Shown: positions 1 to 64,000 of the stretch, piece by piece | Layout of the letters: every line of letters starts with the position of its first letter | Position numbering within the stretch: position 1 is the first letter of the stretch | Assembly (NCBI GenBank): GCA_001938485.1 | Contig: MQRK01226028.1 | Coordinates: 1 to 64,000, forward strand | Source: Girardia tigrina | Lineage: Eukaryota | Direction: 5' to 3' | DNA length: 64,000 nucleotides | The notes under the pieces: model-generated | Seen by the model: only the letters and a program-made list of their open reading frames with translations | The model's database searches: none | What the model was told of the DNA's origin: nothing | Translations under genes and position numbers: made by a program

Positions 1-3000
1 GGATATGTTTGGTTGGTAATGGGTTACGTAATGACAACTTGGAGATATGTGATCTCCAATATTGTGATACTCAGTTGGTTTTACTTTCGATCGAGGCGAA
101 TTAAATGGAGGATCATATGCGATGGTCTCCGATCGAGAGTGATTGTCGCAATCTCGATTTTTACTTTTAAAAAAAAAGGTTCGAATGCAACACCACCTTT
201 AACCCTGACGAGCTCCGTCAGTAATTGTGAAAGTGATTTGAGTCATTAACGTCGGAATGAAAGACACAAGAATTTTGTTTTCTTTTAAAAAAAAAATCAA
301 AGTTAAATAAAAGTTTAAAAAAAAAGGAAGTAATATTTTGATACATATCATAAAAACCAATTTATATCGTCAATGGAAATAATTAAAAAATTGAAAATAA
401 AAATCAATAACAGATTAATTAACAATTCATTACTAGTTGAAATATTACGTTATTTATGACATTTGATGACTATGCCAATTTACGACGGACTCAGTTATTT
501 CGATAAGAAAAGAAAATCAAATATAGCCAACTGTTTATCCCAACACCATTTGGATACGTCTATCCAATACTAAGCGAAACTTATATCGAAAATTGTCAAG
601 ACTTATTTAAAAAGTTGTAATCGTGAGTGATTTTACTTTTAATTAGAAGTTGTTATCATTAACGCTTGTAGTTACTTTATTCATTTGTTCATAATCGTTT
701 TTGTTGAAATTAAACGAAATTGATCCACCAATACTTAATCCGTTGACCGGTGTTGATTTAATTTAATACGATAAAAAAATAAAGTATTCGAACCTCACTT
801 GATAGAGAATCGAATACTTCATTTTTTTATAAGATTATGTGATCCTAAAATCAATGTTCAAACAGCACTCTCAACTAATTTGTTAAGAGTTTTCGATTAG
901 ACTTACGTAAGTGATTGCATAATCATTCATTTTCTTATATAAAAGCAATAAAAAAGAACATAATCAGTGATCTGATGATGACGGTTAAATCGTCGAAATA
1001 TATTATCCTAAAATATATTTTTAAATGGCGTTTATTTGTTTTTAATATAATTGATATTCTTAATTTTAGTAATTTTATTTTTTTCAAACGTTACATATTT
1101 AATTATATAAAAATTTTAATTTGTACATATTTAATATAACCTTCTTTCAAAAATTTTCCTAACAGTAATGTTTAATCATTTAAATTCTATGGTGTTGTAA
1201 TTTTAGCATAAATTTAGTGCAAATAAATTTTTGAAAGTTGAACTTTGTTTTTATTGAAAAATATTTAAATAATATCGATGAAATTTGAAACAATGTTAAA
1301 GGTTTTAAGTAACTCGGTCATAAAATGGTAATATCTTGATCTGAGATTTTATTGAATATTAATATTAAAAAACAACAGTCGGATTTATTGAGCTTTGACA
1401 ATGTGTTGTAATGGGGAGCGTTACCGGACGATGTATTTTGTCGATGAATATCAATGAGCAAAAATTACCTGACGCGGTGTTATTTCGCGATGAAAGATTC
1501 TTCGAGTGCAATTTCTGGACTAGGCTGTGTTTAAAACTTCTCTCGAGTATCGGGATATGACAGTCAGGACTCACTCCTGTTCAAAGAGGCTTTCAGAGTG
1601 CAAAACTCAAACTACTTAAATGTTATAAATGATTATTTGAATTTGAAAAATTAGCGCATATCATCTAGAAGACAGAAAATGAGCAGGATGATAAAATTTA
1701 TTATAGTTTTCCTATGACCCAGGGACTCCCCATTGACGCAGGGGTGCTATAGCAACACAACTGCGATGACTATGAGGCTACATATGGAACATGGTGAGAA
1801 AAAATAAGGCAAGTCAAAAGAGAAAAGAAGTCCAAAACACACTTTAGAAATGTGAGACATATGTTAACATAACATTTTCACTATTGTTTCATATTATGGT
1901 TTTACGAAACGTTATTATTACGGTGTTCTTATGTATATGTTTCTTGCATAATTTTGCATAACTATTGTAATCTATTATTATAACTATTTTCTATTATTGT
2001 AAGAAAATTAGAAATTTCAATACGTATTGACATATATGTCAACTCAACGACATGAAAATTATAATAAAAATCACTATATAAAATCAATATAAAAAGTCTT
2101 ATTAAAAATATTCATAAATTAAAAAAAAAACTGTATATAAAGATTTTTTAAACAGAGTAAATGAAATAAAAGCACAAATGAAAATTTCGAATTGTATTTT
2201 AAACTGAACAAAGACTGTAAACCATAATTGTGTTTTAATAAAAATCTTAAATCACTCGATTTCCATTTTTCTGATGTTAGGAATTTAATACATCTCCTTT
2301 CACGACCGAAACAAAGCGGTCGATTCGGCAATCAAAAAAGTCGACTATCATGTCGATTACCATTACACCGCAACGGATTAGGTTTGTAATAGAAAATGAG
2401 AGCGAGTGGATCTCCATTAACTAAATAAATTAATAAACACAAAGTAATCTGGAAAATTTATTATTTAGCATGATAAACATAAGGTTGTTTCAGAATTACG
2501 TATTCTAAATATCTATTCATTTAGTGGTATGGAAATAAATAGATTGGGTTCCTGAGTTCCAAATCAGCAATAAGTATGTTTCTGTACCACTAAAAATGTG
2601 TTACCGGAAATTGTAAACATGAGATTTGTTTAACAAATGTTGATTTCATGTTTAGACTGTGAAACTCACTATGCGAGTTGTTTGATGGAGATTCGTCGGC
2701 GAGAGTGTCATGTGAGACGAATTTCCAGTGCCAACTAAACCAGAAAACCCGATAAATGATTAGTATTTTTTTTCAAAAAATTGCCCGAGTTTGTGAATAC
2801 GGCAAAAAATTTGCCTAATTCGTGAATTCGGCAATTACAAAAATTCAGCATAATATATATGTATCCATTGAATTTATAAACCTATTTTTGAAGGCCTTTT
2901 ACTCAATCAATCTTCTCCGAAATTCTCACGCTTACTCAATTACAATGACAAATGATTATGTAAAAATTGGATCGAAAAAAACTTTTTAAAGTTCCAAAAT

Positions 3001-5540
3001 ATGAAATTGGAAAAAACGGAAAACTCGGAGTTCCTGAACAATATTAATTGAAAAATATTTATTAATAAGTTAAAAGTATTAATATTAATTTATATTAATT
3101 TTTATTAAGTTTTTTTAAATTAAAATGTTAAGTTTTTTTAATTTTAAAAAACTTTGTTGGTGGAGTTCTGTTTGCATAAAGAATGGATATAAAAAGTTTA
3201 ATTTTTTGATTTACTAGTTCAACTTTTTTTCTCGATTTTTATATAATTGTTAATAAAGTTTTATTATTGAAACAAGAAAAAAATTTATCGATGAAAACGT
3301 TTTACTGATTTTAAGAAATTTAACAAAAGGTAAAAAATTTATTAATATTAAAATTTGTTAATTTTGGAATTAATAACTTTTTTTGTGAATTATCCTTATA
3401 ATTATTCTTTATTGATCATTAATTTGATTAATTTTGATAAATATAATTTTATTAGAAATCTAAAATTGTAAGAAAAATAATTTATCAAGGAAAACTAATT
3501 TAATTGTCAAATTTGGAAACTGATGGCACTGTTTATTAACTTATTAAGTCTCATATTTATCATTAATATGACAGAAAAAAAGCATTCCAAAAATGATTTC
3601 TATAAACTTTTATTGGTGCTTTTGACATTCATTTTTTCTCTTCTTTTAACAGAGATTGTTAATTTAATTTGAATTTTTTATAGTGGATAAATTTTCTTTC
3701 AAATATTCAAACCAGTTTATATATTGGACGACTGCTAAAACTCCCCGCAGGTTACGGGATGAATTCATTTTTTAATATAAAAAAGAGAATGAGATATTTT
3801 TACCGTGAAAATAATGATAATTTCAAAAACAAATTCAATTGTGTTTCTTTGGGGTTATCATTAACAGTAAACTTTGTTAACGTTTGGAGATTCTTTATAG
3901 CTTAATGTTTTAATGCAATTGTAAAAATTAAAACAATATTTCTAAAGCTTTAGTTTCAAAAGTAATTAACATATTAAGTTGTACTTATAAATTATACGTT
4001 GTCGAACAAATTAGTAATCTATTTCCTGACTTAGCTTCATTCTAATGTTCAATATTCTCATAATATAATTTTGGATAATGTCCTTAACGTTTTATTAATT
4101 AATTTTATATTAATTCATTAGCATATTTAATCGATGCTTCTACAAGTTTTCAAGAATACTCTAATGGATAAAACCAAGGAATTACAAAAATTTACCCCCT
4201 AAAAATACTACAATTATATAATTACAATTATATAAAAATTAGCCTACATAAATGAATATAATATTGGGTTTTTCGATCTTTAATAAAAGTCTTACAAAAA
4301 TTAATGAAACTGTTGTAATCTTTAATAAAATTATTTTATTTTCAAATAGAATAATTCATCATTATAGAAAATTGAATTAAATTGCAATAATGTTTCGACA
4401 TATATATTTTGTTAAAATTGATGAAAAAATGTGTATTAAATATCTTTCGAAAAACATAATATAATTAGTAAAATAAGTATCAGAGCGGTGGTAGGATAGG
4501 TTGAGGCCCTGTCAAAACTGTAAGTTAAGAGGCCTAAAATAAAAAAAAGTTATGATTGAAAATTACTGAAATATTTATGTATTTCATATTTTCAATGATT
4601 GTTCAAAATTAAAGAAAAATTCACTTTTCTGCATTTTTTTGCTGGTAAATATATTAAATATAAATCATGGTAATTCAATGAACAGACTGTATTTCCCTCA
4701 AATGACAATGTTTCCAATCAACCTAATTGCGTTTGAGATATTGTGGATCTCAAATATGTCTTTATTAGCTTCAGTTTTGAGAAACTTCGCTCAGTTAGGT
4801 CTATCGTGACTGAAATTGTTAATAATATTCCATAAGAACAAGAATTATGGAATGAATCTTAAAAGCAAACAATGTACTAAAAACACTTTAAGGCTCTTTG
4901 GAGTCTCCTGGAAATAATTTACTGAACAATATTTATTCACAAAACAGATAAATTCCTTAATATTGCAAATTTAAATTTTTCAGCATCAATGTCAAATTTA
5001 TGTATTGTTTCTTCAGATCAGCAACTGACATTGTACGAAATTTAGCAATTTGATACAAAAAGCCAAAATTATTATAGTACTCTTCGTTGATTAAATCGAT
5101 TCTTTAGGGACATAAGTACCTGATCAGTAAGCACTAAACATTAGCCAATTCTAAACATTTTGTCTGGTGTTTGCTGCAATTCATGTTCATTGGATTTCTA
5201 GCATTTTCATTTTATGAGCTCGGGAAATTTTGAACAATGGTAAAACACTTATTTCTGCGGCTACTTTAGCAGTAGTTGTAGATCTAGCCAACCAATTTTT
5301 CCCACCAGGCTTTTTGACTAATAACAACATCTTTTTGCACACTAGAAGCTACTAATTGTTTGCTAACTGCATTTACAGAGATAAAATTTTATTCGAAAAA
5401 ATCATGACAACTAAAAATTCAAAACAACTAAGCACATAATTAGCAAGGCTTTCTGTTTCACTCAATACTTATAAATCTTTTGTTGTCTCAGCAACAATTA
5501 ACAAAGTATTTCGAATACCGAACAACTTTAACTCTGTTAA

Positions 5541-5780
5541 CCCTTTCCAGCCCATTGTTGCCATATGACAATATATTTGAAAAATTAAATTACAGTTATC
5601 TCTTTTACCAAATTTAAATTTTACACATAGTAATAGTTTCTAAAAAATCTAATAGATGACATATATTAGAAAGCAAAAAAAGCGCGATTCTCACTTGTTT
5701 CTTAGCAATTTAAATCAACATTGTAACGGATATTCAATGCTCCAATATTTTGCTTAAATAATAACTTGGGCTGGAAAGGG
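5541..5780. mobile_element. Non-autonomous piggyBac-type MITE (240 bp)
   Basis: Perfect 14-bp TIRs (CCCTTTCCAGCCCA / TGGGCTGGAAAGGG), flanked by TTAA on both sides (5537-5540 and 5781-5784). Confidence 0.9.
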
Positions 5781-6032
5781 TTAATATGGTTTTTCTGTAA
5801 GATAGGGAATACTTTCTCACATTTTTTCCATCTATTAAGACTGCTTGTGAAATGGAATTATGAACTGATCTTGGATTGACTGGACATCGACTGGAAAAAA
5901 CAGTTAGACGGAAAATACAAATCATCAAAACAATCATCATTACTAAATTTTTTCAAATTATTCTCAATCTATGCATTCAAGTCGAACAGAAAAAAAATAC
6001 TAGGCAACATAAAACATAATGTTAAATTTTTT

Positions 6033-6390
6033 TTATATAATAAAAGCCCAAGTCACTCACTGCCTGCCTCACTGCCTCACTAACGCTGTAAGGTAAATTT
6101 TTGAAATGATTTTATAATCAATAAAGAAATGATTGTATATTAATAAATAAATATTAGACTGATATTAGAATGAATGTGATTTTTGTAACCGTAATTTCTT
6201 AAATTAAATTTTGTCTCGAGATATGATTTTCAAACTTTGCATTAAACAGAAATAAAAACTTTTGTTATACGATTTTTTATACTCGAAACACTGAAATTTT
6301 CAATAAAAATGCTTTCAGAAAAAAGTCGCGTGATCTAATAACATTGAACCCCCGGCAAGAGAGGGCCGCGAAGCGGGCCGAGCGCGCTAG
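6033..6390 (+). mobile_element. Non-autonomous Helitron-like element
   Basis: The 5' end is TTATATAATAAAAG followed by a (CACT/GCCT)n microsatellite. The 3' end has a GC-rich hairpin (GGCCGCGAAGCGGGCC) a few nt before CTAG, followed by T. There are no TIRs. Confidence 0.7.
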
Positions 6391-7679
6391 TTTTTATATA
6401 TTTAATCTAATTTGAACAAAATGGAATGATGTCTGAGTGGGATTTTTGTGTATGTTTATGATTATTGTATTCATGATTTTCAGTTTTTCGTTTGTGGGGT
6501 GCTTTGGAAACAAAATTGTATGAAAACCAATATTTTCGTGATTAACTGAAAGTCAAACCTTTCTGAAATTTGCACTGAACTCTTTTCTAGCAGCAAAGAA
6601 ATAACATTGTCATTTAAGTATGATTATACAAATTAAAAAATGTAAAAAAATGTGTATTTCTAAAGTAATTGAGTGACTTATATAATTTGAAGCCTACTAT
6701 TAATTCTTCTTGCTCTCCTTAAATACTTTTGTTTTGTCTTGTTCTAAATTTCAGTCAGCTATAAATATGTAGGACAATTAATTAAGTTAGATGGGTCTTT
6801 TAAGCTTCTGTTTTCTTTAGATTCTCTTAATTCATTTCTTTAATTTGTTTGAGTGATACATACTTCTTAATTTTGTACCCATGCAGCTGAATTCCTGGCC
6901 ATACTTTCTTCCTCTTGCAAGCCTAGGTTCTCTTCAGGCACATAAGTAGTTATCATAAAAAATTATTAAAAAACCCTCATTGTCTTTAATGTTATTGTGT
7001 ATTTCTGTTTTTTAGATTTCTATGCCCTAGATTCAAATTTCGTCGTGAAAACATTTTTAGTTATCTTATAAAACCTACACAATTAATAATATGTATGTGT
7101 ACAATTTTAATACAATCAATAATAATAATCATTAATCAATATAACAAAAAATTGAATACAGAAAAAAAGTATCCAGAACATACAAGTATACTCGAAATAT
7201 GATATCAATCTGTGAAATCTTGACAATACTACAAATGTCTCCGCCGTCTATCCGATATATGAAGTACCTGATATACTAATGGATTTTGCCTTTTTCTTTG
7301 CGTAAGCAAATCCGTTTACGGTTTTAATAAGGGCTGCGGAAACGGACTAAAATTGCCTGACTCCGATTCCAACTCTTATATTTTTTAAAATGTCCGACTC
7401 CGTCTACGATTTTCATTTACACAATGACTCCGACTCATTTTTATTGTTTTTGTTAAACATTGATGAACTATTATTATTATTTTATTAAGAATTTTCAAAT
7501 AATGGCCGCTGTTTACTATTATTACAAATAATGCCTTTAGTTAAATTCAAATTTATTAAAATGTTAAAATCTTTCGTGATATATTTCGGTGGATTATCCA
7601 CCATCCTTAAATAAAATAATATAATATATAATATATCCTACACAATAAAATCGCTATTGTGTAATCAACTTAATAAATA

Positions 7680-9035
7680 TAGGGTTGCCTCATAAGTTTT
7701 GTCGCACACATATATCTATGTTAACTGCAGATATCCTTGCATCACATAAATAATTCTTATATATTTGCAATCCCTAATAAAATGTGAATTAGATAAAATA
7801 GCATTTGCGATCTAATTTTTATTTTCTAATAATTTTTATTTTCTAATATAAATGAATTTTGTTTTAATAAAATAACAGCATTTTCATAAATTTCGAATAG
7901 TTTCATCATCCTAATGGATTTTAATCGATCTGATATTCGTAAATTAATTTACTATTGCTGGAAAAGGAATTTAACACCTTTACAAATGACTGACGAAATT
8001 AACACGGCCCTTGGAGTTGGAACAGTCTTAAAAAGAACATGTGAAAGGTGGATTTCCAATTTTCGGGAAAGCAACTTTAACACAGACAATCAAGTCCGCG
8101 AAGGGAGGCCCTCTCTTGACATAGACGAGAAGATAATCGAGCTTCCGACTGAAGACAAGCGTGCAACAACAAAGAAAATTGCAGAGGGAATAGATCAGGA
8201 TAGAACCACGGTGTGCCGGCACTTGAATGAAATGGTATACAGATACCTGGAAAATTGCCGGGTGCCACACGCTCTGACACAACAGAAAAGGATAATCGCA
8301 AAATAAATTGTTAACAGCTATTGGATAGTTATCATTGGAATGATTTCCTGTCCCAAATCATCACCTGCGATGAGATATGCGTGTACTGGGACAACGAAGG
8401 CGCTTTCAACAATAGATCATGGAGAAAATCGGATGAAAACCCACTTGCAACACCGGCACGAAGACTGACAAACCGAAAGCATCTCGCCTCAGTCTTTTGG
8501 GACAGTAAAGGACTGCTCTTGTTAGATGTCTTACTTCCAAATGCTACATTCAACGCGGATGTCTACTGTACTCAGCTGGATTGTCTCATTATCGCCGTTC
8601 AGCAGAGACGCAGACGGTCGCTCCAAGGAGGAAACCACTATGTTCAATATCTCCCCCATAATGCTCGTCCGCATACGACTGCTAAGACCAAGGACTAGCT
8701 GAATGCGCTTGGATTCACCGTAATACCACATCCACCATACTTCCCCAATCTCTCACCATCTGACAACTATCTATTCTCTCCAATAAAATGTGCACTTAGA
8801 GGAGAGAATTATGCCGGTGTCAACGATATCAACGAAGATCTTCTACATTGGTTTGACAAGAAACCGCGTGATTTTTTCCAAAATGGGATACGCAGCCTCC
8901 TTGGGCGTTGGCTGAGATGTATTGAGCACAATGGCGACTACTTTTCGGATTTGCATGACGTGGACGATTGATAAAATATTTTATATTTTTTTGTATTTTG
9001 GTGTTTTTTGCGAAAAAACTTATGAGGCAATCCTA
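7680..9035 (+). mobile_element. Full-length mariner (DD34D) with a broken transposase at ~7914-8971
   Basis: TIRs TAGGGTTGCCTCATAAGTTTTGTCGCA / TGCGAAAAAACTTATGAGGCAATCCTA with a TA TSD. Protein motifs include an HTH N-terminus, ITCDE, HNARPH and HPPYFPNLSPSD, with a frameshift and stops. Confidence 0.93.
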
Positions 9036-9580
9036 TAAATAAATACTTTCAAAAATGTTGAAAAGGCTTATTTAAGCATTATTTGATGGATTGAGGGATT
9101 TATTCAATAATATATCTCAAGGTACTATGTTAAAATACAGCATAATACTCTAAAATTGGTGATTTTCGTAAAAGCTTCTATAAGTTGAGGAATATTGCTA
9201 CCATTACTCAATCGTCTATGATTATCGGCTTACACAGATGGTGAGATGTTTCTCTAATGTACGCTCCTTATACTCCCTACAAAGAGTTATTCTAACATTA
9301 ATTTACAGCTGAATTACAAATAATTAGTTTTCTTAAACAAATTTCAAACGAAATCCCAGTTTCCAATAAAATTCTTCAAATGTTTACTTTTGCTATAAGT
9401 TGAGTATACACCTTTTAAATTCAATGTAGGTTGTTTAACAACCAATATTTACAATTCCAACAATTAAAGTACCATCAGGAAAGTAACGTCAAAAAGTTAT
9501 TTGCGTTAAATTAAAATGTGTTTATTTCGAAACTTTATTTTTATTCATACTAAGTAACTATAATTGATGAAAAATTTACT

Positions 9581-9620
9581 TAATAAATAAATTAATTAAA
9601 TTATAAAGCAAATTTATGCA
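9581..9620 (-). ncRNA. Minimal hammerhead-ribozyme-like motif (Penelope-type)
   Basis: Minus strand reads CTGAAGA-T-GACGG TTTAT CCATC-GAAA-TATATT. The core is conserved, stem II has one mismatch and stem III is palindromic. Confidence 0.55.
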
Positions 9621-11040
9621 TTAAAAAATATATTTATTGACAATATATTTCGATGGATAAACCGTCATCTTCAGGTTACTGATTAATAATTGAATTCACC
9701 TGTATATGAAATGCAAAAATAATGATTGTGTAATCGATTGCATGAAAACGCATAAATTAAATTAAATTATTTTTTAATTTTTCATAACTTTCATAATTTT
9801 CTTAAATTGATCGAACGATAATAAAAATATTTCTTACAAATTTAAATAAATTTACAGTAACATGAAAGTGCTTTTTCATATAATCTTACTTCGTTTATAT
9901 AAATCATTTTTGGGTTGATCACCGACAAAGGTCTCGTTTAGAAATGCCAGTATAAAATATATAACAGGAAATTAAATTATATTTCCTAAAATTTATGTTC
10001 TTATTCCATTTTATAGAAACGAAGCATTAAATTATATTTTTTAATATATTTCGAATGAGATTTGATATTTAGCATCGTAAATTAAATTTTTTAATCGTAT
10101 TATTTGGTGTATATGACTGCGTCATGTTAGAAGTAAATTAATCCGTAATTTTTATTAAAAAAATAAAAATAAATTCAACCATCATTTAGGAAAAAATAGA
10201 TTCCTCTAAATAAGAAATCCGCTTCTTTTGAAACGATCCATTTATTTATCGATTTATTGATATCTTCATACAGATTTTATATATCTTTATACAAACTTAA
10301 TTTCTATAAAAAAAGGGCTGATTGTATCTTCCAAAATAATGATAATCGGAATGGACAGTGATGCAAGATTTCAAACTTAATTCCTTTTACGAAAGTTTTT
10401 AACAGTTGAATGAATATGTGGTATGGTGTATTTATTATGTTTAGTCCACTCAAGTAACTTTTCGTTCAGAGTTCACTTTAAACAAACTGCAGTTGATGGA
10501 GGACATTAAAGATAGTCTCAGACTGTTCCATTAGTTTATAAACTATCTTTCTTATCAAACCATATACCAGAGTGGTTTATGTACCACTCCATATACTCGG
10601 AGTGGACAAACCGAGTAAAACTGGTCAAACCTAAAATCAAACTGGTTTGCGTTTTTGATTTTTATATTAAATTCATTTTCCGTCTCTAATGAAACTTCAA
10701 ATTTGACATTCTGAGTCTCTTTCCAACAATTGATATTTAATCCAATTTCCTTGATTTTGAATCATGTTAACTGTTTGAAGACTTTGAGAAACATTTGGTA
10801 AAGCGCTGTCATGCTTCTCTGTCCATTATATGTTTCATTCTTCATCTTTAAATTTTCTTATGAGTTTTTCATGTTTTTTGTTTTGTGTACAAAAATTAGC
10901 ATTTTTACACTATTGAAACTATTCATTTTAAATTGAATTTGATGAGAGCTATTTTTCACAAGCCAAAATAAGTTTCCCTGCCATTTTCTTTGCGATAAAA
11001 TAATGAAGTAAAAATAATTTTAAAAATTACTAAACAAGTA

Positions 11041-12329
11041 TACCACTTGTATTTCAATTTCAATTTTTTAGAAGCTGCGAAAAAGTATAAAAGTTCAAAT
11101 TAAACATTATGTTTGTTGTTTGACCCATGAATCCTAATATGGAAGATACAACTTTAAGAAACAACAAAAATAACAGGATGATATCAAACGAACAACGACT
11201 GGCCTTTATTCGTCTTAAGATAAAAGATTAAGCACAAAAGAGGCCGTACTAACCCAATGGTATTAATATCAATACCGCATTTTTTACAAGAGACGGCACA
11301 ATATTTTTGAAAAAAAAGAAAAGGGCGCGTGTAGAAACACAAAATGCACTCCAGAAATTTTAAATTTTATTGAAACTCTTGTTGGCGAAAATTCCCAGAC
11401 AACCTTAAAAATTTAAAGTGCAGAGTTCAAGGAGATCTTGGGGTATCTTTATCAATAATTTCCTACGAGCCTTAAAGATTACAACAAAAATGGCTCATCG
11501 AGAGCTAGGCAGAGTTAATACTCCTGCATCAATCGAGAAAAGAAAAGAAAAAAACTTCTAAAAAAATATGGTTTAACAATCATTTTATGGGAAATTACGA
11601 AAACTTATATTTTATTGCTGAATCATCGTTTAATGTTCAAATCCGAAGATCAAACGCAAGATCTAGAAAGGGGACCCGAGTACGCGTCATAGTTCCGACA
11701 GTCAGGGTCAGATCAGCAACGTTAATTGCAAGTACGTGCAATAGAAAAATGAGTTATTGCAAAGTCATAACTAGTTCCACTGTCAACTCAAATCTGTTTG
11801 ATATTTAAGAGATATTGAAAGAGTGCAAAATGCAACATGTATTCTTGATAATGCTAAGGTTCACAGTAGAAATTGTCTTGCAGCCATTACAAGTAAGTTT
11901 GGATATTCCTTTTATTTTTTGTCACCCTACTCTTATATGCTCAATCCGATTTAGAAAGCGTTTTCCAAAAGAATGACGGGTCTCAGAGTGCGAATAAGAA
12001 ATGGAGAAAGTTTGTTGTTGGAAGATCTTATTTTTGACGAGATTGGTCAAGTTAGTGAGGCAGATTGTTCAGGATATTTTTCTTATATTGTTTACATAAC
12101 AAATAGTGCAGCAGGTATCGAATATATACATCATTAAATGTTTCTTGTTGTTTCTGTTACTTTTCTTGTGTGTTTTTATGTTGATTGAAATTTAATCCGA
12201 TTTAAGAAAGATTAAAATTTAATAAAACATGGTAATTAATTGTTTTTTGTTTTGTTTGGGTGTTTTTTTATTTTGAATGAAAATTTAATTTGATTTGCAA
12301 AAAAAAATGAAATTGAAATGCAAATGGTA
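11041..12329 (+). mobile_element. Tc1/IS630-like DD34E transposon, degraded
   Basis: TIRs TACCACTTGTATTTCAATTTCA / TGAAATTGAAATGCAAATGGTA with a TA TSD. Remnant motifs: LYFIAESSFN, LDNAKVH and FLSPYSYMLNPI. Confidence 0.85.
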
Positions 12330-12720
12330 TAAATAAACACTAATTATAAAACTTGACAATCAAATGTTTGAAATACGCGTTTTATCACACGTTTTAAATT
12401 TACGTAGTCCTGCTATTCAAAAGATCTTGAAACATTTCAGTACATGACTGAATAGAATGACATTGGGTAACAATACATAAGAGGAGTTAGTTAAAAATTT
12501 CAGTTCGTCTAATAATTTAGAGATTTTTTTAATTTAAAATTTAAAAAAATTAAATAAATATAAAAAGTTTATACATCTAAAAGTTAAAAATGGTATTTTT
12601 AGAAAAAACACAAAAATTAAATAATTATATAAAAGACAAAAATTTTACATTAATAAAAGTGATATATTTTAATAGGAAATGATTAATAAAAGTTTTAAAA
12701 TACGAATTTTAAAATAAATA

Positions 12721-13240
12721 TTAGGTTGGTCGAAAAATAATGGAGGTTTTGGGACACAAACTTCAAAGACGTGCAAATTCACAGAAACAAAAGTTTATTA
12801 ATCAAAGTATGAACCGTTGGCATCAATACATTTTTGCCAACGAGAAACAAGTTGTTTTATTCCATCAGCATAAAATGCATCGGTTCTCGAAGCGACGAAT
12901 TCATTGAAGGCATTTTGAGCATCATTTTGGTTTTTGAAAATTTTTTCATGTAGGAAGCTGTACAAATGTCTGAAAAAGTAGAAGTCCGTTGGCGAGAGGT
13001 CTGGTGAATATGTTGGATGAAGCAGGGTTTCATATCACAACTCATTAAGCTTTTGAAGAGTCACTTTTGAAATATAAGGTCTAGCGTTATCATGAAGAAG
13101 GATGGGACTTTTTCGATTGACCAATCCCGAACAAAGGGTTTTCATTTTTTATGCATTTCACCAATTTCATGACAGTACCTCTCCGCTATGATTGTTTCAC
13201 CTGGATTCAAGAAACTATAGTGGATGATTCCAGCATCACA
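12721..13240 (-). mobile_element. 5'-truncated mariner fragment
   Basis: One TIR (TTAGGTTGGTCGAAAAATAATGG) at 12721. Minus-strand motifs HPTYSPDLSPTDFYFF and FYADGIKQLVSRWQKCIDANGSYFD*. Confidence 0.88.
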
Positions 13241-13624
13241 AACAATAAACAAATAAACAACAAATAAAAAAAATTAATAATTTATAATCTTTAAAAAAAT
13301 AAAAAGCTTCTTGTAAATTAAAATTTAATACTTAATTTTATAAATAAATTTTAATATTATAATTAAAAATTTTACAATTATTATTCAAATTTTAAAAATT
13401 AAATTGATAGACAACTTAATAAATGAAATGATTAAATTAACGTGAAAATTGTTTAAATGTACTTATTATTTACATGAAAAAAATCCTTTTTTTTAAAAAT
13501 CAAAAGTATGTATTTCTTTCTTTTTCTTGTTCTATATTATGTATTTTTTTATTAAAATTAACAAGTCATGCACCAAGGGGTTAAATACTTTAAATTATTT
13601 TCTTTTAACATTAGTCTGTTACAC

Positions 13625-14110
13625 AACTCACTTCACTCTCTTTCTGATAACCATCACATTTAGAATTCAAATTATTTTCTTTTCTTTGAAAAAGAAATAA
13701 CATTTTTAACAATTTTAAACATTCTTGCTTTTCTGTTTTGATTACGGCCACCTGCAGTTGTTTATTATCTCCAAGAATTAATTTTTCCAATTTGGCTAGT
13801 TTTTACTATACCGGTCTTCCATCAGTTTCCAATTTCCAGCTAGTATCACTTTCTCTGATTTCTTTTTCAGAAGTGTTCCATTTGGTCCACCTTCTCCAAT
13901 TGAAAATAATTTATATTATCCACTGGTTTCATCAATGTTCAGAGAATATCATCGGTCTTCTACTCACTTCATCGTATCTTACTCGAAGAAAATGATTTGA
14001 AGTTAATACATTGTTTCCTTCAATATTTGAACCCACAATTAATAACAGTATTCCAATTCCAAATCCCTTCTATTCTTGTCATAATAGCTATTATTTCTTC
14101 AGAAAAAATA
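13625..14110 (-). mobile_element. BEL/Pao LTR retrotransposon integrase C-terminal remnant
   Basis: Minus-strand fragments EEIIAIMTRIEGIWN, NNVLTSNHFLR and *KLAKLEKLILGDNKQLQVAVIKT resemble the BEL/Pao integrase tail (PLTPNHFL...WKLGRI..LIPG.DG.VR...VKT). A purine tract followed by TG lies near 13625. Confidence 0.55.
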
Positions 14111-14319
14111 ATTAAAGATATTAGTTTTGGTAAAAAAAACTGCGAAAAGTTTATCAAAAGCGTCATTTACCTCATTTATTTAAAGAAAAGCAAATGAAAG
14201 AAACATCTTTATTGATATGCAGATATTATCGTTATGTTCAAATATACCATTTTTATTCCTTTATCTGTATTGCCTTCTGTAGTAATATTCTTGATAACGA
14301 ACAATAATGTTCACTACTA

Positions 14320-15561
14320 CTCTGCTGACCAAAAGTTTGGAAACACCATGTTTTTCCGAGGAATATGGGTTTTTCTATAAATTTAACTTAGGCAGACCAA
14401 CACAGAAGTTGAATATGGTAAAGCTTGGTTGTGATTGGTTAAATATTTGTTATCTATCAAATACCTGTGTTGTTACAGCAGCGGGGAATAGTCATTTTTT
14501 CATTACTATAACTTTTCCCGAAAAAAAGAGCCAAAATTGTTGCTCTTAATGGAAAAGGACTGTCCCTGAGAGCCATCACTGACAAGATGTTCATCAACGC
14601 CTAGTTTCAAGTCTAGGAAGCGCTCTGATGGCCAAGGACAACAACTACTCGTGATGATGCTGCGATTCGGATATATTCCACTTTGCATCCAACTACCTCC
14701 AGCTGTCTCATTCAATCCCAGCCACCAGCAAACATTAATGTAAATGGATGAACCATAAGACGCCGTCTCTGTGATGAATTTCACTTGCGAGCCTATCGGC
14801 CAGCCCAGAAATCGCTGTTGCCCTTCAGGAACATTTGCGACTGACTTCTCTTCTGCCGGAAGTATCAGCACTGGAGTAACATAGATTAGATAAAAATATG
14901 ATTCTCGGATGAGATTTCTATCAGCCAGATCCGCTCAAATGCTGCATTTGTCAGACGTCCTCCAAAGCAGTGCTATAACATTTGTTACACAATTCACAAA
15001 GTCAAACAAGCACCATTGGTCATGGTGTAGGCTGCATCACTGCCCTTGGCCCAGGCACTATTCGGTTGATGCCAAAGGGTACCACTATCAACCAAACTGT
15101 TTCCATGTCCATCCTTCAGTAGCATCTCCTGGCTCAATTGTAGACTGGTCAATGTCACTATTTCCAGCAAGATATCACCCTATGCCATACGGCGAGGACG
15201 GTCAGCCTCTGGCAGTCTGACCATGGCATTAAGCTAATTGGGAAATGGCCTAGATCATCCACGGACCTCAATCTGTTAAGATGTTGAAAATTGCTGCTCT
15301 GAGACCAACAACAGAAGTCGATTTTCGTGAGAAGATTCAGCTAGCTTTGACATCTTCAATCTCAGAAGAATATTGCAGTAACCTCGTCAGCTCCATCTCC
15401 AGGCGAATCTCTGCAGTACTGAAAGCTAAGGGTGGTCCAACGAAGTACTGACTCCCATTTCATGTTTCATTGGAATTCCGTGTGATTTGCCTATGTGTTT
15501 AACAATAACAGATCATGCTTTTCAAAAAAGATACGTGTTTCCAAACTTTTGGCCAGCATGG
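14320..15561 (+). mobile_element. Tc1-like element, degraded transposase
   Basis: TIRs CTCTGCTGACCAAAAGTTTGGAAACAC / GTGTTTCCAAACTTTTGGCCAGCATGG with a TA TSD. Motifs FSDE and the Tc1-type C-terminus RRISAVLKAKGGPTKY* (stop at ~15450). Confidence 0.9.
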
Positions 15562-17080
15562 TATGTTATTTTAGATATACAATTACAAAAAAAGAATTTA
15601 TTAGAAATAAGAATATACTTTTCAATGTTATAACACAGTAAAAAAATAGATCAATAAGCAGAGATACATTTGAAAGAAATTAAATAATGGATCGATGTAT
15701 TGGACGAAATAAATTTATAACAAAACAATAAAATAATAAAGTTACTTGTATTTAGATGAATATAATATTAATGCTATAATTATTCTATTTAAATAGGATT
15801 TTGGTATATATCGAATCAGTTAATGTAAATAGCATAATAATTAGTCGATATTATATAAAAAGATAAAACATATTCAGCAACAACTTGAGAAATCGCTATC
15901 TTGCAAGCGATGACCAAAATTAAGAATAATCGGTTGATAATAATGTACGGGTAATATTTTATCAGATAACGACATAACAAACCAAAAATATATGCGTTGA
16001 TAATTTATCGTTAATACGTCGTCAGATAAATATAAAATAGGTAATGTTCGAAAGTAATGAAGGCGAAATATAAATATGAATTATGATTGTTTAGCGATTC
16101 AATTGATTTATTTATTTTTTAAAAATTTAAATTAATGTACCGGATATTCCGTCTTCCTTTATGAGAAAGATAAAATCAATAATCTAATTTCTCATCCGTG
16201 TCTTTCTTTAAATATTTTTTGTTTCGTTTATCCTTCTTTTAATTTGACATATTGTGTTATAAATCATTCAACCTTCCGAACTTTTACATAAATTTAGTGA
16301 TTACGTGAAAGCGATTGACGAAAATCTCTAATTATCTTGCATGGATATATACCGTGAAAAATTGTTACAGTTTTGAGATACAATTTCAATTATTCATATA
16401 TAGTTTGAACATCATTATACAACATCGCATCATCGGCATACACAATTTTTATATCACATAGTTGTCGCGTTCTCCTCACTCAACAACATTTTTGTGAGCT
16501 TTGAGTCCCCAATCGCTTTCTGAGATAAACGACAACTTGTGATTCGTAGTTTCGATTTTTTATTTCTGCTTTCTATCTGCAGCACGAACGAACGCGTCTC
16601 TTCCATGTATATCAGCAAGTTGTGTACCCTTCGGATCGCCTACAAGTTCCTGACCAGCATCGAAGGAACCAGTCGCGTTCACAGGGTATGGATCATTGTA
16701 TCGTTCTACAACTGATTTGTATTCTATTTACATTTACTACATTCGTATTATATTTACAACGCCCAGTGGGAAGGGAGCTCGAAGAAGCAGACGATGACCA
16801 TTCAGTATGATCACTGGGGACGGCCCGCAACACCTCTAAAAGGTTCTTCAACTTCCACATTTTGATTGATATTCCATTAAAGTATATACAAATTTTAAGC
16901 TCAACTTGGAGTTCGTCAAAATTATTATCCCAAATTAAGATATAACCCCCTTTAATATATACAGGACGTTTGCAGGTATTTTATCCTTTATGATTTGTCT
17001 TGAGGGGTGAAAATCAAATTTAATTTATAACTATAAATCGAAACTGACTATCCAATTTACAAATTAATCAAGAGTTTTTC

Positions 17081-17239
17081 TTGTGTACCACAACATTTTA
17101 CAACAAAAACATTAAAAAAAATACTTATTGTAAAAATACTTATTTTATCGTGTAAAAATTTTTTTTTAAATGATAAAATAAGTATTTTTACAATAAGTAT
17201 TTTTTTAATGTTTTTGTTGTAAAATGTTGTGGCACACAA
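17081..17239. repeat. Near-perfect ~160-bp foldback palindrome
   Basis: 17081-17150 is the reverse complement of 17171-17239 with about 3 differences, around a short AT spacer. Confidence 0.85.
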
Positions 17240-19214
17240 CATCTGGTAATATTTTTTCAAAATTAATTAAGGAATTTTGATTTCTTATTCTATTTTATAG
17301 GATCTTCACATGGCGGTACAGGGTTCCTGAACACAACTATTCTGATTAGTGGTGGAATAAATCAAAAGGAGAGGCCTACACTATCAGGGTCGTTATTTAG
17401 TTTTAGAGATGACAGTGAAAGTCGTCTGTCGGCCTTTATAATTTTTTATCAGTAGTTTTCTGTTATTAGATGGTCACAATCCCAGGAAGGAGCGCCAACA
17501 CCCGCACAACGCTCCCGCTTCTCATATATTTTTGTGACATATCTCTTTATTAATAAAATTTTCAAGTTAATTTTCTGCGTGAATCTCTTTTCTGTGAACG
17601 CGTAACATTCTATAGTCTAGATTAACTTGGTTTTATAGGAACATAATTTCTCCATCGCAACATGGTACACAAAAATAATGTTGATTAATTAAAAAGGAAT
17701 GAAAAAAAACACATTACATCCTCCAAAGCAATTGTGCCACATGAAAGTATAAATTTGTGTTTCAGGAAATTCCTTTGAAATAATATTTCTGATTTATAAA
17801 AACTACCAACGCAATTCCGTAAAACTCAATTTCACTACAATATAGAAGGTCCACTTTTATACGTACATCGGGTAGAAAAATAAATAATGATACATTTTTG
17901 GGGTCAAAATATTTATAAATCTTTGATCCTTTACCGTTTTCGAATTTTTAAAGCTTTGACCGAAAACCATTCCTTGATTATTTCAATATTTTGCTTGGAA
18001 AAAATATTTTTTATGAACATATTTATTTAAGTTTTAATTTTTATTCTTCCAATAAAATGTAATTTATTCGAATATATGTTTAAAAGAAAATCAGGTTGTG
18101 AGATTATGTGAATTTAGATGAACAGAGTCGTTCTGAAGTATTTGAACTGTTATTTAATGAAATTTGATAAATTTATAATTAAAACGCATCTGTTCGCGTC
18201 GGGAATCAAGTTTTGCAGGATTCTTTATTAATTTTTATGATTTAATTAATTAATTTTTTATTAATTGTTCAAGGATTTTCGATGTTTCGTAGTTCAAGTT
18301 TATGCAAAATAATAATATTTTCATTCAATTTATTTGTACATTGTAGTAATTAGAAAATTATATTTTTTTATAAATAATAAAAATAATAAATATTTTTAAT
18401 ATTTATTATTCCGGTATATTCTTTGGTAAAAACAAGTGTCATAAATTATTATTCTCAATAGCAACTTTTGTTTCATAAAGCCTAATAGTTGTAATTGTTT
18501 TATTCCGTTATTCATCAGTTAATAATTAAATTATAAAATATTAATTCCTAATTAATAACATTTTAGCAAATATATAATGAATTATTATTTTATATTTTCA
18601 TAATTATTAAGAAGTATTCTTTGATAAGTACGACGTAATTATAAATCTTTAATTTGATACATAAATCTTAATTCAAACGAATACCAAAAAGAGAAACATG
18701 GGAATCTGTCTAGAATTAATTTGATAATAGTTTCTTTGAAAACTGAATTATAAATACAATAATTATTTAATTAAATAATTATAAAAAAATTATTAACTAA
18801 AATTATTTTTTGTAATAAACAAAAACACATTATTAAACATTTTTGAAAAGAAATATTTTTACATAATTATTTGATTAATATTTTGTTTTGTAATTTATCA
18901 AAATTTGAAAAATTATTAAATATGAAAAAAATATAAATTATCAAATAATAATTAAAAACTTATATATAAAAGCAAATGATAATTTGAAATTTTTTGATGC
19001 GATTCAAGTAAATTGTTCAAAGAACTTTTCCTTTGTTTTGTGAATTAAAAAAATATTTATTAATAAAATAAACTTATTTAAATTACCTTTCATTTTTGAA
19101 TTAAAGTAAATTCATTTTAATAATTATCTTTGTTGTTATTTTAATAGAGAAAAAACTGGACAAAAATTATTTTTATTTTATTTACAACAGAAACTTCTAC
19201 GATTATTTATTTAT

Positions 19215-19505
19215 TCAAGCTGTATACGGAGGAGGTGGAATTCCGAATTGTGGATTGGAAATGAGGAATATCGGCGGAGCTGTTGGTTCTTGAGACTGAT
19301 TTTCAACTGGAATTCTGCTTTCTACTGGACTTCCTCTTTCTACTGGAGTTCTTCTTTCTACTGGATTTCTTCCTGCTACTGGAAGATCTATTTGTTTAAA
19401 GCATTTAAAAATAACACGAATGGAGACCATAATTATCACGAAGATCATTATGATAAAAAAAACTTTCAAAAGAATTTCGAAAGAAATAATGAGAAAATTG
19501 TCCAT
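19215..19505 (-). CDS. Putative 96-aa single-pass membrane protein with PVE repeats and C-terminal PTAP and PPPPY motifs
   Basis: Intact ORF from the ATG at 19505 (the tracked start at 19541 is TTG) to a TGA. It has a hydrophobic N-terminal segment, then KCFK, five 6-aa PV(E/A) repeats, EPTAPP and a terminal PPPPYTA. GC content is higher than the flanks. Confidence 0.6.
   Translation of the reverse strand: MDNFLIISFEILLKVFFIIMIFVIIMVSIRVIFKCFKQIDLPVAGRNPVERRTPVERGSPVESRIPVENQSQEPTAPPIFLISNPQFGIPPPPYTA
19300..19390. repeat. In-frame 18-bp minisatellite (about 5 copies)
   Basis: The unit TTCTACTGGANTTCNTCT recurs at an 18-nt period inside the 19215-19505 ORF. Confidence 0.8.
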
Positions 19506-20157
19506 TTTCTTAATATAATAATAATAAAAGTAGTACTTCAAAATGAAAATAAAAACAAGTTATACTCATTTATTTGCTTACTGTTATTGTATAACATTTG
19601 TGTTATGTAATTTCAAGAAAAAAATAATTTGCATATTTGCAAAACAATAGTAATTAAGATTTTATCAAAAAATGTCAAATAATAATAAAATGGAATTTAA
19701 ATATCGATAGTAATATGAAATGTAACTTTATTAATAATTATTATTTGTGGTAAAATACTTGATTTCGATTTTTAAATTTTAGATTGTTATTTAAGTCACT
19801 TTAAAATAATTGGCTTTTTATGCTTTAAATTTAAATTTTAAAAATTTCAATGAATTATAGAATAGTTTGAAGATAAATTATTATTATTGTTATTATTATA
19901 ATCATTATTATTACAATTAATATTATTTATTTACGTTAAATTCAGTATATTATTATTAAAAAAAATTATTATTTATTATTATTACAAGGCCTTTCCGCTC
20001 TGTTCCTGTCACTATAGGGTAGTCGTTCGTTAGGTAACCACATCCTGCAGGGTTGAACCAAGTGGGAAAGTACAATGTATTATAGTAAATTAAATATTTT
20101 TATTTATCTTATCATTATATTAAATTATTTAATTTTCCATTACAAGAATTGCATATA

Positions 20158-22165
20158 AAGTATAACCTCTAAATTTTGCTAAAAATGGGGCACGCCAGAA
20201 CATTTTTAGAATCTATATAAAATCTATAGTTAAAGCAAGGATTATACTTACATCGAATGTAAAAAGAGTAAACAAAAATTATAAAACTAAAGGCATAAGA
20301 TTAAGAACCCGAATATAATATTTGTTTATTTTAAAAAATTGTTTTCTAATAATCTATTCGTCTTCTTATCTCCTTTAAGTGCTTTGATTATAAAGTCAAT
20401 ACCTATAATTCCATCCACATCAAAATTGTCTGAAAGAAATATTTCTTTATTACTTGTATAGATATATAACAATAGTTTTTAAAAATTTCTTTTGTAGGTT
20501 CTTCTTCACTTTCGTTTTTCAGCTTCTTCTATAAAATTATATTTATTTTCAGAGTTGTTGACATTTCCATTTTCATTTTCTGCAATTTTATATTCCAATA
20601 ATGTGTTATTTTCACTATAAGTAATTATAAAAAATTCATCTTCCTCCATAGGATATTGAATATCTGCTTTTAAGAGAAATTTTTTATAATCTCATATCTT
20701 TGGCACTTCATCAACAAATGTTTCAACATTAATTTCTGCTTCACGTATAGTTTATCCCCACACTGTATTATTAAAAAGATTAAAAATTGTGTTTTTACTT
20801 ATTTCATTCAAAGTAGAATGCATATTTGATAATAATTATTTTTATAATATTCAAAAAAATCTTCACTTTCAATATTATCTATTGTCACTTAACTTTTTTC
20901 TTGCAAAATGTGACTTAAAAGCATTTATAATGCCCATATACAATGGCTGAATGTGACATGTTGAATTCGGTGGCAAAAACAAATTTTCTGTAAATTTTAG
21001 ATCGGCAAATATTTTATGCGCTTGGCAATTAATTATCAAAAGTAGATTTTTTTTATTTCAATTCCCTGTCCAAATTTAAAAGCCAGTTATTGAAAATATT
21101 TGACGTTATCAAACCATGAGAAGAAGACATATAATCGTTTAATGTATTTGGATCATTAAAACATCTTGAATTCACATATATTCCAATGACCAACAATTTT
21201 CTTTTAACACTTTCACTCATGTTAGCACACAATAAAACAGAAACACGGTCGTTTAATAATTTATATCCTGAACGCATTTTTTACATATGATTTTGGAAGA
21301 TATCAACTTATAGAAAATTCCAGTTTCATGTACATTAAAAACATTATCTTTTCAGTATTCATTATTTTTGCTTTGCAAAATATCTTTGAAATCATCAAAG
21401 TAACTGAAATTCGAGGAACATAAATATTCATTTTTTTAAATCGGTGGATCGTCGAAGTAGTTTTATTATTCGAAATAAATATTGCTACAACTGCCTTGAG
21501 TTTTGCTTTCTTTTTATTAACTCTAAAGACCAAGATGGTATCTAATCTTAAACTTTTGCAACCATGGTTGTGGACCTTTAAACCCTTCTACTTTGAATTT
21601 CTGCAAATTTTATTGCTTTTTCGATCAATATTTCGTTTGTTAATATTGAAATAATCTAACAACTCAATCATGCATTTGTCAATAATTTCATATTTTAATT
21701 CCCTTTCTTTGGATTTCATAAAAAATTTATCTTCAAATTTTTCAATAACCTTGTTTTTGTTCAATTTAAAAATAATTGACCTACGTGAAATAATTTTCTT
21801 AAATTTGAATGAAAATATTTCTGCTATTCTTTGGTCTGAAAGTAAAGAATTTAACTCCATATATTTAAAAATTTCAAATTTCTCATTATCTGATAATGTC
21901 GTATATTTTTGTCCTCTCATTAGGGTTTAAAAACCTTCTTAAATTTGTATAAATTATTTAAACAAAAATTTGTGTTTTACGTATTTTTTTAATATTTTAT
22001 AAAGAAATTTAAAGTTTCTTCTCTCAAATTTAAAATTTATTTTCAAAATATGTACTGTAAAATCTTAAAATATTTATCCAAAAGCAGAATTTGACCGATT
22101 TAGGAGGGTGTCCCTTTTTATAAAAAAATTGTTTCTAAAATTGACCGAATTTAGAGGTTGTACTG
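20158..22165 (-). mobile_element. pogo/Tigger-like transposon, degraded
   Basis: TIRs AAGTATAACCTCTAAATT / AATTTAGAGGTTGTACTG with a TA TSD. It has a CENP-B-type HTH N-terminus (21588-21920) and DDE_1 motifs RVSVLLCANM and FLPPNSTCHIQPL. Confidence 0.9.
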
Positions 22166-23374
22166 TAGCAATTTTGATTATTCGATATTGCTATAGGCAA
22201 TCAAAATTAAATTGAAATTTAAAATTGAAAGATTTATGCAGAAATTATTTATGGTATACTGATGATGTTATCTATGTAAATAATAATCTAATGATCTAAT
22301 ATTTATCACTCAGTCTCTAAATGTTTTACGAAAAAAGCTCTTCCCTTGAGCTATAGAACCAAAGAGTATATCCGTCAGAATAACAATCAATCAAATCCGC
22401 AACTCACATCTTGAGTTTCCAGTAATTCCGTAGAAGTAAGCAAAGTCAATATTTTATATTTACCAACAAAGAAATTCATTTGTTCCTGATCTTAATCCTC
22501 GATGAATACAAAAACTGTAAGGCTATATTTGCATTTTATTCGACTCTATTCCGTCTTATGTTTTTTCTTGCCTTGCAAACTCTCTGGTCGTTTATTTATT
22601 TATTTATAATATTATTCATCAAAGCTATTATACTAAATTATTTAAATTCTTTTATTTACCCACATAAAACTGTATAAAGAGGATCACTTAATAAAAAAAT
22701 ATTATTTAACCTTCTTTCAAATATTATTATTATTTCCGTTGTTATTAAGGCATTAGTACATCAAATATTTTTTACATTATTACATACATGTTTAATGAAT
22801 AATTCAATTTTTAATAAATAATTGAGTGTAATTAATTCAATTACAAGTTAACTTATGTAAGGGTGAAATAAATGTACTCCGCTGTGTTAAGAAGTAATTC
22901 AATTTTTTCGCAAGTACATTTCAAAATATAAATTCAGAAGCAAGAAAATATTTAAAATATTAAATTATTTTACAATGTTCTAACTATAATATTTTATTTT
23001 TTGAAAATATTTCTTCTAAATTAACAATTTTTAATTACATATTTAATGAATATATAAATCAAAACTTAAATTAACAAAATATTTGATTGGAAAGAAAAAG
23101 GAAAATTTAAAATAATTTGAAGAACCATTTGAACAGATTAAAGAGTACTTTTTGAAAGATTAAATAACTTTTTTAAAAATGAGTGTCTTTTAAAAGTACA
23201 TAATTCTGTGTTTCATATGATAAATTTTCTTAATGCCTCTTTAAAGTAAATGATTAATCTGTAGAAGAGCTTCATCGAAAAGTAAATTATATTTAAAACT
23301 TTTTTGAGATTTGAACTTATTTAAAAAACAATGATATACAATTTTATAAAATAATTATACTAGAAATATATGTA

Positions 23375-24650
23375 TTAGGTTGTGGCAAAAGGAATGAAGG
23401 TTTTTGATTTTTTTTGTATTTATCGCAATGTTATACAACTAAAGCATGTATGATGTTATGTAATGTATGATGTTATGAGTCATTCAAAAGCTTAATTTGT
23501 ACTCTTTCAGACATATATTTGTCTAAAACTTATTATAATGTTTCTTTTGTTAATAAGTTTCATTTTAATTGAGATGTCAAAACGTGATTTTTGCAACATT
23601 TACTTCTACGAGTTCAAGGTAGGGGGTAATGCAACTCAAACTACTGAAACATCAACAAAGATTGAGGCAAGGAAAGTATCAACGAATGAACGGTGCACCT
23701 GTGGTATCCAAAGTTTCGCTCTGGCAATACCAGCCTGGAAGATGAGCCTCATAACAGCCGCCCAACGACGAATGGCAACGAAAAATTGTAAGAACTGGTG
23801 GAAGCCGATCCACGCACAACTGTTCCAGTACTTGCAGAAGAGCTTAACGTTGATCCTTCAACCGTTGCTCGGCACTTGAAGCAAATTAGAAAGTCGCAAA
23901 AACTCGATAAATGGGTTCCACACGAATTGAATGATAGTCAAAAAAATTGTCGTTTTGAGGTGTCTTCTGCGGTTCTTCTGCGAAACAAAAACGACCCGTT
24001 TCTCGATCGGATTGTGAAGTGTGATGAGAAGTGAATTCTATACGATGTTCGGCATAATGGTTGAATAGCAATGAGACTCCTCACTACTTTCCGAATCCGA
24101 AGTTCCCCGAAAAGAAGGTTTTGGTGACTGTTTGGTGGTCTGCAGCCGATCTCATCCATCACAGCTTTCTGAATACGGGTGAAACGATCACCACAGAGAA
24201 GTATTGCCAACAAATTGACAAAATGCATCACGAACTCCGACGTATGTATCCGAGATTGGTCAATATAAAGGGGTCAATTTACCTCATTCACAACGCCCGG
24301 CAATACATTTCAAAACCGACCCTACAAAAGCTAAAACGAATTGGACTACGAAACTCCGCCTCATCCACCCTAACCACCGGACCTCTCGCCCACCGACTAC
24401 CATTTTTTCATGCATCTGGACAACTTCTTTCTGGAAAATGCTTTAAAAACTAAGACGATGCCTTTATCGCTTTTATTGTATCCTGAACTCAGAAATTCTA
24501 CACTAGGGGCATCGATAAACTTGTTTCTCGTTGACAAAAATGTATTGATTCTGATGGTTTTTATTTTGATTAATAAAGTTTATTCTGTGCTGAGTTACAC
24601 TTGTTTAATGTTTAGGTTCAAAAACCTGCATTGCTTTTGCAACAACCTAA
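23375..24650 (+). mobile_element. Full-length mariner, cecropia/Hsmar1-like, frameshifted
   Basis: TIRs TTAGGTTGTGGCAAAAGGAATG / CATTGCTTTTGCAACAACCTAA with a TA TSD. WVPHELNDSQKNCRFEVSSAVLLRNKNDPFLDRIVKCDEK*ILYD closely resembles Hsmar1 as recalled. Confidence 0.93.
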
Positions 24651-24654
24651 TATA

Positions 24655-25570
24655 TACCCTAATTTACAGCGAAACACCCGCACCTATATATAACCAGCAT
24701 CTAAATTTTTGATCATTAAGTTCCTTTTGAAAATTAAGTTCCTCGTATAACCCGCACGGAGTATAAACCGTAACTGGCATTATTTTTTGCAGGTACCCTG
24801 TTTAGTATAAAACGTTTTTTTTAAATGAATATCTTATTATAAAATCTTTTTATTAAAATGAAAAAATAAATTGTAAAAGTAAAAGGTTTAGCATAAAAAT
24901 AATTTACCATTGTGTTGTATATCACTGCTGATGGAGAGAAGTGCACACCAATGGTAATTTTCAAACGGAAAACAATACCGAAGGAGAATTTCCCAAGCGG
25001 CATTGTTGTGAAGGTAAATGAAAGAACAAATGTTTAGTGAGTGGCTAACCGAATTATGGGAAATGCGAAAAGGAAAAAGACCGTTTAATATAAATTCCGT
25101 TCTGATTTATGATTTAGCAAAGTTTCATTTAACAGAAAGCCTAAGAAAGTCGTTTTAAAACATACAGAAATAGTGGCCATCCAGATGGGGTTGAAAAAAA
25201 ACTACAGCCCCTGGATTTGAGCGTAAACAAGTCATATAAATCTCACATCAAGGATCATTGGGAGAACTGGATGATTAGTGGCAATCATACTTATACTAAA
25301 AGTGGCAAGATGCGTCGGCTATCTTACTCTGAAATTTACCGATAGATTCTGAATAGCTGGAACTCGATCACAGCTGAATTCCTTAAAAATGGTTTTAGAA
25401 AGTGGAACATTTGCACCTTTGAGAATGAGAGTGCTGCAGAAATGGAAGAAGATTGTAAAAGTGTCGCATGGGTAGAAGGATAAAGTAGTAATACTGGAGT
25501 GATCATCAACCTCATCTGACAAATTTATTCATGGATAAATCAGACGATGAGAATTTTGATGGATTTTAAC
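24655..25570 (+). mobile_element. POGK/Passer-like pogo remnant with internal deletions
   Basis: Plus-strand fragments RKTIPKENFPSGIVVKVNE, LQPLDLSVNKSYK, WENWMISGNHTYTKSGKMRR and ILNSWNSITAEFLKNGFRK, ending in an acidic DDENFDGF*. Confidence 0.75.
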
Positions 25571-25739
25571 TTGTTTAAATCAGAATTATATTTATTAACC
25601 AGTAAATTAAAAAATTTAATTTTTATATCCATTCTTTATGTAGACAGAACTCTACTTTACCAACAAAGTTTTAATTAAAAAAATAATTGAAAAAATCCCA
25701 ATAAAAAATTAATATGAACTACTTATAATTTATAAGGAG

Positions 25740-25850
25740 GTCTTTTTCAATTTATATTGTTTTATAACTCCGAATTTTCCGTTTTTTGATCAAATTTTCA
25801 CATAATCATTTACTGTCGTCCAGAAATGTGCAAACTTTGAAGAAAATTGT
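25740..25850 (-). repeat. Dispersed repeat related to 2905-3060 (inverted, diverged)
   Basis: The reverse complement shares AAATGATTATGT.AAAATT.GATC.AAAAA and ACGGAAAA.TCGGAGTT...AACAATAT.AATTGAAAAA with 2950-3056. Confidence 0.65.
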
Positions 25851-25899
25851 GACAAAATTTCAAGTTGAAATACGTAAAGATATCCTTGGATATACATTG

Positions 25900-28800
25900 A
25901 AAGCTCAAAGATATGGTCGCTGAATAGAGCACATTTGACTTGTGTTGAAGATTATTGTTATCAACCGGCTACTGGTGCATCTGCCGTGACTGTGTCGGTA
26001 AGATTTGTCGTCACCGCATTTGACATCAGGGGGTTATATTGACCAGTATTGTGTTTATGACATGTCGAGTTGGAATATTTGATATTCGACACTATGCACA
26101 TTTTGGTTAAATTCTTTATAGTTGTACCTAAAAGATGTGATTTGTTTTTAAGCAGGTTATCATTATCGGCGGGGCAAGATCCTAAATAGCCGACAACAAT
26201 CGATCCTAATATTACAGTCCATCCTTTATGAGCCGCTTTTGCTTCAGTTAGTAGACTTTTATATTTTTTTTGTTGTTATCTCTGGCATCTTTAAGTACTT
26301 TGATTGTGTCATAAGGGGTTTTTATATCTATAAGCCAGAGTTCTTTGGTTCCATGGTTATAAACTTGTAAACCAGCCCGGCATCCCGACACAGATCAATC
26401 ACATTCTCGATTCATGATGATTTTTAAAATTGGTTTCTCTGCAAGTTGTTGTGGTTCGTGTTGTTTGTTTTAAACATATAAACATATCTTGGAAAACTGA
26501 GTCGTTTGGCTTTGAATCCCCAGGTTATCGGTAACCAACCATAAAATACTCTCATACTAATGTAACCTCATGTATATTTTAATTCCTACTCTCTCAATAT
26601 CTATGACCACAACCATAACCATAATCCGTAAGTTCCCTGTTTGGTATATTATAGTTTCGAAAATAGAAGGTGAATCGTGAGTGTATAAAGATTCTATACG
26701 CTTCTATTTTCTACCAGGGAAGTAGTATTGATTTGGTTATTTTTTTCAAGTCCTTAATAGCAGATAGAAATATACGTTCAGGAGTGAATTTTGTCTTTCT
26801 GGTAAAATCTACTCCGAGATAACGCTAACCTCCTTCATCTGTGACTATAGGTATTTGTATGTTATTAATATGGATTGATTTATACATAAGAGGAGTTGAT
26901 AAATATCCACACTTGGCTGGGTTGAACTTCATATGTCACATGCAGATGGAACCATGGCTTGTAAACAAGAGTTGCTGGTTGCAACTAGTGCAATACCATC
27001 TGCATATGCCAGACAAGTAATCTTACCAGCCTCAGTGTCAATACCAAAAATATCATTATCTTGTAGTGCAGCCAAAATTCGATCAATGCCAACGCTGAAC
27101 AACAGCATTGAAAGCTGACATCCTTGTCTAACCCCCTCCTGATTGATATGCCTTGAGTCGTACAATCATTGCAGGTATATGTTGATGAACAATCCGAGTA
27201 CAGATAGAGAGAGCAGGAGAATGAATCTAGACCTTTTCTTCTGAGAACTTCTAATAAATGATTAATTGGAATGCTGCCAAACGCATCAGTTAGATCGAGG
27301 AATGCAATCTGAAGATGTTCATATTCCTCCAGTAAAATTCTCATGACGTTATTGTGTTCAGCGCACCCGTCCGATGGTCCGATGCCTTTTTGAAACTTTG
27401 AAATTAAATTGTTCTTCACCAGTCATTGTTCCAGTTGAGTGCATAGGCAAGATGTGAACAACTTGGCAATGCATTCCATCAGGGCTATTGGTCTCCATGA
27501 TCCAATATCTTTGTAATTTCCTGACTTACCTAGTTTATGGATCATTACCGTTAGGAATTTCTTCCAACTGGGTGGAATGACACCCGTATTAATGATTTTG
27601 TTAAATAATGTGACCAGAAATTGACAACCTGGGTCGCAATAGTCAATATCTGCATAGTCAATGTTTGATATACCGGAACTAGTATTTTTGGTGTGTTTTT
27701 TATATGTTGGCAATCTCTTCTGGAGTGACATGCTGAAATTGAAATTTTTGGCCAGGTTTGATGTTTGGTGCATTGCTCCAGTCCTTTTCAGGAGGATAGT
27801 CGCTTTTTGATTTGGTGTAATTTGTAAGAGATTCCAAAGATAGCTCTCCATCAACAGTAGTGTCACTTAGAATTATTTCCATGACCTTTTTCGGTTTTAT
27901 TTTAAAGTAATGTCGTAGATTTACATCCGTTTTTTCTAATGTTCCTGATGTTTCTTGATGCATTGAGATTTTTGACCGCTTTAACTCTTGCTTGCAAAAT
28001 GTAGTTGGTAATGAGAGAGTCCAATTCTTCTGCACTTTTTATGGAGTTAGCCACTATTATCTCTGAGATTTTTTGTAACGCAATTCTCTGTTATTCTTTT
28101 CTTTAATAGTTTTTTCTTGTCTTCTAATTTTCTTTTGAAATTTCTTTTTAGTGATGTTGTAAATTATTTCTCGTACATCAATGTTGAGGGGGTGTTGTGA
28201 TACAATTGCCATATAGAGTTGGCAATACAGTATTGTTGGGGTTCCCTAAACTAATAATTAATAATAGAAAAAACTTTTAAAATAAATAAATATTTATAAA
28301 TAAAAGTTAAGATGATTAAGTTGCTTCTCGGTCGTTCATGGTTTGAGCATTTTGTTCAGGGACGGTGGACGATCGTCTAGCAACTTTATAATGACATCAC
28401 TATTATAATTATTTAAATTATTAGGATTTAAATTATTATTAATATCAATAATATTGCTGTAATAATATCATATTTAAAATCATTTGTTCAATTATTATTA
28501 TTATTAGTGTAATTGCTATTATAATTATAATTTTATCACTGTCATAATTATTTTTATTATATTATTCTTGGAATTAATATTATTATTATTTTCTTTTTTG
28601 GCGAGTTTTTCCTTCCTCCACATGGACCCATTCATTATGAGGGTACTCCTGCTTTGGGCGGAGAAGTTCGCCAGAGGTTTATTTTAAATATATATATATA
28701 TATATATATATATNNNNNNNNNNNNNNNNNNNNNNNNNNNNNNNNNNNNNNNNNNNNNNNNNNNNATATATATATTTATTATTATCATTATTATATTTTT

Positions 28801-30450
28801 TAAAGCAATATTATTTATGATTATAATTATTATTATTGTTATAAAATGTTATATTATTATTATTAGTATTGAAATATTAAACTTACTTTTTTTTGAATTT
28901 TTGTAAAAATGAAAATTTTCCTCCTGGGCGATCAACGTATCTTTTCATCGCCCAAGGGAATTAACAAATTTGATTGGCAATTTGGAGAATTTGTCATTTG
29001 GTTTTCTTTCGCGACTGCGGGGGGTCGGAGTTGTTAATCCAAATTTGAAAAGCAATTATAGCAATTTTAAAAGCAATTATAATATAAAGAATAATAAGTT
29101 AAACAATTTTTTTAAAACTTTTAACATCTCATATTTTTTATATATAAACAAAATCGGGTATAAATACCCTTTAAAAAATTCAAAAATAAATAATAAAACC
29201 AAGCAATAATTCAAATACAAAAATATACCAAAACAAAGTTGTGCAATTATTCAACCTCAATCATTATTTAAAGATCTATGTGCAATATTTTGAAGAGTGT
29301 ACTCTGTGATTATGAAATACAATTTTTATAATATTTGTTACTTATCTCAATTGCAATAAAGTTAACAGTATCAATTATTGAGCTGGGTTCGAGCTACGAA
29401 CAAGCAATGCAGCCTTCAAATTAAGTTGATTCAATTCACGACAATATATTTTCTTTGAACAGAATTATTCAAACGACAATTCAATTATCGATACCCAGGA
29501 TTAAACCTACTAAATCACCAACAGTATCCACTCTCATTGGCAAATCATTGGATTGTTTCAAGATCCAACCTTCGCCACCTAATCGAAAGAAGGAGAGAAG
29601 ATTATCATTGATGCTGTTGATTGCCAGTTCTGGTTCCAGAGTAAGGGATTCCATGACATTATAAACGATGGTAGTTTTGTTGTTAATATCAAAAACTACT
29701 AGAATCAATTGCAAGTCTGATATACATAACGGGCAAAAAACTTTATCTATATTTATAAATATTTTATATGATATATTACTTTTTATATATGATTCATTAT
29801 TCTTGGCAATTTGATAAGTGACTTGTGTATATAACGTAAGCCACTTATCGTTAGGCGGTAATATATCAGTAAGATTCGACATTTGGAAATATTCAAATCG
29901 TCGGAGGTTCATAGTTGTTTCCCTTTTGGTATTATATACATTAATTTTCTGTTGACTTATTTTTTTAGAATAAACTTTTGTTCTAGATATCTCAGTGACT
30001 GAAATGTCCCCACCCCCAGTTCTTCCCGCAGGACGATCCGATACATGAGGGCGCCGCTGATGACAGCGTTTCGGATGTTTTCTATGTTTATTTCAAAGAG
30101 GGGGTTGATTGTTTCATTTATTATGTTTTCTATAAAGCCGCAGACAAAATGAACAGTCATTATTGTTCGTCTGCTGCTCACATTCGGGGAACTTCAGTGG
30201 GATCCGCACTCTATAGGGTTTATTTTTTCTATCTGGGACGACTTCGTTTATGGCAGTAATGAGTGGCGCCACTAGAGCTGTGACTGTCTTTTCACACGGT
30301 AAGTTACTCAGTGAGTTGTAGATATACGCGTGTTCCGGCGTGCAGCACAGTGTAAACCAATGTGTGTTGTTGTAATTGATTGGAACTATACATGAATCTC
30401 TTTTTTTGTGTTAAAGCTAGTAAAGACCGAATTTAACCTAACGACGACAG
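25900..30450 (-). mobile_element. NeSL-like RLE non-LTR retrotransposon A (Ulp1 - Ulp1-like - RT - RLE), decayed, with a ~1-kb AT-rich interruption at ~28240-29200
   Basis: RT motifs SWRPIAL, FLDLTDAFGSI, GVRQGCQLS and LAYADG (26929-28035). RLE motifs WLIDIKTPYD and GSIVVGYLGS (~26150-26400). Ulp1 motifs VPINYNNTHW, YNSL and QQTNNNDC (~30150-30400). Joining the upstream and RT parts into one element is inferred from strand and domain order. Confidence 0.78.
28687..28775. repeat. (TA)n microsatellite spanning an assembly gap
   Basis: TA runs flank the N stretch at 28714-28765 on both sides. Confidence 0.9.
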
Positions 30451-31556
30451 TTACTTGACTCTGCAGTTTCTATTATTGTTAAGAATAGATAATATTAAGA
30501 TTAATGTTGTATTAATAGATAATGTTAAGAATAGATTAATAAAGCATATTTATGTACAGCCAATACTTATTACATCTCTAATATATTAAAAAATATTATG
30601 ACGGATTTTAAATTTCAAATATTAAACATAAAGGTTTATACTTCATCTTTATTGATGGTATAAATATAGTTTTATAATAAAAAATATCATTTATAATCTG
30701 AAAAATTGTGAAAAATCGTTTTGTTGTTTTAAATTCATGAAAGCTTTTTTCACTTCGTTACAACAGAATATTGAAAAATTTTCATTTATAAACGAAAAAA
30801 GAAGAATAAATGAAGAAGTGTCGGTTTATGAAATTTTAAAAATATAATTATTAAGAACATTTAAACAAGTCTCGGAAGCACGAATGGTGGAGGAGATCTG
30901 GTAGTCGTCATTGGAAAGCCTGATTGTGACGCAAGTGAAGGGGAATTTGTAAGAGCGAATTAATGTTCAGCTGTTGCGAACTCTAATTTGCTATTACAAA
31001 ACAAATAGATTAAATGAATAAAAAGACCGAATACACAGAACGCTTGATTATAAAACACAAGAATANNNNNNNNNNNNNNNNNNNNNNNNNNNNNNNNNNN
31101 NNNNNNNNNNNNNNNNNNNNNNNNNNNNNNNNNNNNNNNNNNNNNNNNNNNNNNNNNNNNNNNNNNNNNNNNNNNNNNNNNNNNNNNNNNNNNNNNNNNN
31201 NNNNNNNNNNNNNNNNNNNNNNNNNNNNNNNNNNNNNNNNNNNNNNNNNNNNNNNNNNNNNNNNNNNNNNNNNNNNNNNNNNNNNNNNNNNNNNNNNNNN
31301 NNNNNNNNNNNNNNNNNNNNNNNNNNNNNNNNNNNNNNNNNNNNNNNNNNNNNNNNNNNNNNNNNNNNNNNNNNNNNNNNNNCAATAAATCTGAAACGGT
31401 ATCTGCTTCTTCTTAATTATTTTTATTTTCTATTAACTTTTTAAATTTCCGATCAATATCTTTTTTTATTGATTTTTTTTATTTTTACATATATCGTCTT
31501 GTATCTTCTAATTTTATGAAACAATGTGAAAGATTGATCGAAATCCTTAAAAAAAC

Positions 31557-32082
31557 TCATTTCCATGAATTTCTTTTACATGTTTTTTTCAACAAATTTG
31601 GTATTTTCTCGCTAATGATTCGTAATATGTTTAGCGCTGCATTGCTTTCTACTATTTCTTTATCTTCATGTCGTTTATATTGCTGTATTATTATATCAAG
31701 AATGAACGACTTTGACTGATTTTCTNNNNNNNNNNNNNNNNNNNNNNNNNNNNNNNNNNNNNNNNNNNNNNNNNNNNNNNNNNNNNNNNNNNNNNNNNNN
31801 NNNNNNNNNNNNNNNNNNNNNNNNNNNNNNNNNNNNNNNNNNNNNNNNNNNNNNNNNNNNNNNNNNNNNNNNNNNNNNNNNNTCGATATGATTTTGGTCT
31901 TCCATATTTTCTCTTTTTGAATAATGGGCCGGCAAAATCGAGACACTTCTCCAAATACTTTCCGCAAGCACAAAATACATAGAATATACACACATCAGAA
32001 ACAAACAAAAATTAGTAGGGCTGTGACTGTAGTGATTTGGACGTGGTTTTGCTTGTGTTCTTGTACAAAGTCTTGGTTTCAT
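31557..32082 (-). CDS. Candidate ~156-aa ORF of unknown function spanning a gap
   Basis: Filling the N gap (31726-31882) with the 102-nt equivalent from the adjacent duplicate (32198-32299) joins MKPRLC...NHI to ...ENQSK...NSWK* in frame. It has a short hydrophobic segment near the N-terminus and no recognised domain. Confidence 0.35.
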
Positions 32083-32148
32083 TAGCTGTTTTTTTATTTT
32101 TTGTACATAAATTTTCTGGCGTGAGATGAATGTGATATATTATTATAC

Positions 32149-32439
32149 ATATTGCTGTATTATTATATCAAGAATGAACGACTTTGACTGATTTTCTAAT
32201 CGGACGATTTCCGGGTTTTCACTTAAACCAAGAAATGTTTCAGCCTTACTGACTATGAATTCTTTTGATCGAATGAACTTAATTATGGATTCAAAACTTT
32301 CGATATGATTTTGGTCTTCCATATTTTCTCTTTTTGAATAATGGGCCGGCAAAATCGAGACACTTCTCCAAATACTTTCCGCAAGTACAAAATACATAGA
32401 ATATACACACATCAGAAACAAACAAAAATTAGTAGGGCT
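32149..32439 (+). repeat. ~290-bp direct duplication of 31677-32022
   Basis: The sequence matches both sides of the gap at 31726-31882, with one visible C/T difference. Confidence 0.85.
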
Positions 32440-35200
32440 CTACAGAATTCATCACCAAAGCAGATTGTGATACCAAGATTCTTCAGTGCAAAAATTGCAT
32501 GTTGAATCTTGTTCCACCAATTTTTGCAGATATATGGACAGAACCCTTCATTGATCCAGTTAAAGATGTCTAACCTAAACTGTTTATGGGATACAAATTT
32601 CAGTGTAGTCCATACAGCATCCTTTACATAACTGTCGGAAGAATTAAGGAGATAAAAGCTGTGGGTCACCGACTGTACCATGTATTCGTCAAAAACAGAA
32701 GTAAGACCAACCCCTCCATGCTGTTTATCAGTATTCATATAGGAATTAGAGGCTCGTAGAGGGAGATTCAAGAATTCCTTATGTTCTTTCCGAACAATAA
32801 TTTTTCAACCCGTCTTCCAGGCAGTAATATCAGGGAAGGGAATGTAAGTGTTACGGAAATAAAACACCATCTTCGAATGGACAAAAGTATGATATGCATG
32901 GAGCTTGTGCAAGGGGGAGAGAGCAGAGTTCTTAAGGAGGACTAGATCAGCAAGAACATCTGCAATGACTTGATCAGGAGTATGAGGAAGTAGGCGGGAT
33001 ATGAAACATCCTAGGTACACGTAACCTTCATCAGCTTTGTGGTGTGGAACAATTTTACACTCAAGGACGAGCATGGCATCCTTGTCATAAGGAAAGTCCA
33101 TGTAGGCACATTTTGAAATTCTGAATTGCATCCCAACAGCTCGGACATATTTAGATGCACAACTAACAAGATTATTAATCGCATAACTCGATGCACCAAA
33201 GAGTACCAAGTCATCGGCATAAGCTATATAAGAAACAGTGGAGTCACCAATCTTGATCTGGGTGAGACATCGAATAGAGTCCAACTTATTAAGGATCGGT
33301 TTAATGCCAACATTAAATAGGAGCATAGACAGTGGACAGCCCTGTCTGACTCCAACAGTGACAGAAAGACGATCAGTCGCTTCACCTTCACAGATAATTC
33401 TGGTGTGACAATCCCTATACAATTCCCTAATAAGTCATATCGAAGGAGGACGTAAGCCCATCTTCTCAAGGACAAAAAGAATGTAATCAATGGAGATGGT
33501 GTCAATGGCGGCGGCAATATCCATGAAGGCGATGTTGAGTTCAGACTTGTCTTCATTTGCATAGTGATCGATAATAGCGCGCAAGAGAAAGGTGTTTTCA
33601 GCACAGCCGTCCGGTGGACCAAGACTCTTCTGAAGAGGGTGAAGGAGTTGGTTAATTTTCACCCAACCTTTCAACTGCCAGCAGAGAAGCGTGGTTAATA
33701 ACTTGTAAAGACATTCCTGAAGAGTAATGCCTCTCCAAGAAGATGGTAGATGATATTCGCCTTCTTTTCCTGACTTGGGAATCATTAACGTGTCAAAGGT
33801 CTTCCAGTCAGAAGGGAAAGTGTTGGATTCAAATATCTGCTTAAAGATCTTTTCACAGATGACCCCTTCAGGATCACAGTACAGGATATCTTGATAGGAA
33901 ATTCCACTTTGACCGGAGGATGACTTGTCTTTTTGCATAAGACAGGCAACAATCTCGGCACTGGTAGTGGGTCGAAAGCTGAAGGCAGGACCGGAATTAA
34001 TGGGACAATCAAACTGGTCAGGAAAGAACGTAAAGGGGCGGTTGTGTTGCTTAACAAAAACAGTAAAGTCTGCAGGAGTAGGTTTGGCAGACGCATTCAC
34101 CCGGGGTCTAATGATGGCCATGGCAGCTTTAGGATTAGTAATGTAGGTTTTCTGAATTTTCTCGTGATTAAGTCGGTTTGGGCTAACTTCCGAACAACCC
34201 AGATAGGGAGAGGGAGGTTTTGCAGGCTGAATGCTATAAATGTGACCAGAAAAAGCAGAATAAAGCTGGTTAAGTTCATCATTATCATGATCTTTAACAA
34301 AGTTAAGGGCAAGAACAATGCGGACAGCCACACACCGAGAAGTGGTAGATGGATGGGCAGAAATTTTGTCTTTGCCTTTCGTCCGAAGAACAAACTTCAT
34401 TGCAAAAGTTCAAATGGCTTTCAGATTGATCCTATTGTTGAAAGAAATACCAGAGAAGTTCCTCATATAACCACAGATAAGAGAGCCACTATCAACGTAT
34501 TTCCTGGAGGTGACAATGTTGTGGGGAATCAAAATATTGAAGATCAACCAAGCAATAGCTTCTACAAAAATTGCAGAGTATTTTAATAGTATTTTCATAG
34601 ATGGAATATTCCTGTAAACCAATAGGATCCCAGACTGAAATAGAAGACGACGGAAAATCACAGGTGACAACAATCCAACGGCATTGTCGGAAGAATAACG
34701 GGAAGGCTACTTTCTTTTTATTGGCAACGTCGCGGAGACTGAGATGTTCCAAAATAAAGTCTCTATTATTCGCTACAATAGCTTTCGATAGATCAGCAGG
34801 AAAGACAAAGAAATCCTTGCAGTTAATAGAGGCTTCAGCAAAGGCATCAACGTGGCAATGAGAAAAGGAAAGGAACGGGAGAAGAGTATTAGACACAGGA
34901 CCATCTCCAACATCATCAGAGAAGGTGCAGTTTCCCAGCGAATGAACTATCTTTCTGATGTGAGAGGAGTTAATGTTCAAATTGGATCCAGGATAACTTA
35001 TCCAAAGTGCATATGCACAAATCATCGGTCCACAGTCGTAATCATTGGTTTGGCCTGGGCATTGGCCATAAAAGTAATACTCGAACACCAGTTAATTACA
35101 GTTGATTGGGGTAAAGAATTAACCGACCAAAATTATATAGTTGTCCCCTTTTATACTGAGGCAATATTGTGCAATATGTCCTGGAGTCAGGTCATGTAAT
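32440..35200 (-). mobile_element. NeSL-like non-LTR retrotransposon B (Ulp1 - Ulp1-like - RT), truncated at both ends
   Basis: RT motifs SWRGITL, FMDIAAAIDTI, GVRQGCPLS, IAYADDLV and GGVGL. Upstream it has the Ulp1 motif PGQTNDYDCG. No CCHC/RLE 3' end is present. Confidence 0.85.
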
Positions 35201-35337
35201 TCATATTCCGGTGACATCATGGTATATGAAATCACCGGAATTTGAACTCAAGTGATGTCATGAAACATGACATAATTGGAGTTCGACATTTCCGAACACG
35301 GTGAGAATTGACGTCACCACAGTATATTTTCAACGAA

Positions 35338-35505
35338 AAGACAATTTTAAACTGTGCCCATTTTTAGAACATATTTCCTATTGATTTGATGTTTTGAGAA
35401 TTTTAAAACTTTGCTAGATTCCTAGAAACATTTAAGATAGGAGCTTTAAAACATCAAGTTTTTAGAATTTATTGTCTTAAAATGGGCTCAGTTTAAAATT
35501 GCCTT
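35338..35505. repeat. MITE-like inverted repeat
   Basis: AAGACAATTTTAAACTGTGCCCATTTT pairs with AAAATGGGCTCAGTTTAAAATTGCCTT; there is further imperfect inner symmetry (TTGATGTTTT / AAAACATCAA). Confidence 0.65.
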
Positions 35506-36613
35506 GCTGTCAAGAATGACCGTTTGGACGTTTTATTGTTAATTACCAAATTAATAAAAATCTCAATTTATCTCAGTGAAATGAAAAAAATGAATTTTAT
35601 CTTATCCAAGAGCCCCGACAATTGAAGGTGCAATCTTTGAAGATGAATCCGATGAAGTAGCTGTCGCTGACGGCTTCCAGCACCAACGAAGTGGCGAGCG
35701 ATGATGCTGAAGCAAAATGAATGCCGATCCCAATCAGATTAAGTCCCGAAAGGGCAACTCAAAAAAAACTGTTGTTTTGTAATAAATTTTTGTACTAATT
35801 TATTTTAAAATGTTATAATATGAAATGATGAAGAGAATATTTTTTTTCATCAATCGGAATAAAATTATAAATAATACAAAACAGCATGAAATTTGGATAT
35901 CTATTTAATGAATTATTTTTGTAATGGATGAAAATTGCACATATTTAATCATAAGATACATTAAATATGGAAAAAAAAAACCAAACCTTAAAAATATAAA
36001 TTTAATCAATTCTTGAAAGTTCTTCAACTAATGAGATCAAGATGTCAAGTAGTTGGACACTGTTTTTTTTTACTCTCATCAATAAAAAGGTCAAATTTAG
36101 AAATTTATTTGTGTTTGTAATTTTTTATTTTTCAATCGATTTTTGTGAACATTTTTAAAACAATCTTTATTTAGTATTAGATTCAAAGAAATTGTTTGTT
36201 AATAGCAAAGCCAACACACAAGAACATTTTGAAGATACATTTAAACAGTTTAACCGTTATTTTCGGATAATTAGTTATTAAAATAAAATAATGCAATACA
36301 AAACAGTACAATTAAACACAATAAAGTACAATCGATTTGTTTATGAATAAAGAAAACCCGTCAACATGAGAAATCAATTGTATGAAGAAGAAAGGGTCAA
36401 TGGAGGAAATTTTTCAATGATTGACATAATTGGAAATATATCTGAAATTAATTAATTTTTAGGTTTTAGTAAATTTTAGCTATAATTAAAATGAGTAATT
36501 TAGCTATAAATAAGCAATATGTAATCTGTAAATTAAAAATTCGTTGTTACGATGACATTTGATAAAGTAAAGACTAGAAATTTGTTAATAATATTAACAA
36601 TTAATTGTTTTTA

Positions 36614-37942
36614 TTAGGTGTACAAGTATGAAATGCGGATTTCAGAAAACGGATTGTGCACAATGCAAAAAGTAGGTCAATGGTTAGGCAATGATGTCAT
36701 AATATTGAGTAATTATGTAGTGTCTCATACGTAACTCATAAATTGATAAAGCGTTTTAATAATTGTTGTATTTCTGTGTTTTATATGTTCAAATTTATGC
36801 CAAGCAAGGAGCATTGGCGGACGGTACTAATTTTTTGTTACCATCTAAAGAAAACTGCTGCTGAATCATACCGATTCCTCCAAGAAGCTTATGGTGAATA
36901 TGTCCCATCGCAAGATACATGTGAACGATGGTTTCGGCACTTCCATGGTGGTGACTTTGATGTTGCAGATAAGGACCATGGGAAACCACAAAAAGGTTTC
37001 GATGATGTGGAATTGCAAGCTTTGTTGGACGAAGATGATTCGCAAACACAAAACCAACTGGTAGAGCAATTAAGTGTTACTCAACAAGCTGTAAGCAATC
37101 GCCTCAGGCAGATGGGAAAGATTCATAAGATCGGCCGATGGGTACCATATCAATTGAACGATAGGCAGATGGAGAGTCGCAAAACCACTTGTGAAATCTT
37201 GCTTGCACGATANNNNNNNNNNNNNNNNNNNNNNNNNNNNNNNNNNNNNNNNNNNNNNNNNNNNNNNNNNNNNNNNNNNNNNNNNNNNNNNNNNNNNNNN
37301 NNNNNNNNNNNNNNNNNNNNNNNNNNNNNNNNNNNNNNNNNNNNNNNNNNNNNNNNNNNNNNNNNNNNNNNNNNNNNNNNNNNNNNNNNNNNNNNNNNNN
37401 NNNNNNNNNNNNNNNNNNNNNNNNNNNNNNNNNNNNNNNNNNNNNNNNNNNNNNNNNNNNNNNNNNNNNNNNNNNNNNNNNNNNNNNNNNNNNNNNNNNN
37501 NNNNNNNNNNNNNNNNNNNNNNNNNNNNNNNNNNNNNNNNNNNNNNNNNNNNNNNNNNNNNNNNNNNNNNNNNNNNNNNNNNNNNNNNNNNNNNNNNNNN
37601 NNNNNNNNNNNNNNNNNNNNNNNNNNNNNNNNNNNNNNNNNNNNNNNNNNNNNNNNNNNNNNNNNNNNNNNNNNNNNNNNNNNNNNNNNNNNNNNNNNNN
37701 NNNNNNNNNNNNNNNNNNNNNNNNNNNNNNNNNNNNNNNNNNNNNNNNNNNNNNNNNNNNNNNNNNNNNNNNNNNNNNNNNNNNNNNNNNNNNNNNNNNN
37801 NNNNNNNNNNNNNNNNNNNNNNNNNNNACAAATGTATCATTAGTAATGGAGCATATTTTGAATAAAGCTTTTTTTATCGTTCTTTTGTTTTTAACATATT
37901 TCTTTTCAAAATTTAATCCGCATTTCATACTTGTACACCTAA
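36614..37942 (+). mobile_element. Mos1-like (mauritiana subfamily) mariner; transposase 36785-37865, centre in a gap
   Basis: Perfect 28-bp TIRs TTAGGTGTACAAGTATGAAATGCGGATT with a TA TSD. The N-terminus RTVLIFCYHLKKTAAES...TCERWF...ELQALLDEDD...QQAVSNRLR is Mos1-like, and the C-terminus is KCIISNGAYFE*. Confidence 0.95.
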
Positions 37943-37999
37943 TAATAGTTAAAAAAATGTTGTTTCATTAGAATGTCGTAAAGCGGAAACTCTCACCAT

Positions 38000-38830
38000 T
38001 ATTTAAAAAATAAGAATCAATAAGATTTTTAGCTTTCTCAATAATTATAAAAAAAATACTGAAAACAGGATCTTATACGGTATAATACTCTAAGATATTA
38101 TCCGAGATGTAACTCATCTGTGTCACAATCATCAGCTGATTGATGTGGATATTATAAATGGTTTTGTGGTTAAAAGTTTCATAGCTTAGACGACTTGAGA
38201 TGTCATATAACTTTCAATAATCATTACGATTATCAGCAAATCTATATAGAACGAGAAACAGCTCTCACAAGGGCCAAAATTAATGATTGGAAGAACAATC
38301 CGGATCAGTCAATAATTTAAAATTCAGTCATAAATAGGGATATATTTTCCTCATCTCAACAAGTTTAACTGAGTGTGTCTTTGAAACCTTTTGAATTATT
38401 AATTCAATAGATTGAGATAATTTTTCTGTGGTCAGCAAAGTTTTCAATGTTTTATACTTCTGTCCAAAACTTATAGTTGCAAAGCTGCATTAAAATTATA
38501 TATTAGTTTTAAAAAATCTTACAGCCATAATAGCAAAATATATAAAAATATCTCTTGTATGATTCTACAACTGAAGATGTTTCGACAAGAAACTTATCAT
38601 CATTATTCAGGATAAATATTAAGCAAAAGTTTTTTTATGATAACAGTTTGATAGGTTTTTCTTCTTTTTCTTTTTATAATCTTATGATATTATTTGACAT
38701 AGCGAACATTATAAAAATCTAAACAAACTAGTGGAATAATAATTAAAGGAGAACACATCCTCAACCCAGAGTATTCCCGAATCCTAGCATAACATTCTAA
38801 TGTTTTAAACACAATCGCTCGCTTACAGAA
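38000..38830 (-). mobile_element. Possible Penelope-like remnant
   Basis: A degenerate hammerhead-like motif at 38571-38612 (GATAAG/CTTGTC stem then GAAA) is followed on the minus strand by ATGGCT and a short GTAAG...GCAG intron-like segment. Confidence 0.3.
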
Positions 38831-41800
38831 ATGATTTTTTTTCGGTTGAAAATAAATTAGTACGAGCTACTTTGTAAAAGATTGTTAGAAAAACAAATTC
38901 CAAAAACCCTTTTTAAATATTTACAAATTTATATTTTCAATTTTCTCATCGTCGTCTGAATTACGAATTTTTGAATTATGAATTTATATTGGGTATAAAT
39001 CTTAATTTTTTATTATTTTAAATTAATTTTAAGACAAAAATACGCGTTATAAACGTTTTAGATTGGAGATACATCAATCTGAAGATGTCCAAAAAAATTT
39101 GAACCCTAATTAAAACATTTAACGAAGTCCACGATATCAGAGTGATAGCAAGACCTTTGATTTTGTGATTACCGATATCGCGGACTCTGCGTATTTGTTA
39201 TAATTGAATAGATGTTTAAAAAAACATTTTGTATTGATCAGTGTTAATAAACTTTTTATAATCAATGGTTTGCTTTACCTTTTTATTATTATCTTTTATT
39301 GAGAAACTCATTCGTGTGACTTAAGACAAAATGATTGAAAGAGAACAAATTAAGATTGATCAGTCTAAAGAGACAATTAAAATTAATTGTTAAATTCGTT
39401 AAAATAGTATTTACTTTACTGTATGGATCAGGGGTGCTCAGACTTAAACCATTGGCGATCGGCAAGTGATAGACTGGTTCAAATTTTGTTCCTGCTCTGT
39501 GCAAAAGCACTTTCTGGCCTTTGAAATGAGCTGATGTAGATCCGTCTCACCTTGTAAGTACTGGCGATAGTTTAGTTCCGCCACTGAATCATCAACTGTT
39601 TGCACATTTTTCAATCCAAAACAATTACTTACGAAAACAGTTTTCCTATTGCATACTTACATATCTATAAAATAAACTACTGAAATAATTTTAGATATCA
39701 ATTAACAATCTGCCACACAGGACGACTATAGCCATTCAATTTTTGACGATCTTTAGAAAACTGACGGCTATAGCAAACTTACATTCTTTGATTTAAAAAA
39801 AGCAGAACCATAGATAGTACAACGTGTACTAAAGCAATTATGCAGTTCGACAAAAAACAAAAAATGTAGATATGCAGATATAAATTTTTTTGAGACAAAA
39901 TGTAATTTTATCAGATATGTAAGTGATGCTTAATTTCCTATAGCAATATAAAATAATTAAAAAAGTGTTTCTGGGCACGATCATGAAACAAAGTGTGAAG
40001 CAACGTGTTAAATTATTGGTGAAGTTTTACTTTCTCTGACAACACAAATTATCGGGGCACGCTAAAACATCGAAAAAAACATCAAAAATGACGTCATTAA
40101 AAACATCGAAAAAGATCATTCAATGGCATTATTAGTTCTTGGAATATCACTAAAAAGACGTGTTCTTGCGTGCTATAAATGCAATGTAAAAATTACCTTA
40201 CTTAAAATTTCATCAAGTTCCATTCTCATATAATATTCGTGAAAAATATTCATTTTGATTTGTACGTGAGAAAGCTTTTTTTAGAGAAATTCGTATATTC
40301 GTTAAGGATTTCATCTATTTAATCATCGCAAATCAATTGATAAATGAAGAGATATAAAAATGGTTTTACGATTAAAAATATGTGTTTTAAAGATTTTTAA
40401 GGTTTAACACAAAATCCATAAACATATTTATTAATAATGTAAATTTGAATTTTATATAAAACGTAATATTTAATATTTGAAAGGATAACTTTTATCTAAA
40501 TATAAAACAAATCAAATGTCATATGAATTCATAAATTTTAAACTTAAAATGTAAAGACAAAATGTAATTTTATCGAAATCTAAATACAATTTAAAAATGG
40601 TTAAGTTTAAATAAATAAAATGTTTTATATTTTTATTGAAATGAAAATGTACATTACAAAGTTAATTAAAAAGGTAATTGTGTTAAAACGAAAATGTAAA
40701 ATAAAATGGAAATTTAATAAAAGATGAAATTTTGTGTCATGAATATGGGGAATTCTGAATTCGAACCCAATAACGAGTAAGTTAATTTTTTGTTTTTGGT
40801 GATCAAAATAATAATTAAAGTATATTTTGAAATTTCATTAATTTATTTATTCATTCATTCATTATTATAATCATTATTTAATGATACATCATTTCATTAC
40901 TTTTTTTCTACGTTTTAACGTGGTACCATAAATTATAAATCAATTTCGTATAGTGAAAGTATTTTAATAATGTAATGAAATAAATTTTTATCAAATAAAA
41001 TTGGTTTGACAACTGACTTTTATTTGACTTTTAAAATAGAAATTACAACAATTAAAAATTAAAATAAATAAAAAAATTGCTTTTATGATTTCGCTAAGTT
41101 TATGTTTATTATTTAACTTTTTGAATCAATTAATGTAAACAAGAAATAATTTTTACAAAGTTAAAATATAGAATGGAATATAATTTGATTTATTTTAATT
41201 TGGACACAATATTTAATTCAAAAAACAAACCTTAAATGTTTTCAAGAAAGTAAATTAGATATTTCTCTGAAGCACTAAAATATTTTGAGTTAATTCTCAA
41301 TACAAAGTGGAAAATTGTAAACTTTAATCAAACAGAAAATCAATTACTCTATAATAATTTTGATGAAATCTCATTCAAAAAATGAAAAGCCACTTTTGGC
41401 AAACTAATTTAAAATAAACTTTAAAAATTTATGTCAATTTATTTAAATAAATTGTAAGAATCATTAACAATAATATAATTTATTAACTTTACACATCTCG
41501 ACAGAATTTCTAAACTAGTAAATAATAATATGTAAATAAATAATGAAAAATGGATGGTAGCCCAAACTTAGTTTATTAAACTCATAAACCATGTTTAAAC
41601 GTGCTAGGTGATTCATCTAATAACACTAACGGGCTTCATACTATCCTGAGTCACCCTGACCGGAAAAGCTTTCTATATAAAATTAGACTGAAATTAGTGG
41701 AATGCCAAAAGTGTTACATTTACCGCGCTATCATATTAATCAGTATATTTAAATGTTTAAAATGACCCTTTATCCTTAAAAATTGTTCTTTAAAGAAGGA

Positions 41801-42989
41801 TGTCATCTAATCTAACAGTAAAAAAAATTGAACCTTTAATTGTGTGAATCTGATATTATTTAACTTCCAATTCATTAAATAAATATTGAATGGTTTTCGA
41901 ATTAAAATCCAAATAAGTATTAAAAAGAACACAATAAAAAACTGTATTTCAGGAAAAGAAATAATTTTTAACACTATACTTCATCAAAAAGTTCTTTAAA
42001 AGATAGTTTTAAATTTGAACTACGTTTATCAGATTAAACAAAATTTGTAAAGTTCATTCTTAGGAGAGCTATAAGTCTTCGACAGTAAATACTTTTTTAG
42101 GTCTAATTATGCTGTTATTCCGAAACATGTAAATATAAAATGGTTTATATTACGGAAGCGAGCTGATAAAACAAAGTATTTTACTCAGCTCGGTTACGTA
42201 ACAAACGTATTTTAAATAGTGTTTGAATTGAAGTAAGACACCAAATGAATAAATAATGAAATTATAATTCTTTATAACAACTCACCAAAGGGTGGATGAC
42301 AGGGTGTCTAATGTTAATGAACCACAAAGAGGGCAAAAGATTGAGAATAATGTCCAAATGAATGAGGTGATGGGTCAACGATGATAAATTAACGTACCAA
42401 ATAATTAACTGTCTTTTCTTCTATTAAATTTTCAACCATTAAATTGATCTGNNNNNNNNNNTCGTCGTCGTCGTCGTCGGTGTTGTGGCGGACTGAGTAA
42501 ACGAATTATTTCCAGAAAATTGAGATCAGAATCAGGAGGGAGAATTAAAATTCCTGCCTTGACTGTTGATATTCTTTTTAAATTGTTAATTCTAATTTTC
42601 GATTTTATTTTTGATCGTTTTTTAATTTAATTTAACCTGTGGCAATTATTATTATTTTTATTTAAAGCAACATTGGAATTTGAAACAAATCCATTAGATC
42701 CGACAAAACTGTTGTTAAACGAACTTAAAGACTTCGTTTCAGTGGTTGCTTTTAATTGATTAAAAATTGACTCTAGACCTGGATCTTGACTTTTGATTTA
42801 NNNNNNNNNNNNNNNNNNNTTTTCTTTATCTTTCTTTATTTCAATCAGATGTTAAAACATACAAAAAAATATAAAAAAAACACGCACACGCTCATCATTC
42901 CGGTGGCATTGAACGTCGTTCAAAAAAAAAACAAAGTCCGTAACAGTTTAGTCTTGCAAAAAAATATTTTTTGGAGTTATTATATACAG

Positions 42990-43430
42990 CAGACATGGCC
43001 AAACTGCGGTTCTTGAAAAATAATGAGAATATCGTGTTATTTTAGTTTAAAAAAATACAACTCTTATACATCACATAAAAAATAATAATCTAATGAACTA
43101 AAAATTAAATATATATATTATGCATCAAAATATGAAATTAATAACAAAAATTGTTTTATTATTAGTATATGCATATGTTAACATCTTAAAATTGATTGAT
43201 TATTCTTATTTAAAATTTTTTTTAAAATTGTTTGATAAAGATGTCGAATAACAAGAAAAAAGATTTGAAGATGAAAATCGAGTTTTTAAACCAGAATGGG
43301 AAGAAAATTATGCATTTATCGATAGAAAAGGAAACCCTTTGTGCCTTATTTTCAGTCAATCACTTGTTCAGTACAAAGCAAGTAATCTAAAGCGACACCA
43401 TGATCAAACCCATATTTCTTATTGCCTGGT
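42990..43430 (+). mobile_element. hAT (SPIN/GTF2IRD2-like) 5' remnant
   Basis: Terminus CAGACATGGCCAAACTGCGG. 43241-43415 translates (with a frameshift) to DENRVFKPEWEENYAFIDRKGNPLCLI...KASNLKRHH, a BED-finger-type N-terminus. Confidence 0.75.
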
Positions 43431-46400
43431 AATATGATTATCAATTTACAACGTCTTTAGCCATTTTGTTAATTTAATAAAAATCAATTATATTCTAAAA
43501 ACTTCATTTCAATTTAACTCTTGTTTTATTTTTACGGATAAACTATGTAAATAGACATAAAATCCCATTTATTTGTGTATTTATCAGGTTTTATACATAC
43601 TTTTCATTGATATTTTAACACGCAAATGTCATTTGCTTCAATTAATTGCGGTCTCTTGTATTATATTAAAATTATTGCAATAATGTTTGATTATTTCGTG
43701 CATTCCTTGTTCGAGTGATGCTTCATTAATTTATTTGAATTTTTTCAATTTTTAAATTATAATAAATTAATAGTTTTATTTTTATAACATTTTAAAAGGA
43801 AAGTCTTTAAACTAGAGGTTAAATTTATCTTTCATTTTGTACTTAGATTAATTATATTGAAATATTACAATATACGTGTGTATATAAACGTATGTATATG
43901 TTAAAGGAAATGCTTTAAGAGTTAATTTTTTTTATTTAAACGCTACGTATTTTTTATGAAAAAGCTAAGAATTTCTAATAAAATTCTTAGTAACATATCC
44001 TAATCCTATGTATTATAATTATATTAGTAAATAAATATTTTCTGAGTACAAAAATAAATCGCTAAGAAAAAACAATAAGTTTAAGTTATAATAATTAATC
44101 ACTAAGAAAATTAAAACAAAATCAGCTGGTATTTATAAAAAGCAACATGGTTCGACTTTGTTGTACAGTAGAACCTGTCTAATCCGTCCCTTTTTAAGCT
44201 GGCAGGTCCGAACATCCACATTTTTCAATCACGGTATTTGTTCTGACTCTCTCTATTCCGGCATATTTTAAAATCACCGGCCATGAAATTTAATTCTTGT
44301 TCTTTAAAGTGAAAATTAATTATTTTTCTTTAAAATGATACACAACTAGATTTCTCATGTAAGGAAGCGTTCAGTAAAATTATGACAAGAAAAATTTGGA
44401 GCTATTTCTATGAAATGAAAACAGAAGAAGGAAAAAAATGTTTATAGGTGTAATTCAGCTAAGTTTAAAGCGATGCTGGTATTTATTTCTATATGATTCT
44501 ACAAGTTTCGAGATGATCTTATTTCGAGCTACAGTTAAACATTAACCAAGGAAATTCTTGAAAAAATCTTTTTCTGAATATGTCAAAAATATTATAAATA
44601 AACTAATAGAACTTAGAATTAAGCTTTAGAGAATTTTAGAAATTCTGCATAAGTGAGGAATTTTATTTTTATTGAAAAGAAAAAAATTCCGTCAATAATT
44701 CAAATTAAGAATTTTCAATTTAGGAATTTGTTAGTTTAATTTTTTAACTTTTTCAAAAGTTATAATGTGTTAGGTCCATACGCATCATGTTTAGGCTGAA
44801 GAAGTTAAAGCACCGGTCACTACAGATTTTTGGGAACCTGTTATTGAAGACATTGATAAGTTAAAGTTGTTCCAGTTTTCTGAAGTTTTTGAAAATGCAT
44901 CTTTTTTCTTTCTTAAAAAATCAAAAAAAATGTTGCAGAAGCCATCGACTATTTTAATAATTAGTGTTTATTATTGAAAAACACTTGTTAGGAAGGACTG
45001 TATTTTTCACTCCAAGTACCAAAGATGTTTTGCAGAGTTTTATCGATATATCAAAGAAGAAAACCTTAATATGGATGATTTTCTCTATTTCGTTTCCTGG
45101 TTGTTGCTTTTGAGATGGTTGTCAAGTTGAGAAGATATTGATACAACAATCGAATATTTCATTCCATCTGGATAAACAAACTAAATTTCAAAAATTGTTA
45201 TGAACGAAAAAATTATTGCGTTTTAAAACCTCCGAGCAATATAAAAAACGTACTTTCAATGTTTGGAAAATCAGTCTTCTTAAATAAAAGCCTTACAAGA
45301 AAAGGTATACTGTTAAGTTTAGAAAACTTAATAAATTTTAAAAATAAAATGTTGTTTTAATGTATAAATAAATGATATTTTATTTATTCAATTGTAAATT
45401 TATTTATTAAAAGTTTATAAATAACACAATAAGTCAAATATAAAATGTAAATAAAAGAAAGAAGGAAAATAAAAGGAAAAAAATATGTAAGAAATAAAAA
45501 TAATGATTTTATTTAGTAAATTAAGAGGATTTTAAATTAAATTATGTATATAAAAAGGAAAGCTTTTTAAAGAAGAATACAAAACAAATATATACGCAAG
45601 GAATAAAGAAATAATAAAATATTAATTAAATCAATTATTCATGAAACAATATTATCGAACCAAGATTACGTCTAGAAAGACTGAATTTTAATTTGGAATC
45701 TTGCTACTAAAGAGATCGTGAAGGTTATTCACAAACAAAAAAAATAAAAGTTGACAATTTATTGAAAGTACGAGTCTAAGAGTAGTAATACTTTTTATCC
45801 TTTTTATAAAAAAGTATGTTAAAATCTTATCCTATATTATAATCTTGTGCTAAGGTCTTAAGATTTTGTATGTATAAAATTTGTACTTATATATATAATA
45901 TATAATATGCGTTGTAGCAATTATGTTATGTGATGATTTGACGTGAGTTGGAAATAAATGGTTTTAATAATTGTATATGTACATTGTTCTCCTTTCTTGA
46001 GTGTTGAATAAAAATATGTAAAATAAAAGAGCATTGCTTGATTGATTAATATAATACTGAAGGTAATCACTCAGTGTAATTTTATTTATGTATTTACGTT
46101 AAATATATAATTAGAATATGGTTTTATATTGAAATATAAATATATTGAAACTATTAACATTTACAAAACGGAAAGTTAAGTTACAAAAACGAAGGCAGTA
46201 TGTTTTGGATCACTTGAAAACAAGAAAATACATTTGTGTAATAGTCAAAATTAAAATTTAAATAATGCTACATTTTTTCTTCTCACAAGGTGTATGATAG
46301 ATTTGTAAATGATACTTGATTGTCCACTGAATATATTGAATATGATATTATCTTTCCTTAGAAATTCAATACTATTTGAAGAGTTTGATTTTCTTAAGGG

Positions 46401-47076
46401 TTTCTTCTTTTGGCGATTTGATTTATGATTTGTCTGATTCAGATTCGTTTATTTTATATATTTTTTAAACAGACAGTTGAATAATAGTATGATATGTTTT
46501 GTTTCGTGAGTTAATTAATGATGTTTTTTTTTATTCTTAATTTCAATGACGAGGTTGTTGATAGTACAAAACGTAATAATATTACTTTCTTTTTCGTGAA
46601 TTTTAACAACAGACAATCAATAGATCTTTATCTCTGACTTGATTAATTCAAGAATACGGAATTATCGTTGTATATACATTTACGGGTTAATCATATTAAC
46701 ACAGAAAAAGTCGCTAAGTTATTAATATTAAATTTCAAGATAATTTTTAATTGTGATTATTAATATGATAATATTGATTTCATACATTAATATTTTTAAA
46801 TCTAAATTTTAATTTTTTATATTATCCCAAGGTAATTAACTCTAAATCATGGGAACAATTATAATAAACATTAAAAATTTAATATAATAAGAAAATAAAA
46901 TACAATGATATACATACATGAAAGATAAAATAACAATAACATGATATATAAATAATTAGTTAAATAAATAATATATAAATGCATAGGAAATTTACTGATA
47001 TTTCAATAATTAATTTATTATAAATAAAGATAATTTTTTTTGGTAGGGTTACTACTTATATATATATATATATATA

Positions 47077-48790
47077 TTATGTTGGGGAAAAAGTAATCCG
47101 TTATTTTTGCTTGAAATTCAAGACTTTATTTAACATGTTTCGGATTGTCCTCTTGTAGTCAAATATGCGTCGTTTTCTTGTATAATTAGTTGTAAAATTT
47201 TGAAGGTACCTTCATAATACCTATCTCGTAGAAGTCTTGGTTCTTATTGGTGAAAAAATCTAGAATTCGATTTTCACATTCTTCATCTGATCCCAATTTC
47301 TTATCACACAGGAAATTTTGCAATCCGAGAAAAAGGTGGTAATCGCTAAGCGCCAAGTCCGTACTATATGATGGATGCATTAAAACCGCCCAACCAAGCT
47401 CTCTGAGTTTCTGGCGAGTCACTACAGACGTGTGTAATCCTGCGTTGTCATGACAGAACACCTCTTTTTTGGTCAATTCTGACCATTTATCATCAATTCA
47501 TAGCTTCAAAGGGCCAATAGTTGACAGTACAGATCTAAATTTACGGTTCGGACATGTGGAAGCGCCTCATAATAAATGATTCCTTTTCAGTCCCGTCAAA
47601 TATACAGTAAAACTATCCTGGCCGTTAGTCCTGATTTGGTCACCGTTTGAGTTGCTTCACCGTGCTTTGACCTCGATCTTTTTAGAACAATATTGTCATA
47701 TGTCATCCATTTCTCATCCCGAGTAACCATTCTTTTAAGAAATTATTCGATTTTATTTCGTTTGGCCAAGGCTTCGCAGATGAAAATTCGATCCATCATG
47801 TTTTTAGTGTTATTTGGAGTGGAACCAAAATATTGATTGTCCTTTTAAATCCTACTTTACCCATATGAGGGGTTAATTTACATTTATTATTTACATTTAT
47901 TACATTTACATTTATTATTTTTTATTTAAAGGGTAAAATATTTTAATTTTAATATGCTTATTAAATATTTTAAAATTAAAAATGATATAATAAAACAACT
48001 ATTAAAAAATCAAATACGTATATAAAGATAAAATATTTTTAATGTGTTTTTTAAATATCTTAAAAATTAAAAATGATATAATAAAAGAAAATCATAAAAA
48101 ATTAAATATCTATTTAAAAATAAAAAAATATCTATTTAATGTATCTATTAAATGTCTTAAAATTAAAAATGATAAGAAAACCATTAAATATTAAATATTT
48201 ATTATAAATAAAAATATTTTTACAGTCATAACAATTTATATATTTTAATAGAAGTTATGAAACAATTTTAAATAAATTCTAAAATAAATTTTTGGTTTTA
48301 ATGTCAAAATTATTTAATGAATTTGCAAGATTTTAAATAAATTTTGATGTTAAAAAATAAATCCTGATATTGATGTTGCAACCACTTCTCTCAACCCAAA
48401 TGATGTAAAACCATTTTTTGGTCGATCCTCAGCTCCAAGGCGATACTACGACTACTATTATACCGGTTTACTTCGATCATTGCCGAGATTATATCGACAT
48501 TTTCGACGATAGGCCTGCCTGTGCGAGTTGTATCTTCAACATCAAAAATGCCTCCACGGAATCGACGAAACTAAACTTGCGTGTAATTAGCTGTTACAAT
48601 ATTTACACCATAAACATCATTCTCAATCACAGCCGCTTGGCTTGAATTTTCGCCTTTATCGAATAAAAACTGTAAATTTTTCCGAATTGTTTCTTTATTG
48701 GCTTCCCTGTAACTCAGAACTGAATAAAAAGGAAAAATGTTTTTATTGTGAAATATTACCTTGACAAAGAGCATAAATTTGAAATCATTT
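47077..48790 (-). mobile_element. mellifera-like mariner, decayed and interrupted
   Basis: TIR TTATGTTGGGGAAAAAGTAATCC inserted in a (TA)n run. Motifs HDNAGLHTSVVTRQKLRELGW and HPSYSTDLALSDYHLF; N-terminus NKETIRKNLQFLFDKGENSSQAA. The second TIR is not seen. Confidence 0.88.
47869..48393. mobile_element. AT-rich non-autonomous insertion inside the mariner
   Basis: Flanked by near-identical 10-mers (ACCCATATGA / ACCCAAATGA); mariner coding sequence resumes on each side. Confidence 0.6.
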
Positions 48791-48873
48791 TATCGATAAA
48801 TAATAGATTATTATATTTTAGATTATTATAATATATATATATATATTTGAGAAACACTAAATAATTTTATAAG

Positions 48874-51800
48874 TGTGGTGTGATTTTATATGGATTTATT
48901 AAATTATTAATAAATCAGTTTGTTTAAATTAATAGTTTGTGTAATGTCAGTTTATTTTAAAATATATTTTTATTCAGGTCTTCGTCAAGCTATCGCGGCT
49001 GATGAATAGAATAAAATTCACGGGTGCAGTCCGGTTATTCGATGAATCCGGAAATTTCGCAGAATGGTATCGCATTATTTGAGGCGACGGCAACCGTTTA
49101 CGACATTGAAAAGGTGGTTGCTCTGCCAATGCTGCTCGAGGGTTGAGCGTATGAATTGTTTTCCGGGCTACCGAGCGGAAAGCAGGGGTGCTACGAGGAG
49201 GTAAAGGATGCGCTGCTGAGCGCCTGCGGTCTTGACCTAAGGGAGGCGTATGCAGAATTCCGTTCGAAATATCTACGACCAGGTGAAGCAGTGGAATAAT
49301 TCGCATCTGATCTGCGGCGGCTCGCGACAACGGTTTGTCACGGACAACAGTCCCAGGATTTTTTTCTGAGACAGGCCTTTATGTGATGTCTACCGGACGA
49401 GATTGCAAAGTATATATCGGCAGAAGCGGTGAGGAAAGAATTTCCGCTTGAGGAACTAATATCGATGGCACACACGCTGCTCTGCATCAGCAAAGCGGGG
49501 ATAAGTGACGCGATGGCAATGGCATCATCGTAGGCTGTCGATGATAGCGGAGCAGGAAACAGTGGAAAGGCAAATATGACGGTGGCAGTAATAAAATACA
49601 AGAATGGCGGAAATCGAGCGCATCACTCGAACTACAACTGGTGGGGCCACGGGCAACGGATTCGAAAGGAGGACGAAGAATGGGATCAATCCACCATCAA
49701 GGGTAAGCAAAGGCATTGCTTCATCTGTGATTCAACAGACCACCTTTGTGCTGAATGCCCACGCTGCCAGCAGCGTCCGGGAAAAGATTAGCAGGGCCTC
49801 ACTGTTGCGCAGGTGGGGTGTCTGTGGGTTTTGTCGCGCATCTGCCAACAATCGAAGTCAGAGTCGAGGGGCGGGCCGTAAGAGCAATGGTGTATACCGG
49901 GTGCTCAGTGTCTATGATCGCCCAGGGGTTGGTTCCGGAGAATCACGCGGAGCGAGTATCGGAGAAGCTCCAAACAGTGCTCGGTCCGACGGTGATTAAG
50001 TTCGGTGCCTGACTGAACATCAGCGTATCCGGGTACCAGTTGCGATGTTGGGTCATGCTCGCTCAAAACCTGAGTGGAATAGCAAGGAAGATTTGGGGAC
50101 TCAAGAAGGTCTCTGAACAGCAGATCGAAGCGGTAATAAAGAATTGTGAGCCATGTGCTTCAATCGATCCGTCGCCATTGCCTTGGAGGGAGGGTGAACT
50201 GGCAGTGAAGAGAACGTGGCTACAACTTCCTAAACCACCTTTACACCAACCAAATTTGCAACTTGTGCCGTAAATGTGGAAAATACTTGGATACACCCAT
50301 ATACATCATCAACGGATGCGACTACTCCCTCCTATTCGGTACCATGAAACACGACAAAATCAAATACGACCTAGCCAAATTCCTCGGTAAAAAGTTCGGC
50401 CACAATACCGTAAGTGTCGAACACAGACACACAATGCCAAACGGAAAACTATTCATCTTCGACATTCTCGTCGACTTTGGTCGCACAGCCTGGATCATCA
50501 AGGTCAAAAGCCCCTGGGGCGCAGAGGACACCTTCAATCACGCATTTGACAGAGCCTGTGAAAAATACCTCGACGCCCAACTAGATCTCATCCAATCCCA
50601 TGGAAAATCCGAAGTCTCAATCTTCCCTTTCGTCGTTGGTAGCCTCGGCCGATGGTAACCCACCAACAACTTCCTCCTCGCCGCCATTGGATGGAATAAC
50701 GACGATATCGCAGCATACACCACCAGAACAGCTAGGCGAAATATCGAATTATATGCGAAACATTATAACCAACACCTCTTATTCATCTCCAACGAAGAAA
50801 TCCTGAGAGATGACACTGCCTAACATCAAGCAGGCACCAGCACCTAGTTGACTCTCCCTTGCAGAGCTCAACTCTTTTCCGTCAGTGCGACAAAGGTAGA
50901 CTTTCAAATCGCTGAATTATGGAGCCTTTTCAAACTTTGTCGAAAACGTGCTTGCATTTAGTTTAAATCTCACCTAAGACGTGTGTTTAAATTAAATTAA
51001 ATTAAACCGAAAAAATTGCTCACAATGGTCGATTGCGGCCCAAGGCGGTTTGCAATATTGTGCCAAATTGCATCAGAGAGCGAACCGGACTTATATGCAG
51101 CCATGAGCAGCGTGAGAAACAAGTTTGGTCCACCAGGAGAAGGTCTGTTGGATAATTATATCTCCTTCAGGAGATCGNGGGGCGGACCTCCTTGCTTAAG
51201 TCGGAATCGAGGCTCGATTTTGATGCGTAAACCGTAAATGGCATTGTGGACCGCAACCAACCAACGCGACCCCAAATGCAAATGGAGTAATTCCGGCGTC
51301 GACGGTTTTTGCGTAAAAGAGAAGATTACCATTGCTAAAACTTTCAATCAAGCACAACCTGGATCGCAGCATAATCCCCCACTAACGAAGCTGGCGGTCG
51401 GGGACACGGTGTTCGTAAAACCGGCGCCACCAGTCAGCTGCATGTCGCGGTGGAAGTGCGGAACGGTGTACAGGGACGCAATTTGTACATCAAGTAGAGG
51501 TAGACGGGAGGCCGTATCACGTCAGCCACGTGTGGCATTAACCGTCGGGATCAGCTCGGTTTCGTTCAGATGACGAAGTGAAGGAAAACGTTGAGATACG
51601 ATCGGCGCATCGCGATACTGTTCGGGTTGATGAATCAGAACCTGTACATGAATCTGGGCCAACCTGGGAGCCCGCTGAGGAGCGTCCTAGCAGAGCGATT
51701 CGCAGATTTGAAGACTTCGTATGTGCGGGTACAACAGCATGCGAAGGTGACAAAATTCCCCTTTGATCAAGAGGAGTATGTTTATGTGCCTTAAGGGAAC

Positions 51801-51921
51801 GGGGGTATGTGGTGTAATTTTATATGGATTTATTAAATTATTAATAAATCCGTTTGTTTAAATTAATAGTTGGTCTAATGTCAGTTTATTTTAAAAAATA
51901 TTTTTATTCAGGTCTTCGTCA
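48874..51921 (+). mobile_element. Ty3/gypsy LTR retrotransposon, internally deleted (no RT/RNase H)
   Basis: 114-bp TG...CA LTRs at 48874-48987 and 51808-51921 with about 5 differences, an ATAAG TSD on both sides and a PPT (AAGGGAACGGGGG). It has a gag knuckle CFICDSTDHLCAEC, a protease-like AMVYTGCSVS, and integrase fragments CEPCASIDP and LTMVDCGP. Confidence 0.92.
50221..51015 (+). mobile_element. 5'-truncated RLE non-LTR element (CCHC + RLE + 3'UTR) nested in the gypsy integrase
   Basis: CRKCGKYLDTPIYIINGC...KHD...DILV...KVKSPW...KY...PFVVGSLGRW, ending in an (ATTAA)n tail and an A-run. Confidence 0.85.
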
Positions 51922-53203
51922 ATAAGAAAAACTTTTACTTCGCATTTATATAAAAAACGGACAGACTCGTTAAAATAATTAAGACTTAACTTAAACAATT
52001 ATCCCTTGTTAATTGTTTAGAATTAAATATTTTATCATATAATTTTTTCTTTGTTAATTTTTATTTTTATTTATGGATTTCAGTTTTTGTTTCAAATAAT
52101 TTTCATTGTTTTCTTTTCATCAAAGAAATGGAATTATTTTAAATATCCGAAAATTTTTATAATTTTAAACTATAAAAGAAACTGACAATATCTATACAAT
52201 AATATTGTAGAAGTTCTATTGTGTTTATGTTTAAACAAATAAATGTAGACGAATTTAAAATGACCATTTATAATAAAAAAACTAACGGGAAATTTCATCT
52301 AACTATATAAAATAATTTTTGAAAAATATAAATAATAAAAAAATCCGCCCTTATTTGAGTGACATAATTATGTTATATACATTCTTTTCTGCTTGTTTAA
52401 ACAAGGAAATCATATGGATATAAAAGAATTTTTAATTTCTAATAACAAGAGATACAAAATGTATCATGTAATAATATTTTAGAATTAATTTCAGTTAAAA
52501 ATTTTAATATTAATAAAAACCAGCGACTTGCAGCATGGACCCCAGGAATGATATGAACATTCCGACTCATTTTTTTGGAAAATGTTTGGATACATTACAA
52601 GATTTTTGAACAGAGAATAAGTCAATAAATAAAAATTTTGAATGAATTGTGTTAAATAAATTTTAATTAACCAAAATTTTTATTTTTTAGTATATATAAT
52701 TTGAATGCAATTTTTATAATTTTTTTATATAACCCTATAATTATAAGGTTAATTAACTTTTTTTAAAATTTAGTTGCAACTTAATTAAGTTTATTAAAGT
52801 TTCATAAAAAAACAATTTTAATGAGTACTAAAATTTATTGCAACATTTAAGAAATTGACCACAACGCTTACTAAATTTATTGCAACAATTACGAATATGA
52901 TCGAAAAACCCTATAATATACTTACTGTCATTATTATGAAAATTATGTAAAATTATTCCTATATAAAGTTATCAAATATGAAAAAGTTAAATTTCATTAA
53001 AATAAAACACGACTTCTCTTCAAATAAAAGCTTTTTGTTTTCAATCAAAGTTTACACTCAGATTATAGCCACATTTTTGCTATTTCAACTGTAGTTTGTT
53101 TATCCTTCGCTATAGAAGCATGGTTCACAAGAGTCGTTGAACTGTTTTAATGCCGTTTTCGGTGATTTTGAGAACTTTTTCATGACAAAATGCTGTCCAA
53201 AAT

Positions 53204-54001
53204 GGTTCTAGGACTGTTCATCCCCGGACTGTTCATCCCGGAATGTTCATCCCCGGACGTTTCATCTAAGCGGACGGTTCATCCCCGGACTGTTCATCCC
53301 CGGACGTTTCATCTAAGCGGACGGTTCATCCCCGGACTGTTCATCCAATTGATTAACTTAAACTTAATAATATAATCATAATTTGGCCTGGCCTATATGA
53401 CTAATCCGGCAAAGCGACTTGGCCTCAGTGAAGCGTGAGTTTGAAAATTTTATTGTGAGGGACTTATGTGAAAAGCTCATCCCATCAAATTTTTGAATAA
53501 ATAATTTTTATAGATAATATTTGAAATAAGTAAATATTTAAAATCNNNNNNNNNNNNNNNNNNNNNNNNNNNNNNNNNNNNNNNNNNNNNNNNNNNNNNN
53601 NNNNNNNNNNNNNNNNNNNNNNNNNNNNNNNNNNNNNNNNNNNNNNNNNNNNNNNNNNNNNNNNNNNNNNNNNNNNNNNNNNNNNNNNNNNNNNNNNNNN
53701 NNNNNNNNNNNNNNNNNNNNNNNNNNNNNNNNNNNNNNNNNNNNNNNNNNNNNNNNNNNNNNNNNNNNNNNNNNNNNNNNNNNNNNNNNGTAATAATAAT
53801 AAAATTTGTAATAATAATAATAAAAACTTTAGAAAAGTTCCTCTAAAAATTTTTATTAAAAATTTCAGATACATTTAATTCATTTTTACATGTTTTATTT
53901 TAATAATTTAACATCCAACTATTTTAAAAAAAAATTATTTCCATTTTCTATTATTGTTTGGATGAATAGTCCAGGATGAACAGTCCTTATCGGTTCTAGG
54001 A

Positions 54002-54038
<37 letters not shown>

Positions 54039-54202
54039 NNNNNNNNNNNNNNNNNNNNNNNNNNNNNNNNNNNNNNNNNNNNNNNNNNTATAATATTGTT
54101 CATCCCCGGACGTTTCATCTAACGTTTCATCCCCGGGATGAACAATCCGGGGATGAACCGTCCGCTTAGATGAAACGTCCGGGGATGAACAGTCCGGATA
54201 CC
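53204..54202. mobile_element. Mutator-type non-autonomous element with repeat-built TIRs
   Basis: 9-bp TSD GTCCAAAAT at 53195-53203 and 54203-54211. Both ends are inverted arrays of GGAC(T/G)GTTCATCCCC units. Confidence 0.8.
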
Positions 54203-54857
54203 GTCCAAAATTTGAGCGAAGTGATAATCAGGGATGTAAGATCTGGTTATTATGGTTGGTAACAGAGAATCTCATTTTTTAATATCTGTTTAATTAAATT
54301 TGTTTTGTTTCATTTTTTAAAATTATTTTTTCTTATATTTGTATAGAAAAATTAACTGAAAATAATTTAAAAAACAATAAAAACAATTCTAAAAAAAATA
54401 TTCAATTTAAAGTATATAAAGATTTTAAATATAAAATATATTAAGCATACCTTGAAAATTTCAAATAATTTTTTAAAATAAATATTTAAACTTATTTAAT
54501 ACACTCAGGACATTGAATTTTGACACTCTTAATATTTATAAGTTGTTAGTTTTTAAAATCATTTTTAAAATCATTAGTTTTTATATCATTTTCAAAATTC
54601 GAATGAGAATTCGTAATTATCAAAAATTTATTTCGGAATAAGTTATTATTTTAAATTAAATACTTCAAATTGTGTTCATATTTATTTTATGTTGTTTATT
54701 TGGATTTATGAATTTAGGTTGTTTTTTAATTTTTAAAATAATAATATTTAATTGGAATTTTCTAAATAAGTTATTTGGCGAAATGAAACGTTAAATAAAT
54801 CATTATACATCGTGTATAAAAAAAACAAAACTGTGAAAAAATAATAATAACTTGTAT

Positions 54858-55088
54858 TTATAATGGTGAAACATGAAGCTCTGTGAAATGTCCATGATTT
54901 TCCAAACATTTTTCGAGACGGTGAATGAAACAGCGATGAACCGCTGAAAGAGTGTCACAAAAATCAGGTGCTGTACGCATTTCATTAAATGAACGATAAA
55001 TGCAAGCTCGTAACTGTTCTGTGTTATCAAATGGTGAATGTGCATAAATTTTGTTTTTTACTGCACCCCATAAGAAAAAATCACACAC
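54858..55088 (-). mobile_element. rosa/DD41D-like Tc1-mariner transposase C-terminal remnant
   Basis: CDFFLWGAVKNKIY...RLEKCLENHGHF matches the DFFLWG...G.HFE tail pattern. Confidence 0.7.
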
Positions 55089-55099
55089 AATTTTTTGAT

Positions 55100-57600
55100 T
55101 ATCATAATAGTTATTTTAATAAAATTGGTAGAATATTCACCCACTTTGTAAGTTGCTTGCGTTCCTGTTTCAACCGTCTTGTTCTTCTATTTTATATTTT
55201 GTCTTAAGTTCTCTGGGTCGTTTAAATGTCCCTGTACCATGTTTGTATGTCTATTTTCCTCCCAAATACTGCTTCTGCTGGGCTACACCCTATCATTTTC
55301 TGTTTTCTAGCGTTTATCGCAAATTATACCTCTGGTAATATGTCTGCCCAACTCATGGAGTTTCTCTCTTTAAGACTTTCTTGGATGAACTCCCGAATAG
55401 TTCAGAATTACCTCTCAATTATCTCATTGGTATTATGGTGATACGAACTTGAAAAGATCAGTTTAATGCCCCTTGCCTCCAACATTTCTTTAACTCTTTT
55501 CGATTCAAAACTTTTTCCACAATCGAAATACATCTCTTTTGGTGCACCGAATTTTAGTATCCACTTTTGTAATATGGTTTGTATAATCGTTTCTTCATCC
55601 TGTCTTTTAATAGCTGTCAAGCTTACATATTTGCTGAAATGGTCTATAATTCAGAAAATGTACTTCTCTCTTCTTATTGTTTCGTTCCACGGTCCACAAA
55701 TGTCTATTTTTATCTTTTCGAATATTTCTGCAGCTGTTATATTTAGACTTTCTTCCTTTGATTTTGTAGTTCTTGTCTTCGTTTGTTGACATTCTACGCA
55801 TGACTCCACTACCTCTTTTACTGTTTTCTTTCTTCTTCCATATCGAATTTGTCTCTCAAGTATTCATAAACCTTTTCGGTCCGTGCGTGACATAATAATC
55901 TGTGTGTTTGAATAATTATGTCATTCCGTTTTTCTTTAGGTATCCATTCTTTCTGTCCTGCTCTTGCTTCGCTTCTCGTAGTTACTGCTAATAGCCTAGT
56001 TTTGTTTTTACCATTTTTCGCTTCTTCATGTTCCATTTGGCACTGAGTATACGTTTCGCAATTTCGTCTAGATAACATATCCGCGTTGCCATGTAATTCC
56101 CGTTTTCTGTATTCTATTTCGATATCAAGACTGCTTAAATAGTTCATCCATGTTTGGAACTGAGCAGTTAACGGTTTTTTTATTTGAAACATGAAAGTAA
56201 TCGTTTTATGGTCTGTTCATAATTTAAACTTCTTTCCATACAAATAGTGATTGAAATGCTGACAGAAATAAAAAATCGCTAAAAGTTCCTTCCTGGTTAG
56301 GTAGTACCCTCTTTCATGCGCGGACATTGTGTGTGATCCATATGCTACAGCTTGTTCTCTACCTGAATCGTTTATCTGTGATAACACTGCCCCTATGTTG
56401 TCGAAGCTGGCATCCGTGTCTAAGATAAACTGTTTATTAAAGTCCGGGAAGCTCAATATTGGTGCCGATATTAATGTTCTTTTCATATCTTGAAATGCTA
56501 TTTCGCACGCGTCTGTCCATTCCAGTTTTTCTTTGTTTGACCCACACATTCCTTCTAATACTTTAGCTTTCTTCGCATATCCGTTAATAAATCTCCTGTA
56601 ATAATTGCAGATTCCCAAAAAACTCCTCAAATTCTTAATGCACTTCGGTCTTTGAAAATTTTCAATCGCAGCGATTTTTTCTGGATCTGTCTGTATTCTA
56701 TTGTGATTAATTATATGTCCTGAAAATTTCACCTCTTGTCTTAATATCTTGCATTTTGATGGTTTTATCCTCAATCCTGTTTTCATAATTCTTTCGAAAA
56801 CATCTTTGACCACATTGTAGTGCTCCTCTTTTGTCCTTGTTGCAATTAATATGTCATCTAAGTAAACTGACGCTCCCTTTTTTACCGGTTTCAAAACATT
56901 AATCATTAATTCCTGAAACGTTCCTGGTGCTGCTGATATGCCGAAAGGCATACGTCTGAAGCAAAATTGCCCTGATTTCGTTTAAAATGCCGTCTTTTCT
57001 TGCGACTCCTTGCCTAATTCTACTTGGTAGTACGCATTTCATAAGTCTATTGTACTGAAATATTTGGCTCTTTGTAACCTATTCATCATCTCTGTTATGT
57101 TCGGCATGGGGAATGCTTGTCTCTTTGTAATAAGGTTTAATTCTCTAAAGTCTAGGCATAGTCTGATTTCATCCTTGTCCTTTTTCCAGACACTTACTAT
57201 CGGTGTGTTCCATTGTGAGTTACATGGTCTTATTATTACATTTGCTCCTAGGTTCTTAATTGCTTCTTTTAATTTACCCTCTAAATGCACCGGCTGTCTT
57301 CTTGGTTTTATATTGATTCTTCCCCCCGTTGTTTCTATTGTATGACATAATAAATTCGTGCACCCGATACCCCAGTCGTTTTCCATAAATATGCATCGAT
57401 ATTGGTGGATTAATTTTTTTATTGATTTATCGTTCTGAGTTTCTATCGGTTTTAATGCCTCTTTACCTCGATTTTCATCCGTAATCTTTTCCCCAAATTT
57501 CGCCTCGATTTCGCATATATTGGTTTTACTATTTTCTTGATTTTGTTCTTTCCATTGTAGTTCTATCCCGAACTCCCAACACTTCATATACTATTGTTGG
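55100..57600 (-). mobile_element. Ty3/gypsy pol fragment (RT-RNase H-integrase), pseudogenised
   Basis: RLCLDFRELN, MPFGISAAPGTFQ, VYLDDILI, LDTDAS, KELLAI, HRLLCH and KFGAPKEMYFDCG...YHHNTNEIIER, with several stops and frameshifts. No LTRs found. Confidence 0.93.
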
Positions 57601-58749
57601 AAGAATCCTTTAGGTCCTTTTTTAGAGTCAGATTAAAAATTTAATTTAAACAAGGATAAAATCGAGTTTTAATTCCAGTACCCAACAAAATACCGTATTT
57701 TTCGGTAGATAACACGTTCCATTATCTATACAATAATGCTAAATTTTGTCAAAATATGAACTGTGAATCCTGTATTGGTAATAACGATGTATACCTCTTA
57801 TTACCACTTATGTATACCACCATGCCTGCTATGCGCGTTATCTTTATATAAAAATTGAAGCCAAAAAGTAAGAGTTTCGCGTTATACAATAGGTGTGCGT
57901 TGTCTACAGGAAAATATAGTATTATAATTGTTAGTTGTATTGACATAATCTTCAGTGATATGTTTGATTTAGGATTCAAAATCATACTAGCACAATAAAT
58001 TATTAATGAAAATGACATAAATTTAAACAAATTTATTTTCGTTAATCCAATGTAATCATTTCTCTAAAATCCATTAATAAAATATTCTTTAAAATAAAAT
58101 TTCTACTTTTTTATAAATTATGAAACTTTTACTATTAAAATTTATTTCTGAAATTTAAGCTTTTTTTAAAACAATATTTATCTTAACTTTAAATTTAATT
58201 TCTTTCAAAATAATTTCGTTCTTGTGATGTGGCTGGCTATAAGGATTTGGCATGTACCGGGCCTCTGAACTGTGGAGGGTCCTTTCAGCCATGAATCTGG
58301 GTGGGACACCGCGTCGAACTTCGAAGGACCAATAAGTTGTGCCACCTGCAAGGTACCGATCCCATGATGTTTATGTTGTGATGCTCAGTGGTTTGATACA
58401 AACAGGTAACTCACTAACAGAGTCCACTGACGAAATCTGCTTCAACCATATCGTTGGACCCATGTCGAGCAAAGCGCGTTTCTTTTGAGCCGTGAACGTG
58501 ATCTGATCGCACGCCATGCAAATCTTATCATCGACATTGAGCGATTCTAAATTACTCGATATGATATGTTTGCCATTAATGAATTTTCCATTCACTCTTT
58601 CGAGATCGAATTGGTCATTTAGAAACCATTCGAAATTATTTTTAAACACGAAAACTTTACGACGAATAGTTTGTAACGAATAAATACATTTTTTTCATTT
58701 AAAATTTGTGTATACTTACACGTGTTAAAATAAGTACATTTTCACTTTA

Positions 58750-60344
58750 TTGAACGGTCTCTCTGGAGAAGTGATGATGAAACACGAAGATGGAAGTTTC
58801 CTTGAGATCAACAGATTAGCCTATGCGGACGACCTCTACCTCATCGATACGGACTGGAACAACCTGATAAATAATTTGAACATTTTAAGGGCATCCTTTT
58901 TAGATTTAGCTCTCAAAGCTAACATCGATAAAACCAAAATTTTGAACTTAAACGGAGATACTCGGAGCCTCACTGTTGGGTACCAACTTGAGGCCGGTAT
59001 TGAGTGAGTCTCTAGCTTTTGTTACCTAGGATACACGATCTTTTCAGCAGAAAGCGTTGACGCGAAAGTGAAGAAAAGAATGAAGAAAGGAACCCAGAAG
59101 ATCAGGGACTTGAAACAAATGTTAAAGAGCTCCAAACTGACTATGAGGAATAAGAAGAAAATTATCAACGCATACATAATCTCCGTAGTCTACTACGGCT
59201 GTAAAAGCTGGAGAACTGCGAACAGGAACATTGAGAAGTTGCATGCTCTTTATAACCTATGCACGCACATAGTTAGGAAGAAACACAAGATTGAAAAGAT
59301 CCATGTGGATATCCTGGACATTGGACTCCCAAATCCTATGAATATTTTGCGAGTAAAAGGCTTACTTTCCACAGTAAGACGGAAACTTCAGAGAAGTACG
59401 AGACAATCAAACGAATCTGGAAGAGAGAAATACAGATGGGGAAAAAGATCAGTGGGAGAAAGAAGCAATCAATCTCTGAATGTCTTCTAGTGAACATACA
59501 GTAGCGATTTGGGGATGATGCGGTGTATAGATTTCATTAATCGCATCATTCATAGAGACCCTACTGTATTGAAGGAAACATACATAAACTTCTTAATTCG
59601 ATTAGGAAGACTCAATAGGACAAGAACAACTGTGCCGAAGCTAATGACCGAGGGAGAAAAACGTCCCCAATGTCCAGTAGAAAGATGCTACAAGGAGTTT
59701 TCCGTAAAGAAAGGACTGAACAGACACACCAAAAGGGACCATGCGATGTCAGCTTCCGCTAATCTAGATCATTCCAACTAAACACAACAACAGTAAATAG
59801 CATTTCCATGTACACTGTGTAAAAATTCATACAAAACGAAGGGATTTCTGACAAGGCACTTCTGCTGGAATCATAAATTGGAGGATGCCGAAGAAATTGG
59901 AGTACCGCCAATGACACCAGGGCAAACCAGTTCAACGAATAACACGGAAGAAAGAGTCTCAGAAAACCTCAACATTCCAGGCAACCAGTTTCAATCAGTG
60001 ATAGACCCCCCGGCTATCTCGACTGCAATGGAGGAAGTTATAGGTACTGAAGAAACACATCTGACGTTTAGGATTGCAGATCTAACTGAAAGGGGAGAGT
60101 TCAGATGTCCCTTTCACGGCTGTACGAAGTCCACGAATACAGCCAAAAGTATTCAGAAACAAGGATATGCAACCCATGGATGTTCGTTTCTTACAGAGAA
60201 GCCGAAAAGATCTCGGAGACCGAAACTGTCCGACCCCGTAGGAGGCCTATCGGGGTGCTGCTAGTGATTCTTTAGTTTGGATGGACCCTCTAAAGAGCCT
60301 AGAGGTTCAATACCACTTGAAAGTAATGGGAGACCCACATTATT
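58750..60344 (+). mobile_element. 3' half of an APE-type (RTE-like) LINE: RT C-terminal part, C2H2 fingers and 3'UTR
   Basis: LAYADDL, NIDKTK, FCYLG and YGCKSW; fingers CPVERC...HTKRDH, CTLC...HFCWNH and CPFHGC; short ATTATTA tail at ~60338-60344. Confidence 0.8.
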
Positions 60345-61474
60345 AGAGATTATTCTTTTCTCTGCGCTCTTCCAACTGTTATCCATCTCAGTGCACTCTT
60401 TCGTCAGTTCAGCTGTAATTGATTCTTTCTTTTCCATTAAAAGTAATTTGTCCAGTTTTTTCTGCCTCCGAGGTTTCCTTCTCTTAGATCTTTTCTTTTT
60501 CTGAGACAATGACTTTAACACTACCAAGTCATTGTCTGATCCGTAGTCAAGACCTGGGTAGCTCTTGACATCGATTATTCTACTGCAACTTTTCTGGTCC
60601 GTGAGGAAGAAATCTAGTAGCTCTCTGCGCTTAGTTGCTGGATGTTCCCAGCTAGTTCTTTGAGACATTTTAGGCTTGTAAAATGTGTTCTTAATCCATA
60701 AACCTCTGGAGGCAGCAAGTTCCATTAGAAGCTCACTACTCTCTGAAGTGTGGTGAGCTGACGCGTAAATTCCAACAATATTTCTGCATTCATCATTTTT
60801 CCGAATTCTACAGTTGAAGTCACCTCCAATAATGAATTGGTACTTTTTCGTTTCAGCGATCTTTTTCATCTTTATCGTTAACTCGTTGAGTTTCTCATAG
60901 AAGCTTCGTCTCTCTTCTATTGTGTATCCAGACTCTGTTGGAGCGTAAACTCCAATCAATATTAGTTCCCTGCTCGGTATAATACAGGTAAAAATTCTTT
61001 CGTCAGCGCATTCAAATTAAATGTCATCACAATCAGTCTTCTTTATTATCAGAGCCGTACGACATTCTCTTCTCTCACCCACATTTCTGCCAGTGTATAG
61101 TAATTTCCTTGAACCATGTTCGTGTGTTTCTTGATTCCAGAAATGTGTCTCAGGGAGGATATACATGTCTATGTGAATCATTTCTGATATTTCAACAAGA
61201 TTCAATAGTTTATCATCGTTCAACCCCCGAACGTTCCAGTTACCAACTCTCAATCTGACGGCGGAGTTCTTCTCGAGTGACTCACATCTCGAGAGCATAA
61301 TGACTTCGGGTCCTTCCAGACCCCTGATTTGAGTTTTTGTAGCGATCGTGTTAAGGATTAGGTTGGGTTGCTGGCCCAACCGTCCTTGTCTCTCAGTTTA
61401 GCCTAGGGACGGAAATTCACCCAGCCTAGTTTATCAGGACTGCTCCACGGGGAGGCAAGAGACATTACAATCCC
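60345..61474 (-). mobile_element. 5' half of an APE-type (RTE-like) LINE: 5'UTR and AP endonuclease
   Basis: VGNWNVRGL, LPETH, GVYAPT, IGGDFN, LLDFF and SDN(H)-type APE motifs. Confidence 0.88.
61387..61474 (-). ncRNA. HDV-like self-cleaving ribozyme at the LINE 5' end
   Basis: Minus strand: P1 GGGATTGT/GCAGTCCT (terminal G.U), P2 TGTCTCTT/GAGAGACA, P3 CC/GG closing L3 TCCCCGT, P4 CTAGG/CCTAG, and J4/2 GCTAA containing the candidate catalytic C. Confidence 0.72.
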
Positions 61475-62399
61475 AATAATTAATCTTAACTTTTTAACTT
61501 ACGATTTTTGTTTATTTTGTTAGAGTTCTAAAAAAATACATGTGAACACTTTGATAAAATTTTATAAAGGAAAATTTTTAAATAATTCTTTTAGTAAAAT
61601 TATTAATTTCAAACGAAATGATATTTAGTTTAATAAAACTTGGAATTAAAAATTATAAATGTTTGTTATACTTCATCAAAAATTATAAATATTTTACTCT
61701 TTGTTTTATCTCATCAATTTTCAAGGCTGAGGAAAATTACTATACAAACAACATCAAATCTAGTTTTAGTTGCCCAAAAATATTTGCAAGAAAATCAACC
61801 AAGAGAAATCGTGTTAACAAGTAACGTAAAATCTTATTTTATTTTTATTTTATTAAAATATTAATCATACAAACCATAAGTACCCCGTATGGGAGAAGAA
61901 GGTTTGTTTTAAATTTCAATATCGTTCGTTTTGGGAGATTAACAGCTTTTACTGTAATCTATTAACTCGTTGGAAATATTGTTTTGTGTTTTGTTCTGCC
62001 ATCAAGAATTGAATTATTATTATTATTTTTGACTTGTTAATTCTGTTATTTGAAATAAAATTTCATAAAAGAATTTGTGTTCATTATTCATATATTTATG
62101 TTGGAAGTCCTTTCTCATTAATTGGAGTCAGATTATAGATTAAAGATTATTGATTAAAGAATAAAGAATAGAGATTTACGATTAAAGATAAAGATTTAAG
62201 ATTTGTGTTTAAAAAGTGAATAATTGGAATTAAAGACATTTTAATAAATCCCAACAATTTTAAATATTATGTAGTTTTTTAGTTTAAAAATCCTTTTCTC
62301 CTACTTTTTAGATTTTTAAACTATGTACTTTTTTATGTTGTTTGTAATTAATAATTACTAATTATTTAAATTTTAATAAGAAATTAAAAAAATAATCGC

Positions 62400-62820
62400 C
62401 AATTTTTATTAAAATCAAATTTTATTGTCGCAATATATTTCGGTGGATTTTCCACAATCTTCAGGCTGAATTAACAACAATTTTGATGTCTTATATATAA
62501 CAAATTGATGATTATGCAAACATCTTGCGCAATAACTAATTAAATATTTTCAACAAAGTGGAAGAGAGACTTGTTTGGACATTAATGGACGAATTAAATT
62601 GTTAAGTTTTTTATCTTGCGCAGTAATTTTATCATTAATTAATTTTTCGGAAATACTATCAGAAAATTTATTACACAATTGAAAGCAATAATCATCACTT
62701 ACATTTTTAAGAGCAGCTTCAACTTTTGTAAATTCGTTCATCAGTCGACTTCTGTATTTTTTCTCGATCATTCTTTTCCGAATATTTCTGTGAATTCTTC
62801 TTATATCCACCGGCAATAAG
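62400..62820 (-). mobile_element. Penelope-like remnant with a hammerhead-like motif at 62431-62468
   Basis: Minus strand CTGAAGA-TTGTGGA AAA TCCACC-GAAA-TATATT is the same motif family as 9581-9620. The upstream helical ORF fragment (QDKKLNNL) resembles PLE N-terminal regions. Confidence 0.5.
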
Positions 62821-64000
62821 TGTAAAGTGACAACTTTACTTCAACAATAAATTATTTTTAATTCAATTTTTGTTGAATTAAAAATAATGATTTTTAATTC
62901 TTGTTAAATTAAAAATAATGATTTTTTATCGATTGTTTAAATCGATAGATTTTGTTTAAAATATATTTTTTAAATAACCGATCTCGTTTTCTTTTATCTA
63001 TTTAAATTATCAAATATTTAAATAATGCAAGAAGATTACAATGGTGTCAGAAGTGGTTCGCTTGAGTGCAACCACGCAAGCTCAAAAATTCCTCCAATCT
63101 TCGACAATATTGAGATCTGGTTCAAGCAAATCGATGCGATATTCCGGATTTCCAACATCTCCACGGAACAGACTAAATTTTTGCATCTTACTGTGAATAT
63201 ACCTCCTCAGATATTAACGGAGTTCCAAGAATTCTTCAAATCAAATTCCACAACACCGTTCTCTGATCTCCGGCATGCGATTATCATCAGTCGCAAAGTT
63301 CCAGTCTCAGTCCATTTCGATGAAATATTCAACAACAACATTCTTGGCGACCGCCGTCCCTCAGAATATCTGAGAATCCTGCAGCGACACTACCGTTGCC
63401 TGGGCGCCACAAGCAGCGACGAAAATATTTTGCGGACCGCATTTTTTCGTGCAATGCCGACCGATGTCCAAAGACTCCTGAATATCCAAAAAGCACTCTC
63501 GCTGAACGAATTGGCATATTTAGCCGATGATCTGTTGAATATCAAAGTTCCAGTTACCCTCAATTCGAGTGATACAATTTCAAACTCCGGATCCTACGCT
63601 AATGAGATCGCGCTCCTGGCCGCTGAAATCAATAAACTCAAAAAGCAAATCAATCTTGGCCAACAGGTTTATAGTTTATGTTTTAACATCGAAGGTATGG
63701 ACAAGTGGCTAGAAAATGCCAAAAGCCGTGCACCTGGAGCCTCTAGAATCCTTCAGGAAAAGACTAAGGGTTGGAATCACTCCGGTACTTCCAACCCTCG
63801 ACAAGCCACCGGATCAATTATCTTCGATTTTCACCGTTCTAGCGGTTTCCGAAAGTCAAGTCATCCAATTTCTGATCGACACGGGTGCTGATGTCAGCAT
63901 CCTCCCTTCCAAATAATTCAGAGCCGACAACACTTCTGCAATTCAAAAGCTTGTTTCAGCAAATGATCAGGACATTTCAACCTCTGGAACTCGCTCGCTA
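62821..64000 (+). mobile_element. 5' part of a Ty3/gypsy element (LTR, PBS, gag, protease), running off the window
   Basis: Putative LTR TG...CA at 62821-63040 and PBS TGGTGTCAGAAGTGG at 63042-63056 (complementary to a tRNA-Leu 3' end). The gag reads IPPIF.NIEIWF.QIDAIF...LGDRRPS and the protease FLIDTGADVS. Confidence 0.88.

Follow-up and report, generated by a model that had tools for sequence, protein, structure and literature searches.

A conserved Ulp1-like pseudo-protease domain next to a putative Ulp1-like protease in a lineage of non-LTR retrotransposons from Girardia tigrina

The window considered here, a 64,000-nucleotide stretch of Girardia tigrina DNA, contains two retroelements in which a Ulp1-like domain (D1) is followed by a second, similar-looking block (D2) that seems to have lost its catalytic residues. 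This raises the question of whether D2 is a maintained part of these elements or a product of decay and, if maintained, what a dead domain might do between a protease and a reverse transcriptase (RT). Ulp1-like proteases have been known in non-LTR retrotransposons for about 25 years. To our knowledge, non-LTR elements are generally thought to need no proteolytic maturation.

The window elements, A and B, belong to two multi-copy families of non-LTR retrotransposons, and both copies are decayed and truncated at the 5' end (Table 1); element B and the D2 of element A each have at least 150 matches across the genome. The motifs on which the original prediction was built are present in both, on the minus strand and where it placed them. 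Element A comprises part of D1, a linker, D2, RT, zinc finger, restriction-like endonuclease and 3' UTR. Its D1 retains the catalytic His (30360–30362, in THW 30357–30365), an Asn in YNS(L) (30309–30323) and Gln and Cys in QQTNNNDC (30153–30179), and matches PF02902 (E 9.1e-5; 22.8 bits, above the 20.7 cut-off), but the window copy lacks the N-terminal helix and is frameshifted past the Cys. The second block of A had been placed at 29481–29912; 29537–29912 is indeed the first part of the domain, whereas 29481–29536 belongs to a foreign insert, parts of which also match locus L148. The insert stands in place of about 25 nt of D2, among them the Ser codon equivalent to the Cys, so that the state of this position in A is not visible in the window; other copies read AESG. 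In element B, the truncation falls within D1, placing its His and Asp outside the window, and D2 carries one frameshift and one stop. The HLQ quoted earlier for B is out of frame past the frameshift, and intact family B copies read PPNIVTSRKYVDSG.

Table 1. Features of elements A and B in the window
Element	Feature	Positions	Strand	Basis
A	Whole element, decayed 5'-truncated family A copy (3' end approximate)	25710..30436	-	blastn against other copies, 80–96%
A	D1 (Ulp1/C48-like)	30030..30436	-	motifs and PF02902
A	Linker RTGGG, candidate self-cleavage site	30009..30023	-	copy comparison
A	D2, first part, Gln in place of His	29537..29912	-	copy counts; predicted fold of intact copy
A	Foreign AT-rich 1,303-bp insert in D2, containing an assembly gap	28234..29536		other copies collinear on both sides
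A	D2, last part (IANSIWQL...)	28150..28233	-	collinear copies
A	Spacer and RT, interrupted by stops and frameshifts	26619..28149	-	profile and blastn
A	Restriction-like endonuclease remnant, IDIKTP 26314–26331	25961..26446	-	motif
B	Whole element, decayed family B copy, truncated within D1 and ahead of the endonuclease	32445..35063	-	blastn to copies
B	D1 C-terminal remnant, PGQTNDYDCG 35029–35058	34945..35063	-	motif/profile
B	Linker VGDGP, Gly-X-Gly form, without Gly-Gly	34897..34911	-	copy comparison
B	D2, Arg at His position (QCRW 34675–34686), Ser at Cys position (VDSG 34485–34496)	34386..34890	-	copy counts; predicted fold of intact copy
B	RT, YADD 33210–33221, one in-frame stop	32700..33900	-	profile/motif

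In other copies, D1 is followed by D2 in frame with the RT and restriction-like endonuclease, so the reservation that the two domains might not be contiguous with the RT elsewhere does not hold. The arrangement is common to about 15 families in the genome and to database proteins; some relatives are triple-domain, with a D3, and others have a single protease. The layout is NeSL-type: a Ulp1-like protease upstream of an RT (RVT_1 profile match), then a zinc finger (CxxC...H...C by eye; zf-RVT E 0.011–0.022; a scripted pattern matched none) and a restriction-like endonuclease (RH[DN] in 5/5 ORFs, D...D-x-K-x-P in 4/5). The general Utopia plan of one ORF with N-terminal zinc fingers (PMC4640811), which is not a strict clade criterion for NeSL, is not followed; there are two in-frame ORFs split by a UGA, and a profile search of four ORF1 parts found no zinc-finger families. 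The multi-domain elements form one branch (support 94) in an RT tree of unnamed relatives, the searches having returned no named NeSL, R5 or Utopia sequence. In a quick domain tree without bootstrap, a single branch (SH-aLRT 97) holds both D3 rows together with all but one of the 28 D2 rows, and D2 most likely arose once. A word-based search with the D2 alignment, a weak measure of range, returned three proteins only.

The second blocks of A and B had been aligned by eye. As a window pair they are not significantly alike (best BLASTP E 0.05), whereas the family profiles do align (E 7.9e-4, probability 25); the case for homology is made by family-level tests. The Peptidase_C48 profile matches 14 of 16 D2 sequences at E ≤1 (best 1.6e-9), the predicted fold of family B D2 matches Ulp1 (VIA Z 18.4, rmsd 3.1 over 173 residues) and that of family A D2 gives a Foldseek TM of 0.74 (E 2.3e-6). 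By profile and structure prediction, D2 has the clan CE/C48 fold, contrary to the possibility, raised at the outset, that it might not. The predicted loss of His and Cys from both blocks extends to nearly all family copies, and is not a feature that a consensus would restore: family A D2 has Gln at the His position in 24/24 and Ser at the Cys position in 22/24 copies, never Cys, and family B has Arg in 45/46 and Ser in 44/44. Across 22 D2 rows, His and Cys never occur together, which makes D2 a pseudo-enzyme of the fold rather than an active member.

Median dN/dS is 0.071 for D2, 0.074 for RT and 0.14 for D1, with dS near saturation and 10 of 28 D2 pairs inestimable; dN is lower in D2 than in D1 in all 28 subfamily pairs. 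D2 is under purifying selection about as strong as that on the RT. Post-insertion decay or chance likeness could be entertained from the window, where both copies are broken and the two blocks alone barely match, but the recurrence of the same substitutions in nearly all copies and the dN/dS near 0.07, which together refute it, and the clear fold match make this explanation negligible. Copy counts, dN/dS and the domain tree thus bear out a lineage-wide dead copy beside a motif-intact protease domain, a naturally selected clan CE pseudo-enzyme. The conserved D2 residues may represent core packing. In one case, P0067, D2 is strongly degenerate; the D2 pocket is therefore not always needed.

D1 is a putative protease domain with its catalytic motifs intact. 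In three intact copies it scores 39.9–46.9 bits against PF02902, above the curated cut-off, and the clan CE order is kept, with His, Gln and Cys in 22/22 rows and Asp in 19, the other three (family A and two sisters) having Asn. With nine twice-fetched loci left out, the His is kept in 15/16 family A and 38/39 family B copies, and the Cys in 17/18 and 47/48, respectively. At the start of the fold, a Trp that we take to be the equivalent of the SUMO-contact W448 of Ulp1 is present in 10 of 15 readable rows, and the contact Asp in 10 of 16; family A has both (WFD), and family B has Ser and Gly there. The Asp corresponds to D451, which contacts SUMO in Ulp1 (PMC3216068).

Between D1 and D2 lies a glycine motif, 42–51 residues after the D1 Cys. 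It is Gly-Gly in 19 of 24 rows and Gly-X-Gly in five (family B and four others), and occurs in 3.7% of other 18-residue windows, the families being related and the linker window having been picked after the motif was seen. The motif was found neither after D2 (0/20) nor in single-protease relatives with the Cys (0/4); one further protein has LKGG 45 residues past its Cys. In family A, the first Gly is kept in 17/18 and the second in 15/19 readable copies. The linker is disordered in the predicted model and has no shared P4 residue. Loss of the first Trp from D1 shows no clean link with the Gly-X-Gly form, as P0049 combines the Trp with GHG, and L107, P0030 and P0003 have Gly-Gly without it. 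The adenovirus protease is also known to cut at Gly-X/Gly. Cleavage of polyproteins after Gly-Gly is described for clan CE relatives (PMC1198262, PMC4584293).

ORF1 and ORF2 lie in one frame across the UGA. The junction is outside the window; in other copies, the stop is TGA in 74 of 76 and TGA-C in 70 of 76, compared with 18/253 (7%) of control stops. TGA followed by CTA, CGG or CAA accounts for 62/76 (CTA or CGG 55, CAA 7), other C-triplets for eight, and one family has UGA-AGG. The ORF1 frame is open for 561–790 codons ahead of the stop (five loci), and Met is absent before the first helix of D1 in 36/76 junctions; the main group of family B has a Met 13 codons past the stop, so that re-initiation is possible there. 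The Type II readthrough signal consists of UGA-CUA or UGA-CGG with a 3' structure (PMC3159437). A 3' stem-loop with z ≤ -2 is predicted in 9/15 families, compared with 3, 2 and 0/15 at other offsets, and is weak or absent in six. Changes on both sides of the hairpin are seen in 10/11 pairs (0/500 shuffles) within one group of families, the 11 sequences having been chosen from related families with a visible hairpin. With a UGA in readthrough context and in frame, one long ORF1–ORF2 protein is likely. A reading of this codon as selenocysteine was not retained, since its neighbouring residues lack conservation.

Two uses had been suggested for the paired domains, and polyprotein processing, named second, is the better supported, by the Gly-Gly linker and the in-frame leaky UGA. 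Ribosomes would read through the leaky-type UGA to give an ORF1–ORF2 polyprotein, D1 would cut the glycine linker and so free D2–RT–endonuclease, and D2 would remain on the RT as a binding module. The duplication would thereby split the jobs of an ancestral single domain, catalysis passing to the copy removed by cleavage and a non-catalytic job to the RT-adjacent copy. Readthrough is likely to occur; self-cleavage by D1 at the linker is fairly probable, and a binding role for D2 is reasonably so. The scheme as a whole is marginally favoured. It would supply both a candidate substrate for the Ulp1-like protease, the element's own Gly-Gly linker, and a reason for the cut, the readthrough fusion. 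That the D2 ligand is a ubiquitin-like protein is doubtful.

A role in host counter-defence, with D1 stripping SUMO or ubiquitin from silencing factors and D2 acting as a natural substrate trap on SUMO-marked chromatin or proteins, is unlikely. The Ser found at the Cys position in 17/22 D2 rows does match the engineered Ulp1 C580S trap (PMC3216068), in which the nucleophilic Cys of this fold is likewise replaced by Ser, but that trap still has its His and Gln as well as D451 and the first Trp, most of which D2 has lost: the first Trp is absent in 22/22 rows and the equivalent of D451, which the trap requires, is kept in 11/22, neither window family among them. In favour of a trap, VR-2, which lies between strands one and two and is a reported contact for ubiquitin-like proteins in the clan (PMC4961225), shows a twofold higher conservation in D2 (28.6%) than in D1 (14.6%). 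The D1 VR-2 varies in length and sequence, which would not be expected of an enzyme adapted to a single, conserved, folded substrate, and single-protease relatives are mixed here, 1/5 being clearly D2-like. SUMO is reported to repress rDNA with R1/R2 inserts in flies, but Ulp1 knockdown in the fly screen raised R1/R2 expression, the opposite of simple anti-silencing (PMC7676866). Counter-defence also leaves the linker motif unexplained. The two roles can coexist, since the adenovirus protease is described as both maturing proteins and removing ubiquitin (PMC4584293).

Glycine linkers can be mere hinges, and the elements might make no cut at all, D2 being a structural or RNA-binding scaffold for the RT, and D1, still attached, acting on other substrates. 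The varying middle residue of the Gly-X-Gly form (GDG, GNG, GYG, GHG, GCG), the RT-like conservation of D2 and the lack of glycines in D2–D3 linkers and single-domain relatives would all suit a hinge. A hinge would not, however, require Gly at a fixed distance from the D1 Cys, nor glycines only after the live domain, and the glycines persist even where D2 has degenerated, so this reading is distinctly improbable. Very much less probable is an active D2 of another kind, working through its conserved Ser: Ser-Gly, Trp and Asp/Asn are retained and His is present in five D2 rows, but seven different residues replace it elsewhere, five rows have Thr, Asn, Cys or Lys instead of the Ser, and none of the 22 has kept the oxyanion Gln.

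To combine readthrough with a protease that processes its own polyprotein is to follow the Gag-Pol pattern of retroviruses. It is conceivable, but rather unlikely in its entirety, that this lineage arrived at the same strategy, with the leaky stop setting the ratio of ORF1p to RT, a captured SUMO-protease fold maturing the polyprotein at a ubiquitin-like Gly-Gly, and the dead twin on the RT–endonuclease serving as a natural SUMO/ubiquitin reader that directs the enzyme to marked chromatin or protects it. The Gly-X-Gly families and the single-domain and triple-domain relatives provide built-in controls. A PF11976 search for the host SUMO gave ubiquitin-like matches in the loci read (7/8 translated) and no SUMO.

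The R5 elements of flatworms have two ORFs. With flatworm LIN elements they are placed in the NeSL clade (PMC4640811) and share the restriction-like endonuclease, a likeness of description rather than of sequence, and their Repbase entries may already note a protease or stop. The NeSL elements of nematodes and Utopia-1_TSP resemble this lineage in being non-LTR elements whose RT is preceded by a Ulp1-like cysteine protease and followed by a C-terminal zinc finger and restriction-like endonuclease. As drawn (PMC4640811), each encodes a single protein with a single protease domain, whereas the present elements have two or three such domains, a linker with glycines and a pair of ORFs across an in-frame UGA, although published elements may carry an unannotated second domain. 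In the papers searched, no retrotransposon was described with a second or a dead Ulp1 domain, nor was a functional test of the Ulp1-like proteases of non-LTR elements reported. ASFV pS273R, adenovirus protease and vaccinia I7L share the fold and catalytic order of D1 and are described as cutting polyproteins after Gly-Gly-Xaa or Ala-Gly-Xaa, but they are presented as free-standing enzymes acting on virion precursors, without a dead twin or RT (PMC1198262, PMC4584293). The junction resembles Type II readthrough in alphaviruses and several plant viruses, where UGA-CUA or UGA-CGG is reported with a 3' stem-loop (PMC3159437, PMC4132726). ORF1-stop readthrough was previously suggested for Group 3 non-LTR elements of Paramecium, which differ in having an AP endonuclease and no described protease (PMC5405496).

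Two RNA libraries and two further runs presumed to be RNA yield contigs that cover the family B stretch; with DNA carry-over possible, this is not taken as evidence of expression. A match with an apparent open frame of 2,599 codons was discarded as mostly assembly gap.

Elements A and B, the broken window copies of two non-LTR retrotransposon families (families A and B), carry the motifs quoted in the original prediction of a tandem Ulp1 protease and pseudo-protease. The 5' truncation of both falls inside D1, a Ulp1/C48-like domain with intact catalytic motifs. The insert in the second block (D2) of element A has removed approximately 25 nt, among them the codon that corresponds to the catalytic Cys, and the second block of element B has a frameshift directly ahead of VDSG. 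The insert also matches, at 70–81%, that of a family B copy, L148; it is a repeat that has inserted into families A and B alike.

Retrotransposon copies and neighbouring features of the window
Feature	Position	Strand
Element A, non-LTR retrotransposon copy, broken	about 25710-30436	minus
Foreign insert, 1,303 bp, inside the second block of element A	28234-29536	
Element B, non-LTR retrotransposon copy, broken	32445-35063	minus
Gapped sequence, in part duplicated, on the 3' side of element B; possibly an assembly artefact	31400-32450	
Mariner-like transposase remnant (by eye)	7890-8306	
Mariner-like transposase remnant (by eye)	23496-24712	
Mariner-like transposase remnant (by eye)	36713-37212	
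Restriction-like endonuclease piece from a third element (by eye)	50209-50658	
Ty3/gypsy-like pol remnant (by eye)	55818-57590	
AP-endonuclease LINE remnant (by eye)	59008-61016	
Gag-like frame (by eye)	63022-63891	

Genome matches to the second blocks of A and B number at least 150 each (best 150 of 1,378 candidates scored). In other copies D2 is contiguous with the reverse transcriptase (RT), in intact frames of 800 aa in family B (L015, D1 to D2 to RT) and 561 aa in family A (L050, D2 to YADD); D1 and D2 are joined in a further family A copy, L039. Residues at every readable site were counted in 25 loci of family A and 46 of family B. D1 retains its His in 15/16 and 38/39, and its Cys in 17/18 and 47/48, of family A and B sites, respectively. 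At the His position of D2, family A has Gln (24/24) and family B has Arg (45/46, with His in the remaining one), and the Cys position is occupied by Ser in 22 of 24 family A sites (plus one Lys and one gap) and in 44/44 of family B. The predicted absence of the catalytic His and Cys from D2 is therefore borne out, and, the substitutions being nearly uniform across copies of both families, the loss is inherited and is not decay. Among 22 D2 rows, some of them close pairs, five have the His, one has the Cys and none has both; the oxyanion Gln and the first Trp are absent from all 22, and the nucleophile position is Ser in 17.

That the second block is a Ulp1-like domain is upheld by profile matches and predicted folds. 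Pfam Peptidase_C48 matches 14 of 16 D2 sequences (E up to 1; best E 1.6e-9), and SENP3, SENP1, Ulp1 and SENP2 rank first when a D2 profile is compared with the PDB (best E 3.1e-5). The two family B profiles, of D1 and of D2, match each other with a probability of 91. In a predicted two-domain model (mean pLDDT 75.9; linker below 50), the D2 half superposes on yeast Ulp1 with a Z of 18.4 and an rmsd of 3.1 over 173 residues; family A D2 modelled alone (pLDDT 87.7) gives a TM of 0.74 against Ulp1. D2 is thus predicted to have a C48 fold.

A PF02902 search of the genome (best 150 of 1,586 candidates; 30 loci given and 40 further stretches fetched) yields 14 clusters, of which 13 have D2 after D1 among the matches listed. 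The sole exception among these matches, L128, ends after D1. Its 528-aa frame (L128:1363-2946, plus strand) terminates in a D1-type domain whose motifs are intact, lacks Gly-Gly and is followed by no D2 or RT within the next 1.1 kb. This D1 clusters with retrotransposon D1s, and L128 is possibly a non-autonomous or domesticated derivative. The same plan is found in database proteins, with no more than a single domain in five relatives and a third domain (D3) in two, P0024 and P0049, in which one live C48-like domain and two dead ones precede RT. Single Ulp1-like domains have been described in NeSL and Utopia-1_TSP (PMC4640811); no doubled or dead Ulp1-like domain in retrotransposons was found in the literature searched, Repbase being outside its scope.

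The window pair alone does not give a significant likeness between the two second blocks, such as had been perceived by eye. In a quick domain tree the D2s of A and B fall on one branch, which unites 27 of the 28 D2 rows with the two D3 rows (SH-aLRT 97); the truncated P0047 falls outside. In the RT tree, two- and three-domain elements share one branch (94), next to the single-domain elements. The simplest reading of these trees, which are unrooted, is a single duplication giving rise to D2 before A and B split. Two database records differ in their residues: the single-domain P0051 keeps His, Asp and Gln with Ser replacing Cys, and P0047 (P0047/P0073) starts with a D2-like domain having His and Cys; each is one record and may reflect decay or truncation.

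Selection was estimated in eight family B subfamilies (44 of 46 loci). Of 28 subfamily pairs, dN/dS could be estimated in 18 for D2 (median 0.071), 21 for RT (0.074) and 25 for D1 (0.14), ratios that are rough because dS is close to saturation; dN is lower in D2 than in D1 in all 28. Copies compared with their own majority give 0.67–0.69 in a single homogeneous subfamily and 0.13–0.17 in two mixed subfamilies. The proximity of the D2 and RT values, with the same substitutions across copies, bears out the claim of a conserved dead copy. Across 11 families, the catalytic segments are better preserved in D1 than in D2, and the region that separates the first and second strands (VR-2) has 28.6% identity in D2 versus 14.6% in D1. 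VR-2 is described as a surface touching the ubiquitin-like substrate (PMC4961225).

In a stretch 38–55 residues past the D1 Cys, picked after the motif had been noticed, Gly-Gly occurs in 19 of 24 elements and Gly-X-Gly in the other five, family B included. Gly-X/Gly is also accepted by the adenovirus protease. Either motif occurs in 3.7% of other 18-residue windows and in 0/20 at the equivalent place past D2. The motif is absent from all four single-domain relatives with Cys; the fifth, with Ser instead, has GxG in a wider stretch. P0067, a database protein found later, has LKGG 45 residues past the Cys, and its downstream D2 is strongly degenerate (score 34 versus 17.5, the best of 30 shuffles). 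Enzymes of the clan cleave after Gly-Gly, in viral polyproteins as well as in the precursors of SUMO (PMC1198262, PMC4584293).

The ORF1–ORF2 junction lies outside the window and is described from other genome copies. The first upstream stop is at most 40 codons away in 76 of 86 loci with the first helix of D1, the other 10 (contig edge or gap, frameshift, or L128) being left out. It is TGA in 74/76 and TGA-C in 70/76, compared with TGA-C in 18 of 253 other frame-ending stops of the same loci; CTA (33), CGG (22) or CAA (7) follows TGA in 62. As some loci are identical copies, groups were also counted: TGA-C in 14/15 and TGA-AGG in 1/15, with two frameshifted singletons set aside. The four readable family A loci have CGG (twice), CTG and TGG; 22 are readable in family B. 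Upstream, the frame is open for 561–790 codons in five loci, as far as the locus edge. No Met occurs up to the end of the D1 first helix in 36 of the 76 junction loci. Type II readthrough is described as UGA-CUA or UGA-CGG with a 3' structure (PMC3159437, PMC4132726). Compared with shuffles, the 120 bases past the stop fold better (z <= -2) in nine of 15 families, and in 3, 2 and 0 of 15 at three alternative offsets. A stem of 11 pairs, starting 8 bases past the stop, has two-sided changes in 10 pairs, a count unmatched by any of 500 shuffles or slid versions; the 11 sequences compared were selected from among related families, and the structure itself was derived from them. The stem is weaker in family B (3/11 pairs). 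In protein records, P0067, P0050 and P0054 each appear as one long protein. The ORF1s of two families, at L095:4589-6367 (minus) and L127:1-2370 (plus), have a cold-shock-domain-like stretch, a candidate RNA-binding part (Pfam CSD E 1.2e-4 and 2.3e-4, both under the cut-off); none is seen in two other ORF1s looked at.

From this anatomy, conservation and these motifs we infer readthrough, linker cleavage and a role for D2. Most ribosomes would terminate at the ORF1 stop and a fraction would likely read through, as proposed for a Paramecium group (PMC5405496), giving ORF1p-D1-linker-D2-RT-endonuclease; D1 would then likely cleave the linker, releasing D2-RT-endonuclease from ORF1p-D1. After release, D1 may act on SUMO or ubiquitin too. 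Since D2 is conserved to the same degree as RT and its VR-2 is fixed, it most likely binds something. Its Cys-to-Ser change resembles the engineered Ulp1 C580S trap (PMC3216068); however, the first Trp is absent, and the Asp that the trap requires is missing from half of the D2 rows and from both window families. The original prediction is confirmed as an observation, and its interpretation, an active deSUMOylase with a conserved dead copy that is possibly a binding module countering SUMO-dependent silencing or aiding polyprotein processing, is partly supported.

Elsewhere in the genome, a PF11976 search (2,210 candidates) reveals putative mobile elements with captured ubiquitin (L151, L152 and L155, on G000 C185812, C222326 and C215667; L154, L156; L157). 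In some, an Hsp90-like fragment and a ubiquitin ending LRLNGG are in-frame with a BEL/Pao-type Gag-like region (by eye), and in others they are in-frame with a coiled-coil protein. Tandem ubiquitin-like repeats also occur at these loci.
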